64,000 bases of DNA from NCBI GenBank assembly GCA_045545475.1, contig JAZQAZ010000014.1:1-64000 (forward strand). The letters are read 5' to 3'. Positions 1 to 64,000 of the stretch are shown here, piece after piece. The notes beneath the pieces are model-generated. The model was given only the letters and a program-made list of their open reading frames with translations. It was not told the DNA's origin and did not search any database. The translations under genes were made by a program, and so were the position numbers. Source of the DNA: Clostridia bacterium (lineage in GTDB: Bacteria > Bacillota > Clostridia > CAKSNL01 > HGM11501). The stretch's first letter is position 1. Every line of letters begins with the position of its first letter.

Positions 1-143
1 ATACAAATCCACATTACTTATTTATATAATATCAATATACAAAACCGTAATCAACCACGGATTTAAAAGGTTGATAGAAAGGAGAAAGGTATATTTGTAA
101 TGACTGTTAGATGAGTCATTTACATTATACCAGGAATAAAATT

Positions 144-560
144 ATGGAAGAAAAAGATTTGGTTAATACATCCTGTGACAGCGTAAAAATTTCTGATGAG
201 GTTATATCTGTGATAACAGGCATTGCTGCTTCTGAAACAGAGGGAGTGGCTTCTGTTGGTGTGGGAAGCATTGCGTCGAACTGGGCTGAACTTATATCCG
301 GTAAAAAAGGTAAAAATCCTTCAAAGGGTATAAAGGTTGAACTTACCGAGGACGGAGTTAATATTGAAATACAGCTTGTTGTAAAATACGGGGTAAGTAT
401 TCCGGAAGTTGCGGCGAATGTGCAGTACGGAGTTAAAAATGCAGTTGAAGAAATGACAGGCTTAAAGGTTGAAAAGATTGACGTTAAGGTTGTCGGAATT
501 AAAACCGTGGCTGAAGAAAAAAAGGCGGAACTGAAAGAAGAAGCCGAAGAAAAGGAATGA
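144..560 (+). CDS. Asp23/Gls24 family envelope stress response protein
   Basis: VKISDEVISVITGIAA...KGIKVE...VKYGVSIPEVAANVQ..VKNAVEEMTGL.V..IDV.V.G matches the Asp23 pattern; start moved to ATG144 (ORF track starts at 111). Confidence 0.9.
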   Translation: MEEKDLVNTSCDSVKISDEVISVITGIAASETEGVASVGVGSIASNWAELISGKKGKNPSKGIKVELTEDGVNIEIQLVVKYGVSIPEVAANVQYGVKNAVEEMTGLKVEKIDVKVVGIKTVAEEKKAELKEEAEEKE

Positions 561-1366
561 GCCTTATGAGAATAGCCGTTATTCCCAATACGGGAAAAGA
601 AGGCACAGAAAGCCTGGCTGAGACCATACTTGGCGAGTTTTCCGACAACTGCTTCCTGGTAAAGGATTTTAATTGCACGGAAAAATTCGATGCCGCATTG
701 GTCCTCGGCGGGGATGGCACGATGCTCCGTGCGGTAAAAGCCTTTGGGGATGTTCCGGTACTCGGAATAAATTTCGGAACCGTTGGATATATGGCCTCTG
801 TCGAAAAAGAAAGTGCCATAGATGCAGTAAGAAAGCTTCTTTCGGGTAAGTATATGGTTGAAGAGCGTATGATGCTTTCTGTCAAGGTTAAAAGGGACGG
901 CAGGGTGATAAGTGAAAGCAATGCCCTAAATGACGGAGTGATAACAAGAAGCGAGAGAATTTTGTCTTTAAGTGAGAAATTCAACGAAAGACTTATTTAT
1001 TCGTTTTCGGGAGACGGAATAATTGTGGCGACGCCTACAGGCTCCACTGCATATTCGCTCTCTGCAGGCGGTCCTGTTGCACCGCCGGATATGCAAATGA
1101 TTATAACAACACCGGTTTGCCCCCATTCCATACATATAAGGCCTGTGATAGCATCAGGAGATACGGTGGTAAAAATAAAGCTTTCCGATATAATGGGGAA
1201 TTCGGGAATGCTTAATGTGGACGGACAGAATGTTACGCCTCTTATTTGCGGAGATGAGGTTGTGTTTGAGCGTTCATGTAAAACTGCAAAGCTTATTTTC
1301 CTTGAAGAAAAGAATTTTTACGATATATTAAGATATAAGCTTTCCGGAGAAAAAGGAGAAAGATGA
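557..1366 (+). CDS. nadK: NAD(+) kinase
   Basis: GGDGT, NFGTVGYM, ALND and DGIIVATPTGSTAYSLSAGGP motifs; lies upstream of argR. Confidence 0.95.
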   Translation: MSLMRIAVIPNTGKEGTESLAETILGEFSDNCFLVKDFNCTEKFDAALVLGGDGTMLRAVKAFGDVPVLGINFGTVGYMASVEKESAIDAVRKLLSGKYMVEERMMLSVKVKRDGRVISESNALNDGVITRSERILSLSEKFNERLIYSFSGDGIIVATPTGSTAYSLSAGGPVAPPDMQMIITTPVCPHSIHIRPVIASGDTVVKIKLSDIMGNSGMLNVDGQNVTPLICGDEVVFERSCKTAKLIFLEEKNFYDILRYKLSGEKGER

Positions 1367-1812
1367 TGAGAGCTACAAGACAAAATGCAATACTTGCATT
1401 GGTTTCGGAATATGAAATACAAACCCAGGAGGAGCTTTCCGAGAAGCTTCGTAAAATGGGATATGAGGTTACTCAGGCTACGGTTTCCAGGGATATTAAG
1501 GAGCTTAGGCTTGTAAAGGTGAGAAACGACAGCGGCATTGTTTGTTACCGTGCAGATTCCCAGACGGAGACAAGTGACGTTGAACAGCGTCTCCGTTCCA
1601 TATTAAAACACAGCATGGTATCTTTGGATTCTGCAGAAAACGATGTTGTTATAAAAACTCTTCCCGGTGTAGCTCAGGCTGCGGCTGCGGCAATTGATGC
1701 TATGCATTGGAACGAAATCGTAGGTTCTATTGCGGGTGATGATACAATTTTGATGGTTACACGTTCTGCAAAAACTGCTATTGACGTAATAGAGAAGCTT
1801 AAAAGAATATAA
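1363..1812 (+). CDS. argR: Arginine repressor
   Basis: TQEEL...VTQATVSRDIKEL winged helix and C-terminal GSIAGDDT. Confidence 0.97.
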   Translation: MMRATRQNAILALVSEYEIQTQEELSEKLRKMGYEVTQATVSRDIKELRLVKVRNDSGIVCYRADSQTETSDVEQRLRSILKHSMVSLDSAENDVVIKTLPGVAQAAAAAIDAMHWNEIVGSIAGDDTILMVTRSAKTAIDVIEKLKRI

Positions 1813-1815
1813 CGG

Positions 1816-1841
1816 ATGCGTCCGGTGACGGACGCATTTTT
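1816..1841 (+). terminator. Rho-independent terminator after argR
   Basis: ATGCGTCCG-gtga-CGGACGCAT stem followed by a T run. Confidence 0.7.
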
Positions 1842-1852
1842 ATGGGTGGAAT

Positions 1853-3259
1853 ATGCTTAAGAAATATATAGGGACAAAAGAATTTTACAAAATGGTAATG
1901 CTTGTGGCATTGCCCATAATGATACAAAACGGATTTACCAATATAGTAAATATGGTGGATAACGTTATGGTAGGCCGTGTTGGAACGGATGCCATGAACG
2001 GAGTTTCCATTGTGAATCAGCTTTTGATGGTTTATAACTTAAGCGTGTTTGGTGCACTTTCCGGAGCAGGTATTTTCGTTTCTCAGTTTTTTGGGAAAGG
2101 AGACAAAGAAGGGGTAAAGAATGTATTCAGGATAAAAATGGTTATTTCGGTTTTCCTTGTTTTAATCGGTGTTTCCGTTCTTTATTTTTTAAGGGAACCG
2201 CTTATTATGAGCTTTATAAACGATGGAAGCGAGATAGGGGATCCTGTAAAAACCCTTGCCTTTGCGGATGGTTATATAAAGATAATGCTCGTGGGACTTA
2301 TTCCCTTTACCGTTAACCAATGTCTTATTTCAAATATGAGGGAAACGGGAGAAACTTTAATTCCCATGTATGCGGGAATAGCTGCGGTTATAGTTAATAT
2401 ATGTTTCAACTATGTGCTTATTTTCGGTAAATTGGGCTTTCCCGAAATGGGGGTTAGTGGTGCGGCAACAGCAACTGTTATATCAAGATTTGCAGAATGT
2501 ATAATCGTTCTTTTTATAGCGATAAGGAAGAAGGAACGCTTCAGCTATATAGACGGGGTTTTCAAGAATTTTCGCGTGTCTGCATCTCTTACCAAAAACG
2601 TGCTTTCAAAGGGTATTCCCCTTATGCTTAACGAATTTTTGTGGTCAACGGGAATGACAATGCTTGCCCTTGCATATTCCACAAGAGGACTTGCAACGGT
2701 GGGTGCGGTAAATATATGCAACACCGTAACAAATGTATTTAACATAGTGTTCATTGCACTGGGTTCAAGCGTTGCGATTATTGTGGGACAAACCTTGGGT
2801 GCCGGTAAACTCCAAGAAGCAAGGGATACTGACAACAAGCTTATTGCCTTTTCTGTTGTAAGCTGTGTTTTCGTGGGAATTATAATGATTATAATTGCAC
2901 CATTCTTCCCGGAAATTTACAATACGGAAGAAGAAGTTAAGCGTCTGGCAAGGGACTTTATCATAATAATGGCAATAATGATGCCCTTTGATGCATATTC
3001 GCATGCGGCATATTTTACATTAAGGTCAGGCGGAAAGACCGGGATAACCTTTATATTTGATAGCGGCTATATGTGGCTTATCTCTGTTCCCTTGGCACTT
3101 GTACTTGCATATTTTACTGAGATTTCTGCGGTGATGCTGTTTTTATGCTGCCAGCTGGCACATATGTTAAAGGCATTTATAGGATATTTCTTTGTACGAA
3201 GCGACATATGGATTGTAAATATGGTCGGTGAAAAAAATGAAAATAATTGCGAAAATTAA
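1853..3259 (+). CDS. MATE family efflux transporter
   Basis: About 12 hydrophobic segments, VALPIMIQ, VDNVMVGRVG, SQFFG, MGVSGAATATVISR, two-fold internal repeat. Confidence 0.93.
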   Translation: MLKKYIGTKEFYKMVMLVALPIMIQNGFTNIVNMVDNVMVGRVGTDAMNGVSIVNQLLMVYNLSVFGALSGAGIFVSQFFGKGDKEGVKNVFRIKMVISVFLVLIGVSVLYFLREPLIMSFINDGSEIGDPVKTLAFADGYIKIMLVGLIPFTVNQCLISNMRETGETLIPMYAGIAAVIVNICFNYVLIFGKLGFPEMGVSGAATATVISRFAECIIVLFIAIRKKERFSYIDGVFKNFRVSASLTKNVLSKGIPLMLNEFLWSTGMTMLALAYSTRGLATVGAVNICNTVTNVFNIVFIALGSSVAIIVGQTLGAGKLQEARDTDNKLIAFSVVSCVFVGIIMIIIAPFFPEIYNTEEEVKRLARDFIIIMAIMMPFDAYSHAAYFTLRSGGKTGITFIFDSGYMWLISVPLALVLAYFTEISAVMLFLCCQLAHMLKAFIGYFFVRSDIWIVNMVGEKNENNCEN

Positions 3260-3926
3260 GTCGGATTTTCCGGGGAAGTTCGGAATACCAAGGCAAAGCG
3301 GCCTCATAGAAGAACTTACGGCAACGGTGGTTTTCGAGGAAGAATTCAGAGTTGATGAAGCACTTCGCGGGATAGAGGACTTTACGCATCTTTGGCTTAT
3401 ATGGGAGTTTTCTGAAAATAAAAGGGATACCTGGTCGCCCACGGTGAGACCTCCGAGACTCGGTGGGAATAGGAGAGTTGGTGTTTTTGCCACAAGGTCA
3501 AGCTTTCGGCCGAATGCACTGGGGCTTTCATCGGTTAAACTTTTAGGAGTTGAAAAAACAAAAGAATTCGGCACGGTTTTGCATGTAGCCGGTGCCGATT
3601 TAATGGACGGAACTCCTGTTTATGACATAAAGCCTTATCTGCCATTTACTGATTCACATCCGGAAGCATCAGGCTCTTTTGCTGAAGAAAGGCTTTCCTA
3701 CTCACTTAAGGTTGATATAGCTGAGGATGTTAAAAAGGCAATCCCCGAGGATAAGCTTTCTGCTGTTGTTAAAATTTTGGAGAGCGATCCACGCCCTGCT
3801 TACAATGATGATGCGGACAGAATATTCGCCTTCGAATACGCATCGCTTCATCTTGAATTTAAGGTGTCGGATAACACGCTTACACTTTTAAGCGTTAATA
3901 ATATAAATACTGAAAAGGAGGACTAA
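3237..3926 (+). CDS. trmO: tRNA m6t6A37 methyltransferase TrmO (TsaA)
   Basis: KFGIPRQSG, VRPPRLGGN, GVFATRS..RPN, DLMDGTPVYDIKPY. Confidence 0.93.
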   Translation: MKIIAKIKSDFPGKFGIPRQSGLIEELTATVVFEEEFRVDEALRGIEDFTHLWLIWEFSENKRDTWSPTVRPPRLGGNRRVGVFATRSSFRPNALGLSSVKLLGVEKTKEFGTVLHVAGADLMDGTPVYDIKPYLPFTDSHPEASGSFAEERLSYSLKVDIAEDVKKAIPEDKLSAVVKILESDPRPAYNDDADRIFAFEYASLHLEFKVSDNTLTLLSVNNINTEKED

Positions 3927-3929
3927 ATA

Positions 3930-4247
3930 ATGGAGAAGTATGCATGGAAAGGTATGATTAAGGAAGGGGCACTTGATGAATATATCAAGCGTCATAATGA
4001 GATATGGCCTGAGATGGTTGAGGTATTGAAGGCGGCAGGGATTAAAAACTATACCATATGGAACGTAGGCTGTGAAATGTTCGGATATTACGAGTGCGAA
4101 AAGGGAGTTGAATATGCAGCCAAGGTTCAGGCAGAAAGTCCTGTTGTAGATAAATGGAATGAATATATGAAGGATATTCTGATTATGGAAATGGATCCCG
4201 AAACAGGAGCACAGCCGCTCCTTAAGAAGGTATTCACACTTGACTAA
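3930..4247 (+). CDS. rhaM: L-rhamnose mutarotase
   Basis: EYIKRHNEIWPEM, GIKNYTIW, KWNEYM; AGGAGG RBS. Confidence 0.88.
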   Translation: MEKYAWKGMIKEGALDEYIKRHNEIWPEMVEVLKAAGIKNYTIWNVGCEMFGYYECEKGVEYAAKVQAESPVVDKWNEYMKDILIMEMDPETGAQPLLKKVFTLD

Positions 4248-4259
4248 AGGAGAATGACT

Positions 4260-4838
4260 ATGAAAAGATTATCAGCTGTTATACTTACACTTGCAATTGC
4301 ATTTACCCTTGTGGGTTGCGGCAAAGATTCAAGAGAGGTGAAATATGCAGAATCACCTTCTGCCACAATTCCTGAAAAAGGAAAAATAACGGGAGATTTA
4401 TACGAAAGTGCTTTTGCGGACCTCACCTTTACAAAGCCTGAAGGATGGGAATTTGCCACAGATGAAGAAAAAGCAAGCCTTGAAGCGGGAGAAGGAATGT
4501 ATTATGACATGCTTTGCCAGGATCCCGAAACGGGTTCTCAGGTTGCTGTGATTTTTGAAGAAGTATTGCTTACTGTTGGAAACATTGCCATTACAGAAGA
4601 CGAGTATATCGAAGCTATATCTGAAGGTCTTTACAATTCAGGCCTTGAAGTTCTTTCGCAGGAGGATAAAGAGGTTGGGAAAAATACATATAAGACCGTA
4701 ACGGTTTACGGAGAGTCCGAAGAACTCACCGTTATGCAGACCTCTATGGCCCGTAAGGTGGGAAACACCATGATTTCTGTTATTGCTGTAGCTTTTAATG
4801 ATGATAACATATACGATATATTGGATTGCTTTGAATAG
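4260..4838 (+). CDS. Hypothetical lipoprotein
   Basis: Signal peptide with lipobox LVG-C; acidic mature domain; AAGGAG RBS. Confidence 0.75.
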   Translation: MKRLSAVILTLAIAFTLVGCGKDSREVKYAESPSATIPEKGKITGDLYESAFADLTFTKPEGWEFATDEEKASLEAGEGMYYDMLCQDPETGSQVAVIFEEVLLTVGNIAITEDEYIEAISEGLYNSGLEVLSQEDKEVGKNTYKTVTVYGESEELTVMQTSMARKVGNTMISVIAVAFNDDNIYDILDCFE

Positions 4839-4849
4839 GAGTTAAGATA

Positions 4850-5818
4850 ATGGAAAAGGTATTGTTAAACGGCACAGACCTTTATGTAAGTCCTGTTGCT
4901 CTGGGAACGGATTCTTACGGACTTTTAACAAATGAAGAAGAGTCTTATGCACTTCTTGACGAATTTTTCGCACTTGGCGGAAATCTTCTTGATACGGCAC
5001 TTATTTATTCTGACTGGGTACCCGGCGAAAAGAGTAGAAGTGAAAAGCTACTTGGCCGTTGGATGAAGCACCGAGGAAAACGTGATGATGTTATAATTTC
5101 CACAAAAGGCTCACATCCCGATTTTGCAACAATGAATGTTCATCGTCTTTCGGAGAAAGACATAAGGGGAGATCTTGAAAAGAGCCTTAAGCATTTAGGT
5201 ACTGACTATATAGATATTTACTGGCTCCACCGAGATGCAGAAGAACTGCCGGTCGACGGAATTATGGATACTCTCGGCTCTTTTGTGAAAGAAGGAAAGG
5301 TTCGCTATATCGGCGTTTCAAACTGGACGAACAGAAGAATTGCCGAAGCAAACGGGTATGCAAAAAAGAACAATCTTCCCTTAATCTCATCAAGCCAGAT
5401 TCAGTACAGCGTTGCCGAAGGCATCAAAGAGATGGGGGATCCCACTTTGGTATTGATGAACGATGAAGAATATAAGTTCTTCAAAGATACCAAAATGCCC
5501 GTATTTGCTTTTGAATCTCAGGCAAAAGGCTTTTTCTCAAAGCTTGATATTTTGGGAATAGAAGAAGTAAAAAGCAAAAAAGCTTATGCCAGATTTATGA
5601 CGGAGAAAAACCTTAAGCGTTTTGAAATAATAAAGGAGCTTTCGCTTAAATATTCCGTAAGTGTTGCCGAAATTGTTATAGCAACACTTTGCTCAAACGA
5701 AGATTTTCAGACAATTCCCATTGTGGGATGTAAAAATTCTGTACATCTTCAAAGTTCCGCTTCAGGTACTTCCTTAAAGCTTACCCAAGCGGAAGTTGAT
5801 TCGCTTATAAAACTGTGA
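4850..5818 (+). CDS. Aldo/keto reductase
   Basis: LDTALIY, SEKLLG, STKG, SLKHLGTDYIDIYWLHRD, GKVRYIGVSNW. Confidence 0.93.
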   Translation: MEKVLLNGTDLYVSPVALGTDSYGLLTNEEESYALLDEFFALGGNLLDTALIYSDWVPGEKSRSEKLLGRWMKHRGKRDDVIISTKGSHPDFATMNVHRLSEKDIRGDLEKSLKHLGTDYIDIYWLHRDAEELPVDGIMDTLGSFVKEGKVRYIGVSNWTNRRIAEANGYAKKNNLPLISSSQIQYSVAEGIKEMGDPTLVLMNDEEYKFFKDTKMPVFAFESQAKGFFSKLDILGIEEVKSKKAYARFMTEKNLKRFEIIKELSLKYSVSVAEIVIATLCSNEDFQTIPIVGCKNSVHLQSSASGTSLKLTQAEVDSLIKL

Positions 5819-5819
5819 T

Positions 5820-5850
5820 AAAAACCCTCGCTTTGCGAGGGTTTTTCTTT
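5820..5850 (+). terminator. Rho-independent terminator
   Basis: AAAACCCTCGC-ttt-GCGAGGGTTTT followed by a T-rich run. Confidence 0.85.
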
Positions 5851-5871
5851 TGGTTATGGTCATAATTGGGG

Positions 5872-5900
5872 TTGACTTTGATATGTATAAGTGGTATAAT
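5872..5900 (+). promoter_or_regulatory. Sigma-A promoter of alaS
   Basis: TTGACT-N17-TATAAT with extended -10 TG. Confidence 0.8.
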
Positions 5901-5952
5901 ATAGTGATTAAAATAGGTGTAGTATGTACACCGATTGAAAGGTAGATGCGAA

Positions 5953-8580
5953 ATGCAGAAATTAGGACTTAACGAAATAAGAGAAAAATATCTTGCATTT
6001 TTCGAAACAAAGGGACATCTTCGTATGCCGAGCTTCCCCCTTGTTCCGAAAAATGACCCCTCGGTACTTCTTATAAATGCGGGAATGACTCCCTTAAAGC
6101 CTTACTTCACAGGAAAGGAAACTCCCCCCAGAAAGAGAGTTACCACCTGCCAGAAGTGTATCAGAACTCCCGATATTGAAAACGTAGGACACACAGCCCG
6201 TCACGGCACGTTCTTCGAAATGCTGGGTAACTTCTCCTTCGGTGATTACTTCAAGAAGGAAGTTATTCCCTGGGCGTGGGAATTCATCACAGAGGTTATG
6301 GAAATCCCCGTGGACAGGCTCTGGGTTACCATTTACGAGGATGACGACGAAGCTTATGACATCTGGGCAAACACAGTTGGAGTAAGCCCCGACAGAATCG
6401 TCAGAATGGGCAAGGAAGATAACTTCTGGGAGCACGGAACAGGCCCCTGCGGTCCTTGCTCCGAAATCCACTATGACAGAGGAATGGAATACAGCTGCGG
6501 CAAGCCCGGCTGTAAGCTCGGTTGCGACTGTGACCGCTTTATGGAATTCTGGAATCTCGTATTCACACAGTTCGACAAGGATGAAGAGGGCAACTATAAC
6601 CGCCTTCCCAATCCCAACATCGATACAGGTATGGGACTTGAGCGCTTAGCTGTTATTATGCAGGGCGTAAACAACCTTTTTGAGGTTGACACCATAAGAA
6701 ACATTATGCTTAAAATTTCCGAAATGACCGGCATTAAGTACGGCGATGCGGAAAAGACAGACGTTTCCCTTCGTGCAATAACCGACCATATCAGAAGCAC
6801 CTGTTTTATGATTTCCGACGGTATACTTCCTTCAAACGAGGGAAGAGGCTACGTTCTTCGTAGACTTCTCCGCCGTGCGGCACGTCACGGAAAGTTACTT
6901 GGCTTAAACGGCACATTCTTACACGTTTTGGCTGAAACCGTATTCACAGAAAGCGAAAGTGCATATCCAGAGCTTCGTGAAAACGCCGACTACATAAAGA
7001 AGATTATAAAGCTTGAGGAAGAGCGTTTTGCCGAAACAATCGACCAGGGACTTTCTATTCTTAATGACTATATGGAAGAAACCAAGAAGGCAGGAAAGAC
7101 GGAACTTTCCGGTGAAGATGCATTCCGTCTTTACGATACCTACGGTTTCCCCTTGGACCTTACAATTGACATTGCGGGAGAAAACGGAATGAGCGTTGAT
7201 AAGGAAGGCTTTGATGCTTGTATGCTCAATCAGAGAATGACCGCAAAGAGTGCAAGAGCAGAAAATGCCGACAATGCGTGGAGCTCAGACATTACAATTC
7301 CCGACGAAATCAATCCCGAATTTTTGGGCTATGATGCTTTGGAGTGCGATGCAACGGTTGAAGCCGTAATCGTTGGCGGAAAATTCTGCGAAAGTGCAGC
7401 AGAAGGCGATAATGCTGTTGTATTGTTTGACAGAACCGTATTCTACTCAGAAAGCGGCGGACAGATTGGCGATACCGGTATAGTAGAGGGTGAAGGCTTT
7501 AAGGCCGAGGTTACAAACTGCAAGAAAATCGGCGGCAAGCACACATCCGAAATTACTGTTACTGCAGGCGAAATCAAAAAGGGCGACAAGGTAACCCTCA
7601 TCGTTGATAAAAAGAGAAGAATGGCTATCGCAAGAAACCATTCGACAACTCACCTTCTTCAGAAGGCATTGACAGAAGTTTTGGGAAGCCACGTTGCACA
7701 GGCAGGCTCCTATGTTGATCCTGAAAGACTTCGTTTTGACTTCTCTCACTTTGAAGCAATGACAGCTGAGGAGCTTTCCAGGGTTGAAGCAATGGTAAAC
7801 GAAAAGATTTTGGAAGGTTTATCAATCGAAAAGAGAGAAATGCCCATTGACGAAGCTAAGAAGATGGGTGCAACCGCACTCTTCGGCGAAAAGTACGGCG
7901 AAGTTGTAAGAGTTGTAAAGATGGGCGATTATTCCATCGAATTCTGCGGCGGTACACATCTTGATAACACCAATGAGGCAGGCCTCTTCAAGATTATTTC
8001 CGAAGGCGGCGTTGCAGCAGGTGTAAGAAGAATTGAAGGTGTAACAGGCAGCGGAGTTTTGGCTTACATCGAAAGCAAAAATGCAATTATAAATGAAATT
8101 GCAGGACTTATGAAGTCATCCGAAAGCGCACTTGTTGAAAGAACAAAGGCATTCGTTGAAAAGAATGCTGAGCTTAAAAAGGATTATGATAAGCTTCAGG
8201 CTGAAATTTCCAAGAGCCGAAGCGCAAATCTTACAGACAACGCAGTTGATGTTAAGGGCGTTTCTGTTATTACTGCAAGCGTTGACGGTTCCACCGTTGA
8301 GCAGATGAGAGAGATGATTGACAACTTAAAGGACAAGGTTGCACTTTGTGCAGTTGTATTGTCTTCCGTTACGGACGGTAAGGTTACCTTTGTCGGCGGT
8401 GCAAGTAAGGATGCCGTAGCAAAGGGCGTTCACATCGGTAAGGTTATAAAGGAAGTTGCAGCAATCGCAGGCGGTGGCGGTGGCGGTAAGCCCGACAGCG
8501 CACAGGCAGGCGGTAAGGATGTAACAAAGGCAGCAGATGCCCTCTCCTGCGTTACAAAGGTTATCGAAGGACAGCTTTAA
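5953..8580 (+). CDS. alaS: Alanine--tRNA ligase
   Basis: NAGM, RHGTFFEMLGNFSFGDYFK, IDTGMGLER, HSTTHLL, EFCGGTH, GGGGG C-terminus; GAAAGG RBS before ATG5953. Confidence 0.99.
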   Translation: MQKLGLNEIREKYLAFFETKGHLRMPSFPLVPKNDPSVLLINAGMTPLKPYFTGKETPPRKRVTTCQKCIRTPDIENVGHTARHGTFFEMLGNFSFGDYFKKEVIPWAWEFITEVMEIPVDRLWVTIYEDDDEAYDIWANTVGVSPDRIVRMGKEDNFWEHGTGPCGPCSEIHYDRGMEYSCGKPGCKLGCDCDRFMEFWNLVFTQFDKDEEGNYNRLPNPNIDTGMGLERLAVIMQGVNNLFEVDTIRNIMLKISEMTGIKYGDAEKTDVSLRAITDHIRSTCFMISDGILPSNEGRGYVLRRLLRRAARHGKLLGLNGTFLHVLAETVFTESESAYPELRENADYIKKIIKLEEERFAETIDQGLSILNDYMEETKKAGKTELSGEDAFRLYDTYGFPLDLTIDIAGENGMSVDKEGFDACMLNQRMTAKSARAENADNAWSSDITIPDEINPEFLGYDALECDATVEAVIVGGKFCESAAEGDNAVVLFDRTVFYSESGGQIGDTGIVEGEGFKAEVTNCKKIGGKHTSEITVTAGEIKKGDKVTLIVDKKRRMAIARNHSTTHLLQKALTEVLGSHVAQAGSYVDPERLRFDFSHFEAMTAEELSRVEAMVNEKILEGLSIEKREMPIDEAKKMGATALFGEKYGEVVRVVKMGDYSIEFCGGTHLDNTNEAGLFKIISEGGVAAGVRRIEGVTGSGVLAYIESKNAIINEIAGLMKSSESALVERTKAFVEKNAELKKDYDKLQAEISKSRSANLTDNAVDVKGVSVITASVDGSTVEQMREMIDNLKDKVALCAVVLSSVTDGKVTFVGGASKDAVAKGVHIGKVIKEVAAIAGGGGGGKPDSAQAGGKDVTKAADALSCVTKVIEGQL

Positions 8581-8612
8581 TAAAAATGCCGGATTTGCGG
8601 CAAAGAGATAAT

Positions 8613-8642
8613 AAAAGCCGCTGATTTTTTCAGCGGCTTTTT
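8613..8642 (+). terminator. Rho-independent terminator after alaS
   Basis: AAAAGCCGCTGA...TCAGCGGCTTTTT. Confidence 0.85.
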
Positions 8643-8657
8643 GCAAAGGAGGATGCT

Positions 8658-10283
8658 ATGAAAAGACTTTTAATGCTTATATTGTCAATGAGCCTTATTT
8701 TGACTGTTCCGGTTTTTGCATCGAAAAGTGCGAAAATTCCTGAATTTAGTGTAACCTTAAACGGCAGGGCGGTGGATTCATCATTCCGTCAGTTTCCTCT
8801 TCTTTTATATAAGGACATAACCTATTTTCCTATGACCTATTATGATTGCAGGTTTTTAGGGCTTAAGACAGAGTGGAACAGCGAAACAAACACGCTCAGC
8901 ATTGAAAAAAGCAACATCTTTCACGGCGGAGCATACCGCGATTATAAGTGGGAGTGGGAAAACGGAAAGGTACATACCGTATCGGTGTGCAATTTCAACA
9001 TTGAGGTAAACGGAAAAGTTATTGATAATAAAACGGAAGAATATCCCTTATTAACCTTCCGTGATGTGACTTATTTTCCCCTGACCTGGCGCTTTGCAAA
9101 GGAGGAATTCGGCTGGAGCTATTCCTTTGACAGTGAAAAGGGGCTTGCCATAACTTCTGACAATGTGAAAACAAAGCAGCTTAATCTCCCCGGAATATCG
9201 GAAAATCCCGGTATGGTGGGAACAGACGGAGTATATTACTATTACCGTTCAGGCAAAAACATAATGAGGGCTTTAAGGGAGGATACATCTGCACCTGAAA
9301 TTATCCACACTCAGCCAGACAATTATGTGGGTGACGGAAACGGAAGCTACACCACGTTTCTTTACGATAAGGGAAAGCTTTATATGAGCTACCACATAGG
9401 AAACGCAAGTATGGGAACAACCTACTGGTATAAAATAAACCCGGATGGAAGCCTCCTGAAAGAATATCCCTCAGGCTATAATTCAGGAGGAGCCGGATTC
9501 AGCGAATATATTGCAACCGAAGGGAATATAAGTGCATCTTTAGGATACGGCGGAAAATTTGGATTTTGGTACAGCATTGACGGAGTGAAAAAAGAGGTAA
9601 CTTCTGAGAATGTAGCTTTCGGAAAACGTGACGAAAACGGCTATATAACACAACCTAGACCTCAGATAGTCGGAAAAAATATCTATGTTTACGGCGTAGA
9701 GGATGGCAAGGACGGCATATACAGACTTGACACCGAAACGGGTGAGCTTAAGAAAATTACAGAAGCATCGGGCAATTTTGTGGCTTTTTCAGGCTGGGAT
9801 AATTTGGGGCTTAACGGAATGACCGATATGCTGATTTATGTCCGCGACAAAAAGCTTTACAGATTAAGCGTTGAAAACGGTGCTGAGGTTATGCTGTATT
9901 CGGCAAACGATGCGGACGCACTTGTAGCAGGCTTTGGCGGAAATACTATATTCCTTGCTGTTGAGCATGAAGGAAAAACCAAGGTTTACCGCTATGACTC
10001 CCACGGGCTTGGAAGCTTTTCGGGATGTATGATGGAAACAGCACTTCCCGCCAATGTAATATTAAACGATGCGGGAATGATCGTTGATATGTACGAGGAC
10101 GGGGAATATAACCCAAACGATGATATACGCCTCTTTGCTGCATCGGGGCTTTTGAGTATGTATATTTCATCGGATAGCACATACGGCTCGGGCTTTATAT
10201 ATGAAAACACCCTTATATATGTAACGGACGGCTCCATTGTGACGGAAGTTTGTATGACTCCCGATTTATATAACGGAAATTAA
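8658..10283 (+). CDS. Secreted protein with duplicated copper-amine-oxidase-N/stalk-like domain and beta-rich C-terminus
   Basis: Signal peptide ending VFA; two copies of (F/Y)PLL.(Y/F).D(I/V)TYFP(M/L)T; AGGAGG RBS. Confidence 0.65.
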   Translation: MKRLLMLILSMSLILTVPVFASKSAKIPEFSVTLNGRAVDSSFRQFPLLLYKDITYFPMTYYDCRFLGLKTEWNSETNTLSIEKSNIFHGGAYRDYKWEWENGKVHTVSVCNFNIEVNGKVIDNKTEEYPLLTFRDVTYFPLTWRFAKEEFGWSYSFDSEKGLAITSDNVKTKQLNLPGISENPGMVGTDGVYYYYRSGKNIMRALREDTSAPEIIHTQPDNYVGDGNGSYTTFLYDKGKLYMSYHIGNASMGTTYWYKINPDGSLLKEYPSGYNSGGAGFSEYIATEGNISASLGYGGKFGFWYSIDGVKKEVTSENVAFGKRDENGYITQPRPQIVGKNIYVYGVEDGKDGIYRLDTETGELKKITEASGNFVAFSGWDNLGLNGMTDMLIYVRDKKLYRLSVENGAEVMLYSANDADALVAGFGGNTIFLAVEHEGKTKVYRYDSHGLGSFSGCMMETALPANVILNDAGMIVDMYEDGEYNPNDDIRLFAASGLLSMYISSDSTYGSGFIYENTLIYVTDGSIVTEVCMTPDLYNGN

Positions 10284-10300
10284 AAAGAAAGGTGATTAAA

Positions 10301-10645
10301 ATGGCAGACTGTATTTTTTGTAAAATAGCAAACGGAGAAATTCCCTCGGAATTTTTATACGAGGACGATTATGTAGTGGTAATAAAGGACATAAATCCCA
10401 TGGCAAAGGTGCATCTTTTAGTTTTAACCAAGGAGCATATCTGCTGTGCAAATATGTTCGATGAGAAAAATTCCATCTATGCGGCAAAGGCTTTTGAGGC
10501 TGTTGCCAAGGTAACGAAAAAGCTGGGAATTGACGAAACAGGCTACCGCGTAATAAATAACTGCGGTGAGGACGGCGGACAGACCGTTAAGCACGTTCAC
10601 TTCCACATACTTGGCGGACAGAAATTATCCGTTGATATGGCGTAA
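10301..10645 (+). CDS. Histidine triad (HIT/Hint) nucleotide-binding protein
   Basis: DCIFCKI N-terminus and GQTVKHVHFHILGG histidine triad. Confidence 0.95.
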   Translation: MADCIFCKIANGEIPSEFLYEDDYVVVIKDINPMAKVHLLVLTKEHICCANMFDEKNSIYAAKAFEAVAKVTKKLGIDETGYRVINNCGEDGGQTVKHVHFHILGGQKLSVDMA

Positions 10646-10656
10646 AGCTCCTGATA

Positions 10657-10711
10657 TGTCATTCTGAGCCTCCGGCGTTTTCAAGGAAAAACGTTGGCGG
10701 GCGAAGAATCT
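10657..10711. repeat. Solitary REP-like element (TGTCATTCTGAGC...GCGAAGAATCT) with internal hairpin
   Basis: Ends resemble a short palindromic repeat I recall from other bacterial genomes; only one copy seen here. Confidence 0.4.
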
Positions 10712-10724
10712 TAAATGAAGCAAT

Positions 10725-10757
10725 AAAAAGAGACTTGCAGTGCAAGTCTCTTTTTTT
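10725..10757. terminator. Bidirectional terminator
   Basis: AAAAAGAGACTTGCA-g-TGCAAGTCTCTTTTT between convergent genes. Confidence 0.88.
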
Positions 10758-12024
10758 ATAATTCAAGCAGTTTTTTTAATTTTTCAATGTTTATGTCTTT
10801 TGCGGGCACATTATCCCTGACTGAAATTGAAGCACCTGTTCCTGCCGCCTGCCCTGTTATGAAGCAGCATGGGATAACGCGGACGGATGCCTGCATTCCT
10901 CTGTCAGTGCCAATTGCACGGCCTGCGACCAGCAGGTTTTCAATTCCTTTGACGACCAGCGAGCGATAGGGGATGCTGTAGGATTCACCGTTTTCGTGAC
11001 GCATTGAAATAGCCTTTGCAAAGCCCTTTACACCGTTTTTGTCGGCACTCATCGGATGAATGTCCACGGGGTAGGAATAGCGGCCTATTTCATCGGGAAA
11101 GGCTTCTTTCATAAAGAAGGTGTCGGTTGTCAGCATATATTCGCATATCACTCTTCTTGACTCTCTTATTCCGAGAAAGTCGGCACTTTTTATTAAAACC
11201 GCATTTTCCGCACCGGGAACATAATTTCTGTAATAGGTTTCGTATTCCGAAAGAATTTTACGCCCCTTAAACATTGCATCGGTAATGCTTTCTGTATCGG
11301 TGTCTTTGACCTTGAAGCAATGACCGACGTTGCCGAAGCCTACACCGACTTCGGGGAAGTTTGGCTTAATTCCGGGAAGAATGGGGTCGTACTGAGAAAA
11401 CACCCCTTCGCGGTAGGCCTTTTCATAATCGCCTTCGCTTTTTTTCTTTTCAAAATCAACCCCGCCCCAGACAGAGCATAGTGTGGTGCTCATGGTGTTG
11501 CCGTCTTCATCGCCGTAATGGAAGGATGCTCCTGCAAGGAAAGACAAAAATCCCTGCCCGGTGCAGTCGATAAATACCTTTGCACTTATTGCAAAACTGC
11601 CTTCAGGTGAGGATAAAACAGCGTGAGTTATTTTATCGCCCTCTTTTATAACATCGGTAAGGTGCGTATAGAAAAGCACTTTAACGCCTGATGATAAGGT
11701 GAGGTCATCGTATATCAGTTTTAATTTTTCTGGTCTTACATTGTGCCAGGAGCGGTTATAGGAATGGGAATAGCCCAAGCGGTCATAAACTTCTCTTCCT
11801 ATACCTTTTGAAAGAAAGTTTACCCCGTCGTCAAAATTCATAAGCTCGGGAACGCCTGAAAGCATACTGCTTCCGCCGATTACGCCGGACTGCTCGGAAA
11901 GAATAACCTTCATTCCGCATCTTGCGGCACAAACTGCCGCCGCAAAGCCGGATGGCCCTGCACCCGCTACAAAAACATCCGCATCATATTTGACATTGAT
12001 GCTTTTGGAATAGCAAATTTCCAT
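10756..12024 (-). CDS. FAD-dependent oxidoreductase (FAD_oxidored family)
   Basis: DVFVAGAGPSG..AA, FIDCTG, IRESRR, YSIPYRSL, NLLVAGR, GQAAG. Confidence 0.88.
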   Translation of the reverse strand: MEICYSKSINVKYDADVFVAGAGPSGFAAAVCAARCGMKVILSEQSGVIGGSSMLSGVPELMNFDDGVNFLSKGIGREVYDRLGYSHSYNRSWHNVRPEKLKLIYDDLTLSSGVKVLFYTHLTDVIKEGDKITHAVLSSPEGSFAISAKVFIDCTGQGFLSFLAGASFHYGDEDGNTMSTTLCSVWGGVDFEKKKSEGDYEKAYREGVFSQYDPILPGIKPNFPEVGVGFGNVGHCFKVKDTDTESITDAMFKGRKILSEYETYYRNYVPGAENAVLIKSADFLGIRESRRVICEYMLTTDTFFMKEAFPDEIGRYSYPVDIHPMSADKNGVKGFAKAISMRHENGESYSIPYRSLVVKGIENLLVAGRAIGTDRGMQASVRVIPCCFITGQAAGTGASISVRDNVPAKDINIEKLKKLLEL

Positions 12025-12168
12025 ATAATCACATCCTTTAATTAAAGTATAACCGAAAAAATAATATTGTCAATCATATAGGAAAAAATGACAATTTTTT
12101 AATAGGATAGGTCAATTTGAGTATAAATACACAAAAGAGGGGCGGGGAGAAAGCCTTTTTTAAACTTA

Positions 12169-12186
12169 TTGGTAAATTTTTCACAA
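12169..12186 (+). promoter_or_regulatory. Putative Rex-type operator upstream of PEPCK
   Basis: TTGGTAA-attt-TTCACAA compared with the Rex consensus TTGT(G/T)AA-N4-TT(C/A)ACAA. Confidence 0.45.
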
Positions 12187-12211
12187 AAAGTAATTTTTAT
12201 GAAAAAAAACA

Positions 12212-12240
12212 TTGATTTATTAAATGTTTTATAGTATAAT
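12212..12240 (+). promoter_or_regulatory. Sigma-A promoter of PEPCK gene
   Basis: TTGATT-N17-TATAAT. Confidence 0.65.
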
Positions 12241-12333
12241 TAAAATAATAATTATAATGGGAAAAAATCGATTTATAATTGTTTTTAAGAAGGTATATAA
12301 TAACCAAAGGTTAATTTTGAAAGGAGATTTGTT

Positions 12334-14130
12334 ATGGCATTAACAAACAACAAGGCAGTTTTAGCTTGGCTTGATGAAATGGCAGCTATGACTAAGCCGG
12401 CAGAAATCGTTTGGATCGACGGATCCGAAGCACAGCTTGAAGAGCTTCGTAAGGAAGCTGTATCAACCGGCGAAATGATTAAGCTTAATGAAGAGCTTCT
12501 TCCCGGCTGCTACTACCACAGAACTGCAGAAAACGACGTTGCAAGAGTAGAGGACAGAACCTTTATCTGCACACCCACTAAAGAAGAAGCAGGCCCCATC
12601 AACAACTGGATGGATCCTAAAGAAATGTACGCAAAGCTTTCTAAGCTTTATGACGGCTCTATGGTTGGAAGAACAATGTATGTTATTCCTTACTCCATGG
12701 GTCCTGTTGGCTCTCCCTTCTCAAAAATCGGTGTTGAGCTTACAGACAGTATCTATGTTGTATTGAACATGGCTATTATGACAAGAATCGGTAAGGCTGT
12801 TATGGATTCTCTCGGTGACAGCGACGATTTCGTTAAGTGCTTACACGCAAAGAAAGACGTAAATCCCGATGACAGATACATCGTTCAGTTCCCCCAGGAT
12901 AAGACAATCTGGTCTATCAACTCTGCTTACGGCGGAAACGTACTCTTAGGTAAGAAGTGCTTCGCTCTCCGTATTGCATCCTATCTTGGTATGCAGGAAG
13001 GCTGGATGGCAGAGCATATGCTTATCTTAGGTCTTGAAAATCCCAAGGGAGAGGTTAAGTACATCTGTGCTGCATTCCCCTCTGCCTGCGGTAAGACAAA
13101 CCTTGCAATGCTTATTCCTCCCGAGTATTTACAGAAGAAGGGCTACAAGGTTTGGACAGTTGGTGACGATATTGCATGGCTCAGAATCGGTAAGGACGGA
13201 AGACTCTATGCAATCAACCCCGAAGCAGGTTTCTTCGGTGTTGCTCCAGGTACCAGCGAAAAGACAAACTTCAACGCTCTTGCTGCAACAAAGAAGAACA
13301 CAATCTTCACAAACGTTGCAATCAACAATGACGATATGACAGTTTGGTGGGAAGGTCTCGACAAGAATCCTCCCGAAAATGCAACAGAGTGGAAGGGTGC
13401 TAAGGTTAACGGTAAGGAATTTACTGCTGACGGTAACAAGCTTGCTCATCCCAACTCACGTTTCACAGCTCCCGCTGTAAACTGCCCCTGCATTTCACCT
13501 GAATTTGAAAATCCCGAAGGTGTTCCGATTTCCGCTATCGTATTCGGCGGCCGTCGGGCTAAGTGTGCACCGTTAGTATATCAGTCAAGAGACTGGACAC
13601 ACGGTACCTTCGTTGGTGCTACAATGGCATCCGAGACAACTGCAGCTGCTGCAGGTGCTGTTGGTGTAGTTCGCCGTGACCCCATGGCTATGAAGCCCTT
13701 CGTTGGCTACAATATGGCTGATTACTGGAATCACTGGCTTGAAATGGGTAAAAAGCTTGGCGACAAGGCTCCTGAAATTTTCCACGTTAACTGGTTCCGT
13801 AAGGATGAGAACGACGACTTTATGTGGCCCGGATTCGGTGACAACATGAGAGTTCTTCTCTGGATACTTGACCGTTGCGAAGGTAAGGTTGGTGCTAAGG
13901 AAACAGCTATCGGTTATGTTCCCGAAATCAAGGACCTCGACGTTGAAGGTCTTGGCATTTCCGAAGAAAAGCTCGCTGAGCTTCTTGCAATCGACAAGCA
14001 GAACTGGATCGACGATGTTGAAGATCCCGCTACAGGTATCAAGGCATACTTCGCTCAGTTCGGAGATAAGCTTCCCGCTGCCATCAAGGCTGAACTTGAA
14101 AAGCTTGAAGCAAACCTTAACAATATGTAA
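12334..14130 (+). CDS. pckG: Phosphoenolpyruvate carboxykinase (GTP)
   Basis: DVARVE, YGGNVLLGKKCFALR, AFPSACGKTNLAM, VGDDIAW, HPNSRF, WPGFGDN; GAAAGGAG RBS; strongly biased codon use. Confidence 0.98.
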   Translation: MALTNNKAVLAWLDEMAAMTKPAEIVWIDGSEAQLEELRKEAVSTGEMIKLNEELLPGCYYHRTAENDVARVEDRTFICTPTKEEAGPINNWMDPKEMYAKLSKLYDGSMVGRTMYVIPYSMGPVGSPFSKIGVELTDSIYVVLNMAIMTRIGKAVMDSLGDSDDFVKCLHAKKDVNPDDRYIVQFPQDKTIWSINSAYGGNVLLGKKCFALRIASYLGMQEGWMAEHMLILGLENPKGEVKYICAAFPSACGKTNLAMLIPPEYLQKKGYKVWTVGDDIAWLRIGKDGRLYAINPEAGFFGVAPGTSEKTNFNALAATKKNTIFTNVAINNDDMTVWWEGLDKNPPENATEWKGAKVNGKEFTADGNKLAHPNSRFTAPAVNCPCISPEFENPEGVPISAIVFGGRRAKCAPLVYQSRDWTHGTFVGATMASETTAAAAGAVGVVRRDPMAMKPFVGYNMADYWNHWLEMGKKLGDKAPEIFHVNWFRKDENDDFMWPGFGDNMRVLLWILDRCEGKVGAKETAIGYVPEIKDLDVEGLGISEEKLAELLAIDKQNWIDDVEDPATGIKAYFAQFGDKLPAAIKAELEKLEANLNNM

Positions 14131-14146
14131 TTTAAGCCTTAAAGGC

Positions 14147-14179
14147 AAAAAACCTCGGTGTAATACACCGAGGTTTTTT
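14147..14179. terminator. Bidirectional terminator
   Basis: AAAAAACCTCGGTGTA/TACACCGAGGTTTTTT between convergent genes. Confidence 0.88.
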
Positions 14180-14972
14180 ATTTTAAATATTCATTTTGGT
14201 GTTGCTTTCTGAATTGTGCAGGAGAAAAATTTTCTTCGGACTTAAAAATTGATGTCATATATTGCTGGGTCTTAAATCCGGAGCACTCCGCAATTTCAGA
14301 TAGGGGAAGGTTAGTTGTAATTAAAAGGTTTTTAACCATACTTACACGGCACTCGGTTAAATATTCACGGGGAGTAATTCTGCAAACTTCCGTGAAAATG
14401 GTGTGGAAATAGTTAGGACTTAAATTTACTTCTCTGGCAATATCGGAAAGCTTTATCTGCCTGCTGCAATTGTTCTTTATAAAGCTTTGAGCCTGAGCGG
14501 TAATTGCACGTTTATAGGATTGCGTTTTCTGAGAGTTCATTGCTTCTTCAATCAACAAGGATATGTAGGTTAAAAGCTTTCCCTGAAGCAGAATTTCGTT
14601 ATCCTCCTTTGAGGCGTGAAGAGTTATTATTTCATCAAGCAAGGACAAAATTTCAAAAGAGCGATTCATATTAAAATATCGGGGAACAGAAGAAAGCATT
14701 TCTATAATCTTTCCTTCTGCCCGAAACTTAATATATTTTGCTTTGAAAGGAAGTTCGCTGTTTCTGACATCTCCGGGTAAAGAAAGGAAAACATGGTTTT
14801 TTCGTATGGGAAAAGCCTCATTGTTTAAGAAAATATTTTTTCCATCTTCTAAAAAATGCTCTACCTCAACCATGGTGCACCTCCGCTTGGGCGTTACTTT
14901 TGCGGAAGAAAAAAGACTGCTGTCGTAATATCCGCACATTAAGAGTTCGGGTAATATTAATTCGCTTGACAT
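14178..14972 (-). CDS. AraC family transcriptional regulator
   Basis: LSDIAREVNLSPNYFHTIF and LSEIAECSGF...F...SPAQFR double HTH; AAGGAGG RBS. Confidence 0.93.
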   Translation of the reverse strand: MSSELILPELLMCGYYDSSLFSSAKVTPKRRCTMVEVEHFLEDGKNIFLNNEAFPIRKNHVFLSLPGDVRNSELPFKAKYIKFRAEGKIIEMLSSVPRYFNMNRSFEILSLLDEIITLHASKEDNEILLQGKLLTYISLLIEEAMNSQKTQSYKRAITAQAQSFIKNNCSRQIKLSDIAREVNLSPNYFHTIFTEVCRITPREYLTECRVSMVKNLLITTNLPLSEIAECSGFKTQQYMTSIFKSEENFSPAQFRKQHQNEYLK

Positions 14973-15028
14973 AATGTCCTCCTTAAACCTAATCGTAAGA
15001 TTTTATAAAAATAAAGTTTTATTTTATA

Positions 15029-15089
15029 TTGAATAAATTTTGGCAAAGCTTTATAATTAGGGTATAACACCTTTATTCGTAAAAGTCAA
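15029..15089. promoter_or_regulatory. Face-to-face divergent sigma-A promoters (AraC gene and glycosidase operon)
   Basis: Plus strand TTGAAT-N17-TATAAT (15029-15057); minus strand TTGACT-N17-TATACC (15089-15061). Confidence 0.55.
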
Positions 15090-15135
15090 GAGGAAAGAGA
15101 AATATTATAAAAATATAATGGCAGGAAGTGGGAAA

Positions 15136-16539
15136 ATGGAAAGATTAAAAAAGCTCGGAACACTTAGATGCGTTTCATCAATAGAGGTATCAGAGTCACC
15201 TATGGGCCTTGGAATGGAAAAGCTTGACCGTGATGCCTTCGATCCCGAAAAAGTATATGATAAAGTGGCATCCCTTGGCGTCAAATGGATAAGAATACAG
15301 TCGGGATGGCAAAAGACAGAGAAAAAAGAGGGCGTTTATGATTTTTCCTGGCTTGACAGTCAGGTTGATAACCTTATTTCCCGTGGTCTTAAACCCTGGC
15401 TTTGCCTTTGCTATGGGAACTCCTTGTATGACGATCTGGCAAAAGAATATTACGGTGCCGTTGGTTGCCCTCCCATAAGAACTAAAAAAGCATATGATGC
15501 GTGGCTTCGTTATGTGGGTGAAACCGCACGACACTTTAAAGGTAGAATAGAGTACTACGAAATATGGAACGAGCCTGAAGGGGGATGGACCTGGAGACCA
15601 CATCCAAATCCTTTGGAATATACGGAGTTTGCTGTAAAGACAGGTAAGGTTATAAAAGAAAATGACGAATCAGCCAAAGTTTTGACAGGCTCGCACTATG
15701 AGGATTCCTTGTCTGCTTTCAATGAAGAATTTGCATCGGGAATATTGGAGGTTACAGACGGGGTTACATATCACTCCTATAATTATGACGAAAGCACTTC
15801 CATGCAGAAAGCAAAGGCTATAAAGGCTTTGGCTGAAAGCTATGGTAAGGACATAGATGTTATTCAGGGGGAGATGGGGTCTCAATCCAAAAGCGGAGGA
15901 AACGGTGCTCTTAACTGGGTAAGGACAAACCCCGATATGCAGACAAAATATCTTCTTCGTCACATTGTGGGTGAAATAATGTCGGGAGTTTTGTTTACAT
16001 CGGTATTTTCAGCCGTTGATATGGCAGAAAACCTTGATGCAAAAGCAGATGGGCCTATAACTACCTGCGGATATTTCGGTCTGCTCGGTGCGGAATTTGA
16101 CAGCAAAACGGGAACTTTGGTTGGCGATTATTATGAAAAGCCATCCTATTATGCATTCCGAAATCTTTGTGCACTCTTTAACGGGAAAATAACACCTGCA
16201 TACATTCCTTCCATATTCACACCGGGAAGGTCAATAAGAATAGATGGTTTTGATACCCCTACAAAGGAAATAATTTCAGGCGGTCTTTCAAAAGAAAACG
16301 GAGCAAAGGCTTTTTGCTACTGGAATTCTACAAATCTTGTAACCTGCCACGGCTTTGAAGGAAGTGCTACATTTGAACTTTCGGGAGTTTCGGGAGAAGT
16401 AAGACTTATTGACCCTATGGACGGCTCAATTTACGAAATCGGCGAAAAAATCATGCAGGATAAGGGAAACGGACTTTTTAAGTTCACCAATATTCCTGTC
16501 AAGGACTATCCTCTTATTATTACTTTCGGGGAGTTTTAA
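15136..16539 (+). CDS. Clan GH-A glycoside hydrolase (GH39/GH5-like)
   Basis: GVKWIRIQSGW, YDFSWLD, YYEIWNEP (acid/base), YHSY, QGEMG (nucleophile); no signal peptide; alternative start at 15118. Confidence 0.78.
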   Translation: MERLKKLGTLRCVSSIEVSESPMGLGMEKLDRDAFDPEKVYDKVASLGVKWIRIQSGWQKTEKKEGVYDFSWLDSQVDNLISRGLKPWLCLCYGNSLYDDLAKEYYGAVGCPPIRTKKAYDAWLRYVGETARHFKGRIEYYEIWNEPEGGWTWRPHPNPLEYTEFAVKTGKVIKENDESAKVLTGSHYEDSLSAFNEEFASGILEVTDGVTYHSYNYDESTSMQKAKAIKALAESYGKDIDVIQGEMGSQSKSGGNGALNWVRTNPDMQTKYLLRHIVGEIMSGVLFTSVFSAVDMAENLDAKADGPITTCGYFGLLGAEFDSKTGTLVGDYYEKPSYYAFRNLCALFNGKITPAYIPSIFTPGRSIRIDGFDTPTKEIISGGLSKENGAKAFCYWNSTNLVTCHGFEGSATFELSGVSGEVRLIDPMDGSIYEIGEKIMQDKGNGLFKFTNIPVKDYPLIITFGEF

Positions 16540-16541
16540 TT

Positions 16542-17924
16542 ATGAAGATTAATTACGGACTTTTAAACGGTGCGGTTTTGCAAAGAGATGAAAATGGTTT
16601 TTGCAAGTGCATTTTTGGGGCAGAAGCTTTTGGAGAAATAAAAACTTCTTTGGGGAAATTTGAAAAGATTAATGAAAATGCTTATATCCTTTCCGGCATC
16701 CCCATAGGTGGACCTTATGAAATAATTATATCGGACGATAAGGAAAGCTTAACACTTTCTGATATCTATGTGGGAGATTTATGGCTTTTAGCAGGTCAGT
16801 CCAATATGGAAGGGGCAGGAAAACACAGAGGAAAATATAAGCTCTACGATGAAAATCCCCTTGCAGATGTCCGCGCCTACTATATGAACGAAAGCTGGGG
16901 TGCGGCAAAAACACAGCTTCACCAGCTTTGGGAATCTATAGATGAATGCATAAGGGCTCCTTACAGAAACTATAGAAAAAAATCTCCTTGGGGAGAAGAA
17001 TTCCCAAAGGTGCAAACTGACGGAGTGGGTCCCGGATTATATTTTGCTCTTGAAATGAGAAAGCTGACAGAGGGTGTGCCTCAGGGAGTTATACCCTGCG
17101 GTGTCGGTGGGTCAAACTTAAAGCAATGGGATCCCGATGGGGTTGATAATCTCTATAGTGCTGCAAAACGCCGTGTTAAAGAATGCGGAAGCTACATAAA
17201 GGGCGTTTTCTGGCATCAGGGTGAGTCTCAGACCGACATACCGGGAATAGAAAGCTTTATAAGCGATATGAAAAAGCTTGTTTCGGGAATGAGAAGGGAC
17301 TTCTGTGATGAAAAACTTCCCTTTGTAGAGGTGCAGATAAATAAATTTGTGGCGTGCTACAGCGATATTCCATGGAGCAGAACCAGAGAATTGCAACGAA
17401 TACTTGAAAACTACATAGATAATCTTATAACGGTTTATTCTGTTGATCTGGAATTGGATGACCTTATTCATCTTTCGAGCGAATCTCACGAGATACTCGG
17501 ATTTAGGGCGGCAGAAGCTATGAATTATCTGATTACAGGAAAAGGCGAGGCGTCTCCCTCCTTTGATTCCTTTGAAATTGTGGAAGATGACTTTGTACCC
17601 TTTCGTTCAAATATCCGTGTTAATTTCAAAAACATCAAAGGGGAACTTACTTCCCTTGGAGTACCGTCCGGATTTTCAATTCACGAAAAGGAAGACGGTG
17701 CACCCCTTCGTGCTGTTTCAAGGCTTTGTCTTGAAGGAGATTCTGTAAGAATTAAAACGGAAATAGATGCTGAAAAGCTGAGCGAATGTTATATATGCTA
17801 TGGATTCGGCAACAGCTTTTACTGTAATATTACAGATACCGGGAGAAGAAGCATTCCTGCATTCGGACCTCTTAAAATAAAAGATTTTTTGAAAAAGGAG
17901 AAAGACTATGGAAGCAATTTATAA
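16542..17924 (+). CDS. Sialate O-acetylesterase-like (SASA/SGNH) carbohydrate esterase
   Basis: VGDLWLLAGQSNM, GVGGS, WHQGES, DLIH catalytic blocks. Confidence 0.87.
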   Translation: MKINYGLLNGAVLQRDENGFCKCIFGAEAFGEIKTSLGKFEKINENAYILSGIPIGGPYEIIISDDKESLTLSDIYVGDLWLLAGQSNMEGAGKHRGKYKLYDENPLADVRAYYMNESWGAAKTQLHQLWESIDECIRAPYRNYRKKSPWGEEFPKVQTDGVGPGLYFALEMRKLTEGVPQGVIPCGVGGSNLKQWDPDGVDNLYSAAKRRVKECGSYIKGVFWHQGESQTDIPGIESFISDMKKLVSGMRRDFCDEKLPFVEVQINKFVACYSDIPWSRTRELQRILENYIDNLITVYSVDLELDDLIHLSSESHEILGFRAAEAMNYLITGKGEASPSFDSFEIVEDDFVPFRSNIRVNFKNIKGELTSLGVPSGFSIHEKEDGAPLRAVSRLCLEGDSVRIKTEIDAEKLSECYICYGFGNSFYCNITDTGRRSIPAFGPLKIKDFLKKEKDYGSNL

Positions 17925-19530
17925 AAAGGGTATAAAGTTTTCCGGCAACACCTATTATAAAGCCGATAAGGCTCGCTATGACATTTATTACGAAGATTGC
18001 ATATACACCCAAGATAAAGTGTATTTTTCCTATACCAAATATGAAGGCGAGCCTATGGCGGTGGGCTTCTTTCTGGAAAATTTAGAAAATGTAACTCTTG
18101 ATTTTAACGGGGCAACCCTGGTTTTTCACGGAAGGATAATTCCCTTTATAATCAATAACTGCAAAAATGTAAAACTTAAAAATGTTAAAATAGATTACGA
18201 CCGACCATTCTATACTCAGGGCAAGGTAATTGAGTGCGGTGAAGGTCGTATGAAGATAAAAATAGACGAAGGCTTCAGGTACAGAGTGGAGGACGGATTT
18301 CTTTATGCGGTAAGCGATATCTGGGAGAAAAAGCTTAATTATAACGATTGTCTTCTCTGGCTTTACGACAGTACCGGCGTAAAAGAATATCCCATAATTT
18401 TAGGTTTGTTCGGCCCTGAAATATTCCCCTGTGAAAAACCGCCCCTTCCCATAAGACAGATTTTAGTTGAAGAAGACGGGGAATACCTGATACTTAAAGG
18501 GAATTTCCCAGAAAGATGGGAAGCAAATGAAGGCAACAACAGCCTTTTATTCACCCACGAGGTGCGTGATAAGTGTACTGTAATTGTGGTAAATTCGGAG
18601 GATACCTTCATCGAAGACTTCATCATTATCCACGGTGCTTCCTACGGAGTTATGGGTATGAACTGCAAGAATATGTACTTCGATAACTACAGTATGTACA
18701 TTAATTATGAGGGTAACGGAAGACTTGTAACCAACAATGCTGACGGTATTCATATATTCAACTGTAAGGGTGAGTTTGTGCTTAAAAATTCCCATATGGA
18801 AGGTCTGCTTGACGATACGGTTAACATCCATAATAATTATATAAAGGTAATGAACTTTGAAGGAAAGAAACTTGTATGTAAATTCGTGGGAAAGAACGTG
18901 AAAATTGATTGCCCCATATTTGTTAAAGGAGACCGCATTGCAATATATCGGGGCAGAACTCAGGAGAAAAGAGGAGAATACACCTTAGAGGATATTTTAC
19001 TTGATTCTGAAAACGAACAGTTTGTATTTACTCTGGATAAGGAAGTCGAGTACGTAGAGACCGGTGATATTGCAGAAAACCTTTCAAGTAATCCTACGAT
19101 ATTAATAGAAAATTGCAGGTTTGGTCGATTCAGAGGTACGATGCGCCTGCAAAGCCGAGCTAAAACCATAATAAGAAACTCAGTATTTGATAATAAAACC
19201 GAGTCCGTAATTTTTACCGGTGATACAACCTATTGGTATGAGTCGGGGCCGGTTAATGATTTTTTAATGGAAAACTGTAAATTGTTGAATACGGAATATT
19301 GTGCAAAAATTAATTTTTTAGGTGAAGTGGAATTTACAGACAAGGAACCATATTATCATAAAAATATAACAGTGAGAAATTGTTATTTTGATAAGGGTAG
19401 AATCATTAATATAAACCACGTTGATAATTTCGTTTTTGAAGGAAATACTTCCTGCGGAGAAATGGAAATCTACGCAAGAGACTGCGGAAAATTAACCTCG
19501 GACGAAAATGTAGTGGTTCACTATGAGTAA
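17908..19530 (+). CDS. Parallel beta-helix glycosidase, GH110 (alpha-1,3-galactosidase)-like
   Basis: NVTLDFNGATLVFHG, IDYDRPFYTQG, NADGIH and DDTVNIH catalytic-type motifs, WYESGPV. Confidence 0.72.
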   Translation: MEAIYKKGIKFSGNTYYKADKARYDIYYEDCIYTQDKVYFSYTKYEGEPMAVGFFLENLENVTLDFNGATLVFHGRIIPFIINNCKNVKLKNVKIDYDRPFYTQGKVIECGEGRMKIKIDEGFRYRVEDGFLYAVSDIWEKKLNYNDCLLWLYDSTGVKEYPIILGLFGPEIFPCEKPPLPIRQILVEEDGEYLILKGNFPERWEANEGNNSLLFTHEVRDKCTVIVVNSEDTFIEDFIIIHGASYGVMGMNCKNMYFDNYSMYINYEGNGRLVTNNADGIHIFNCKGEFVLKNSHMEGLLDDTVNIHNNYIKVMNFEGKKLVCKFVGKNVKIDCPIFVKGDRIAIYRGRTQEKRGEYTLEDILLDSENEQFVFTLDKEVEYVETGDIAENLSSNPTILIENCRFGRFRGTMRLQSRAKTIIRNSVFDNKTESVIFTGDTTYWYESGPVNDFLMENCKLLNTEYCAKINFLGEVEFTDKEPYYHKNITVRNCYFDKGRIININHVDNFVFEGNTSCGEMEIYARDCGKLTSDENVVVHYE

Positions 19531-19532
19531 AC

Positions 19533-19565
19533 AAAAAACCGTCTTGCATTGCAGGACGGTTTTTT
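19533..19565 (+). terminator. Rho-independent terminator
   Basis: AAAAAACCGTCTTGCA/TGCAGGACGGTTTTTT. Confidence 0.85.
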
Positions 19566-19626
19566 ATGCTAATTGGTTGACAAAGCATTTTCCCTCATGT
19601 TAAAATAAAACAGAAGAAAATAATAT

Positions 19627-19673
19627 TTGCATTTAAGTTTGAATTTTTGAAAAAAGTTCAAACTTAAATGCAA
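19627..19673. repeat. Long inverted repeat overlapping a putative ECF -35 element
   Basis: TTGCATTTAAGTTTGAA...TTCAAACTTAAATGCAA, 17-bp perfect arms. Confidence 0.85.
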
Positions 19674-19696
19674 CCTTTCCCGATTCTCGTTTGTAT
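19669..19696 (+). promoter_or_regulatory. Putative ECF sigma autoregulatory promoter
   Basis: TGCAAC-N17-TGTA, similar to SigV/SigW-type promoters, just upstream of the ECF gene. Confidence 0.5.
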
Positions 19697-19720
19697 TATA
19701 CATGAAGGGAGGAAATTCCT

Positions 19721-20212
19721 ATGCAAAAAACGGTCTGCGCAGACGTTTTTAAGCATGATATGACCAATAAATACTTCGATATGGTATACCGTCTGGCCTT
19801 AAACCAGATGAAGGATAAACACATGGCCGAAGATGTGACTCAGGATGTATTCGTAAAATACATAAATTCCGACAAGGATTTTGAAAGTGAAGAACACGTT
19901 AAAGCGTGGCTCATAAGGGTTACGGTAAATATGTGCAAAAATGTGTTCAATTCAGCATGGTATAAAAAATCGGCACCGCTTGAGGAAGATATTCCGGAGG
20001 AAGAAAAAGAAATAAGCGACTTGTATGAAGAAGTTTTAAAGCTTCCTAAAAAATATAAGGCGGTAATCCACCTCTTTTACTACGAGGATATGCCGATAGC
20101 GGATATTGCAGCATGCCTTGGCGAAAAGGAATCCACCATAAAAAGCCAGCTTCATAGAGCGAGGGAAATACTTAAAAAAACGCTGAAAGGAGGATGCGAC
20201 TATGAATTTTAA
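19721..20212 (+). CDS. ECF RNA polymerase sigma-70 factor
   Basis: AEDVTQDVF, KAWLIRVTVN, LPKKYKAVIHLFYYED, TIKSQLHRAR. Confidence 0.95.
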   Translation: MQKTVCADVFKHDMTNKYFDMVYRLALNQMKDKHMAEDVTQDVFVKYINSDKDFESEEHVKAWLIRVTVNMCKNVFNSAWYKKSAPLEEDIPEEEKEISDLYEEVLKLPKKYKAVIHLFYYEDMPIADIAACLGEKESTIKSQLHRAREILKKTLKGGCDYEF

Positions 20213-21212
20213 GGAAAGCTATAAAAAAGCAAATGACGAAATTACAGGAGACAGAGCACTTCTTGATAAAATATTAACTACTCCGGTAAAAGAAAAAAAG
20301 AAAATTTCACCGATTGTCTACAGGTTTGCATCCTGTGCGGCGGCGATATTACTGGTGGGTGCGATAATACTGATGCCTGAAATGAAAGAAAAGTTTATTA
20401 CAGAAGAAAAAGCAAACGCAAGCGAAGAAGCCAAAGAAGAAGCTTCTGCAACTATCCTGGCAGATGTTGCGGAAGAAACGGAAGAAGTATATGAAGAGGC
20501 ATATGACGGTCATACAAGCGTTGAAACGGAAACAAATGAGAAAACTAAAACTACTGTAAAAAAAGAAAAAGCGGCAGAAACTTCTGAGAGCGTGGTGGCT
20601 ACAGAAAATTACGCAAACGAAGAAGCGACAAATTCTGCACTTACGGAAGATGGGGTTGAGGCTGCATCTGATGAAACAGCCTTCAGCATATATTCTCGCA
20701 ATGACGAGGAAGATTTTGGAAAAGCAGAGGGACTGAAGGGGGCAGAAACTTCAGCAGCATCTGAGGAAGTGCAACCTTCGGAATCGGCAGAGCCTAAGAT
20801 TAAATTATCTTCGGGCGGAAGCGGAGGAGGTTCTTCAGCAAGAAGTGCGGCGGTGTATGACGATAGCGAGGATGCTGACGTCTTAAGCGTTTCCGATATA
20901 ATTGGTCATATAGGAATAAACGAAAATAGTCTTGTGCCATTAAACATGACACTTATTAATTCAGAAGTATCTTATTTTGAATTTTCTCCCGAGGGAAATA
21001 TTACGGCATATGAGATAAATATGGTTTTCGAGCAGAATGATGCAAAATTGATTATTCGCCTTACGGATTCTGCAACGCCTCTTGAATTTAATGTGGCGGG
21101 GGATGCAGGGATGATTTCGGCGTCGAAAACCATTGGTAAAACTGATATTTTTATAACGGCATACAATCTTACTTTTGAAGATGTGGAAAACTACGTAAAC
21201 AGCATAGCTTAA
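20202..21212 (+). CDS. Putative membrane-anchored anti-sigma factor
   Basis: Overlaps the ECF gene; short cytoplasmic N-terminus, one TM (FASCAAAILLVGAIILM), acidic low-complexity linker, C-terminal domain. Confidence 0.7.
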   Translation: MNFKESYKKANDEITGDRALLDKILTTPVKEKKKISPIVYRFASCAAAILLVGAIILMPEMKEKFITEEKANASEEAKEEASATILADVAEETEEVYEEAYDGHTSVETETNEKTKTTVKKEKAAETSESVVATENYANEEATNSALTEDGVEAASDETAFSIYSRNDEEDFGKAEGLKGAETSAASEEVQPSESAEPKIKLSSGGSGGGSSARSAAVYDDSEDADVLSVSDIIGHIGINENSLVPLNMTLINSEVSYFEFSPEGNITAYEINMVFEQNDAKLIIRLTDSATPLEFNVAGDAGMISASKTIGKTDIFITAYNLTFEDVENYVNSIA

Positions 21213-21224
21213 GGAGGCGTTGGT

Positions 21225-23264
21225 ATGAAAAGAATAATGTCATTGTTACTCATATTTGCACTTGTTTTTTCCGTAACGGCTTTTGCCGAGGAAAACGAAA
21301 ATATGAAGGAAGTGCTTATGTCTGTAAAGGAAAGAATTCCGGATACGGAGGAGTTTGAAAACTTCGAAAGTACGGAAAGAACGAGGAACGGCATTACAAC
21401 CTATACCTTTATGTGGTATAATTCCGGTGAGGACTACAGGGAAATGTCGGTAAGGGCAACGGAGAGCGGGCTTATTACAAGCTATAACTTCTACAAAAAC
21501 GAAAAGTATGAAACTAAACCTTCTATAAATAAGCCGGAAACAAAGGACTTTCTGGAAAAGGCAAAGGAGCTTTCAAGAAAAATGAATCCTTCCGTAAGCG
21601 ACAAAATTGAGGTGAGCGTAAGAAGCGGATATGAAAGCTTATATGACAGGGAGTATTCATTTATCCTTACGCACAAAGAAAACGGAATACCTGTTTACGG
21701 AAACACAGGAAGCCTTACCATTGCCTCCGACGGTGAAACGCTTACAAACTATTATATAAATTACACAGAGGGAGTCCCTTATCAAAAGCCCGATAAGGCA
21801 ATCAATCGTGAAGAAGCCGAAAAAGCCTATGCTTCGGAAATAGGAATGAATCTTGAATACCGCACGGAGTATGAAGAAAGAGAACGCAGGGTTTACCTTT
21901 CATATCTTCCCGAAAGAACCTACGGCGTATATATTGACGCCTTTACGGGAAAGGCAATTGAGCCTGGCGAAGCCACTGTGGAAACCTTCGGTACGATAAC
22001 GGAAGAATCAGCGGCAGCAGACAAAGGCGTGGGAGGAACCAATTCCGCAAACCGCTTTTCCGAGGCGGAGCTTAAGGAATTTGCAAAGCTTGAAAACTTG
22101 ATTTCAAAGGAAAAGGCGGAAAAAATCATAAGAGACCTTAAGGTTTTAAGAGATGATAAGGCAACACTTAAAAATATTTCTACAAGCCGTGACTATTACG
22201 ACGAAGAAAAGTATTACTATTCATTAAGCTTTGAGGGCGAAAACTATTATTATGCAAGTGCAAAAATAGATGCCGTAACCGGTAAGGTATTAAACTTCTA
22301 TCAGGATTCCGATTATAAAGAAGTTTCCGAAGAAGACAAGGAAGAAATGGAAAAGAAAATAAACGGCTATCTTGCACTTCTATGCCCCGGTGAAACAGGC
22401 GATGACAAAGAATACAGAATGACAGGCGAAAATGGAAATATCACAAGCAGCAATTACACACGTTATGTCAATGATATTCCTTATGGTAACGACAGAATCA
22501 GAATTGAAGTAAGCGGTTCTGACGGCAGCTTAAGAAGCTATTCTTATACAAAAACAGATTTGGAATTTCCGTCTCCCGAGGGAATAATAACAGAAGATGT
22601 TGCCGCAGAAAAAATGTTTGACTTAACAGAATATAAAATGTATTACTATCCCGTAACGGGCGATGATGGCAAAATAAAGGGAAGCTTCCTTTTATATATG
22701 CTTGAAGAGTCTGTGGAAATCGATGCGTTTACAGGAGAAAGAATCCTTGGTTATGAAGTCCTGGAAATCCCGGAGTATACAGACATCAAAGGACACTTTG
22801 CCGAAGAAGCAATAACTGTGCTTAAGAAGTTTGGTATAGGCTTTGCAGAAAGCGAATTCCGCCCAGATGAAATAATCACACAGAAGGATTTTATAAGCCT
22901 TCTTACATATGTGGTGAAGAGACGCTCGACAATTATTCTTGCCAAGGAATACGATGCGGAAGACACATATAACAGTGCTTATAATTATGAAATCCTTACG
23001 AAAGCAGAAAGAAAAGACGATTCAGAGGTAAGAAGAGTTGATGCGGCTGTTTATTTTATCAGAGCACTTGAACTGGAAGAAGTTGCATCGCTTCCCGGAA
23101 TATATAACTGTCCGTTTAATGATGTTTCCGACAAGACAGGATATGTGAGCATCCTTTACGGACTTGGTGTAGTCAATGGTGACGGAACAGGATTGTTCTA
23201 TCCCGAAAAGGGAGTGACTCGCGGTGAAGCCGCAGTTATGATTTATAACTACTTGTCAAGATAA
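21225..23264 (+). CDS. S-layer homology (SLH) domain protein with PepSY/YcdB-like repeats
   Basis: Signal peptide ending AFA; IDAFTG/IDAVTG repeats; C-terminal SLH motifs YTDIKGHFAE, FRPDEIIT, FYPEKGVTRGEAA. Confidence 0.82.
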   Translation: MKRIMSLLLIFALVFSVTAFAEENENMKEVLMSVKERIPDTEEFENFESTERTRNGITTYTFMWYNSGEDYREMSVRATESGLITSYNFYKNEKYETKPSINKPETKDFLEKAKELSRKMNPSVSDKIEVSVRSGYESLYDREYSFILTHKENGIPVYGNTGSLTIASDGETLTNYYINYTEGVPYQKPDKAINREEAEKAYASEIGMNLEYRTEYEERERRVYLSYLPERTYGVYIDAFTGKAIEPGEATVETFGTITEESAAADKGVGGTNSANRFSEAELKEFAKLENLISKEKAEKIIRDLKVLRDDKATLKNISTSRDYYDEEKYYYSLSFEGENYYYASAKIDAVTGKVLNFYQDSDYKEVSEEDKEEMEKKINGYLALLCPGETGDDKEYRMTGENGNITSSNYTRYVNDIPYGNDRIRIEVSGSDGSLRSYSYTKTDLEFPSPEGIITEDVAAEKMFDLTEYKMYYYPVTGDDGKIKGSFLLYMLEESVEIDAFTGERILGYEVLEIPEYTDIKGHFAEEAITVLKKFGIGFAESEFRPDEIITQKDFISLLTYVVKRRSTIILAKEYDAEDTYNSAYNYEILTKAERKDDSEVRRVDAAVYFIRALELEEVASLPGIYNCPFNDVSDKTGYVSILYGLGVVNGDGTGLFYPEKGVTRGEAAVMIYNYLSR

Positions 23265-23294
23265 GAACCATTCTCATATTGTTTTTCTCCTTAG

Positions 23295-23326
23295 AAAAAG
23301 GGACGTGCTTGGCGCGTCCCTTTTTT
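23295..23326 (+). terminator. Rho-independent terminator
   Basis: AAAAAGGGACGTGC-ttg-GCGCGTCCCTTTTTT. Confidence 0.85.
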
Positions 23327-23327
23327 C

Positions 23328-23356
23328 TTGACTATACATGGGATTTATGGTAAAAT
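23328..23356 (+). promoter_or_regulatory. Sigma-A promoter of the TIR-TPR/luxS/mtnN unit
   Basis: TTGACT-N17-TAAAAT with extended -10 TG. Confidence 0.72.
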
Positions 23357-23392
23357 GGCATGGGTTTACCTTAAGATAAAGGAGGGGTATTT

Positions 23393-25582
23393 ATGGCTGA
23401 TTTTAAAATTAAAACCAAAAATCAGGTTGAAATTGAAAAAAAGCCAAGGGTATATTTTACCTGCCATCCTGAAGATTTTGAAAAAAGTTTTGATAAAATA
23501 TGTAATGACATTTTTTTGTGTCATGATTGTGCTATATATTATGCCGAAGATTTGACTGAACGGATTGAAAAAGAGGAACGTGAGATAGAGCTTGGAAGAA
23601 GCAACTTGCTTGTGGTTCCGGTTACATACAAGCTTTTGTCCACAAAAAACCGTGCCATGGATGAGGATGTTCCCTATGCAATAAAAGAGCATATTCCCAT
23701 TCTTCCGATTATGATGGAAAGCGGAATTGAATCATTGTATTCCATGGCAGATAAATTTGGCGAGATGCAATATCTTAATCCATACGGATATGATAAAACA
23801 GAAATTCCATATGAAGAAAAGCTGAGAAAATATCTAGAGTCTGTTCTCATAAGCAGCGAACTTGCAGAGGCTATAAGAGCAGCTTTTGATGCATACATAT
23901 TTTTAAGCTACCGTAAAAAGGACCGCAAGTATGCCAACGAGCTTATGAAGCTTATACATAAAAACCCCGAGTGCAGAGATATTGCAATATGGTTTGACGA
24001 GTTTTTGACTCCGGGAGAAAATTTCAATGAGAACATTGAGCGTATATTGAAAGACAGTAAGTTGTTTACACTTCTCGTTACTCCGAACTTGCTTGAAAAG
24101 CCAAACTTTGTATTGGATAAGGAATATCCTGCGGCAAAGGAAGCTGAAATCGGCATTCTCCCAGTGCAGATGGCGGCAACTGATAAAAAAACTTTAGATG
24201 AATGCTTTACAGACTTGCCACCCTGTATTGACGCATGTGAAGATAAACTTTTCAGGGAACGTTTGCTTGGTGCAATAACAGGTCTTGCTGTAAGAGAAAA
24301 CGATTCTCCGGAGCATAATTTTCTTATAGGGTTGGCATATTTTGACGGCATTGATGTGGAAGTTAATCGTGAACTGGGAATAAAGCTTATTACTTCAGCG
24401 GCAGAAGAGGGACTTCTTGCGGCAATGCAGAGGCTGGCTTTGTTATATGAAGACAGGGATTATCATGAAGCCATAAAGTGGGCTGAAAGGATAGTGGACT
24501 ATTACATAAAGCAAAACGGGGAAGAATACGGAGATACATTAACGGCACTTGGCAATCTGGCGTTGCTTTATGACAAGGCGGGAAAAAGTAAAAAAGCACA
24601 GGAAGTGCATGAAAAGGTATACGAAATACGGTGCAGAACGCTGGGAGAAGAACACTGTGACACTGTTACAACGCTGAATAATATGGCGGTGTCATACGAT
24701 AAGTCCAGGAATAGCAAAAAAGCTCAGAAACTTTACGAAAAAGTTTATAAACTGCAATGCAAAATACATGGAGAAGAACATCCGAACACTTTGGCGGCAC
24801 TGCATAATCTGGCTTTATCCTACGGAAATACAGGAGATTACAGAACTGTACTTGAGTATATGAAAAAAGTTTATAGTCTGGAGTGTAAGATACTTGGCGA
24901 GGAAAACAGCGAAACATTGATTACTCTTAACAATGTTGCAGGAACCTATGCAAATCTTGGCAACTATAAAAGAGCACTGAAAATTCTTGAAGAAGTGTAT
25001 TCCGTAAGATGCAGGGTGCTTGGGGAAGAACATCCCGAAACGCTGACAACGCTTAATTTGATTTCCGGTGTTTATGCTAACCTTGCAGAGTATGAAAAAA
25101 CGATGGAAACAGTCAAAAAGGTATATTCTTCGCAATGCAAAGTGTTGGGAGAAGAACACCCTGTGACGCTTATAACGCTAGGCAATATGGCGATGGCCTA
25201 TGGATATAAAAAGGAATACAAAAGAGCACATGAGTTGCTTAATGAAGTTTATGCTAAGCGATGCAGAATACTTGGTAAAGAGCACCCTGATACCCTTATA
25301 ACCAGGGAATATCTTGCTGACAGTTATTCTTTTTCAGGAGACAGCAAAAAAGCTGTTGCGATACTTGATGAAATATATGCTGTGAGACTTAAAAAGCTTG
25401 GGGAAAAACACCCTGAGACCATTACAACCATGCATGATCTGGGAAGAAATTATATTAAGCTGGGCGAATACAAAAAGGCGTCGGTTATACTTAAAAAGGC
25501 ATACAACCTACGTTGCGGTACACTTGGAGAAAATCACCCGGATACATTGGAAACGCTGAAGTTTTTGGATATGCTTCTATAA
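23393..25582 (+). CDS. Tandem TIR-domain protein with Sel1-like repeat and 42-aa TPR array
   Basis: YIFLSYRKKD...IWFDEFLTPGENF...KEYPAA TIR; a degenerate upstream TIR copy; GLAYFDGIDV Sel1-like; nine (L)GE(E)HP.T-type repeats; AAGGAGG RBS. Confidence 0.85.
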   Translation: MADFKIKTKNQVEIEKKPRVYFTCHPEDFEKSFDKICNDIFLCHDCAIYYAEDLTERIEKEEREIELGRSNLLVVPVTYKLLSTKNRAMDEDVPYAIKEHIPILPIMMESGIESLYSMADKFGEMQYLNPYGYDKTEIPYEEKLRKYLESVLISSELAEAIRAAFDAYIFLSYRKKDRKYANELMKLIHKNPECRDIAIWFDEFLTPGENFNENIERILKDSKLFTLLVTPNLLEKPNFVLDKEYPAAKEAEIGILPVQMAATDKKTLDECFTDLPPCIDACEDKLFRERLLGAITGLAVRENDSPEHNFLIGLAYFDGIDVEVNRELGIKLITSAAEEGLLAAMQRLALLYEDRDYHEAIKWAERIVDYYIKQNGEEYGDTLTALGNLALLYDKAGKSKKAQEVHEKVYEIRCRTLGEEHCDTVTTLNNMAVSYDKSRNSKKAQKLYEKVYKLQCKIHGEEHPNTLAALHNLALSYGNTGDYRTVLEYMKKVYSLECKILGEENSETLITLNNVAGTYANLGNYKRALKILEEVYSVRCRVLGEEHPETLTTLNLISGVYANLAEYEKTMETVKKVYSSQCKVLGEEHPVTLITLGNMAMAYGYKKEYKRAHELLNEVYAKRCRILGKEHPDTLITREYLADSYSFSGDSKKAVAILDEIYAVRLKKLGEKHPETITTMHDLGRNYIKLGEYKKASVILKKAYNLRCGTLGENHPDTLETLKFLDMLL
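24515..25560 (+). repeat. Coding tandem repeat, about 126 bp (42 aa) TPR units
   Basis: GEEYGDT, GEEHCDT, GEEHPNT, GEENSET, GEEHPET, GEEHPVT, GKEHPDT, GEKHPET, GENHPDT at 42-aa spacing. Confidence 0.85.
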
Positions 25583-25606
25583 AATTCGGATAAAAGGAGA
25601 GAGAAA

Positions 25607-26068
25607 ATGGAAAGAATACAAAGCTTTTCCGTGGACCATGATTTTATCAGTCCCGGAATTTATGTGTCAAGAATAGACGAAGATATTACCACTTATGATT
25701 TAAGAACGAGAAAACCTAACGCAGGCTTTTATATGGATAATGTAACCATGCATACTGTGGAACACATGCTGGCTACGTTTTTCAGAAATTCCGAAATAAA
25801 GGACGATGTTATATATTTCGGCCCTATGGGATGTCAGACGGGATTTTATCTTCTTTTGAGAAATGCGGATAATGAAAAGACTTTGTCGGTTCTTAAAGAT
25901 TGCTTATCTAAGGTTTTATCCTATGAGGGAAAGGTTTTCGGTGCGGAAAGAAAAGAATGCGGTAACTACGAAAACTTAAATCTTGATGCGGCAAAGGCAG
26001 AGTGCAGAGAATATCTTAACGCTCTTACAAATAAAGAACAGACGTTTACATACGAAAAAACACTTTAA
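25607..26068 (+). CDS. luxS: S-ribosylhomocysteine lyase
   Basis: SFSVDH, HTVEH, GPMGCQTGFY, CGNY. Confidence 0.97.
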   Translation: MERIQSFSVDHDFISPGIYVSRIDEDITTYDLRTRKPNAGFYMDNVTMHTVEHMLATFFRNSEIKDDVIYFGPMGCQTGFYLLLRNADNEKTLSVLKDCLSKVLSYEGKVFGAERKECGNYENLNLDAAKAECREYLNALTNKEQTFTYEKTL

Positions 26069-26078
26069 GGAGAAAATT

Positions 26079-26786
26079 ATGATTTCAAAAGCAGATATCG
26101 GAATAATTTGTGCGATGGATGTTGAACTCGCCGAGATTAGTAGTGCGATGGACATTACCATGCGAAAGAAAATAAGCGGAGTTGAGTTTTTATACGGAAA
26201 TTTAGCCGGAAAGAATGTGGTTTGTGCTGTTTGCGGAGTCGGAAAGGTTTTTGCGGCAATTTGCACCGAGGCGATGATTCTTAATTTTGAACCAGGGGTT
26301 ATTGTAAATTCAGGTGTTGCCGGAGGACTTTCTGAAAGTCTTTCTGTGTGTGATGCGGTTGTGGCGGAGAGTTTGGTACAGCACGACATGGACACATCTC
26401 CTTTAGGGGATCCCGTGGGCCTTTTATCGGGAATAAACATTATAAATATTCCCTGCGATAAAAAGGCGGGAGAGGTTCTTAAAAAAGCGGCAGAAGAGCT
26501 TTCTATCCATATGGAAACAGGGATAATTGCAACGGGAGACCAGTTTATTTCAGAAAACGAAAAAAAGGATTGGCTTTGCAAAACCTTTAATGCAAAAGCT
26601 TGCGAGATGGAGGGCGGTTCGGTTGCACATGTATGCTATGTAAACGGAGTTAAGTGTGCTGTACTCAGAACCATATCCGATGGCGGAAATGATGATGCTA
26701 AAATGGATTTTCCCACCTTCTGTAAAAAGGCGGCACACAATTCCTGCGAGATTATGAAAAGATTTGTGAGGGATTATAATGACTGA
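26079..26786 (+). CDS. mtnN: 5'-methylthioadenosine/S-adenosylhomocysteine nucleosidase
   Basis: IGIICAMDVE, GVGKVFAA, NSGVAGG, VQHDMD, TGDQFI, CEMEG, RTISD; AAGGAG RBS before ATG26079. Confidence 0.96.
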   Translation: MISKADIGIICAMDVELAEISSAMDITMRKKISGVEFLYGNLAGKNVVCAVCGVGKVFAAICTEAMILNFEPGVIVNSGVAGGLSESLSVCDAVVAESLVQHDMDTSPLGDPVGLLSGINIINIPCDKKAGEVLKKAAEELSIHMETGIIATGDQFISENEKKDWLCKTFNAKACEMEGGSVAHVCYVNGVKCAVLRTISDGGNDDAKMDFPTFCKKAAHNSCEIMKRFVRDYND

Positions 26787-26994
26787 CGAAAAGATTTTAA
26801 GGATAAATGAGCTTTCTAAAAAAGCTAAAACAGTTGGACTTACAGAAGAGGAATTGGCTGAACAAAAGCGTCTTCGTGATGAATATATTGCAGGCTTTCG
26901 TGCATCACTTCAGAGAGAACTTGATAATACATATATCAAGCGACCTGACGGAAGCGTTGTAAAAATTGAGAAAAAAGGAAATAAAAAAAGCTGA
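26779..26994 (+). CDS. DUF896 (YnzC/UPF0291) family protein
   Basis: RINELSKKAK..GLTEEE..EQ..LR.EYI..FR. Confidence 0.9.
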   Translation: MTDEKILRINELSKKAKTVGLTEEELAEQKRLRDEYIAGFRASLQRELDNTYIKRPDGSVVKIEKKGNKKS

Positions 26995-27015
26995 GGCTTT
27001 GCCTCAGCTTTTTTT
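26983..27015. terminator. Bidirectional terminator
   Basis: AAAAAAAGCTGAGGC-ttt-GCCTCAGCTTTTTTT. Confidence 0.9.
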
Positions 27016-27931
27016 ATTTGATTTCATCAAGATTAAAGGGTGTTGCCTGATATACAAAGTAGTTAAGCCAGTTTGAGAAAAGTAAATTTGCGTGAGATCT
27101 CCAGGAAACCTTGGGGGGATTTTTCGGGTCATCATCGGGAAAATAATTCTTGGGAACCTGTATATCCTCGCCCTTAGCCTTGTCTCTGTCGTATTCCTTC
27201 TTTAAGGTGTCGGCATCGTATTCGAGATGCCCTGTTACGAATATTTGTCTGCCCTTATCTGTGGTTACGATACAAACGCCGGTTTCCTCTGAAGATGCTA
27301 AAATTTTAAGAGTCCCAACTTTCTCAACGTCTTCTCTTGCAACTGTAGTGAAACGTGACTGAGGAACCATAAATACATCGTCGAATCCACGAAGGAGCAT
27401 GGAATTTTTATAGTCTGCCGTATGGGGATATATGCCGAAAAGCTTTTTTTCAAGGTTTATTTTGTTTATTCCGTAGTGATAATAAAGCCCTGCCTGAGCA
27501 CCCCAACAGATGTGAAGTGTGCTTGTAACGTGAGTTTTGCTCCACTCCATAATTTCACAAAGCTCGTTCCAGTAATCAACATCTTCAAAATCCATGAGTT
27601 CAACCGGTGCTCCGGTTATAACCATTCCGTCAAACTTTAAGTCTTCGATTTCGTCAAAGGTTTTGTAAAAGCTTAACATATGAGCACTGTCAACATGGGT
27701 TGATTTGTGAGTTGCAGTCTGTAGAAGCTCCATTTCAACCTGAAGAGGGCTGTTTCCCAGCAGTCGTGAAAACTGTGTTTCCGTCACGATTTTAGTGGGC
27801 ATGAGATTTAAAAGAAGTATCTTAAGGGGACGAATGTCCTGAGTTACGGCACGGGTTTCGTTGATTACGAATATGTTTTCGTTGTGGAGCGTTTCTGTTG
27901 CCGGTAGCCCGTTGGGAATTTTAATAGGCAT
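27014..27931 (-). CDS. metA: Homoserine O-acyltransferase MetA family, probably acetyl-specific
   Basis: MPIKIP, QDIRPL, LNLMP, ITGAPVE (Glu at the acetyl-specificity position), [18 protein letters not shown]. Confidence 0.96.
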
Positions 27932-27943
27932 AAATTCACCTCA

Positions 27944-29218
27944 TTATAATTGTTTCAGTGCCTGCTCTATATCGGCTATTATATCTTCGACATTTTCTAT
28001 GCCCACAGACATTCTGATAAGGTCTGAACTGATGCCGGCATCGATAAGCTGCTGATCTGTAAGCTGACGGTGGGTGGTGGAAGCGGGATGAAGAACACTT
28101 GTTCTTGCATCTGCAACGTGAACAACTATTGCAGCAAGCTTTAAGCTGTCCATAAACTTAACGGCCGCTTCTCGGCCTCCTTTTATTCCGAAGGAGATAA
28201 CGCCACAGCTTCCCTTGGGAAGGTATTTTTCAGCCAGTGTATAGTCGGGACTGGATTTTAATTTGGGATAGTTAACCCAGGCGATTTTATCGTTTGCTTC
28301 AAGATATTTTGCAACCGCCAAAGCGTTTTCTGAATGACGCTCCATACGAAGGGGGAGAGTCTCCAAATTCATATTAAGTAAAAATGCATTTATGGCAGAG
28401 GGAAGTGCACCAAAGTCTCTCATAAGCTGAACCCTTGCCTTGGTTATGTAAGCAGCCTTGCCGAAATCTGCAACGTATTTAACTCCATGATAGGATTCGT
28501 CAGGCTCACACAATTCGGGGAATTTTCCGTTATCCCAATTGAAATTACCTGAGTCAACAATTACACCGCCAACGACGGAAGCGTGACCGTCCATATATTT
28601 GGTTGTGGAGTGGGTGATAATGTCACAGCCAAACTCAAAGGGTCTGCAAAGTATGGGAGTTGCAAAAGTATTATCAACAACAAGCGGAACATTATGCTTG
28701 TGAGCAAGATTTGCAAAACGCTCAATGTCAAGAACGGTTAAAGCGGGGTTTGCAATTGTCTCACCGAAAACCAGGCGGGTATTCTCATCAAACTGTGCTT
28801 CGATTTCTTCGTCAGTCATGTCCTGTGTTACAAAACGCACCTCAATGCCCATTCTCTTTATGGTAACGGCAAAAAGGTTAATTGTTCCACCGTATATGGA
28901 AGAAAGACAAACGAAGTTCTGACCTGCGGATGTGATGTTTAAAACAGCCATAAGGCTTGCTGCCTGGCCTGATGTAGTGCAAAGTGCACCAACGCCGCCT
29001 TCCAGGTCTGCAATCTTTTCTTCAACCGCACTTACTGTGGGGTTTGATATTCTTGAATACATATGTCCGTCTGCCTTTAAGTCAAAGAGCTTGCCAAGGT
29101 GCTCGGACGAATCGTACTTATATGTGGTGCTCTGGTAAATGGGGAGCACCCTCGGTTCTCCGTTTTTTGGGGTATATCCCGACTGGATACATTTTGTTTC
29201 TATTTTATAATCTGACAT
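27944..29218 (-). CDS. metY: O-acetylhomoserine aminocarboxypropyltransferase (sulfhydrylase)
   Basis: PIYQSTTY, YSRISNPT, SGQAA, VDNTFATP, HSTTKYMDGH (PLP lysine), HPASTTHRQL. Confidence 0.95.
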   Translation of the reverse strand: MSDYKIETKCIQSGYTPKNGEPRVLPIYQSTTYKYDSSEHLGKLFDLKADGHMYSRISNPTVSAVEEKIADLEGGVGALCTTSGQAASLMAVLNITSAGQNFVCLSSIYGGTINLFAVTIKRMGIEVRFVTQDMTDEEIEAQFDENTRLVFGETIANPALTVLDIERFANLAHKHNVPLVVDNTFATPILCRPFEFGCDIITHSTTKYMDGHASVVGGVIVDSGNFNWDNGKFPELCEPDESYHGVKYVADFGKAAYITKARVQLMRDFGALPSAINAFLLNMNLETLPLRMERHSENALAVAKYLEANDKIAWVNYPKLKSSPDYTLAEKYLPKGSCGVISFGIKGGREAAVKFMDSLKLAAIVVHVADARTSVLHPASTTHRQLTDQQLIDAGISSDLIRMSVGIENVEDIIADIEQALKQL

Positions 29219-29269
29219 AATAAAACCTCCGTTTATACTATGGATTGCAATTTTTATAAATATTTATTT

Positions 29270-29298
29270 ATTATATCACGGAAAGAGTGAAAATGCAA
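29270..29298 (-). promoter_or_regulatory. Sigma-A promoter of metY-metA
   Basis: Minus strand TTGCAT-N17-TATAAT with extended -10 TG. Confidence 0.7.
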
Positions 29299-29318
29299 TA
29301 AAAAAATACAAACAAGAA

Positions 29319-29351
29319 CATATTGACAAATATGAATATATAGTGTATTAT
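29319..29351 (+). promoter_or_regulatory. Sigma-A promoter of ArsR gene with overlapping inverted repeat (possible auto-operator)
   Basis: TTGACA-N17-TATTAT; CATATT-gaca-AATATG dyad over the -35. Confidence 0.6.
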
Positions 29352-29371
29352 ATTATAAAGGATGTGATTTT

Positions 29372-29899
29372 ATGAAATCCAGATATGTAATGATGGCGGA
29401 AATGTTCAAAGCACTTGGGGACGAAAACCGCTTGAAGCTTTTGAATGAGTTAAAGAGCGGAGAGAAAAATGCCGGCGAGCTTCTGGAAAGCCTTTCTGTT
29501 ACTCAGCCGACGCTTTCTCATCATATGAAAATTCTTTGCGACTCCGGAATAGTTGATGCAAGGCGAGATGGAAAGTGGACATATTACAGCGTTTCGAAAG
29601 AGGGCAGGAAGGAACTATTTGATATTATTGATTCCCTGTTTGGCGGAAAATATATCCCGTCGTTTAACATAGAAGATGTTATAATTCCTGCGGAAGATGA
29701 AAGCATAAAGCCTGAAAAAGTAAAGAAAACTGCATCTAAAAAAACTGCGAAAAAGAAAACAGAAAAGAAAGATACTACAGTTTTGACTTCTGAGACTGTG
29801 GAAGAAAAGCCTGCCGAGATTAAGGAAGAAGTCGAAGAAGCTAAAGAAGAACCGGCTGAGGAAAGAAGAGAACGTAATATGCCGTCATGGCTGTTTTAA
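29372..29899 (+). CDS. ArsR/SmtB family regulator with long charged C-terminal tail
   Basis: FKALGDENRL, TQPTLSHHMKIL, RRDGKWTYY. Confidence 0.9.
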   Translation: MKSRYVMMAEMFKALGDENRLKLLNELKSGEKNAGELLESLSVTQPTLSHHMKILCDSGIVDARRDGKWTYYSVSKEGRKELFDIIDSLFGGKYIPSFNIEDVIIPAEDESIKPEKVKKTASKKTAKKKTEKKDTTVLTSETVEEKPAEIKEEVEEAKEEPAEERRERNMPSWLF

Positions 29900-29975
29900 C
29901 AAAAGGTGGCAAAGCCAGCTTTGTTTTTGTAGTATATATAGATGTATTTACATAAATGAATATTATAACAAATAG

Positions 29976-30000
29976 AAAAGCCGTCCGTCGGACGGCTTTC
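29976..30000. terminator. Terminator between convergent ArsR and aminopeptidase genes
   Basis: AAAGCCGTCC-gtc-GGACGGCTTT. Confidence 0.75.
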
Positions 30001-30002
30001 AT

Positions 30003-31379
30003 TTATTTTATATTACTCTGATAAAAAGCTCTGTATGCTCTGTAGCTTTCGTATAAGTCAAGCTTTGATACAACCTCGAAGGGGGAGTGCATGGATAATA
30101 CAGGAACACCTGCATCAATTGTGTCCATATCAAGATTTGCAGTGTACTGTGCAATGGTTCCGCCGCCACCTCCGTCAACCTTTCCAAGCTCGCCTGTCTG
30201 CCAGCAGATTTTGCTTTCATCCATAATTTTTACGATGGAGGCGAAAAGCTCTGCACTAGCATCTGATGAGCCACTCTTGCCACGAGCCCCTGTATATTTC
30301 ATAAATGAGATACCGCATCCTGCATAGGGGGTATTCTGCTTTTCAAAGGGGGAAGGAAAATTTGGATCGAATGCTGCACAAACGTCTGCAGAAAGACAGA
30401 TTGAGTTTGCCAAGGCATGGCGGACATAAAGGTCGGAATATTCGTCGGACATATCAATCATGTCGGCAATCATGTTCTCAAAGTATCTGGATTTCATTCC
30501 GGTAACGCCCATGGAGCCAACTTCTTCTTTATCCACAAGGAGGCAGATTGCGGTTTTATCGGGAGTATTTACATCCAGAATTGCCTGAAGTGCGGCGTAG
30601 GCACAAACTCTGTCATCCTGAGCGTAAGCACCAACAAAGCTCTTGTCAAAGCCTACATCCTTTGCAGGGAATGCGGGGGTAAACTCAAGCTCTGCTGTTA
30701 AAAATTCTTCCTCTTCAATGTTGTATTCGTCTCTTAAAATTGTAAGTATTGCCTTCTTAACGCTCTGTGAATCGCCCTCAACAAGGGGAATGCCGCCAAC
30801 CAGTACGGTTAAATCTTCACCGCCTATAGCATTTCCTAAATTTCTTCCCATCTGATCTCCTGCGAGGTGGGGAAGAATGTCTGAAATGGTAAAGCAGAAA
30901 TCGTCTGTATCTTTACCGATGGAAATGTTAAGCTTTGTCCCGTCCTTTTTTATAACAACGCCTGAAAGTGTTAAGGGGATTGTTGTCCATTGATATTTCT
31001 TGATTCCGCCGTAGTAGTGGGTTTTCATTAAAGCCTGGTCGCTTTCTTCAAGTAATGGGTTGGGTTTTAAGTCAAGTCTGGGAGAATCCACGTGAGCACC
31101 AACAAGGTTGAAGCCTTTTCTTAATGGTTCTTTTCCCATAACAGCAAGCATGAGTCCTTTTTCTCGGTTTAAGGAATATATTTTGTCCCCCGGAAGAAGC
31201 TCATCTTTTTCTGAAATGTCTACAAAACCTTCGTTTTTTGCGATGCGGAGTGCTTCCTTTACTATTTCACGTTCGGACTTTCCGCTGTTTAAAAACTCCT
31301 TATAGCCTTCGGCAAAGTCGAATACAGCACTGTGATCAGCATCAACCCAACCGTTTTTATTTTTATAACCTAAATCCAT
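30003..31379 (-). CDS. M18 family aminopeptidase
   Basis: GAHVDSPRLDLKP, HYYGGIKKYQW, AQDDR, DKEEVGS, SADV, GGGGTI, SMHSP. Confidence 0.93.
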   Translation of the reverse strand: MDLGYKNKNGWVDADHSAVFDFAEGYKEFLNSGKSEREIVKEALRIAKNEGFVDISEKDELLPGDKIYSLNREKGLMLAVMGKEPLRKGFNLVGAHVDSPRLDLKPNPLLEESDQALMKTHYYGGIKKYQWTTIPLTLSGVVIKKDGTKLNISIGKDTDDFCFTISDILPHLAGDQMGRNLGNAIGGEDLTVLVGGIPLVEGDSQSVKKAILTILRDEYNIEEEEFLTAELEFTPAFPAKDVGFDKSFVGAYAQDDRVCAYAALQAILDVNTPDKTAICLLVDKEEVGSMGVTGMKSRYFENMIADMIDMSDEYSDLYVRHALANSICLSADVCAAFDPNFPSPFEKQNTPYAGCGISFMKYTGARGKSGSSDASAELFASIVKIMDESKICWQTGELGKVDGGGGGTIAQYTANLDMDTIDAGVPVLSMHSPFEVVSKLDLYESYRAYRAFYQSNIK

Positions 31380-31706
31380 ATTATCATTCCTTTCGGGATT
31401 TTTTTATATCGTGCATAAAAGTACCGAAAAAATGTCCTTTCGTCCTTGAAAAAGGGCATTTTATTATGGTATACTAATAACAGTATAACCTTTTTTTAAA
31501 AAGAATCAAGCAAAAAGTGGGAAAATGTAGAATTAATTAAAAAATAGATATAAAGCCCGGTAAAGTTTTGTTGTCGCGTTTCTGCAAAAAAGATAAAAAA
31601 ACTAAGAAATAAGAAGATGATGACAAAAAAATTAAGGAATCGGATTGTTTTATATGTTAAAATATAGACAATATAGGGTGATATAGCCCGAGGAAGGAGA
31701 AAAGAT

Positions 31707-34700
31707 ATGCGTAAATTCATTTCAATGGTGTTGGCACTTGTGATGATTTTGTCCTGCGTATACATAAATGTATCGGCAAACGAACTTATTGCAAGTACAA
31801 AGGTAGAACTTTATCAGCTTGCTCCCGAAAGTCAGAGCCTGATGGAGTCATACGTTATTAAGACAGATAACGATAAACTCATCGTTATTGACGGAGGTAT
31901 TGACGGGGCAGGTCGTACATTGGCTCCATATCTTCCTGCAGCGCTCCGTGCCATAGCAGGCGTTGGCGAGGGTGAATACTTTGAGGTAGAAGCCTGGTTC
32001 TTATCCCACGCTCATGTGGACCATTTTTACGAGCTTTCCAAAATGCTTAACGAGTACGACGAGAATTCAAACTATAAGATAAACAACTTTTATTTTGATT
32101 TTCCCGAGTTCGGAAGCGAAGAATATTCCGGAACCCTTGGCGAAACAGGAGACGGATATCTTGCGGAATTGAAAGCCGGCCTTGATAACTACGCCGAGGT
32201 TAATGAAATTGAGTTTGATTCTGAGACTTACTATGACGAAATTAACGGTGCTGTGGTAAACGAATCTGCCATAAGCAAAGGTCTTGATATTAATATAGAC
32301 GGCGTAAGATTTGAAATACTTCAGACCTGGAGCGCTGAAGACGGCACAACGGAGATAAACAACACATCTATGATTATAAGAATGCACGCCGCAGGAAAGA
32401 CAGTTTTATTCTTAAACGATGCATACATCCAGTCGGGTAACCGTCTTGTTGAAACTTACGGCGAAGACTTAAAGAGCGATTATGTGCAGACGGCTCATCA
32501 CGGACAGTCGGGCACAAAGCAGAACGTTTATGATGCGGTTGATGCGGACTTCTTCTTATGGCCCACTCCTAAATGGATATGGACTAACCCGGACAGCTAT
32601 GCCATTGACGACGTACGTACTTGGATTGCCGGTGAAGACTATCTGGAAGTTCGTGAAAACGACCTTGTTGCGGGTATGTATGATGTATATCCCGATGATC
32701 CTGCGGTTGTTGCTGACTGGGCAGAAGCGCTTCCCGGTATGAAAATCACATTTACTAACGAAGATGCAAACTATACTGCACCCAAGGCGAATAAAAACCT
32801 TAAATATACAGGTGAAGAACAGGAGCTTATAGCAGAAGGCAGCACTGATATCGGCACTATGGAATACTGCATTGAAGGAAATGACTATGCAGATGCAATT
32901 CCCGCAGCTGTAAATGCCGGAGAATATACTGTATATTACAGGATTACAGACGGCGAAAATGTTTTGGTGGAAGAAAGTATTAGTGTTACAATAGCAAAGG
33001 CGATACCTGAATTTACAGCTCCCGAAGCAAAAGTTCTTTTCAACACAGGGGAAGAACAAGAACTCATAGAAGCAGGAAGCATTGCGGAAGGTGAATTCTT
33101 ATATTCCACCGATGACGTGGACTATTCTGCTGAAATCCCCACTGCAACAGAAAGCGGTAACTATACCGTATACTATAAAGTGGAGGAAAGCGAAAATTAT
33201 CTTGAAATTTCAGGTTCCGTTGACGTTACAATAGGTGACTATAAAGTTACCTTCAAAAACGGAAACGAACTTGCACCTTTTGATGAGGATGCTTTAGTCA
33301 GCGTTATGGATGGCGAAAGCCTTGCCTCTCTTCCTTATTTTGAAGCAAAAGCAAATACATCACTTGCATACTTCAAGATAGGGGATGTCAGATTTACAGA
33401 AGAAGAACTCCTTTCTTATGAAGTTACGGAAAACACAGAAGTTTTAGCATATTTCAGAGAGTCGGCTATAACTTCCTGCGATTATGACTTTACCACTATG
33501 ACTGAGGAAGAATTTGAACTTACTGTTTTTGGTATGGACAGCGACTTTGTGCTTACCGAAGGCGTGGGTATTCAGCTTTCCAAGAACACTGAAACCACAT
33601 ATACCATTCCCATGGCAACTGATGTTTCCGAAAGTGCTTTCTCCATAAGCTACGGATGCACCGGTACTGCCAATACAGGCGGATTCAACGGACATATTAC
33701 ACGTGGAGCTGATGCTGTTGCATCTTTCTATCATACTGCAAACTCCATGGTTGTTTACGGCTCAGGTGCCACACACAGATTCACAAACGTGGGACAGGTA
33801 GACGACGGAACACGTCATACTGTAGAATATATAATAGACCTTGAAAATGAAATGCAGTATATGATTGTGGACGGCTATGCCGGCATTGTTCCTGCTGAAG
33901 GAGCATATTCTATCCGTGGAAACAGAAAGCCTGACCTTCTTAAGATTATTGAAAAAGCAGGCGGATCTCTTATTATAGACAGCTTCAGCATAAAGCGTTT
34001 TGACGATGCCAAGGCAAGAAAAGTTACTTTAGCTGCAGGAGAAGGCGTAACAGCGGTTAACTTCTTGAACAGAACGGAAAATGCAACATACGACAATTCA
34101 TATATTTATATGGTGGAAGGCACAAAGGTTCCTGTTGGTGCAACGATGGATGAAGAAACTGCCTTTTCCTCATGGGAAGCAACAAGCGGAAGCTTTTCGG
34201 ACGAAACTGCAATGAAGGCGGTTTATACGGCCGGAAGTGCAAATGCGACGGTAACCGCAGAAGGTGAAGCACCTCAGATTTCCGAAGGAGACGTTGCGAA
34301 AATCGGCAGAGTAGGTTATGCAACACTTCAGGATGCAATTAATGCAGTAGGTGACGGACAGACGATCACTCTGCTTTCCGATGAAACTGTTACAACAACA
34401 CTATTACTCAACACAGGCAACAGCTTTACCATAGACGGTGCAGGATTTGATCTTATTTTCGGAATGAGCGATAAAACAGTGAACTGTGTTTATGTTTCGG
34501 CAGACACAAAGGTGCTCTTTAAGAACATTGATATCTACAGAAACAACACCACCACAAACAACTACGGATTTTTCTATATCTCCACCGGTAGCATAACACT
34601 TGGTGATGGGGCAGTACTCGGAAGCACTTCCGTTCAGATGGTTCAGGGTAACGGCGGTATAATCTGGGTTCAGAAGGCATCAACCGACACAGGTACGGGC

Positions 34701-37700
34701 AAAGCATATTTCACCCTTAACGGTGAAGGAGCCAAGATTCAGAATGTAAAAGGCTCCTGGCAGAAAGGTTTGTTCGACGGCTCCAACGCAACGGAAGTAA
34801 ACCTTCTTAAGGGAACAATCGAAAATTGCACACATGGCACAGCCATGGTTGGAGAAAGAGGAAACTTTATAGTAAACCTGGGCGATGTTACAATTATAAA
34901 CTCAAAAGAGCCTACAGTTAACGGAAACTCCAATACCACGGTTAATATAACAGGAAGCGGAACTCTTGGAACGGTTAAGGCATCTTCTGCTAAGATAAGC
35001 TTTAAAAAGAGCCTTACCTATGGTCCTTCTTCACTTACATATCAGGGTAGCGACTTTACAGGAAGCGTTGTATTTAATGTGACAGATACTACAGTTCCTG
35101 CAAGCTATGCGAAAATTGAAAGCGGAATGAAGGTGGGAGGTGACATCAAATCAACTGACGGAAAAACCTTCAGGGTTGATGCAGACGGAAACCTTGTTAT
35201 GAGCAGCTTTGTTGAAACGGGCTATGAGCTTGAAATCAGCAATACACAGAACAATGGTTTATACAACGCAGTCTTTGTGGTTCCTGCAAGAGATAATATG
35301 GAAATTGAATCCGTAACATATGTTGATACATTCGGAAACACTTTAGACGGTAAGGCGGCAACAAAAATTACGCCCAACGATGACGGAATAACAATGACAG
35401 TTACAATAGCTGGTGACTATACCAAGGAAAACGGCTATACTGACTGGGTTGACGGAACATATGCAACCAAATACGGCGAAACTCATTTTGTTTTCGGAAA
35501 TACCGTATATAACTGGCAGGCAGGAGATATCGTATCACCTGATTTCTTCAAGGGTATTTTCATCAGAGAAGTATTGGGTGACGGTGCAGGAGACCACATT
35601 ATAAATGTTAAGTTTGCCGACGGAGAAACTCTGGAATTCAATGTGAAGACAAATCTTCAGTGGGTTGAACTTACAGCACCCGCTGCTGTTAAGGAAACGG
35701 AATATACCGATGAAATAACACCCATTGCGGGTTGGAAAACTGCGGCAACCACAGTAAGTAACAATCTTACAAAGGCCTTTGACGGATATTCCGAATACCT
35801 TATTAAGAAGCATGCGTTCACTGATGCATCAGGAAATGCAATGTCGGTAAATAACCGCTTTGAGACAGACTTTATATCGCAGGTGGTTAAAACAGCCAGC
35901 GGAAACGCTACAATTCCTTCGGGAAGCAAATATGTTTCATCTATAACTCAGGTTCTTCTGTATCCCGCACTTCGTATGGACTTTTTTGTTGATACCATTG
36001 ACGGGCTTGATACATCGGGTATCAGAATTTATCCCAGAATCAACTCTTACAATGAAAATAAGGCATCGGGAAGCGGTAGAGGTGTGCCTTCAAAAATTGT
36101 ATTCTGGGGTTCAAACGATGGAGAAAACTGGGATAACTTAGGTACGTATAATTTCAATAGTACACTCGAAGAAAAGACAGCTCTTTTTGGCAAAAATGTA
36201 AGATATCGTTATTACAAGGGCTCCATTCTTGAGGTAAATGGAAATACATATAAGCAGACAGCAAACATTTCAGAACTTGTATTTATAAAACCTGAAACAG
36301 AGCTTAAGAGTAATACAGCACTTACATTTGATACTGCAGAGGAAAATGCGATTGAATTTACCTTCAAGACATATCTTGAAGAAACAATCGAAAGCCTTAA
36401 GGATAAGTCAGGAAATGATGCGGAATTTACATTTGAAAATGACACCCTTACAATCGATGCGACTTATCTTAAAGCACTCACAGACGGAACATATGAATTT
36501 ACTGCTAAATTCACAAATGGTGCAGAATTTGCTCTTACCATTATAAAAACTGATGCGACAGAGGTTACATACCTTCTTGCAGACAGCGGAGAGATGGGAA
36601 GAGGCACAAATGAACTTGTTCTTGCAAGTGTAAGCGGAAAAGAGATAAAGAAGGTTACATATAACGGCGGAAAAGCTCTTTCATATACGGCATCCGATGA
36701 TAATAAGACAATTGCTATCGCAAGATATGATTTCCGTGGAGGTATGGATCTTTATGCTACAATGACTTTAGAGGAAGACGGACTGGTACCGGTTGTTGTG
36801 ACATACAGTGATGATACAACAAAAACCTATAATGTTACCATAAGCTCCGACTGGGTGGGAATCCCCGCACCTCATCCAGAAGCTACCTTCCTTTCCGACG
36901 AACTTAAGCCTAAGGCAGGAGAGTGGAAAGTAAGAACAAGCTCTGCAAACACAGCACATAATCATCCTGCTAACTTGTTTACCGGCAAGCTTTACAACGA
37001 GAAAAACAAGAATAACTGGCATACAGGATATACATTGGTAGATGGTGCTCCTATAGCAGATACTGAGCTTGACCAATACATTGATGTGGATTTCGGAGCA
37101 AACGTAAAGCCTTACAAGGGAATACGTATTACCGAGCGTGTAAGCGGCTCAAGATATGAGAATATCACACTTTACGGTAAGAATTCAGACGGTGAGGAGT
37201 GGACCTTACTTTACAGCGGTTCTGCTGATGCTGTGGCACCTTCTGCAAATGAAATTCTGTTTGAAGAAGCCGTAAATTATCGTTATTTAAGAATGAAGAT
37301 CAACGGTAGGGACAACCACGTTACTGCAGATATAATGCGTATTATAAACGGAGTGGAAGAAGGCCAAGTGAACATCAAGGTTACACCCACAACCGGTGGT
37401 AACGTAACTGTAACAACAGGCGGAACAACTGCTCCTTCTCTCGGAGATAACTATGTTGAAGCAAATACAAATGTAACCTTTACGGCTACAAGCGATGAGT
37501 CGGGAGAATTCTGCTATTGGATAGAGGCATCTACAGGCAAAATTCTTGGCAAGAAGGCAACGCTTAATGTAAATACTGCAATAGGTAAGGATATAAAAGC
37601 GGTATTCGCATCACCTGCGGATACGGAAGCTTTTGTAAGCTTCTACGGAATAGAAAAGGGAAGCATACTGGCAACGGGATATGTAAAGAAAAATGATGCC

Positions 37701-38477
37701 CCGTCGGCTTTGGTTCCTTCCGCTGAAAAGCTTTATACCACGGGTTATGCATTCAGCAAGTGGGTAGATAAGGAAGGAAATGATATTGATGTCGATGCGG
37801 CTGTAAGTGAAAACACAGAATACTATGCACTATATTCTGAAAAGTCAGAAGAAAATAAGAGATTCAGTACAATCACTGTAAACGGCGGTAAAGTAGTTGC
37901 ATTAGGAAGCGGAAAAGCCGGAGTGACAAGCGGAACATTTGCATATGATACTGTGCTTCGAGCAACTGCTGATGAACCCAATGAGGGCGAAGAGTTCAAG
38001 TACTGGACCTTGGAAGGTAATATCGTAAGCTATGATGAGAAATACAAATTCTATGCTCCCGACGCAGACATCACTCTTACAGCGGTATTCGGACCTAAAG
38101 AAGAAGCGGTTACAGAAAAGGTACAGATAGCAATAACCGAGACATCTGACGTAGTTAATGGTGTAAATGTCGCTGGATTTATCACAACGAGATATGTGCC
38201 TTCCGGAGTTAATGTTATTGAAACCGGTGTTATTTATGTAAAGGATGCAAGCTACGAAGGCTCAGGCGAAGACGGTAAGCTTACTGTAGCTGATGCGGGA
38301 AATACAAGTGCCAACGGAAAGACGGTAAAGGTGGCATTTTCCTCCAAAACGGAATCCGGTCAGCATAAACTTTCTGCAAGCTATACAGATCTTGGTATAA
38401 AGGCGGTTGGTTTCATAACTTATGTTGAAGGTGAGGGCATAACAACACTTTACACAGATATGATAACGGTTAAATAA
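31707..38477 (+). CDS. Giant secreted multidomain protein: ComEC/Pce-like MBL hydrolase, Ig-like repeats, beta-helix-like region, F5/8C-like domains, X2-like domain, InlB-B-like repeats
   Basis: Signal peptide; IDGG, SHAHVDH, NNTS, LNDA, AHHG MBL motifs; two (Y/F)TAP.A....TGEEQELI repeats; YATLQDAINA; FWGSNDGENW; TLTIDATYLKAL. Confidence 0.75.
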   Translation: MRKFISMVLALVMILSCVYINVSANELIASTKVELYQLAPESQSLMESYVIKTDNDKLIVIDGGIDGAGRTLAPYLPAALRAIAGVGEGEYFEVEAWFLSHAHVDHFYELSKMLNEYDENSNYKINNFYFDFPEFGSEEYSGTLGETGDGYLAELKAGLDNYAEVNEIEFDSETYYDEINGAVVNESAISKGLDINIDGVRFEILQTWSAEDGTTEINNTSMIIRMHAAGKTVLFLNDAYIQSGNRLVETYGEDLKSDYVQTAHHGQSGTKQNVYDAVDADFFLWPTPKWIWTNPDSYAIDDVRTWIAGEDYLEVRENDLVAGMYDVYPDDPAVVADWAEALPGMKITFTNEDANYTAPKANKNLKYTGEEQELIAEGSTDIGTMEYCIEGNDYADAIPAAVNAGEYTVYYRITDGENVLVEESISVTIAKAIPEFTAPEAKVLFNTGEEQELIEAGSIAEGEFLYSTDDVDYSAEIPTATESGNYTVYYKVEESENYLEISGSVDVTIGDYKVTFKNGNELAPFDEDALVSVMDGESLASLPYFEAKANTSLAYFKIGDVRFTEEELLSYEVTENTEVLAYFRESAITSCDYDFTTMTEEEFELTVFGMDSDFVLTEGVGIQLSKNTETTYTIPMATDVSESAFSISYGCTGTANTGGFNGHITRGADAVASFYHTANSMVVYGSGATHRFTNVGQVDDGTRHTVEYIIDLENEMQYMIVDGYAGIVPAEGAYSIRGNRKPDLLKIIEKAGGSLIIDSFSIKRFDDAKARKVTLAAGEGVTAVNFLNRTENATYDNSYIYMVEGTKVPVGATMDEETAFSSWEATSGSFSDETAMKAVYTAGSANATVTAEGEAPQISEGDVAKIGRVGYATLQDAINAVGDGQTITLLSDETVTTTLLLNTGNSFTIDGAGFDLIFGMSDKTVNCVYVSADTKVLFKNIDIYRNNTTTNNYGFFYISTGSITLGDGAVLGSTSVQMVQGNGGIIWVQKASTDTGTGKAYFTLNGEGAKIQNVKGSWQKGLFDGSNATEVNLLKGTIENCTHGTAMVGERGNFIVNLGDVTIINSKEPTVNGNSNTTVNITGSGTLGTVKASSAKISFKKSLTYGPSSLTYQGSDFTGSVVFNVTDTTVPASYAKIESGMKVGGDIKSTDGKTFRVDADGNLVMSSFVETGYELEISNTQNNGLYNAVFVVPARDNMEIESVTYVDTFGNTLDGKAATKITPNDDGITMTVTIAGDYTKENGYTDWVDGTYATKYGETHFVFGNTVYNWQAGDIVSPDFFKGIFIREVLGDGAGDHIINVKFADGETLEFNVKTNLQWVELTAPAAVKETEYTDEITPIAGWKTAATTVSNNLTKAFDGYSEYLIKKHAFTDASGNAMSVNNRFETDFISQVVKTASGNATIPSGSKYVSSITQVLLYPALRMDFFVDTIDGLDTSGIRIYPRINSYNENKASGSGRGVPSKIVFWGSNDGENWDNLGTYNFNSTLEEKTALFGKNVRYRYYKGSILEVNGNTYKQTANISELVFIKPETELKSNTALTFDTAEENAIEFTFKTYLEETIESLKDKSGNDAEFTFENDTLTIDATYLKALTDGTYEFTAKFTNGAEFALTIIKTDATEVTYLLADSGEMGRGTNELVLASVSGKEIKKVTYNGGKALSYTASDDNKTIAIARYDFRGGMDLYATMTLEEDGLVPVVVTYSDDTTKTYNVTISSDWVGIPAPHPEATFLSDELKPKAGEWKVRTSSANTAHNHPANLFTGKLYNEKNKNNWHTGYTLVDGAPIADTELDQYIDVDFGANVKPYKGIRITERVSGSRYENITLYGKNSDGEEWTLLYSGSADAVAPSANEILFEEAVNYRYLRMKINGRDNHVTADIMRIINGVEEGQVNIKVTPTTGGNVTVTTGGTTAPSLGDNYVEANTNVTFTATSDESGEFCYWIEASTGKILGKKATLNVNTAIGKDIKAVFASPADTEAFVSFYGIEKGSILATGYVKKNDAPSALVPSAEKLYTTGYAFSKWVDKEGNDIDVDAAVSENTEYYALYSEKSEENKRFSTITVNGGKVVALGSGKAGVTSGTFAYDTVLRATADEPNEGEEFKYWTLEGNIVSYDEKYKFYAPDADITLTAVFGPKEEAVTEKVQIAITETSDVVNGVNVAGFITTRYVPSGVNVIETGVIYVKDASYEGSGEDGKLTVADAGNTSANGKTVKVAFSSKTESGQHKLSASYTDLGIKAVGFITYVEGEGITTLYTDMITVK

Positions 38478-38486
38478 TCATAAATT

Positions 38487-38519
38487 AAAAGAACGCAGAA
38501 TTATATCTGCGTTCTTTTT
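38487..38519 (+). terminator. Rho-independent terminator
   Basis: AAAAGAACGCAGA-N7-TCTGCGTTCTTTTT. Confidence 0.85.
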
Positions 38520-38542
38520 ACATGTAAATGAATAAAAAGATA

Positions 38543-38571
38543 TTGGCAAAAGTATATTTTTGTGGTAAAAT
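38543..38571 (+). promoter_or_regulatory. Sigma-A promoter of rlmD
   Basis: TTGGCA-N17-TAAAAT with extended -10 TG. Confidence 0.6.
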
Positions 38572-38600
38572 AAATTAATTATATAATGAGGCGGATTTTT

Positions 38601-39932
38601 ATGGAAATAAACAAGAATGATGAAGTAAGAATTTATATAGACGGATATACCTCGGAGGGTGCCGGTGTTGGCAGAATAGGTAAATATCCTATATTTATAC
38701 CAAACACTGTGCGGGGAGATTATATCCTTTGCCGTATAGTTAAACCCGGCAAAACCTTTGCGTGGGGTAAGTGTATGGAAATCCTTACGCCCTCAGAGGA
38801 AAGGATAGAGGCAGTCTGCCCTCACTTTTACGAGTGCGGCGGTTGTGCCATTATGCATATGTCGGAAAAGGAGCGTGCCTTTTTCAAAAAGGACAAGGTA
38901 AAAAACGCCTTTTCCCATATAGCGGGGATGGATATAGAAGTGGCAGATACTGCAATTGGTGAAGAGACAGGCTATCGCAACAAAACACAGATGCCGGTTT
39001 CAAGCGATTATACTCAGGCTATGTACAAAAATCGTACCAATATCAAGGTAAGTGTGCCCCATTGCGTTATTCAGGACGAAGAGGCAAAGAAAGTGACGGA
39101 AATAATTATTTCTTATCTTAAGGAGAAGAAAATCCCGCCTTATGAGCCTACGGAAAAACGGGGCGTTGTCCGCCATGTGTATACCAGGGTTTCAAAATCA
39201 ACAGGCGAAATACTGGCTATAGTAATAGCGACTGAAAAAATCGACCTTACGGATATTGAAGCCCCCCTTCGTAAAGCGAATGTGACAGGATTGGTTCTTA
39301 ACATTAACGAAAAGCATACAAATACCATCCTTGGAGATAAATCTATTACGGTTTTCGGTAAAAACTTTATAACCGACCGCCTTTGCGGAACGGATTTTGA
39401 CATTTATCCCGACTCCTTTTTTCAGGTAAATAAGTACCTAACGGAGCAGCTTTACAATAAGGCTGTAAAGCTCTGTCATTTGACAGGCAAGGAAACGGTA
39501 TTCGATCTTTATTGCGGAGCGGGCACGATAACTGCAGCACTTTCAAAGGGTGCTGAAAAAGTAATCGGTGTTGAAATTGTACCCTCTGCCGTAAAATCTG
39601 CAAAATACAGTCTGGAGCGTGCCGGCATTACCAATGCTGAAATTTACGAGGGATCATCAGAAGTTGTGGCACCAAAGCTTATAGAAGAAGGAGAAAAGGC
39701 GGACGTTGTAGTTGTTGATCCGCCCAGAAAAGGCTGCGGAGAGGAGCTTCTTTCCTCAATAGCCAAAATGAAGCCGGAAAGAATCGTTTACGTATCCTGC
39801 GATGTTGCAACATTAGCACGTGATGCAAAGTATTTATCCGAACACGGCTATAAGGTCGAGAAAGCTTATCCTTTTGACATGTTTCCTTTTACATACCATG
39901 TAGAGACGATTGCTTTGCTTAAGCTTAAATGA
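38601..39932 (+). CDS. rlmD: 23S rRNA (uracil-1939-C5)-methyltransferase
   Basis: TRAM domain, CPHFYECGGC Fe-S motif, SFFQVN, DLYCGAG, VVDPPRKG, YVSCD, DMFPFTYHVE. Confidence 0.96.
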   Translation: MEINKNDEVRIYIDGYTSEGAGVGRIGKYPIFIPNTVRGDYILCRIVKPGKTFAWGKCMEILTPSEERIEAVCPHFYECGGCAIMHMSEKERAFFKKDKVKNAFSHIAGMDIEVADTAIGEETGYRNKTQMPVSSDYTQAMYKNRTNIKVSVPHCVIQDEEAKKVTEIIISYLKEKKIPPYEPTEKRGVVRHVYTRVSKSTGEILAIVIATEKIDLTDIEAPLRKANVTGLVLNINEKHTNTILGDKSITVFGKNFITDRLCGTDFDIYPDSFFQVNKYLTEQLYNKAVKLCHLTGKETVFDLYCGAGTITAALSKGAEKVIGVEIVPSAVKSAKYSLERAGITNAEIYEGSSEVVAPKLIEEGEKADVVVVDPPRKGCGEELLSSIAKMKPERIVYVSCDVATLARDAKYLSEHGYKVEKAYPFDMFPFTYHVETIALLKLK

Positions 39933-39945
39933 GAGGGGGACAGAT

Positions 39946-40638
39946 GTGGGCTATACAAAAGAAAAGATTATTGAAAAATGCGAAAAAGCATTTTGCGATA
40001 TAAAGACTTTTTATAAAAAAGATTTTATAAATTACGGCGGACGTACAACTGATACGGATGAATATTATACAGAGGTTGTAGCGGAGTTTCTTATTAAGCG
40101 TATTGCACAATACGTCAAAGGTATTCCTGAGATAACAAGAGAAAGCACATATAAAACGCCGACTCATGACGGAATGTATGATGAAAATACGCCCCGTGAG
40201 GAAGAAAAAATTGCAATGGAAATGTTTAATCAGTCAAAAGAAGGTAAGAGTTATAATTTTATAGGGGATATTATTGATTATCAGACACCTCTTAAAAACA
40301 AACGTGAGGATGTTGCGGGGAAGATTGATTTGCTTTCTTATGACGGTAACTTTTTAAGGATTCTGGAACTTAAAAAGCCGTTGAGTGATGAAAGTATGTT
40401 AAGGTGTGTTCTCGAAGGATATACATATCTCAAAACGGTAAATAAGAAAAAATTACTTGAAGATTTCACCTTGCCTGCAGAAACAGAAGTTGTTGCTTGT
40501 CCTTTTGTTTTTAAATACGGAAAGCAGCATGAGGAGATGAGCGAGGAAAGACCTTATTTATTTAAGCTTATGGAACTGCTATGCAGCAAGCCATATTATA
40601 TAAAAAAAGAAAAAGACATTTATATTGTGGAGGAATGA
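39946..40638 (+). CDS. Hypothetical protein with PD-(D/E)xK nuclease-like motif
   Basis: EEKIA...DYQTPLK...GKIDLL...ILELK; GAGGGGG RBS before GTG39946. Confidence 0.55.
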   Translation: MGYTKEKIIEKCEKAFCDIKTFYKKDFINYGGRTTDTDEYYTEVVAEFLIKRIAQYVKGIPEITRESTYKTPTHDGMYDENTPREEEKIAMEMFNQSKEGKSYNFIGDIIDYQTPLKNKREDVAGKIDLLSYDGNFLRILELKKPLSDESMLRCVLEGYTYLKTVNKKKLLEDFTLPAETEVVACPFVFKYGKQHEEMSEERPYLFKLMELLCSKPYYIKKEKDIYIVEE

Positions 40639-40642
40639 GTTT

Positions 40643-41284
40643 ATGAAAAAGTTATTGGAAAAGAGCGATTTATTAGCAGGGATATTTGCAGTGATTGCGG
40701 TGGTTGCTATAATGTGCGAGGTGGTCTTTGGGGGATTCACAAAAGAAAGTGTTGTGGGCGGAATAAAAGATATAATGGGAATTACAGTAGATATTTTGGT
40801 GTTACTTGTGGCGGCAAGTGCGCTTATTCGTAAACCGTTGAATTTCAGGAAGGCATTTACGGAAGCGATGAATGAAATAACAGAAAAATATAACCCTCTT
40901 CTTATCGAAGATAAAAAAGAGGATGTTATCAGATATAGGATTGCAAGTAATTCGGATGCTTTATTTACAGGGGAAGCCAAGGATCCCGAAAGAGTGTTTG
41001 AACTTGAAAAAAATAAACCTGAAGAAATTCGTTTTTATGTTAACAAAAGCTTTTTTGATCATAAGGGTGGAGAAGATTTTGATGCTGAATTAATAGCAAA
41101 CCAAATTTCTGTAAGGTTGGCAGCTGTATACAAAAACTACAATATTTTACCGTTTGAAAATAAAAAGAATTATGGCATTAAAGTGAATTTCACTCGTACG
41201 ATGAATAAGAGAGAGGATATTGACGAGATTGTATCCTTGATAGATTACGCTTTGTTTTTATTTGTTGCAAGGAATAAATCATGA
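40643..41284 (+). CDS. Hypothetical protein with two N-terminal transmembrane helices
   Basis: LLAGIFAVIAVVAIMCEVVF and ITVDILVLLVAASALI, then a soluble domain; GGAGG RBS inside the upstream gene. Confidence 0.7.
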   Translation: MKKLLEKSDLLAGIFAVIAVVAIMCEVVFGGFTKESVVGGIKDIMGITVDILVLLVAASALIRKPLNFRKAFTEAMNEITEKYNPLLIEDKKEDVIRYRIASNSDALFTGEAKDPERVFELEKNKPEEIRFYVNKSFFDHKGGEDFDAELIANQISVRLAAVYKNYNILPFENKKNYGIKVNFTRTMNKREDIDEIVSLIDYALFLFVARNKS

Positions 41285-42429
41285 AAATTAAAATTCATCG
41301 TGGACAAAATCAGATAGGCGGCTCTATAATTGAAGTATCAAGCGATAATGCCAGAATATTTTTGGATATTGGCATTGAACTGGACGAGGATAAAGAGATT
41401 GAAGTGCCAAAGATAGAAGGCTTGTTTTGCGGAACTAAAAACTGTGACGCTGTTATAATCACTCATTATCACTCAGACCATATAGGACTTGCGAATTATC
41501 TTCTTTCTGATATTCCTGTTTACATGGGAAATAAGGCATACAAGGTGATGAAAGCGGCCTATGATTACAGAGATATTGAAATGAATTTTACGCCCGACTT
41601 TATTGAAGACGGAAAGATTATTCAGATTAAAGATATTAAAATAACGCCTGTTTCTTGTGACCATTCTGCTTTTGATTCGTATATGCTTTTGATAGAACAC
41701 GGCGAAGAGAAAACCTTATATACGGGGGATTTCAGAGGAAACGGCAGAATGGATTTTGAAAAGATTATTGGAAAACTGCCATGTGTGGATAATTTGATTA
41801 TTGAAGGAACAACACTTTCACGCAAAGATAATATGGAAAATATACAGGAAGAAAAGCTGGAAGATATTGCTGTAGAATATCTTGATAAGCATAAGGGACC
41901 TGCGTTTATTATGATGTCGGCTATGAATATAGATAGGGTTGTAACAGCTAAAAATATTGCAAAAAGAACAAACCGATTATTTTTGGAGGATATTTATACT
42001 GCCGATATTATGACATCAATAGGGATGGATATAGAAAATACAGGCGTGTTTATGACAGGCGGAGATAAGCAGTATGAAAAACTGCAAAGGTATCCCGACA
42101 TAAAAATCGGCAAAAAAAGAATTGCAGAAACTCATTTTGTTATGTGCGTCAGAGCATCAATGAAAAACTATTTGTCTAAATTGAATGAGTTAATGTCCTT
42201 TGAAGATGGAGTGTTGTTCTATGGAATGTGGAAGGGGTATTTAGAAAGACCGGAAACAAAAGAGTTTATTGAGTTCATGGAAAGCAAAGGCGTGAAAGTT
42301 CATATTCTTCATACAAGTGGCCATGCTGATAGTATGACTATAAAAAGGTTGATCGAGGCTGTTAAGCCTGGAAAGATAATTCCGGTTCATACTGAAAATG
42401 CGAAATGGTTTGAAAACTATAAATATTAA
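41281..42429 (+). CDS. MBL-fold beta-CASP nuclease, short RNase J-like
   Basis: HRGQNQIGGS, LDIG, THYHSDH, DHS, YTGDFR, IEGT, HTSGHA, IPVHTE. Confidence 0.88.
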   Translation: MKIKIHRGQNQIGGSIIEVSSDNARIFLDIGIELDEDKEIEVPKIEGLFCGTKNCDAVIITHYHSDHIGLANYLLSDIPVYMGNKAYKVMKAAYDYRDIEMNFTPDFIEDGKIIQIKDIKITPVSCDHSAFDSYMLLIEHGEEKTLYTGDFRGNGRMDFEKIIGKLPCVDNLIIEGTTLSRKDNMENIQEEKLEDIAVEYLDKHKGPAFIMMSAMNIDRVVTAKNIAKRTNRLFLEDIYTADIMTSIGMDIENTGVFMTGGDKQYEKLQRYPDIKIGKKRIAETHFVMCVRASMKNYLSKLNELMSFEDGVLFYGMWKGYLERPETKEFIEFMESKGVKVHILHTSGHADSMTIKRLIEAVKPGKIIPVHTENAKWFENYKY

Positions 42430-42493
42430 AGGCTTTCTTCATTATTAAAAGCCGCAGGCAACATTTCTGATAATGGAGCTAAGGGGAGAGGTA

Positions 42494-43096
42494 ATGACTG
42501 ATTTGTTGAAAGAAAAAGCAAGCGAAATAATATCGTTGATTAATGATATTCCGGGAGTTAAAAATTGTACTCTTTACGGAAGCATTGCAAAAGATACATA
42601 TGATGAATTGTCAGATATTGACATAGAGATAGATGTTTCGGGGATGGATAACGGACTCTTTATGCTGAAAATTTCAGAGCTTCTCAAGGATAAAATGGAT
42701 ATTTATTATGCTGATTATGCTCCGAGCCTTGCTCCCGACAAATACATCGTGTCACTTGCAATTGATAAGGATAATCCGTTTCTTATTCTTGATTTGTGTA
42801 TTGTTGCAAATCCCCACTGCACTACTGTTACGAAAGAAGATGTAATGGGTAAAAACGGAAAATACACTCATACATTAAAGCTGTGGACAGCAAACCTCAA
42901 GCATTATGTAAGAGGGAATGAGTGCCTGAAAGATATTTTGAAGATGGCAAAGAAAATCGGGATAGAAGATGCAGAAGACAGAAAAGAAGCTGAACTGCTT
43001 TTGGAAACCTTGCACTATCTTGAGGCAAATGTTCCGAGCGGTCTTTCGGAAGTTGTGAAATCCTGCAGAATGGTTTTTGATAAATTGATGAAATAA
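42494..43096 (+). CDS. Nucleotidyltransferase (DNA pol-beta superfamily) with helical C-terminal domain
   Basis: LYGSIAKDTYDELSDIDI (GS-x-DxD) and a third Asp in ILDL. Confidence 0.75.
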   Translation: MTDLLKEKASEIISLINDIPGVKNCTLYGSIAKDTYDELSDIDIEIDVSGMDNGLFMLKISELLKDKMDIYYADYAPSLAPDKYIVSLAIDKDNPFLILDLCIVANPHCTTVTKEDVMGKNGKYTHTLKLWTANLKHYVRGNECLKDILKMAKKIGIEDAEDRKEAELLLETLHYLEANVPSGLSEVVKSCRMVFDKLMK

Positions 43097-43108
43097 CAGG
43101 TGAAGAAA

Positions 43109-43675
43109 ATGGAAAAGCAAAAAAAGAGCGGCCCCGCCATATTTATGTATATTGTTATCGGTATGACAGCCGTGGCATCTGCCGTCTGCCTTTATCTGTA
43201 CTATGGAGGAATTAATAAAAGCGATGCAATTCTCTGGGCAGGCATTGTGTCTTTTATGATAATGTATCATCTTTGGACAAGAATCATAATGGGGAATGTT
43301 TCAAAGCTTTTCAAAATAAATATGGATAATGCCTGGTTTTCGGAAAAGCCCTTTGAGAAAAAGCTCTATGAGCTATTGAGGGTTAAAAAGTGGAAAGATA
43401 AGGCTCTTACATACAATCCCGAAGCCTTTTCATTTAAGAAGCATACCCAGGAAGAAATCGTTTATGTTATGACAAAATCGGAAGTAGACCACTGGATAAA
43501 CGAAATAATCTCACTTACAAGTATTTTGTTTTCCCTTATCTGGGGTAAGGCGTGGATATTTTGTATAACTGCAGCTTTAGCTATGATTTTTGATGCACAG
43601 TTCATCATAATTCAGCGATATAACCGCCCCAGGCTTTTAAGAATTATTGAAAAGAAAAAAGGAAGAAGCATATGA
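43109..43675 (+). CDS. Membrane protein, CrtO (glycosyl-4,4'-diaponeurosporenoate acyltransferase)-like family
   Basis: VKKWKDK, E..H, IIQRYNRPRL signature; about 4 TM. Confidence 0.65.
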   Translation: MEKQKKSGPAIFMYIVIGMTAVASAVCLYLYYGGINKSDAILWAGIVSFMIMYHLWTRIIMGNVSKLFKINMDNAWFSEKPFEKKLYELLRVKKWKDKALTYNPEAFSFKKHTQEEIVYVMTKSEVDHWINEIISLTSILFSLIWGKAWIFCITAALAMIFDAQFIIIQRYNRPRLLRIIEKKKGRSI

Positions 43676-44604
43676 ACCTTTATTATGCACCCTTAGAGGG
43701 AATAAGCCTTCGGGTTTTAAGGCGTGTACACAGCGAAGTTTTCGGCTATTGCGATGCTTATTTTGCACCTTTCATAAGCCCCGGAGACCAAGAACGGGTG
43801 AACAGGAAAGGCATGAGGGATATTGCCCCGGAAGAGAATAAAGAAATAAAACCTAAAATTCAGGTGCTTACAGGGTGTGCAGAATCATTTCTGCGTTTTG
43901 CCGAAAATGTAAAAGCACTTGGCTATGATGAAATAAACATAAATATGGGTTGCCCCGTTCAGATGGTTACAAAAAAAGGAAGAGGCTCCGGTATTTTGAG
44001 AGAACCGGAGGCCCTGGATAATTTCCTTTCAGAAATCTTTTCTATTAGTGACGTGAAAATTTCAATCAAGACCAGAATAGGCTTTTATTCAGCAGATGAA
44101 CTACCACGCCTTATTGAAATATTCAATAAATATCCCATTTCCGAGCTTATGGTTCATCCAAGAATCCGTGAACAGTTTTACAAAGGTGTGCCTGACATGG
44201 ATGCTTTTTTATATGCATATAATAATTATAAAGGCAGGCTTTGCTATAACGGGGATATATGGAATAAAGAGGACTTTGACGCTATAGAGAATACATACCC
44301 TGACCTTTCGGGTGTTATGATAGGTCGTGGAGCGGTTAAAAATCCCGCCATATTCAGAGAGATAAAGGGAGGAAAAGGTTTAAGCACAGAAGAACTTTGC
44401 ACCTTTACCGAAAGAATGGCAAAAGAGTGGTATGAGGTATTGAAATCAGAAACCTACACTCTTTACAAGCTTAAGGAACTCTGGGGATATATGAGCCTCA
44501 ATTTTCCGGATGAAAAGAAGATAACAAAGGCAATTAAAAAGGCATCAAAACCAGATGAACTTATCGGACTTGCAAAATTATTACCTGACATAAAGAAAGG
44601 CTGA
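43672..44604 (+). CDS. tRNA-dihydrouridine synthase family protein
   Basis: APLEG, ININMGCP, RGSG, KTRIG, VHPR, YNGDI, VMIGRG. Confidence 0.92.
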   Translation: MNLYYAPLEGISLRVLRRVHSEVFGYCDAYFAPFISPGDQERVNRKGMRDIAPEENKEIKPKIQVLTGCAESFLRFAENVKALGYDEININMGCPVQMVTKKGRGSGILREPEALDNFLSEIFSISDVKISIKTRIGFYSADELPRLIEIFNKYPISELMVHPRIREQFYKGVPDMDAFLYAYNNYKGRLCYNGDIWNKEDFDAIENTYPDLSGVMIGRGAVKNPAIFREIKGGKGLSTEELCTFTERMAKEWYEVLKSETYTLYKLKELWGYMSLNFPDEKKITKAIKKASKPDELIGLAKLLPDIKKG

Positions 44605-44608
44605 TTAT

Positions 44609-45136
44609 ATGAATGCGATTGTAATTTATAAAACCAAATACGGAAGCACGAAAACTTATGCCGAATGGATAGCGGAGGAGCTTTCCTGCGACATTAAAGA
44701 GGCAAGGGATGTGAAGGCTGACGACCTGCTTAAGTACGACACCATAATTTACGGCGGTGGGCTTTACGCCGAAATAATCAACGGCGTGTCGCTTATTACC
44801 AAAAATTATGAAAAGCTTAAAGATAAAAAGCTTATTGTATACACAACGGGAATTACCCCGCCTGACTGCAGAGAGTATTATGACGGCGAAGTAATTGAAA
44901 AGAATTTCAAAAACGGACTCGGCAACATAAAGGTGTATAATTATCTTGGTAAAATGATTTTGGATGAGCTTACTCCCGTACACCGTATGGCAATAAAAAC
45001 CCTTAAAAAGATAATGAGTGCCAAGGAAAATCCCAGAGAAATAGAAAAGCTTTTAATAAAGCTTTGCGACACCTTTGGGGATTTTACGGATAAAAAGGCT
45101 ATAGGCGATCTTATAGAATATGCAAAAGCGGAGTGA
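44609..45136 (+). CDS. Flavodoxin-domain protein (Flavodoxin_5/HemG-like)
   Basis: YKTKYGSTKTYAEWIA FMN loop; IYGGGLYA. Confidence 0.85.
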   Translation: MNAIVIYKTKYGSTKTYAEWIAEELSCDIKEARDVKADDLLKYDTIIYGGGLYAEIINGVSLITKNYEKLKDKKLIVYTTGITPPDCREYYDGEVIEKNFKNGLGNIKVYNYLGKMILDELTPVHRMAIKTLKKIMSAKENPREIEKLLIKLCDTFGDFTDKKAIGDLIEYAKAE

Positions 45137-45140
45137 TGAA

Positions 45141-45764
45141 ATGAAATTTATATTTGATATGGATGGCACGCTTATAGACTCTATGGATGCCTACGGCGGT
45201 GCGATGGTAAGATTTCTTGACGACAACAAAATAGAATATCCTTCCGATATAGTTAAGATAATAACGCCTCTTGGCTTTAAGGGCTCGGCAAAGTATTTTC
45301 TGACCCTGGGTGCGAAAAAAACAATTAATGAAATGCTTGCGGATTTTACGGAGTATATGATAGAGCCCTACACGAAAACAATCCCTGAAAAGGAAGGGGT
45401 AACGGAGACGCTTTTAAGGCTTAAAAAGGAAGGTCATTCATTAAATGTACTTACCGCAAGCCCCCACGTTACGCTTGACCCCTGCCTTAAAAGGCTGGGC
45501 CTTTTTGACCTTTTTGAAAACGTATGGTCATGCGACGATTTTGGTATGACAAAATCTGAACCGGAAATCTACGTTGAGGCGGCAAGAAGGCTTGGCACAA
45601 CGGTTTCTGAGTGTATATTCATTGACGATAATGTAAACGCCGTTAAAACCGCAAAGGAAGCGGGAATGCACGCCTGGGGCATTTACGATAAGTCCTCGGA
45701 TTCCTATGTGGATGAAATGAAAGAAATTGCAGAACGATATATATACACATTTTCAGAAATATAG
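45141..45764 (+). CDS. HAD family phosphatase
   Basis: FDMDGTLIDS, LTAS, KSEPEIY, FIDD. Confidence 0.92.
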   Translation: MKFIFDMDGTLIDSMDAYGGAMVRFLDDNKIEYPSDIVKIITPLGFKGSAKYFLTLGAKKTINEMLADFTEYMIEPYTKTIPEKEGVTETLLRLKKEGHSLNVLTASPHVTLDPCLKRLGLFDLFENVWSCDDFGMTKSEPEIYVEAARRLGTTVSECIFIDDNVNAVKTAKEAGMHAWGIYDKSSDSYVDEMKEIAERYIYTFSEI

Positions 45765-45779
45765 AAAAGAGGTATAAAG

Positions 45780-47663
45780 ATGAAAAGAAAGCTTTACGTT
45801 CCGCTTATGAACAAAGCGGTAACTGAAGAAACAAGGGAAACCTATCTTGATATGCTGAAAAAATGCGGAGCAGACACCATATTTCTCGCCAGCGGAGACA
45901 GAACGAATTTTTATACAGACGGCGAGGGAACGGCAAATCTTGAATCAAACATAAAATATTTTGAAGATAAGGGTTATGAGGTTGGCGTATGGATAACATC
46001 CCTCGGCTACGGAACTCCCATTGCGCCGAAATACATTCCTTATATAAAGGATTATACAAAAGTTAAGGGCGTAGAAACTATATGCTACGGTGATGGCTTT
46101 TGTCCCGAAGATGAGGCTTATATGGAAAAGTATCTCGCCTGGGTGGACAGGATTGTTAAAAAAGGCGTTAAGCTTCTTATGATAGATGATGAGCTTTGCC
46201 TTTCTGCAAGACCGGGACTTGGATGCTTCTGCGATAAGCATATAAAGCTTATGGAGGATGCACTCGGCGAAAGCTTGGAGGGGAAGGACCTTAAGGAACT
46301 TTTCTTTACGGGAAAGACAAACCGCTACAGAAAGGTATGGGAAAAAACCGTTGGCGACACGCTCCGCAATTTTGCGAAAAAGGTGCGTGCAAAGGTAGAC
46401 GAAACGGATAAAAATATTCGTGTGGGCTTTTGTGCAGGCTACACCTCCTGGGACATTGAGGGAGTTGATGCCCTTGAACTTACAAAAATCCTTGCAGGGG
46501 ACAATGCACCGTTCCTTCGTTTTACGGGAGCGCCTTACTGGATTTCAAAGTGGCTTAACAAGTTTCCGGGGCAAAACCTTTCAAGCGTTTGTGAAATGGC
46601 AAGAATGCAGGAGGGGTGGAGCAGAGGAAGCGGCGTTGAAGTTTTCGCCGAGGCGGACTCATACCCACGCCCCAGATATATGATTCCCGCAAGCTATCTT
46701 GAGTGCTTTGACGCAGCTGTTACCGCAAGCGGAAATATGGGACAGCTTAAATATATGTTTGACTATTATGCATCGCCCGAATATGAAACAGGCTATATGA
46801 AGCGTCATATTAAAAACAAACCGCTTTATGCATTTTTGGAGGAGCATTTTGCCGATAAAAAAGCATACGGCGTAAAGGTGTATGAGAAAATCCATAAGTT
46901 TACTGATATGACCTTGCCCAAGCGCTATACAAATTCTGCAGACCTTATGAAGCGCTCACTTTCTCCTGCATCATCAATGCTGGCGTTTCTGGGTGTGCCC
47001 ACGGTTTATGCCGAGGACAGCGAATGTGCCATTGCCTTCGGAGAAAATGTAAAGGCGATAGAGAAAATGCCAAAGAAGCTTATTCTTGATATAACCGGTG
47101 CAAAAATCCTTAAAGAGCAGGGGATTGATACGGGCATTGAAAGCCTTACACCGATGGACGTTCCTACCCATATGATTTGCGGAAAGGTAAGAACTACACT
47201 TACCAATCCCTGGGCAGAGTATTATAACCTTAACCTTAAAAAAGGCACAGAGGTTAAATATTACTTTGAAGCACAGGATAAAGTTTTTCCCGGTGCATAC
47301 ACCTATAAAAACGGAGATACTGAATTTTTGGTATTCTCCTTTGACGGATTTATAAATAAGTACGACAGCGGACTTTTTACATCCTACATCCAGGAAAAGA
47401 CCGTAAAGGATTTCCTTGGCGATGAGTTTTGCTATATAAGAAAAGAGCCTGCGGTTTATCAGATTTGTAAGCGTGACGAAGACGAAACAGCCGTATTTTT
47501 TGAAAACCTGTGGGAGGATAGTCTCTTCGATTTTGAAATTGAGCTCGATAGGGAGTATAAAGAAGTTTCCTTCTTCGGCGCAGAGGGAATTCTCTGCGGC
47601 AAAAAAATAAAAATAACAAGTGAGATTGCACCCTACGGTATGTTTGCAGTGGTATTAAAGTAA
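45780..47663 (+). CDS. Hypothetical protein, possible glycoside-hydrolase-like TIM barrel with C-terminal domains
   Basis: Long intact ORF with RBS; FCP, MIDDEL, GCFC.KH motifs; function inferred only. Confidence 0.55.
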   Translation: MKRKLYVPLMNKAVTEETRETYLDMLKKCGADTIFLASGDRTNFYTDGEGTANLESNIKYFEDKGYEVGVWITSLGYGTPIAPKYIPYIKDYTKVKGVETICYGDGFCPEDEAYMEKYLAWVDRIVKKGVKLLMIDDELCLSARPGLGCFCDKHIKLMEDALGESLEGKDLKELFFTGKTNRYRKVWEKTVGDTLRNFAKKVRAKVDETDKNIRVGFCAGYTSWDIEGVDALELTKILAGDNAPFLRFTGAPYWISKWLNKFPGQNLSSVCEMARMQEGWSRGSGVEVFAEADSYPRPRYMIPASYLECFDAAVTASGNMGQLKYMFDYYASPEYETGYMKRHIKNKPLYAFLEEHFADKKAYGVKVYEKIHKFTDMTLPKRYTNSADLMKRSLSPASSMLAFLGVPTVYAEDSECAIAFGENVKAIEKMPKKLILDITGAKILKEQGIDTGIESLTPMDVPTHMICGKVRTTLTNPWAEYYNLNLKKGTEVKYYFEAQDKVFPGAYTYKNGDTEFLVFSFDGFINKYDSGLFTSYIQEKTVKDFLGDEFCYIRKEPAVYQICKRDEDETAVFFENLWEDSLFDFEIELDREYKEVSFFGAEGILCGKKIKITSEIAPYGMFAVVLK

Positions 47664-47696
47664 AAAAGAGTGTTCGCCGAAGCGAACACTCTTTTT
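47662..47696. terminator. Bidirectional terminator
   Basis: AAAAAGAGTGTTCGC...GCGAACACTCTTTTT. Confidence 0.9.
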
Positions 47697-47796
47697 ATTT
47701 TATTATATTTCCCATCATGGCAACAGCCCAGCGGGCGAAAATTATTAAAACGATAATTAAAATGATGTATAAATACATTTTCTTTTTCTTATCCAT
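47695..47796 (-). CDS. Unannotated 33-aa single-pass membrane peptide
   Basis: MDKKKKMYLYIILIIVLIIFARWAVAMMGNIIK; AAGGAG RBS 7 nt upstream, inside the end of the GH13 gene; fills the gap to the terminator. Confidence 0.65.
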   Translation of the reverse strand: MDKKKKMYLYIILIIVLIIFARWAVAMMGNIIK

Positions 47797-47797
47797 A

Positions 47798-49597
47798 TTA
47801 TTTCTCCTTGTATAATGCGAAGTTATCGCCTGAAATTATAATTTCCTTTCCCTCTGTCATATCTCTAACATCATTTCCTACATAAGCGTAAAGTTTCTCG
47901 GAATCGGTCATACGTTCCATTAATAAGCTTTTGTCATCCATGGTGATAAAGCGGGTATCGCCAAGTCTTAAAGCAATATGTGAGTTTTTTATTTCGGCAA
48001 GAACTTTGAAAAAATCAAGTATTTCAGAGTTTTCCTTGCCCCAGGGATAAAATGCACGGTTAAAGGGGTCTTCAAATCCCTCCATTCCGGCTTCGTCACC
48101 GTAGTATATACAGGGACAACCGGGAAGACAAAACTGCAAAAATGCTGCAGTTTTAAGACGCTGTATGGCTTTTTCTTTCATTTCACCGGAAAGGCGGAAG
48201 AAAGCTCTTTCTTCTCTTTTCTCCATATAAGGAGCGTCCGATAAAAGGGTTAAAATTCTTGGCGTGTCGTGGGTTGACAGGTTGTTCATCAAAGCGTCTA
48301 AAACGTCCTTGGGATAATTTTCGCATATGGTCATAACCGATGCGGCAAAATCCTTTGCACACATATTTCCCTTGACAAATGAAAGTATGGCATCCCTGAA
48401 AGGATAGTTCATAACCGAATCAAGCTCCGGTGCAGTAAAATAGCGTCGCCTTACGCTGTAGCTTATTTTGTTTGAGGCATCCTCCCACACTTCGCCCAAT
48501 ACTAAAGCATCAGGATTTATCTCTTTTACTCTTTTTCTTAGCTTTATAATAAATTCATCGGGAAGCTCGTCCGCTACGTCCAAACGGAAGCCGTCAGCAC
48601 CCAAAGTGAGCCAATGAGCAACTACGCTGTCAGAATCTTCTATTATATAATTAAGGAAGGATTCGGAAAGCTCGTTTACGCAAGGCAATGTGTCGATACC
48701 CCACCATGATGTGTAGGAATCGGGATAATTATTGAACTGATACCAGTCTTTATAAGGGGAGTCAGGATTATGATATGCTCCCATACCATATCGATTGTAT
48801 TTGTCAAAATATATGCTGTCACATCCTGTATGGGAAAATACGCCGTCAAGAAGTATTTTTATTCCAAGTTTGTGTGCCTTTTCGCAAAGAAGCTTAAAAT
48901 CCTCTTCTGTTCCCAGAAGCGGATCTATCTTCTTGTAGTCCGAGGTATCGTAGCGGTGGTTGGAATACGCCGAAAAAATTGGGTTTAAGTAAATTACGCC
49001 TACTCCTAAATCCTTAAGATAGGGGAGCTTTTTTATTATGCCTTCTATGTTCCCGCCAAAAAAGTCGTTATTTTGAATTATGCCCTTTTCATCGGGAAGA
49101 AAAACCGGAATGTCTCCTTCGTCATCGTGTAGATGATAGGGAGTTTTCTTATCCTCGGCAGAAAGAATTCTTTCCTTATAAAAACGGTCGGGAAAAATCT
49201 GATAATAAACCCTGCCTTTGAAGCAGGAAGGCACAGTGAAATCTGAAGGAATGCAAGATAACTGCCAGGATGCGCCTTCTTCCATATTGGTGTCACTATC
49301 GCCGCATTTATAAAGGTGGAAGGTTGAACATTCCGTCTCTATTAAAAAGTGGTAAAAGTAAAGCCCTGTCTTATAAAGAGAAAAGGTTTCGGAGTAGTAC
49401 TCGTAGGAATTTTCCTTTTTTATGCATGAGAGTGGAAGTGTTAATTTCATTCCCTCGTCTGATTCTATTAAAAGATATGCCCTTTTGGTTTTACAACTTT
49501 CGGGAATGTGTATGGAAATGGTACACTCCTCGTTCTTCTTAAGGCAACCGAAGGGCTTTTTATGAAGTTCTGATTTACTGTCGTATAAAATGCGCAT
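47798..49597 (-). CDS. GH13 glycoside hydrolase (neopullulanase/amylopullulanase-like)
   Basis: YQIFPDRF, SNHRYD, DGVFSH, DGFRLDVA, GEVW, STHD, YYGDE. Confidence 0.93.
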   Translation of the reverse strand: MRILYDSKSELHKKPFGCLKKNEECTISIHIPESCKTKRAYLLIESDEGMKLTLPLSCIKKENSYEYYSETFSLYKTGLYFYHFLIETECSTFHLYKCGDSDTNMEEGASWQLSCIPSDFTVPSCFKGRVYYQIFPDRFYKERILSAEDKKTPYHLHDDEGDIPVFLPDEKGIIQNNDFFGGNIEGIIKKLPYLKDLGVGVIYLNPIFSAYSNHRYDTSDYKKIDPLLGTEEDFKLLCEKAHKLGIKILLDGVFSHTGCDSIYFDKYNRYGMGAYHNPDSPYKDWYQFNNYPDSYTSWWGIDTLPCVNELSESFLNYIIEDSDSVVAHWLTLGADGFRLDVADELPDEFIIKLRKRVKEINPDALVLGEVWEDASNKISYSVRRRYFTAPELDSVMNYPFRDAILSFVKGNMCAKDFAASVMTICENYPKDVLDALMNNLSTHDTPRILTLLSDAPYMEKREERAFFRLSGEMKEKAIQRLKTAAFLQFCLPGCPCIYYGDEAGMEGFEDPFNRAFYPWGKENSEILDFFKVLAEIKNSHIALRLGDTRFITMDDKSLLMERMTDSEKLYAYVGNDVRDMTEGKEIIISGDNFALYKEK

Positions 49598-49613
49598 GTT
49601 TTACCTACCTTCA

Positions 49614-49646
49614 TTAAGGCACACAGGAAAATCCTGTGTGCCTTAA
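49614..49646. other. Intra-operon stem-loop between glgP and GH13 gene
   Basis: TTAAGGCACACAGGA-aaa-TCCTGTGTGCCTTAA, 15-bp perfect stem with no U-tract on the coding (minus) strand. Confidence 0.75.
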
Positions 49647-49655
49647 AAATTAGTT

Positions 49656-52073
49656 TCACTTCATGTACCAGATGTTCTTTGCATACTCATTTATTGCACG
49701 GTCAGCTGAGAAGATACCTGCCTTTGCAATATTGGTAAGGGACATCTTAGTGAATTTTTCTCTGTCCTTATAGGTTTCGGAAACCGCTTCCTGAGCTCTT
49801 ACATAATCGCCGAAGTCGGCAAGAGTCATATAAGCATCGGCTGTTCCGAAGGAACTTGTAAGGAGTGATTTAACAATATCATCAAAGTTTGAACCGAAGG
49901 AGCCGTTTGTAAGCATTTCAAGAATTGCGGAAAGCTCTCTGTCACGTCTTACGTAACTTAAAGGATCATAACCTTTTCTCCAAAGTGCCTCAACCTCAGG
50001 TGCTTTAAGACCGAAGAGGAACATGTTGTCGTCGCCAACCTGTTCGTGAATTTCGACATTTGCACCGTCGAGAGTGCCGAGTGTTACGGCACCGTTAATC
50101 ATAAGTTTCATATTACCTGTGCCCGAAGCTTCCTTTCCGGCAATGGAAATCTGCTCTGAAATTTCAGCTGCAGGAATGATGATTTCAGCCAAGGATACCT
50201 TGTAGTCTTCCAAGAATACAACCTTTATTTTTTCTCTTGCAACGGGATCTGCATTAATGGTGTTGGCAATTGCACAAATAAGTCTTATAACCTGCTTTGC
50301 CATGAAATAACCGCTGGATGCTTTTGCTGCAAAGATAAAGGTGCGGGGAGGAATGTCAAGGGCAGGATTTTCTTTAATCATGCGGTACATGTGGATTATC
50401 TGAAGTGCGTTTAAGAGCTGTCTCTTATACTCGTGAAGTCTCTTTATTTGCACATCGAAAATGGAATCCGGGTCAACATTTATACCGTTTGCAGTTGAAA
50501 TGTAGTTTGCAAGACGAATTTTGTTTGCACGCTTAACCTCACGGAGGGAAGCGAGAACTGTTGCATCTTCACGGAAGGATAAAAGATCTTCTAGCTTATT
50601 TGCATCCTTCATAAAGCCGTCACCTATTAAGTTTTTAAGAAGAGCGGTGAGTCCGGGGTTAGCCTGACAGAGCCATCTTCTGTATGCTATACCGTTGGTT
50701 ACGTTGGTGAAACGGTCGGGCGTCAAGGCATAATAATCATGGAAAATGCTGTCCTTTAAAATTTCGGAGTGAAGCTTTGATACGCCGTTTATCTTGTGGC
50801 AGGCAGCTAAGCAAAGATTTGCCATTTTGACTTCTCCACAAGAAATTGCCGCCATATAATCAATTTTTGCAACATCACCGGGATAACTTTCGTAAAGCCC
50901 GGAGGTAAGACGACGGTTAATTTCGACAACAATCTTGTAAACTCTGGGAAGAAGCTCCGAGAAAAGATGCTCAGGCCAACGCTCAAGTGCCTCGCTCATG
51001 ACGGTGTGGTTGGTGTAAGAAAGCGTACGGCAGGTGATATCCCACGCTTCATCCCATCCGAAGGAATACTCGTCCATTAAAATTCTCATAAGCTCGGGTA
51101 CACAAAGTGCGGGATGAGTATCGTTGATGTGAATAGCAACCTTATCGGGAAGATTTCGGAGTGTTCCGTAATTCTTCATATGGTTTTTAAGGATGCTCTG
51201 AAGAGAAGCGGAAACAAGAAGATACTGCTGCTTTAATCTTAAACGCTTACCTTCGATATGGTCATCTGCAGGATATAGTACTTTACTTATAACTTCCGCC
51301 ATGGTGTTTCTTTCGAGAGCCTTTAAATGTTCACCTCGTACGAAATAGTTAAGGTCAATGGATGCGGAGGAAGGGGATTTTGCACTCCAGAGTACCAGGG
51401 GATTAACCGCTTTTGAATTGTAGCCTGAGATAAAGAGGTCGTACGGAACGGCCATTACTGAGTTGTAGTTTACATGCTCAGACTTGAAGTTGCCGTTTTC
51501 AAACCATTCTTTAACTTCGCCGCCGAATTTTACTTCGAAGGCTTCATCCTGTCTCGGACGAAGCCAGGAATCACCAAGAGAAAGCCAGTCATCGGGAAAT
51601 TCCATCTGCCAGCCGTCAACAATTTTCTGACGGAAAATACCAAATTCGTAGCGGATGGAAAAGCCTGTTCCGGGAAGTCCCAGTGTAGTCATAGAATCCA
51701 TATAGCAGGATGCGAGACGTCCGAGACCGCCGTTGCCAAGACCTGCATCGGGTTCCATTTCGTAAAGCTCTGCAAGGTCAATTCCTACACCTGCCAGGAT
51801 GCTCTTTGCCTTTGCCTCAAGCCCCATGTTGAAGAGGTTGTTGTGAAGGGATGTTCCAACAAGGAATTCCATTGACATATAGAAAACCTGTTTTTTCTCC
51901 TTTGCGGTAACCTCGTCGGAGAAGTTCTTGCGTTCTTCTGCAAGCAGGTCACGAAGAACGGTGCAAAGTGTTTTGTATACCTGGATTTTTGAAGCCTCGG
52001 AAAGGCTACAGCCCGAACCTCTTAAGGATTCGGATTCAAGCAATTTTTTAAATTCGTCTTTTTTTAAGTTCAT
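49656..52073 (-). CDS. glgP: Glycogen/alpha-glucan phosphorylase
   Basis: GLGNGGLGRLA, INDTHP, YTNHT, KRLHEYKRQ, EASGTGNMK, TLDGANVE. Confidence 0.98.
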   Translation of the reverse strand: MNLKKDEFKKLLESESLRGSGCSLSEASKIQVYKTLCTVLRDLLAEERKNFSDEVTAKEKKQVFYMSMEFLVGTSLHNNLFNMGLEAKAKSILAGVGIDLAELYEMEPDAGLGNGGLGRLASCYMDSMTTLGLPGTGFSIRYEFGIFRQKIVDGWQMEFPDDWLSLGDSWLRPRQDEAFEVKFGGEVKEWFENGNFKSEHVNYNSVMAVPYDLFISGYNSKAVNPLVLWSAKSPSSASIDLNYFVRGEHLKALERNTMAEVISKVLYPADDHIEGKRLRLKQQYLLVSASLQSILKNHMKNYGTLRNLPDKVAIHINDTHPALCVPELMRILMDEYSFGWDEAWDITCRTLSYTNHTVMSEALERWPEHLFSELLPRVYKIVVEINRRLTSGLYESYPGDVAKIDYMAAISCGEVKMANLCLAACHKINGVSKLHSEILKDSIFHDYYALTPDRFTNVTNGIAYRRWLCQANPGLTALLKNLIGDGFMKDANKLEDLLSFREDATVLASLREVKRANKIRLANYISTANGINVDPDSIFDVQIKRLHEYKRQLLNALQIIHMYRMIKENPALDIPPRTFIFAAKASSGYFMAKQVIRLICAIANTINADPVAREKIKVVFLEDYKVSLAEIIIPAAEISEQISIAGKEASGTGNMKLMINGAVTLGTLDGANVEIHEQVGDDNMFLFGLKAPEVEALWRKGYDPLSYVRRDRELSAILEMLTNGSFGSNFDDIVKSLLTSSFGTADAYMTLADFGDYVRAQEAVSETYKDREKFTKMSLTNIAKAGIFSADRAINEYAKNIWYMK

Positions 52074-52118
52074 TGATATCGTCCTTTATAGATTATTAAT
52101 AGCAAGTTTTTTCTTAAG

Positions 52119-53546
52119 TTACACTAAGGAGTTGTAAATTGCTCCGTATTCCTTAACCGGCTCAGACCAACTTGAGTCATATTTCATAAGGGCCTTTATG
52201 TGCTTTTCACGTTTGGCTTCATCTCGCCAGAATTCTGCCGCTCTCTCTACTGCATTTAACATATCGTGAGCGTTGAAAAGCTTAAAGGTAAAACCTTTTC
52301 CTTCAAGTGTTTCGGTATTAAGTGCGGGTACCGTATCAAAAAGACCGCCGGTTTCACGGACTATCGGAATTGTGCCGTAACGCATTGCGATAAGCTGTGA
52401 AAGCCCGCAGGGTTCGCTCTTTGACGGCATTAAGAATAAATCGCTTCCTGCATAAATGCGGCTTGCCAAAGCACTGTTGAAGGTAATTAATGCTTTTAAG
52501 CGACCGGGATAGTAATATTCTGCAAAGCGGAACATTTCTTCAAAGCGGGAATCTCCTGTGCCAAGAACTACAAGCTGAAGATCATTTTTCATCATTTCGT
52601 GAATCACGCATTCAACCAGCTCAAGTCCCTTGTGAGAAACAAGACGAGTAACCATAGAAACTATGGGAACGTCATTTCTCACTTCAAGGCCAAGCTCCTT
52701 CTGAAGTTCCTCCTTACAGATGTATTTGCCCGAAGGATTGGTGGGGGAGAACTTCTTGGGGATGTTTTTGTCATTCTTGGGATTGTAAAGATTAGTATTT
52801 ATTCCGTTTACAATACCCGTAAGCTTGTATTCATTCTCTCTTAAAATGGGGTCAAGCCCGTGAGAGAAGTAAGCGTATTTTATTTCGTGAGCATATGTCC
52901 TTGAAACCGTTGTTATCTTGTCGGATGCCACAATTGCACCTTTCATAAAGTTGATGGCACCGTCATAAGTCAAGACATTTTTCCATTCGCCTGAAAGCTC
53001 CATAATGTTTTCTGAGAATTCCATGGGCATTCTGCCCTGATATTCAATATTATGGATGGTAAACACGGTTTTTATTTTGGAATATGCTTCTATGTGGGAG
53101 TAGCACGCCTTTAAGAAGACGGGAATCGTTGCCGTCTGCCAGTCATTCAAGTGAATGATATCGGGAAAATATCCGATTTCGGCAAAGGAGGCAAGGATTG
53201 CCTTTGAATAATAAGCGAAACGCTCACCGTCATCAAAATGACCGTAATAGCCCCCGTCACGAAGGAAATAAAATTCGTTGTCAATAAAATAATAGGTGAT
53301 ATTTTTGTTCTTAAGGGTAAATACACCCACATAAGTATCCCTGTAAGCAATGGAAACATAAAAGCTTTTTATAAACTCGGGATTGAATTCGGGGTTTTCC
53401 TTAAGTGATTTATAGTAGGGAAGCACCACCGAAACTTCGTATTCGGGATTATTGGAAAGCTCAGAAGGGAGTGCTTCGATTACGTCGCCAAGGCCACCGG
53501 ATTTTATAAACGGTGCACCTTCGCTTGCTGCGAAAAGTATTTTCAT
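52119..53546 (-). CDS. glgA: Glycogen synthase
   Basis: KSGGLGDV, NDWQT, TIHNIEYQG, MPSKSEPCGLSQ, TGGLFDTV. Confidence 0.97.
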   Translation of the reverse strand: MKILFAASEGAPFIKSGGLGDVIEALPSELSNNPEYEVSVVLPYYKSLKENPEFNPEFIKSFYVSIAYRDTYVGVFTLKNKNITYYFIDNEFYFLRDGGYYGHFDDGERFAYYSKAILASFAEIGYFPDIIHLNDWQTATIPVFLKACYSHIEAYSKIKTVFTIHNIEYQGRMPMEFSENIMELSGEWKNVLTYDGAINFMKGAIVASDKITTVSRTYAHEIKYAYFSHGLDPILRENEYKLTGIVNGINTNLYNPKNDKNIPKKFSPTNPSGKYICKEELQKELGLEVRNDVPIVSMVTRLVSHKGLELVECVIHEMMKNDLQLVVLGTGDSRFEEMFRFAEYYYPGRLKALITFNSALASRIYAGSDLFLMPSKSEPCGLSQLIAMRYGTIPIVRETGGLFDTVPALNTETLEGKGFTFKLFNAHDMLNAVERAAEFWRDEAKREKHIKALMKYDSSWSEPVKEYGAIYNSLV

Positions 53547-54661
53547 ACTGTTTCTCCTTTTTCTACAATTAAGGGAGCGTTTTTGGCACCCTTAAGTATG
53601 GTACCTGCAGATATTTTCGCATCCTTATCGATGATTGCGTATTCAATTTCGCAACCTTCGCCTATAACGCTGCCTTGCATGATGATTGAATTTTTAACAG
53701 ATGCTCTTTTTTCTATCTTGACATCACGGAAGAGGACGGAGTTCTCAATATGTCCCTTAATTCTGCAACCGTCTGCAACAAGACACTCGTCTGCAGAAGA
53801 ATCGGAAGAATAGAATGTGGGAACCTCGTCACGGACCTTGGTGTAAATGGGGCGTGCGGGGTTGAAAATATCACGTCTTAATTCTTCGTCGGAAATAAGA
53901 GCTAAGTTGTTATTAAAGTAGCTTGCGATGCTGTTGTTTCTTATAACCTTGCCCTTGAATTCAAATACATTTACATTTAATGTGCCTTTATTGAATTCAC
54001 GCTGGATTAAGTCACGCTCTAAGTGATGTTTGCCCTTGGAAACAGACTCTTTTATTGCGGCAACCAATTTCTGCTTTTCCATTATGTACATACCCATGGA
54101 GGCAAGAGTGCCGTCCTTCAATGCGGGATAGTCAACTAAAATTTCTGTCACCTTTTTCTTTGACATTTCCGTAATCATAGAATAATTTCTCTGCTTGTCT
54201 GCTTTAACCTTGTTGGCGATAACAGTTATGTCGGCACCGGACTTTATGTGCGATTCCAACGCATCGCCATAGTCGATGTTGCAGATTACGGTGGAGTCTG
54301 ATAAAACTACATAATCCTGGTCTATCTTGTCAAGAAATGAAAATGCGGAATAAAGTGCTTCAAGCTTTCCCTGATAAACCGTGGTCTGACCGGATGAGAA
54401 GGGGGGAAGAAGATAAACTCCGCCGTTTTTACGGTTTAAGTCCCATTCTGCTGAGGAACCCAGATGGTCCATAAGGGAATTGTAGTTATACTTTGTTACG
54501 ATACCCACATTGGTTATTGTGGAGTTTGACATATTGGACAAAACAAAGTCGATAAGACGGTATCTTCCGCCGAAGGGGAGAGATGCCACCGTTCTGTTTT
54601 TGGTAAGTAAGCCGAAATTTTCGTCAAAAAGATTTGAAAATATAATACCTGCCATATTCAT
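53543..54661 (-). CDS. glgD: Glucose-1-phosphate adenylyltransferase subunit GlgD
   Basis: SLPFGGRYRLIDF.LSNM; lacks GGxGxR; follows glgC. Confidence 0.95.
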   Translation of the reverse strand: MNMAGIIFSNLFDENFGLLTKNRTVASLPFGGRYRLIDFVLSNMSNSTITNVGIVTKYNYNSLMDHLGSSAEWDLNRKNGGVYLLPPFSSGQTTVYQGKLEALYSAFSFLDKIDQDYVVLSDSTVICNIDYGDALESHIKSGADITVIANKVKADKQRNYSMITEMSKKKVTEILVDYPALKDGTLASMGMYIMEKQKLVAAIKESVSKGKHHLERDLIQREFNKGTLNVNVFEFKGKVIRNNSIASYFNNNLALISDEELRRDIFNPARPIYTKVRDEVPTFYSSDSSADECLVADGCRIKGHIENSVLFRDVKIEKRASVKNSIIMQGSVIGEGCEIEYAIIDKDAKISAGTILKGAKNAPLIVEKGETV

Positions 54662-54675
54662 GGTTACACGCCTCC

Positions 54676-55866
54676 TTATATAATTTCCTTGGGCTTCACT
54701 ACGGTATTAGCCGCAATAATGTTGCCTTTGCCGATGACTGCAATGCCCCATTCCGACTTGGAATAGTATTCCGGCTTGTCGCCGATGCGGGCGTTTTTGT
54801 CAATTTCAACATTCTCGGAAAGGATGGCATATTTAACAGTTGCACCCTTTCTTATTATGGTGTTTGGCATAATAACGCTGTCTTCGACAACAGCATCTTC
54901 TTCAATGGTGCAGCCTGTGGAAATGATGGAGTTTTTAACACTTCCCTTTATGCTGCAACCTTCTGCAACGTAGGAATTATCAATAGTAGCACTCTTTGCT
55001 ATGTAGCTTGAGGGCTGGGCATAGTTTCTTGCATAAATTCTGAACTTGGAATCCTTTAAGTTAAGTCCGCTTTCGGGATCAAGCAGATCCATGTTTGCCT
55101 GCCATAAGCTGTCGATTGTTCCTACATCCTTCCAGTAACCTTCAAAGCCGTAAGCGAAAAGTCTCTTATTGTTTTCGATAAGCTTGGGGATGATGTTTTT
55201 GCCGAAGTCGTTGGAGGAGGTTTCGTCCTCTTCGTCTTCGATTAAATAATCACGAAGAAGCTGCCAATTGAAAATGTAAATACCCATGGAAGCCTTTGTG
55301 CTCTTGGGATTTTTCGGTTTTTCTTCAAATTCGTAAATGGAAGAATCGGGGTTTACGTTCATTATTCCGAATCTGCTTGCCTCTTCAATGGGAACATCCA
55401 GTACTGCGATGGTACATTCGGAATTTTTTTCCTTATGGAAATCAAGCATCTTTGAATAGTCCATTTTGTAGATGTGGTCACCTGACAGAATCAGGACATA
55501 TTCGGGGTTGTAACGCTCAATAAATGGAATGTTCTGGTATACGGCGTTTGCTGTGCCCTTATACCACTCGGATTTTTTACTCTTGGAGTATGGCGGAAGG
55601 ATATGTGCTCCGCCAAAATTACGGTTAAGTCCCCATGGGCGACCTGTGCCCACATAATCGTTAAGCTCCAAAGGCTGATATTGTGTCAGAATACCAACGG
55701 TGTCAATGCCGGAGTTTACGCAATTGGAAAGGGGAAAGTCGATAATTCTGTACTTTCCTCCAAAGGGAACTGCAGGCTTTGCGGTTTCCTCGGTTAAAAC
55801 CATAAGTCTGCTGCCCTGTCCTCCCGCGAGGAGAATTGCTACACATTCTTTGCTCTTGTTTAACAT
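54676..55866 (-). CDS. glgC: Glucose-1-phosphate adenylyltransferase
   Basis: [47 protein letters not shown]. Confidence 0.98.
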
Positions 55867-55883
55867 TTAAAGCCCTCCTAACA

Positions 55884-57758
55884 TTATTTGACTATTTTAT
55901 AAAAAGTTACGCTCATCGGGGGAATGGTTACCTCTGATGAATTTTCGAGTCCGTGATAAGGTATTGCCTTTACCGGAACGGTGCGAAGGGGTGTTCCGGT
56001 ACCGCCGTATTTCTTATAGTCCGATGAAAATACAGGGGTTATCTTTTTTCCGTAAGGGATTCCGATTCTGTATTTATCACGCCTTACGGGGCAGAAGTTG
56101 CAGATAATGATAAGCTCGTCGCCTTTTTTATCAATTCTCCTGAAAACGATAATGCTCTGGTCCGCATCGTCTCCGCTTATCCAGGATGTGCCCTCCTGTT
56201 CTGTGTCCATCTCATACAGCGGAGGATTATCAAGATAAAAGCGGTTTAGGTCTTTTACAAATTTATGCATTTTTTTATGAGCATCTACGGAAAGCAGGAA
56301 CCAGTCCAGCTCTTTCTTGAAATCCCACTCAATAAACTGGGCAAACTCACTTCCCATAAAGGTGAGCTTCTTTCCGGGGTGTGCCACCATGTATGCATAA
56401 AAAGTTCTGAGGTTTGAAAATTTGTCTTCGTAAACTCCAGGCATCTTTCCGATCATCGAACACTTTCCGTGAACTACCTCGTCGTGGGAGAGGGGAAGGA
56501 TATAATTTTCCGTGAAAGCGTAGGAAAATGAATGGGTCAACATTCCGTGAATGCTTTTTCTGAACAGAGGATCGTTGGAAATATATTTGAGCATATCGTT
56601 CATCCAACCCATATTCCACTTATAGTTAAAGCCAAGACCGCCCATATAATCGGGTTTTGTTACCATTGGGAAGATGGTGGATTCTTCTGCAATCATCATA
56701 ACGGAAGGCTTGAAGGCAAACGCTGCGGCATTCATTTTTCGCATGAAGTCTATGGCCTCTAAATTTTCTTTGCCGCCGAAATAATTCGGGTGCCATTCTC
56801 TGCCGCTTCTTCCGTAGTCCAGGTAAAGCATGGAAGCCACGGCATCAACTCTTATTCCGTCTATATGATACTTGTCCAACCAGTATAATACATTTGATAT
56901 AAGAAATGAGCGGACTTCGTTTCTTCCGTAGTTAAAAATTCTTGTGTTCCAGTCGGGGTGTTCGTTCATCACATAGTCGTTTGATTCATAACAGCATGTG
57001 CCGTCAAATTCTATGAGACCGTATTCATCTTTGGGGAAATGTGCACCAACCCAATCTATAATAACGCCTATTCCTGCTTCGTGACATGTGTTTACAAGAT
57101 ACATGAAATCGTGTGGTGTTCCGTAACGGGAGGTGGGAGCATAGTAGCCTGTCACCTGATAACCCCAGGAAGGATCAAAAGGATATTCCGACACAGGCAT
57201 AAGCTCCACATGGGTGTAATTCATTTCCTTTAAGTAGTGAACCAGATCGTCAGCAGTCGTGCGGTATGAGAAAAAGTTGCCGTCTGAGTGCTTACGCCAT
57301 GAGCCTAAATGCAGTTCATATATATTCACAGGGGAGTTAAGGGTGTTCTTTTTTGCATTTTTGGTCATATAGGATTTGTCGGTCCATTTGAACCCGCCAA
57401 GGTCATAAACCTTGGAATCATTATCCGGGCGTGTACACATGTGAAATCCGTATGGGTCGCACTTATACACAAAGGAACCGTCTGATTTTTCGATATAGTA
57501 CTTATAGGAATCGTAAACCTTGGCACAGGGAACAGAAAGTTCAAAAACTCCGTATCCTATATTGTTCATAAAGGCGTTCTTGTCCCATGAATTGAAATCG
57601 CCTGTGAGCCTTACTGAGCGGGCGTTGGGGGCCCAGACTCTGAAGATGAAGCCACCTGATGAAACTTTGTGACAGCCCATGTATTCATAAGCGTCAGTCG
57701 CATTGCCCTGGTTGAATTTTTCCAAGAAATCTCCTAATGAAGCCTTGTTTGATTTCAC
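55884..57758 (-). CDS. glgB: 1,4-alpha-glucan branching enzyme
   Basis: FRVWAPNA, IYELHLGSW, SWGYQ, DGIRVDAVASM, AEES, SHDEVVHGK; GTG start after GAGGTG. Confidence 0.97.
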   Translation of the reverse strand: MKSNKASLGDFLEKFNQGNATDAYEYMGCHKVSSGGFIFRVWAPNARSVRLTGDFNSWDKNAFMNNIGYGVFELSVPCAKVYDSYKYYIEKSDGSFVYKCDPYGFHMCTRPDNDSKVYDLGGFKWTDKSYMTKNAKKNTLNSPVNIYELHLGSWRKHSDGNFFSYRTTADDLVHYLKEMNYTHVELMPVSEYPFDPSWGYQVTGYYAPTSRYGTPHDFMYLVNTCHEAGIGVIIDWVGAHFPKDEYGLIEFDGTCCYESNDYVMNEHPDWNTRIFNYGRNEVRSFLISNVLYWLDKYHIDGIRVDAVASMLYLDYGRSGREWHPNYFGGKENLEAIDFMRKMNAAAFAFKPSVMMIAEESTIFPMVTKPDYMGGLGFNYKWNMGWMNDMLKYISNDPLFRKSIHGMLTHSFSYAFTENYILPLSHDEVVHGKCSMIGKMPGVYEDKFSNLRTFYAYMVAHPGKKLTFMGSEFAQFIEWDFKKELDWFLLSVDAHKKMHKFVKDLNRFYLDNPPLYEMDTEQEGTSWISGDDADQSIIVFRRIDKKGDELIIICNFCPVRRDKYRIGIPYGKKITPVFSSDYKKYGGTGTPLRTVPVKAIPYHGLENSSEVTIPPMSVTFYKIVK

Positions 57759-57813
57759 CTTTAATTCACCTCTTTGGTTGTGATATATTTAAATAGGTAG
57801 AAACATTATAAAC

Positions 57814-57842
57814 AGTATAACATACAATTGTTACAAAATCCA
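57814..57842 (-). promoter_or_regulatory. Putative sigma-A promoter of the glg operon
   Basis: Minus strand TGGATT-N17-TATACT with extended -10 TG. Confidence 0.5.
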
Positions 57843-57948
57843 GTATTTTTGGAAAAAATATGAAAATAATTTCTTTAATTATATATGCGGTATATATAGT
57901 TTATTATAAATTCTTGAAATTATGAATTTTTTTCTCGCATTTTTTCGC

Positions 57949-57977
57949 TTGACACCCGGGTTTTTGTGGTATAAAAT
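57949..57977 (+). promoter_or_regulatory. Sigma-A promoter
   Basis: TTGACA-N17-TAAAAT. Confidence 0.72.
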
Positions 57978-58005
57978 TAATGTGATTTTCAGAAAGGGTG
58001 ATAGT

Positions 58006-58350
58006 ATGCCGTTTATAGAAACGAAAACTACAGCTAACGTAACAGATGAAAAAAGAGAAGAAATAAAAACACTTCTCGGCAAAGCGATAGAACTTATTCC
58101 GGGAAAGAGCGAAAGCTGGCTTATGCTTTCTTTTTCCGACAATCTCAAAATGTATTTCAAAGGCGATGATTCTGCGGACACCGCTTATATCGATGTGAAA
58201 ATTTTCGGAAAAGCTGAAAAGAAGGCGTACGATGCTCTTACAAAAGAAATCTGCAGAATTTATTCTGAAGTTTTGTCAATCCCGGGGGACAGGATTTATG
58301 TAAAGTATGAAGAAGCCGATATCTGGGGCTGGAACGGAATGAATTTTTAA
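58006..58350 (+). CDS. MIF-like tautomerase family protein
   Basis: N-terminal Pro (MPFI), IPGKSESWLM, RIYVKY, WGWNG.NF; start moved to ATG58006. Confidence 0.85.
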   Translation: MPFIETKTTANVTDEKREEIKTLLGKAIELIPGKSESWLMLSFSDNLKMYFKGDDSADTAYIDVKIFGKAEKKAYDALTKEICRIYSEVLSIPGDRIYVKYEEADIWGWNGMNF

Positions 58351-58356
58351 TTGATT

Positions 58357-59292
58357 ATGAAAAAGAAAATTTCTGCAGTAATTTTATTGCTTATTGTGCT
58401 GTTTTTTGTGTTTTTGTCATTTTATAACCAAAGGGTAACAAAAGACATTTTTGCCATGGATACGGTGATAAGTCTTAATATCAAAGGACTTGGTGCAAAA
58501 AAGTGTGCAGAGAAAATTGAGGAGGAAATAATCCGTCTTCATGAAGAACTTTCCGTTAACGGAAACGGAGCACTTGCTGCTTACAATAAGGGAGAAAATC
58601 CGGGAGAAGAAGTATCCTTTCTTCTTTCCGAAAGCGACCGCATAAGGAGAGAAACCGGGGGTGCATTTGATGCGGGGATTTACTCTGTGACAAAGCTCTG
58701 GGGCTTTACGACAGGGGATTTTTCGGTGCCGTCTGATGCGGATATAAAAGAAGCTCTTTCGCTTAAAGGAATAAGATTTGATTTCGGAGCAATTGCTAAA
58801 GGGTACGGTGCCGATTCGGCAAGAAAAATTATAGAGGATCACAATGTGAAAGAGGCTGTCATATCCCTTGGCGGTACAGTTCTTGTTTTTGGGAAAGATA
58901 AGCGTGTGGCAATATCCTCGCCCGACTCGGATGGCTATGCCGCATATCTTGATGTGGCAGACTGTGTTATATCAACGTCGGGTGGATATGAAAGGTATTT
59001 TTCTGAAAACGGAGAGACCTATTCACACATAATGAATCCTGAAACCGGTTACCCTGCGAAAAGCGGAATAGTAAGTGCAACTGTTATAATGGAAGACGGT
59101 ATGCGCTCTGATGCCTATTCCACGGCGGTTTTTGTGATGGGTGAGGAAAAGGCGAAGGAATTCTGGAAAGAATTAACTTTCGGACTTGTGATAATAACCG
59201 AAGATAACCGCATGATTATATCCGAGAATTTAGAAGGAAAAATAAGCGGAATTGACGAAAAATACGATTTGGAGATATGGCATCATGAATAA
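58357..59292 (+). CDS. apbE: FAD:protein FMN transferase (ApbE family)
   Basis: FAMDT, DFGAIAKGY, SLGG, STSGGYERY, HIMNPETGYP, DAYSTA. Confidence 0.92.
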   Translation: MKKKISAVILLLIVLFFVFLSFYNQRVTKDIFAMDTVISLNIKGLGAKKCAEKIEEEIIRLHEELSVNGNGALAAYNKGENPGEEVSFLLSESDRIRRETGGAFDAGIYSVTKLWGFTTGDFSVPSDADIKEALSLKGIRFDFGAIAKGYGADSARKIIEDHNVKEAVISLGGTVLVFGKDKRVAISSPDSDGYAAYLDVADCVISTSGGYERYFSENGETYSHIMNPETGYPAKSGIVSATVIMEDGMRSDAYSTAVFVMGEEKAKEFWKELTFGLVIITEDNRMIISENLEGKISGIDEKYDLEIWHHE

Positions 59293-60154
59293 AAAATATA
59301 TCGGCATGCTGGAAATGGCAGTGTGTGCGATTCTCTGGAGTATAGCGGGAGTTTTCATTAAGAAAATTTCTGTTGGAGCTATTGTTATAGCAGGGACAAG
59401 AAGTGCTTTTGCAGTTCTTTGCACCTTTATTTATATGAAAATTATGAAAATAAAGTTCTGCATAAATAAAAGAGTGTTTTTCGGAAGCCTTTGCACTTCG
59501 GCAACATTTTTGCTTTTCGTTAGTGCAAATAAGCTGACTGATGCGGCGAATGCCATAGTGCTTCAGTATACGCAGCCACTTTTTATTCTCATTTTCTCGT
59601 GGATATTCTACAGGGAAAAATTTGTAAAAAGAGATATTGCGGTGGCTCTTACCACTCTTTTCGGAATAGCTTTGTTTTTTGCTGACAACATATCGGGAGA
59701 AAAACTTTTCGGAAACTTCGTGGCCATTGGAGCGGGAGCAGCCATCGCTCTTGCGTTTATGATATACGGACACGTTACAAAGGAAGAACGTTTCAGCGGT
59801 ATGCTTATGGGGCATCTGATGACCGCTGTGGTGGGCGTTGGCTTTTTGATTGCATCGCCTGTCAATATAACAGTAACGGACTGGCTTTACATGGGGATTC
59901 TGGGGATTTTTCAGCTTGGAGTCGCATACATATTTTTCTGCCTGGCTGTTGAAAAAATATCGGGTTTTGCCTGCTCGATTATTGGAGTTATCGAGCCGCT
60001 TTTGAACCCTTTGCTTGTTATGATTTTTATCGGAGAAAAACCCGGAAAATTTGCATTTTGGGGTTGTGCCGTGGTTATATTGGCCGTAACGGCATGGGGT
60101 ATGCTTGATGCAAAAGATGATGCGTTGAAAAAAGAAAAATCTGCTGTCAACTGA
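59285..60154 (+). CDS. DMT/EamA family transporter
   Basis: About 10 TM; ANAIVLQYT.P, IEPLLNPL, GEKPG. Confidence 0.9.
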   Translation: MNKKYIGMLEMAVCAILWSIAGVFIKKISVGAIVIAGTRSAFAVLCTFIYMKIMKIKFCINKRVFFGSLCTSATFLLFVSANKLTDAANAIVLQYTQPLFILIFSWIFYREKFVKRDIAVALTTLFGIALFFADNISGEKLFGNFVAIGAGAAIALAFMIYGHVTKEERFSGMLMGHLMTAVVGVGFLIASPVNITVTDWLYMGILGIFQLGVAYIFFCLAVEKISGFACSIIGVIEPLLNPLLVMIFIGEKPGKFAFWGCAVVILAVTAWGMLDAKDDALKKEKSAVN

Positions 60155-60166
60155 CAGCAGATTTTT
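60135..60166. terminator. Bidirectional terminator embedded in overlapping 3' ends
   Basis: AAAAATCTGCTGTCA-ac-TGACAGCAGATTTTT. Confidence 0.8.
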
Positions 60167-60641
60167 TTGTTAATTTCTTTATAATATGTTTTATAAAAAG
60201 GAATATTAATATTCCGAGAATAACTCCGGCAAAGTCAATGGAAATATCCTTGAATTGAAAACTTCTGCCGGGGACGAATATCTGATGTACTTCGTCGGCT
60301 AAAGAGAAGAGGGCACATCCTGTAAAAGACAGGAGTGCTTTTTTTATTTTATCCGAATTTGAAAGAGAGAAAAAGGCAAAGGTTAGAAATCCGAGAGCGG
60401 TATATTCTGTGAAATGAGCCAGTGAGCGTATGGTTGAGTCTGTTTTTTTTATCAACGCTTTTTGCTCTTTTTCCGGCATGGAAGAGAAATCTTCTATAAA
60501 TATTTCGAGTATTTGTTCCGTTACTTTTTTGCTTGTTTTTGAAGATACGGATGCCTTTTCGGAAGAAAAATGAAATATAAGTGCCACGTTGCAGATAATA
60601 AGGAGCGATATCAGTGTTCGTAAAATGATTTTTAGCTTCAT
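60147..60641 (-). CDS. VanZ family membrane protein
   Basis: IFHFSS, AHFTEY..LG, DEVHQIFVPGRS...DI..D..G; GGAGG RBS. Confidence 0.9.
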   Translation of the reverse strand: MKLKIILRTLISLLIICNVALIFHFSSEKASVSSKTSKKVTEQILEIFIEDFSSMPEKEQKALIKKTDSTIRSLAHFTEYTALGFLTFAFFSLSNSDKIKKALLSFTGCALFSLADEVHQIFVPGRSFQFKDISIDFAGVILGILIFLFIKHIIKKLTKKSAVS

Positions 60642-60729
60642 AAAAACCTCCATTTTAAGGACTGTTTTTTATAGTATAGCGTTTTTTATAAAAAAAGTCA
60701 AAAAAAATTGAAAAAAATTAAAAAAAGTA

Positions 60730-60803
60730 TTGAAATTTGAATGGAAGTGGTTTATAATGGAGTTACAGTAGTGACTTGATGGGTTTCGGTGGGCAAAAGT
60801 GGA
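60730..60803 (+). promoter_or_regulatory. mraZ promoter with MraZ-type direct repeats
   Basis: TTGAAA-N17-TATAAT; (G/A)TGG at 60747, 60757, 60779, 60789 and 60799. Confidence 0.65.
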
Positions 60804-60833
60804 TATTTGAAACATAGAAAGGGAGGTGGCAGG

Positions 60834-61292
60834 ATGAATAGAAATGTTTTTTATGGCGAATACACACATACTTTGGATGAAAAAGGCAGAGTGATACTTC
60901 CTGCCAAGTTCCGTGAAATGCTGGGAGAACAGTGCCATATCACAGTAGGATACGATTCCTGCGTTACTGTTTATGACGATGCCGGATGGGATGCTTTCTT
61001 GGGAAAGCTCTTTGATGAACTTGAACACGAAACCGATGAAGACTACAGAAGAAGAATAAGAATTATGGCATCCGGCGGTATGGATATTAATATAGATAAA
61101 CAGGGGAGAATGTTGATTCCCCCTCCGCTCAGAGCGAGAGCGAAAATAGATAAAGAAGTAAGCATCGTGGGTAACCTTAATAAAATTGAAATATGGCCCA
61201 GCGAAGTATGGAACGGATATCTTAACGATGAAGCAAATCCTCTTGAAAAAGTATCTCAGAAAGTAGAGGAAAAGAAAAATGCCAGAGTTTAA
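60834..61292 (+). CDS. mraZ: Division/cell wall cluster transcriptional repressor MraZ
   Basis: FYGEYTHTLDEKGRVILPAKFR, IDKQGRMLIP, IEIW; GGAGG RBS. Confidence 0.96.
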   Translation: MNRNVFYGEYTHTLDEKGRVILPAKFREMLGEQCHITVGYDSCVTVYDDAGWDAFLGKLFDELEHETDEDYRRRIRIMASGGMDINIDKQGRMLIPPPLRARAKIDKEVSIVGNLNKIEIWPSEVWNGYLNDEANPLEKVSQKVEEKKNARV

Positions 61293-62205
61293 TCATGTAT
61301 CGGTGTTAAAAGAAGAACTTACCGGCGGAATAATAACCGATAGGAACGGGATTTATTGCGACATGACTCTTGGCGGTGCGGGACACAGCAAAAGGCTTTT
61401 GGAACTTACAGATAAGGCTGTGCTTCTCGGAATAGACCGTGATCCGTTGGCTCTTGAAGTGGCAAAGGAAAGACTTTCGGATTTTTCAGACAGAGTAAAG
61501 CTCTATCACGGGAATTTTTCTGAGATAGATATTGCGGCCTGGGAAAATGAAATTGATGCTTTTGACGGCATAATGGCTGACCTTGGAGTATCAAGCCCGC
61601 AACTTGACGATGCGGACAGAGGATTCTCCTATATGCACGATGCTCCACTGGATATGAGGATGGATACCACGAGCGATTTTTCGGCGTATGATGTGGTTAA
61701 TAAATACTCAGAAGCGGAACTTATGAGAATAATCGGAAGCTACGGGGAGGAACGCTGGGCGAAAAGAATCGCAGAGTTTATAGTGAAAAACCGCCCTGTG
61801 AAAACAACGTTGGAGCTTGTTGACATAATAAAAGCGGCGGTTCCTGCAGGAGCAAGAGAAAAGGGCGGACATCCTGCGAAAAGAACATTTCAGGCAATAA
61901 GAATAGAGGTTAACGGCGAACTTGAAGCAGTAGAAAATGCTCTTGGTAAAGCGGTTTCGCTTTTGAAGAGCGGTGGAAGAATAGGGGTTATAACCTTCCA
62001 CAGCCTGGAGGACAGATTGGTTAAACAGACGTTTCAGACTTTGGCCAAAGGTTGCACTTGTCCTTCTTCGTTTCCGGTATGTGTATGCGGAAAGCAACCG
62101 GAGATAAAGATAATAACGAAAAAGCCGATATTGCCGGCTGATAAAGAAATCATTGAAAACAGCAGAGCGAAGAGTGCTAAACTCAGAATCGCGGAAAAAT
62201 TATAG
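61279..62205 (+). CDS. rsmH: 16S rRNA (cytosine-1402-N4)-methyltransferase
   Basis: HVSVL, DMTLGGAGHS, DLGVSSPQLD, PLDMRMD, FQAIRIEVN, FHSLEDR, SAKLR. Confidence 0.98.
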   Translation: MPEFNHVSVLKEELTGGIITDRNGIYCDMTLGGAGHSKRLLELTDKAVLLGIDRDPLALEVAKERLSDFSDRVKLYHGNFSEIDIAAWENEIDAFDGIMADLGVSSPQLDDADRGFSYMHDAPLDMRMDTTSDFSAYDVVNKYSEAELMRIIGSYGEERWAKRIAEFIVKNRPVKTTLELVDIIKAAVPAGAREKGGHPAKRTFQAIRIEVNGELEAVENALGKAVSLLKSGGRIGVITFHSLEDRLVKQTFQTLAKGCTCPSSFPVCVCGKQPEIKIITKKPILPADKEIIENSRAKSAKLRIAEKL

Positions 62206-62220
62206 AATAAAAGGAAGGGT

Positions 62221-62670
62221 ATGGGAATGGAACATTATAACGGTAATAATGCTTACAGAGTAAGATTAAAGGAAAGAGAAGAAAGAAAACTTATAAGCCG
62301 TGAAAATCCCGGATATGAATCGTTTGTAAGAGCCAAGCGAAAAGAAATTATAGGTTCTATACTTATAATCATGGCAGTGGCACTTATGATAATACTTAGA
62401 TATGCTCAGATTTCGGTGCTTAATTCCGATGTTCAGTCAACGAAAAAAGCGTTGGAAGAGGCCAGAGCCGAATATACCAATCTGGAAATAGAAAGAGACA
62501 GAATAATAGACTTGTCTCATGTTGAAGATGTTGCCGTAAACTCATACGGTATGACAACGCCGACGAAAGATCAGATTGTATATATCAGCGTTGAGAGAGG
62601 TGACTGCATAAAGGTGGCAAAATCCGGTGGCGGAGCATCTTTATTTTGGGGACAATCGGCTTTTAATTAA
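62221..62670 (+). CDS. ftsL: Cell division protein FtsL-like
   Basis: Single TM plus coiled coil, VEDVA...GMTTP; lies between rsmH and the PBP gene. Confidence 0.72.
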   Translation: MGMEHYNGNNAYRVRLKEREERKLISRENPGYESFVRAKRKEIIGSILIIMAVALMIILRYAQISVLNSDVQSTKKALEEARAEYTNLEIERDRIIDLSHVEDVAVNSYGMTTPTKDQIVYISVERGDCIKVAKSGGGASLFWGQSAFN

Positions 62671-62781
62671 TCGGAACAAAAAATATGCTGCTATTGGTAA
62701 AATGCTTTCAGGCGTTTTATAATTGCGGCATTTTTCCGTTTCATAGAACTTGTCGTTTTTTGTTATTTAGAGGGGTAATGT

Positions 62782-64000
62782 ATGAGTATACTTTCTGTAA
62801 AAAAGAGAATGAAAAATCTGGCGTTTGCATTTATATGTGTTCTTGTGGCACTTGTAATATGGCTCTGTTATCAAAGTATAACTTTGGGAGAAAGGTACAG
62901 AGAAGCGGCAGAAAGACAGCAGACAAAGGATATAGAGGTTGCAGCGAAGCGCGGGACAATATATGACAGAAACAAAAAACAGCTTGCGGTAAGCGTTTCT
63001 GCGGATACGGTTATTTTAGACCCTGCTTTAATCAGAAAAAATGAAAAAGCGGAAAAGGTGGCTTCTGCACTTTCTGAAATACTTGATATGCCTTATGAGG
63101 ATGTATATAAAGTTACGCAGAAGGAAAGCAGCTATGAAATATTGAAAAAAAGAATTACTCAGGAAGAGAGTAAGGCTATAAAGGAACTGAAGGACAAAAC
63201 CGGAATAATGCTTGAGGAAGACACAAAGAGAAACTATGTATACGGTTCTCTTGCGGCAAATATTCTGGGCTTTACCGGATATGACAATCAGGGGCTTGAC
63301 GGACTTGAAAGTGTATATGATAGCGTGCTCTCAGGAAAAAACGGCAGAAAGAGTGTTGCTGTTGCTAACGGCGGCATTGAATTGCCCTATGCATACGAGC
63401 AGTATGTGGATCCGGAAAACGGAAAAAGTCTGGTATTAACCATAGACGAAACCATACAGCATATTGCGGAATCAAGACTTAATGAAGCAATTAATAAATA
63501 TGGAGTAAAGGAAGAGGGTTGTGTTATTGTAATGAACCCCAACACCGCCGAAATTCTGGCGATGGCGGCAACTCCCGGGTATGATCCGAATGCTCCCTTT
63601 GAAATTTACGATGAAGAATTGCTATCAGAGCTTGAAGGACTCGAAGGGGAAGAAAAGAGCGATGCGAAAGGTAAAGCTCAGTATCGCCAGTGGAGAAATA
63701 AGGCGATATCGGATACATATGAGCCGGGTTCGGTGTTTAAGATAATAACTGCTGCAGCTTGCCTTGAAGAAGGTATTGTTGATGAAAATACGGCATTTAA
63801 TTGCCCCGGCTCGATGCATGTGGCAGGATGGAACATAAATTGCTGGAGATATTACAACCCTCACGGTATACAAAACATCGAAGCAGGTTTGGCCAATTCC
63901 TGTAACTGTGTATTTATGACACTGGGACTTAATCTTGGTGGTGAAAGATTCAGAGAATATGTTAAGGCTTTTGGATTTGAAGAAAAAACCGGTATTAATC
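62782..64000 (+). CDS. Class B penicillin-binding protein (FtsI/SpoVD-like), runs off the window end
   Basis: Own translation: MSILSVKKRMKNLAF...KRGTIYDRN, YEPGSVFK (SxxK) and SCN (SxN) in the same frame; missing from the ORF track because there is no stop in the window. Confidence 0.93.
   Translation, partial: MSILSVKKRMKNLAFAFICVLVALVIWLCYQSITLGERYREAAERQQTKDIEVAAKRGTIYDRNKKQLAVSVSADTVILDPALIRKNEKAEKVASALSEILDMPYEDVYKVTQKESSYEILKKRITQEESKAIKELKDKTGIMLEEDTKRNYVYGSLAANILGFTGYDNQGLDGLESVYDSVLSGKNGRKSVAVANGGIELPYAYEQYVDPENGKSLVLTIDETIQHIAESRLNEAINKYGVKEEGCVIVMNPNTAEILAMAATPGYDPNAPFEIYDEELLSELEGLEGEEKSDAKGKAQYRQWRNKAISDTYEPGSVFKIITAAACLEEGIVDENTAFNCPGSMHVAGWNINCWRYYNPHGIQNIEAGLANSCNCVFMTLGLNLGGERFREYVKAFGFEEKTGIN

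Follow-up and report, generated by a model that had tools for sequence, protein, structure and literature searches.

A mobile, undescribed two-nuclease module behind rlmD in a Clostridia genome and its candidate role in defence

A 2.6 kb cassette of three genes, g1 to g3, lies directly behind rlmD in the window (the whole 64,000-nucleotide stretch of contig JAZQAZ010000014.1 that was analysed). The cassette is a real, mobile and previously undescribed two-nuclease module: g1 is predicted to encode a nuclease of PD-(D/E)xK fold, g3 a putative stand-alone nuclease of the beta-CASP type and g2, the exchangeable middle gene, a membrane protein. The patchy distribution of the module, the swapping of its partners and the genes found near it point to a likely role in defence, to which we give about an even chance.

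Layout and acquisition of the cassette

The gene rlmD (38586..39932 on the forward strand, as are all features described here) encodes a 23S rRNA uracil-5 methyltransferase of the RumA family (Pfam tRNA_U5-meth_tr at 85.5 bits, plus a TRAM domain) and is present in a single copy, with one match in its own genome at E<=1e-5. After a gap of 13 nt, g1 (39946..40638; 230 aa) begins with a GTG start codon at 39946, upstream of which is the ribosome-binding site GAGAGGGGGA. The end of g1 at 40638 is separated by 4 nt from the start of g2 (40643..41284; 213 aa), and the end of g2 at 41284 overlaps the start of g3 (41281..42429; 382 aa) at 41281 in the sequence ATGA. The initial annotation had described three tightly coupled genes close behind rlmD, and the 13-nt spacing, the 4-nt gap and the overlap all agree with these coordinates. 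It had also noted a low GC content relative to rlmD, and this holds: the values are 34.7% for the cassette, 42.8% for rlmD and 41.0% for the whole window, and the cassette is the lowest point, with no other among 308 sliding windows of that length equally low. No terminator-like site was found between rlmD and g1, and the cassette is probably co-transcribed with rlmD, read through from the rlmD promoter.

Both edges of the cassette can be placed by comparison with same-genus genomes. The rlmD gene is 86% identical at the nucleotide level to its same-genus orthologues until positions 39905–39907, where the blastn alignment breaks (39905/39907). The left junction (39906..39945) comprises the last nine codons of rlmD, which differ from those of the same-genus genomes in alignment, and the 13-nt spacer that carries the g1 ribosome-binding site. 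On the right (junction 42430..42503), same-genus homology returns at 42504 (blastn), within the start of g4 (42473..43096), a nucleotidyltransferase gene (Pfam Polbeta/NTP_transf_2) that is the resident downstream flank and lies outside the cassette; its first codons are altered relative to same-genus genomes in alignment. In genomes G002, G003 and G010, g4 adjoins rlmD without the cassette: the distance from rlmD to the next gene is 42 nt in G003 and G010, and G002 carries a different insert, of 571 nt, at the junction between rlmD and the nucleotidyltransferase gene. In G009 and G007, rlmD and dus are only approximately 210 and 616 nt apart, respectively, judging from coordinates. No direct or inverted repeats of at least 12 nt pair the two junctions, and a Pfam search found no recombinase domain in g1–g3 or in the two genes beyond.

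The distribution of g1 is sporadic. The gene was not found in any of the 40 relatives searched, including all 11 same-genus genomes, and its own genome is the only one of these 41 in which it was detected. A profile search recovered g1 in 5 of 399 genomes of the class and 5 of 401 genomes of the phylum (approximately 1%; the present genome is counted in both), and its relatives are found in records of Clostridia, Fusobacterium, Brachyspira and Succiniclasticum. When the window was compared with three other loci (L002, L003 and L005), the rlmD proteins were 40–51% identical, g1 71–94% and g3 78–87%. The cassette was horizontally acquired by a clean insertion, because it forms a clean indel relative to same-genus genomes, g1 was found in none of the 40 relatives, and near-identical cassettes occur in hosts whose rlmD genes have diverged. 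The initial annotation had proposed such acquisition, and had named a cassette that is core and syntenic across the family among the findings that would speak against its reading; the same-genus genomes leave no room for the cassette at this position. In mobile replicons, 20 pattern matches to g1 on viral contigs included no relative, phage records gave no g1 match, and plasmids gave one match only, a distant one; the Butyrivibrio plasmid pCY186 carries a distant pair of a g1-like and an MBL gene behind a WYL gene. A variant of the cassette in sister strains, seen in three metagenome runs, keeps g1 but lacks g2 as well as some 170 residues from the start of g3, so the module can be dispensed with.

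The rlmD 3' end as insertion site

The rlmD 3' end is the preferred site of the close g1 clade (at least 69% identity, the window included): 8 of its 10 informative loci lie directly behind rlmD. This bears out the earlier suggestion that the rlmD/rumA 3' end is a common integration site, with which the accessible part of one source agrees in reporting rumA as a target of integrative and conjugative elements (ICEs) that use serine integrases (PMC4701971). Such ICEs, and derivatives of them that have decayed, as described for streptococci and C. difficile in that part of the source, have the rlmD 3' site in common with our cassette, at which the last nine rlmD codons differ from those of same-genus genomes. 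The cassette differs from them in measuring only 2.6 kb and in lacking an integrase, conjugation genes and flanking repeats of at least 12 nt.

It is possible, if unlikely, that the nuclease or nucleases serve the spread or retention of the cassette itself at the rlmD 3' end by self-targeting, and not host defence; the cassette would then be homing-endonuclease-like, or a cis-mobilisable mini-element that borrows a recombinase encoded elsewhere. Several observations would fit such a selfish element. The hosts that carry the cassette behind rlmD show no synteny beyond the cassette and rlmD, which is itself only 40–51% identical among them. DNA homology between the loci begins 58–160 nt inside the rlmD 3' end and ends just past g3, and in L002–L004 a stretch of approximately 45 nt after g3 aligns with the rlmD 3' end; in addition, the cassette has no integrase of its own at a site known as an ICE target. 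The rlmD-like remnant, however, exceeds shuffled sequence only in L003 (score 27, compared with a maximum of 25 in 200 shuffles), none is found in the window, and the window junctions have no terminal repeats. Homing would require homology on both flanks, but the downstream flanks vary between hosts. Moreover, more distant g1–g3 pairs occupy many other sites, and selfish spread leaves unexplained the swapping of partners and the fusion of g1 to g3 described below. We see a slim chance that the cassette moves autonomously, as a recombinase-free element whose own nucleases (g1, with or without g3) direct its entry into the conserved rlmD 3' end of very distant hosts, that is, a new type of chromosomal 'homing cassette' that may double as a defence module.

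The missing recombinase and repeats would also be expected if the three genes were what remains of the cargo of a larger integrative element that has since decayed, functionless in the present genome. The C-terminus of g3 is approximately 6–20 residues shorter in the window than in most homologues, the sister strains carry the deletion variant, and the junction between rlmD and the nucleotidyltransferase gene is variable in the genus, with the other small insert in G002. Even so, we consider this quite improbable: none of the three frames is broken, the catalytic residues are conserved, and at no fewer than eight loci these three genes recur together with an equally tight junction. Homology stops right after g3, and independent decay to one endpoint is unlikely.

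Predicted structure and kinship of the encoded proteins

The g1 family is large (1011 clusters at 50% identity) and unannotated. The protein has no match in Pfam (E<=0.1), NCBIfam or PADLOC; its profile matches no PDB entry, and no NucS chain among them, at E<=1; and in the ESM Atlas both g1 and g2 fall into 'hypothetical protein' clusters only. Its AlphaFold2 model (pLDDT 97.7) has an alpha-beta-beta-beta-alpha-beta core, and the best structural matches in VIA-align are NucS (2vld, Z 7.6, with an rmsd of 3.1 over 105 residues), Upx (Z 7.4) and XisH (Z 7.0), with Can2 also among them. The ten best matches (Z 5.1–7.6) and nearly all of the remaining matches listed are of the restriction-endonuclease fold, and the top Foldseek matches are NucS/EndoMS (best E 0.017). 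The fold resides in the C-terminal 145 residues. NucS/EndoMS has an N-terminal DNA-binding/dimerisation domain; the alignment of g1 with 2vld spans model residues 85–222 and leaves the N-terminal ~85 residues without a partner. The pattern E86/E87...Y112-Q113-x-P115-L116...K126-I-D128-L-L...E141-L-K143 does not vary among 19 homologues, and its conservation is at least 90% over 65 homologues of down to 36% identity, in which D128 is invariant and E141, K143, E86 and E87 are each conserved in at least 90%; the likely catalytic residues are E86/E87, D128, E141 and K143. The E...D...ExK motif is followed by an ExxxY, which presumably corresponds to the 'QxxxY' of RecB-type nucleases. The modelled fold and the conserved motif are in keeping with the restriction-like nuclease proposed in the initial annotation, and by its model g1 is a PD-(D/E)xK nuclease.

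The C-terminal 145 residues of g1 thus share their predicted fold with NucS/EndoMS (2vld, 5gke) and with RecB-like nucleases (the nuclease domains of Can2/Card1, Upx, HamA and XisH). The Z scores are middling, and g1 has no sequence match to the NucS/EndoMS family model (PF01939). It would also differ from NucS/EndoMS in working beside a second nuclease, as a proposed pair.

By its sequence, g3 is a complete stand-alone beta-CASP enzyme of the RNase J/CPSF73 branch. Residues D29, H62-x-H64-x-D66-H67, H128, D150, E175, H348 and H370 are invariant in 23 homologues; we take these to be MBL motifs 1–4 and beta-CASP motifs A (D/E), B (H) and C (H/V), so that the full motif set read from the window at the outset is present. 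Pfam identifies Lactamase_B (43.6 bits; cut-off 22.7) and RMMBL (30.9 bits; cut-off 21.6), and a profile search of the PDB finds 2az4 (the uncharacterised EF2904; 1.7e-34), RNase J (1.8e-24), IntS11 (7e-19), Cas14 (1.9e-11) and SNM1A (9e-7). g3 shares its MBL plus beta-CASP architecture with the proteins of the RNase J/CPSF73/IntS11/EF2904 group, and the RNase J match extends over positions 3–381. The nearest relatives of g3 are RNA-processing enzymes, and a role in RNA metabolism would fit as well. In contrast to RNase J, g3 has 382 aa and no C-terminal domain (553–574 aa in the majority of the listed RNase J structures), and it reaches only 73.9 of the 400 bits set for TIGR00649 and 62.1 of the 820 bits set for NF047419, covering residues 8–234 only. 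RNase J is also of a core gene type, whereas g3 is sporadic and mobile.

These relationships raise the prospect, to our minds a small one, of an accessory module for nucleic-acid processing or repair, in which an RNase J-like exonuclease and a structure-specific endonuclease would act on host RNA or damaged DNA and joint expression would account for the site behind an rRNA-modification gene. The kinship of g3 with its nearest solved relatives (RNase J, CPSF73 and IntS11) is consistent with this, as are the nearest structural match of g1 (the mismatch/flap endonuclease NucS/EndoMS), the tight coupling to rlmD with no terminator between, and the location of some other loci among translation genes (RF1-PrmC-Sua5, frr). 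On the other hand, g1 was found in approximately 1% of the sampled genomes and in none of the 11 same-genus genomes, g3 lies far below the RNase J cut-off (73.9 against 400 bits), and a housekeeping function would not predict transfer across phyla or loss in sister strains. In a related vein, the RNase J-like g3 might act on RNA, which would link the action of the module to the rRNA methylation that rlmD carries out.

The g2 protein has hydrophobic stretches at residues ~9–30 and ~38–62, where the Kyte-Doolittle mean over 19 residues peaks at 2.77 and 2.51 (1.2 or less elsewhere). In its AlphaFold2 model (pLDDT 82.8), an alpha/beta domain comes after a helical hairpin, an arrangement that accords with the two transmembrane helices and soluble domain first reported. 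The hairpin is predicted to be N-in, with conserved E26 and K42-D43 in alignment, and the alpha/beta domain to be cytoplasmic. No family match was found in Pfam, NCBIfam or PADLOC. A fold search with the soluble domain gave Spa15 (Z 7.0) and the C-terminal domain of T4 MotA (Z 6.7/6.2) as best matches, values that fall within the helical-hairpin background.

Partners, neighbours and candidate functions

The association of g1 with g3 recurs well beyond the window. At genome loci bearing g1, g3 is present in six of eight, and it adjoins g1 in G264 and G362. When g1 loci were dereplicated at 90% identity, 24 of 45 lineages had g3, to which L101 is added by tblastn; among the 18 lineages with at least 2.5 kb of flank on each side, g1 and g3 occur together in 12. 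Pairwise identities of g1 and g3 are correlated over 22 loci (r = 0.74, a value reached in 0 of 2000 permutations), and P0192 is a single 642-aa protein in which a g1 part (43% identity) is fused to a g3 part (40% identity). From the fusion and the linkage, we infer that the g1 and g3 proteins may bind each other physically. The remaining six well-flanked lineages, mostly Fusobacterium-type loci, have g1 without g3, so g1 is able to persist without it. As a unit of three genes, the cassette of the initial annotation stands in part: the g1–g3 pair is upheld by these counts and by the fusion, but g2 is not a fixed member, being replaced or missing at many loci.

Both nucleases also have other partners. 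Other nuclease-like domains are also found fused to g1: of its 30 longer homologues, most carry REase-ARP/PDDEXK_13, DUF6946 or an unannotated domain of 300 aa as a fused part. Genes resembling g3 were seen in 11 of 399 genomes; g1 accompanies them in only 3 of these, and at other loci they have different partners. Neither the fused g1 proteins nor the other partners of g3 match a PADLOC system.

A small, tightly coupled operon with a mobile, patchy distribution could also be a toxin-antitoxin-like or abortive module in which the nucleases are the toxin, restrained by g2 or by each other; the charged residues conserved in the g2 helices could then make g2 an effector or a gate. We regard this as very improbable. 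No component matches a toxin-antitoxin family in Pfam, NCBIfam or PADLOC, nothing speaks for it specifically, many loci lack g2, a fusion of g1 with g3 exists, and the sister-strain variant that has g1 but no g2 argues against g2 as an essential antitoxin for g1.

In approximately 13 of the 45 g1 lineages, a defence or mobile gene, known or candidate, lies no more than ~3.5 kb away, a raw count given without a background rate. These neighbours include McrBC, a type I REase together with GmrSD-like and KAP NTPase genes, PtuA-like and PD-T4-1-like genes, a WYL regulator and an NB-ARC NTPase; a further example is Tn7-like TniB/TnsD, followed by the cassette and then by Mrr. Many g1 loci lie among housekeeping genes (RF1-PrmC-Sua5, frr/uppS, ATP synthase, PFL).

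PADLOC-DB v2.0.0 contains no family for g1 or g2, so there is no tie to any validated system; g3 matches only LmuA, RTasMBL and PDC-M48B in that database, at E 3e-4 to 5e-3 over approximately 70 N-terminal residues. This is consistent with the original impression that the cassette is not a named system. In the accessible parts of the literature on beta-CASP, MBL and NucS defence and on rlmD defence hotspots, the g1–g3 pair is not described, though supplementary tables may list candidates; the MBL systems mentioned there are protease-linked or of other types (PMC13069673; 10.1101/2025.09.30.679545), and no mention of 'REase-ARP' was found. MBL/beta-CASP nucleases act as immune effectors in trypsin-MBL modules (HamMAB, according to the accessible part of PMC13069673, and Avs2-trypsin-MBL) and as Cas14 of type VII CRISPR, and g3 is likewise of the MBL/beta-CASP type. 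Those systems, however, have a protease, helicase, STAND or Cas partner, and the cassette has none of these. The g3 protein scores 34.8 bits against the 800-bit cut-off for Cas14 (NF045584), and no other cas genes were seen among the ORFs of positions 36000–47000.

The best explanation in our view is that the cassette is an acquired, integrase-less accessory module at the rlmD 3' end that may serve in anti-phage or anti-plasmid defence of an undescribed kind, a proposal for which we see the balance as roughly level. In such a module, g1 would be the constant component, which recognises and then nicks or cuts invading nucleic acid. The second nuclease would be interchangeable: here the beta-CASP g3 would degrade from the ends made by g1, and at other loci a REase-ARP-like, DUF6946 or other domain would take this role. 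The substrate of g1 and g3 could be DNA or RNA, and g2 would be an optional part that anchors the pair to the membrane or gates it there.

If the defence role is correct, the module would represent a widespread gut-associated system built on a wholly unannotated nuclease family (the 1011 clusters noted above), and g3 would be a beta-CASP, RNase J-like immune effector outside type VII CRISPR and protease-MBL modules. The repeated, integrase-free landing at the 3' end of rlmD genes that are only 40–51% identical is a concrete, testable case of the movement of a small candidate defence cassette between distant genomes. Exchange in this family is many-to-many, with g1 found beside four kinds of second domain and g3 beside several other partners, and it provides natural chimeras for separating the part that senses from the part that destroys.

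Insertion of a three-gene cassette at the rlmD 3' end

The 23S rRNA uracil-5 methyltransferase gene rlmD (RumA family; 38586-39932), the sole member of its family in this genome, is followed by three genes, and the layout proposed in the initial annotation is borne out by the ORF list and the sequence. g1 (39946-40638, 230 aa) has a GTG start at 39946 preceded by the ribosome-binding site GAGAGGGGGA, g2 (40643-41284, 213 aa) follows after a 4-nt gap, and g3 (41281-42429, 382 aa) overlaps g2 by an ATGA. The cassette has a GC content of 34.7%, compared with 42.8% in rlmD and 41.0% across the whole window, and among 308 equal-length sliding windows no other is as low. Neither a terminator-like site between rlmD and g1 nor a strong promoter-like site ahead of g1 was found; transcription of g1-g2-g3 by read-through from rlmD is therefore likely.

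Relative to other genomes of the genus, the cassette is an insertion. When the 11 others were searched at the DNA level, rlmD and its downstream genes were recovered at 65-91% identity, with the cassette absent. Junction evidence comes from genomes G002, G003, G010, G009 and G007 (the G004 flanks are on separate contigs). Homology to the window ends at 39905 in G003 and G010 and at 39907 in G002, restarting at 42504 in all three, with 42 nt in between in the first two and 571 nt containing a different small ORF in G002. The rlmD-to-dus spacing, taken from DNA-search coordinates, is approximately 210 nt in G009 and 616 nt in G007. The insertion replaces the last nine rlmD codons and the first codons of the downstream nucleotidyltransferase gene. 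No repeat of at least 12 nt pairing the left and right junctions was found, nor any recombinase gene within the cassette.

The junction between rlmD and the nucleotidyltransferase gene (39906-39945 / 42430-42503) is variable within the genus, being empty in G003 and G010 and occupied in G002 by an ORF of approximately 116 aa (locus L024, 1646-1996), which presumably resembles a four-helix-bundle protein. The CrtO-like acyltransferase gene (43100-43675; Pfam CrtO, 89.6 bits) marks a second small indel: the G002 nucleotidyltransferase gene directly abuts dus, and G003 matches the CrtO-like gene only partly. The resident nucleotidyltransferase gene (42473-43096) weakly matches the models for an MntA-type antitoxin and for PDC-S09, and no HEPN-like partner gene was noticed beside it. 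Upstream of rlmD, a 2256-aa secreted protein (31707-38477) starts with an MBL-like HxHxDH segment (FLSHAHVDH), as seen in translation.

A preference for this site extends to the close g1 clade (69% or higher g1 identity to the window's copy; 11 loci, window included): eight loci are directly behind the rlmD 3' end, two are elsewhere (L028 and L031) and one is uninformative. Everything else around rlmD differs between the hosts of rlmD-linked cassettes, and protein identity between these hosts is 40-51% for rlmD, 71-94% for g1 and 78-87% for g3. DNA homology between the rlmD-linked loci takes in the last 58-160 nt of rlmD and stops just past the g3 stop codon. In L002-L004, a stretch of approximately 45 nt located 3' of g3 aligns with the rlmD 3' end, beating shuffled controls in L003 only; nothing similar was found in the window. 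The section of PMC4701971 on serine-integrase ICEs describes their insertion in rumA (the same gene), changing its C-terminal end; the cassette has no integrase of this kind. It might reach the site with the help of a trans-acting recombinase, by recombination across the conserved 3' end, or by the action of its own nucleases. A selfish site-targeting element is a rival explanation for the cassette, and one that is compatible with defence.

The cassette proteins

g1 has no match in Pfam, NCBIfam or PADLOC, and its ESM Atlas neighbours are annotated as "hypothetical protein" throughout. A highly confident AlphaFold2 model from a 65-sequence alignment (pLDDT 97.7, pTM 0.93) shows residues 85-230 to resemble restriction-endonuclease-fold proteins, including NucS (2vld; Z 7.6), Upx (Z 7.4) and XisH (2okf; Z 7.0), with further matches to AF1548, VC1899 and Can2. 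Foldseek also places NucS/EndoMS on top (best E 0.017); the scores are middling, but the matches are consistent throughout. The motif E86/E87, D128, E141-x-K143 is kept in homologues as far as 36% identity, while the N-terminal 85 residues or so have no match.

g2 is predicted from hydropathy to have two hydrophobic helices, with the conserved residues E26 and K42-D43 within or between them. The cytoplasmic alpha/beta domain that follows varies strongly among loci, and neither family searches nor a fold search account for it. The g2 family is seen in 18 of 45 g1 lineages and is replaced or absent elsewhere.

g3 scores above the Pfam cut-offs for Lactamase_B and RMMBL, and all of its MBL and beta-CASP motif residues are invariant in 23 homologues. 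The nearest solved relative of the g3 profile is the uncharacterised EF2904 (1.7e-34), followed by RNase J (1.8e-24), then IntS11 and CPSF73, then Cas14 (1.9e-11), with SNM1A far behind (9e-7). g3 misses the curated cut-offs for both RNase J and Cas14, and the C-terminal domain present in RNase J is absent from it. On a rival reading, the two nucleases would be an accessory pair that processes RNA or DNA. In MAG loci L002 (8441-9589) and L004 (1874-3043), g3 is split over two frames, which could reflect a frameshift, sequencing error or a pseudogene.

Distribution and exchange of partners

A search with the g1 protein alone found it in 1 of 41 genomes, that of the window, and a 65-sequence profile found it in 5/399 class and 5/401 phylum genomes (own genome counted in both). 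Despite these few positive genomes, the family is large: a word-indexed search returned 2863 proteins at E<=0.001, and there are 1011 clusters at 50% identity, 170 of them at E<=1e-30. Named records with a relative include Clostridia MAGs, an Acutalibacteraceae MAG, Fusobacterium, Brachyspira and Succiniclasticum; phage records and viral contigs yielded none, and a plasmid search gave one distant match. Contigs from metagenome runs X1, X3 and X5, some 97% identical to the region, join 40638 to 41791 via 10 other letters, omitting g2 and the first 170 or so g3 residues, the catalytic N-terminus with HxHxDH. Related strains therefore carry a degraded cassette, the contigs being evidence of presence only. 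Decaying cargo, again compatible with defence, is a rival interpretation.

g3 adjoins g1 in 6/8 genome loci. Dereplication of 88 loci at a g1 identity of 90% left 45 lineages, and g3 was present in 24 of these (additionally in L101, by tblastn only); of the 18 lineages flanked by 2.5 kb or more on each side, 12 have it. The other six comprise L006, with a different nuclease-like partner, four Fusobacterium-type neighbourhoods with g1 alone, and L091, with neither. The orders g1-g2-g3, g1-g3 and g3-g1 are seen, as are divergent arrangements and other middle genes; in the class sample, the full triple occurs in G264 and G362, g1 alone in G107 and a broken g1 in G051. Over 22 loci, the pairwise identities of g1 correlate with those of g3 (r = 0.74; 0/2000 permutations as high), which shows co-transfer rather than function, because linked, co-travelling genes are expected to correlate. 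A toxin-antitoxin-like module is a further rival reading of the cassette.

P0192, a 642-aa protein from Lachnospiraceae, is a genuine g1-g3 fusion, with 43% identity to g1 and 40% to g3 over residues 239-630. Most of 30 longer g1 homologues have a second C-terminal domain: REase-ARP/PDDEXK_13 (PF22558/PF20796), DUF6946 (PF22187) or an unannotated domain of approximately 300 aa. In L006 (8361-10224), g1-g2 is followed not by g3 but by a stand-alone gene for the last of these, with a D...EAK pattern read from the sequence, and by a 295-aa beta-propeller-like protein; in L046 (501-2147) the 300-aa domain is fused to g1.

g3-like genes occur in 11/399 class genomes, with g1 also present in only three; those without g1 adjoin different small genes or are fused to another domain. 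Such loci include L111 (G015, 1487-5009), L112 (G319), L114 (G086, 3038-5266) and L115 (G060). The partners include a 199-aa protein, next to a large serine recombinase, whose WYL/HTH-like match is weak, and a 365-aa protein; a 742-aa fusion also belongs to the set.

Genomic context and proposed role

Many g1 loci are flanked by ordinary core genes, and others are in plainly defence or mobile settings. Neighbours include McrBC (L105); a type I restriction subunit, a GmrSD-like gene and a KAP NTPase (L080); PtuA-like and PD-T4-1-like genes (L028); a WYL regulator, NB-ARC NTPase, relaxase and resolvase (L060 group); Schlafen/AlbA_2 genes (L009 and L039 group); and RhuM (L005). In L049, Tn7-like TniB and TnsD/TniQ genes lie right before g1-g2-g3 and an Mrr-like gene after; on the Butyrivibrio plasmid pCY186, a WYL gene is followed by two genes, one distantly g1-like and the other of the MBL type. 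About 13 of 45 g1 lineages have a defence or mobile neighbour within about 3.5 kb, a manual count without a background rate that serves as context and not as a test.

These observations fit a mobile, dispensable and modular two-nuclease module. Defence against invading nucleic acids is its best-supported function, at what we judge to be an even chance; g1 would serve as the fixed endonuclease component, responsible for recognition, with g3 among several interchangeable nucleases that can fill the second place. We found no description of the g1-g3 pair in the literature, supplementary candidate lists lying outside the search. The module is built from known kinds of domain but is a new family with a new architecture.
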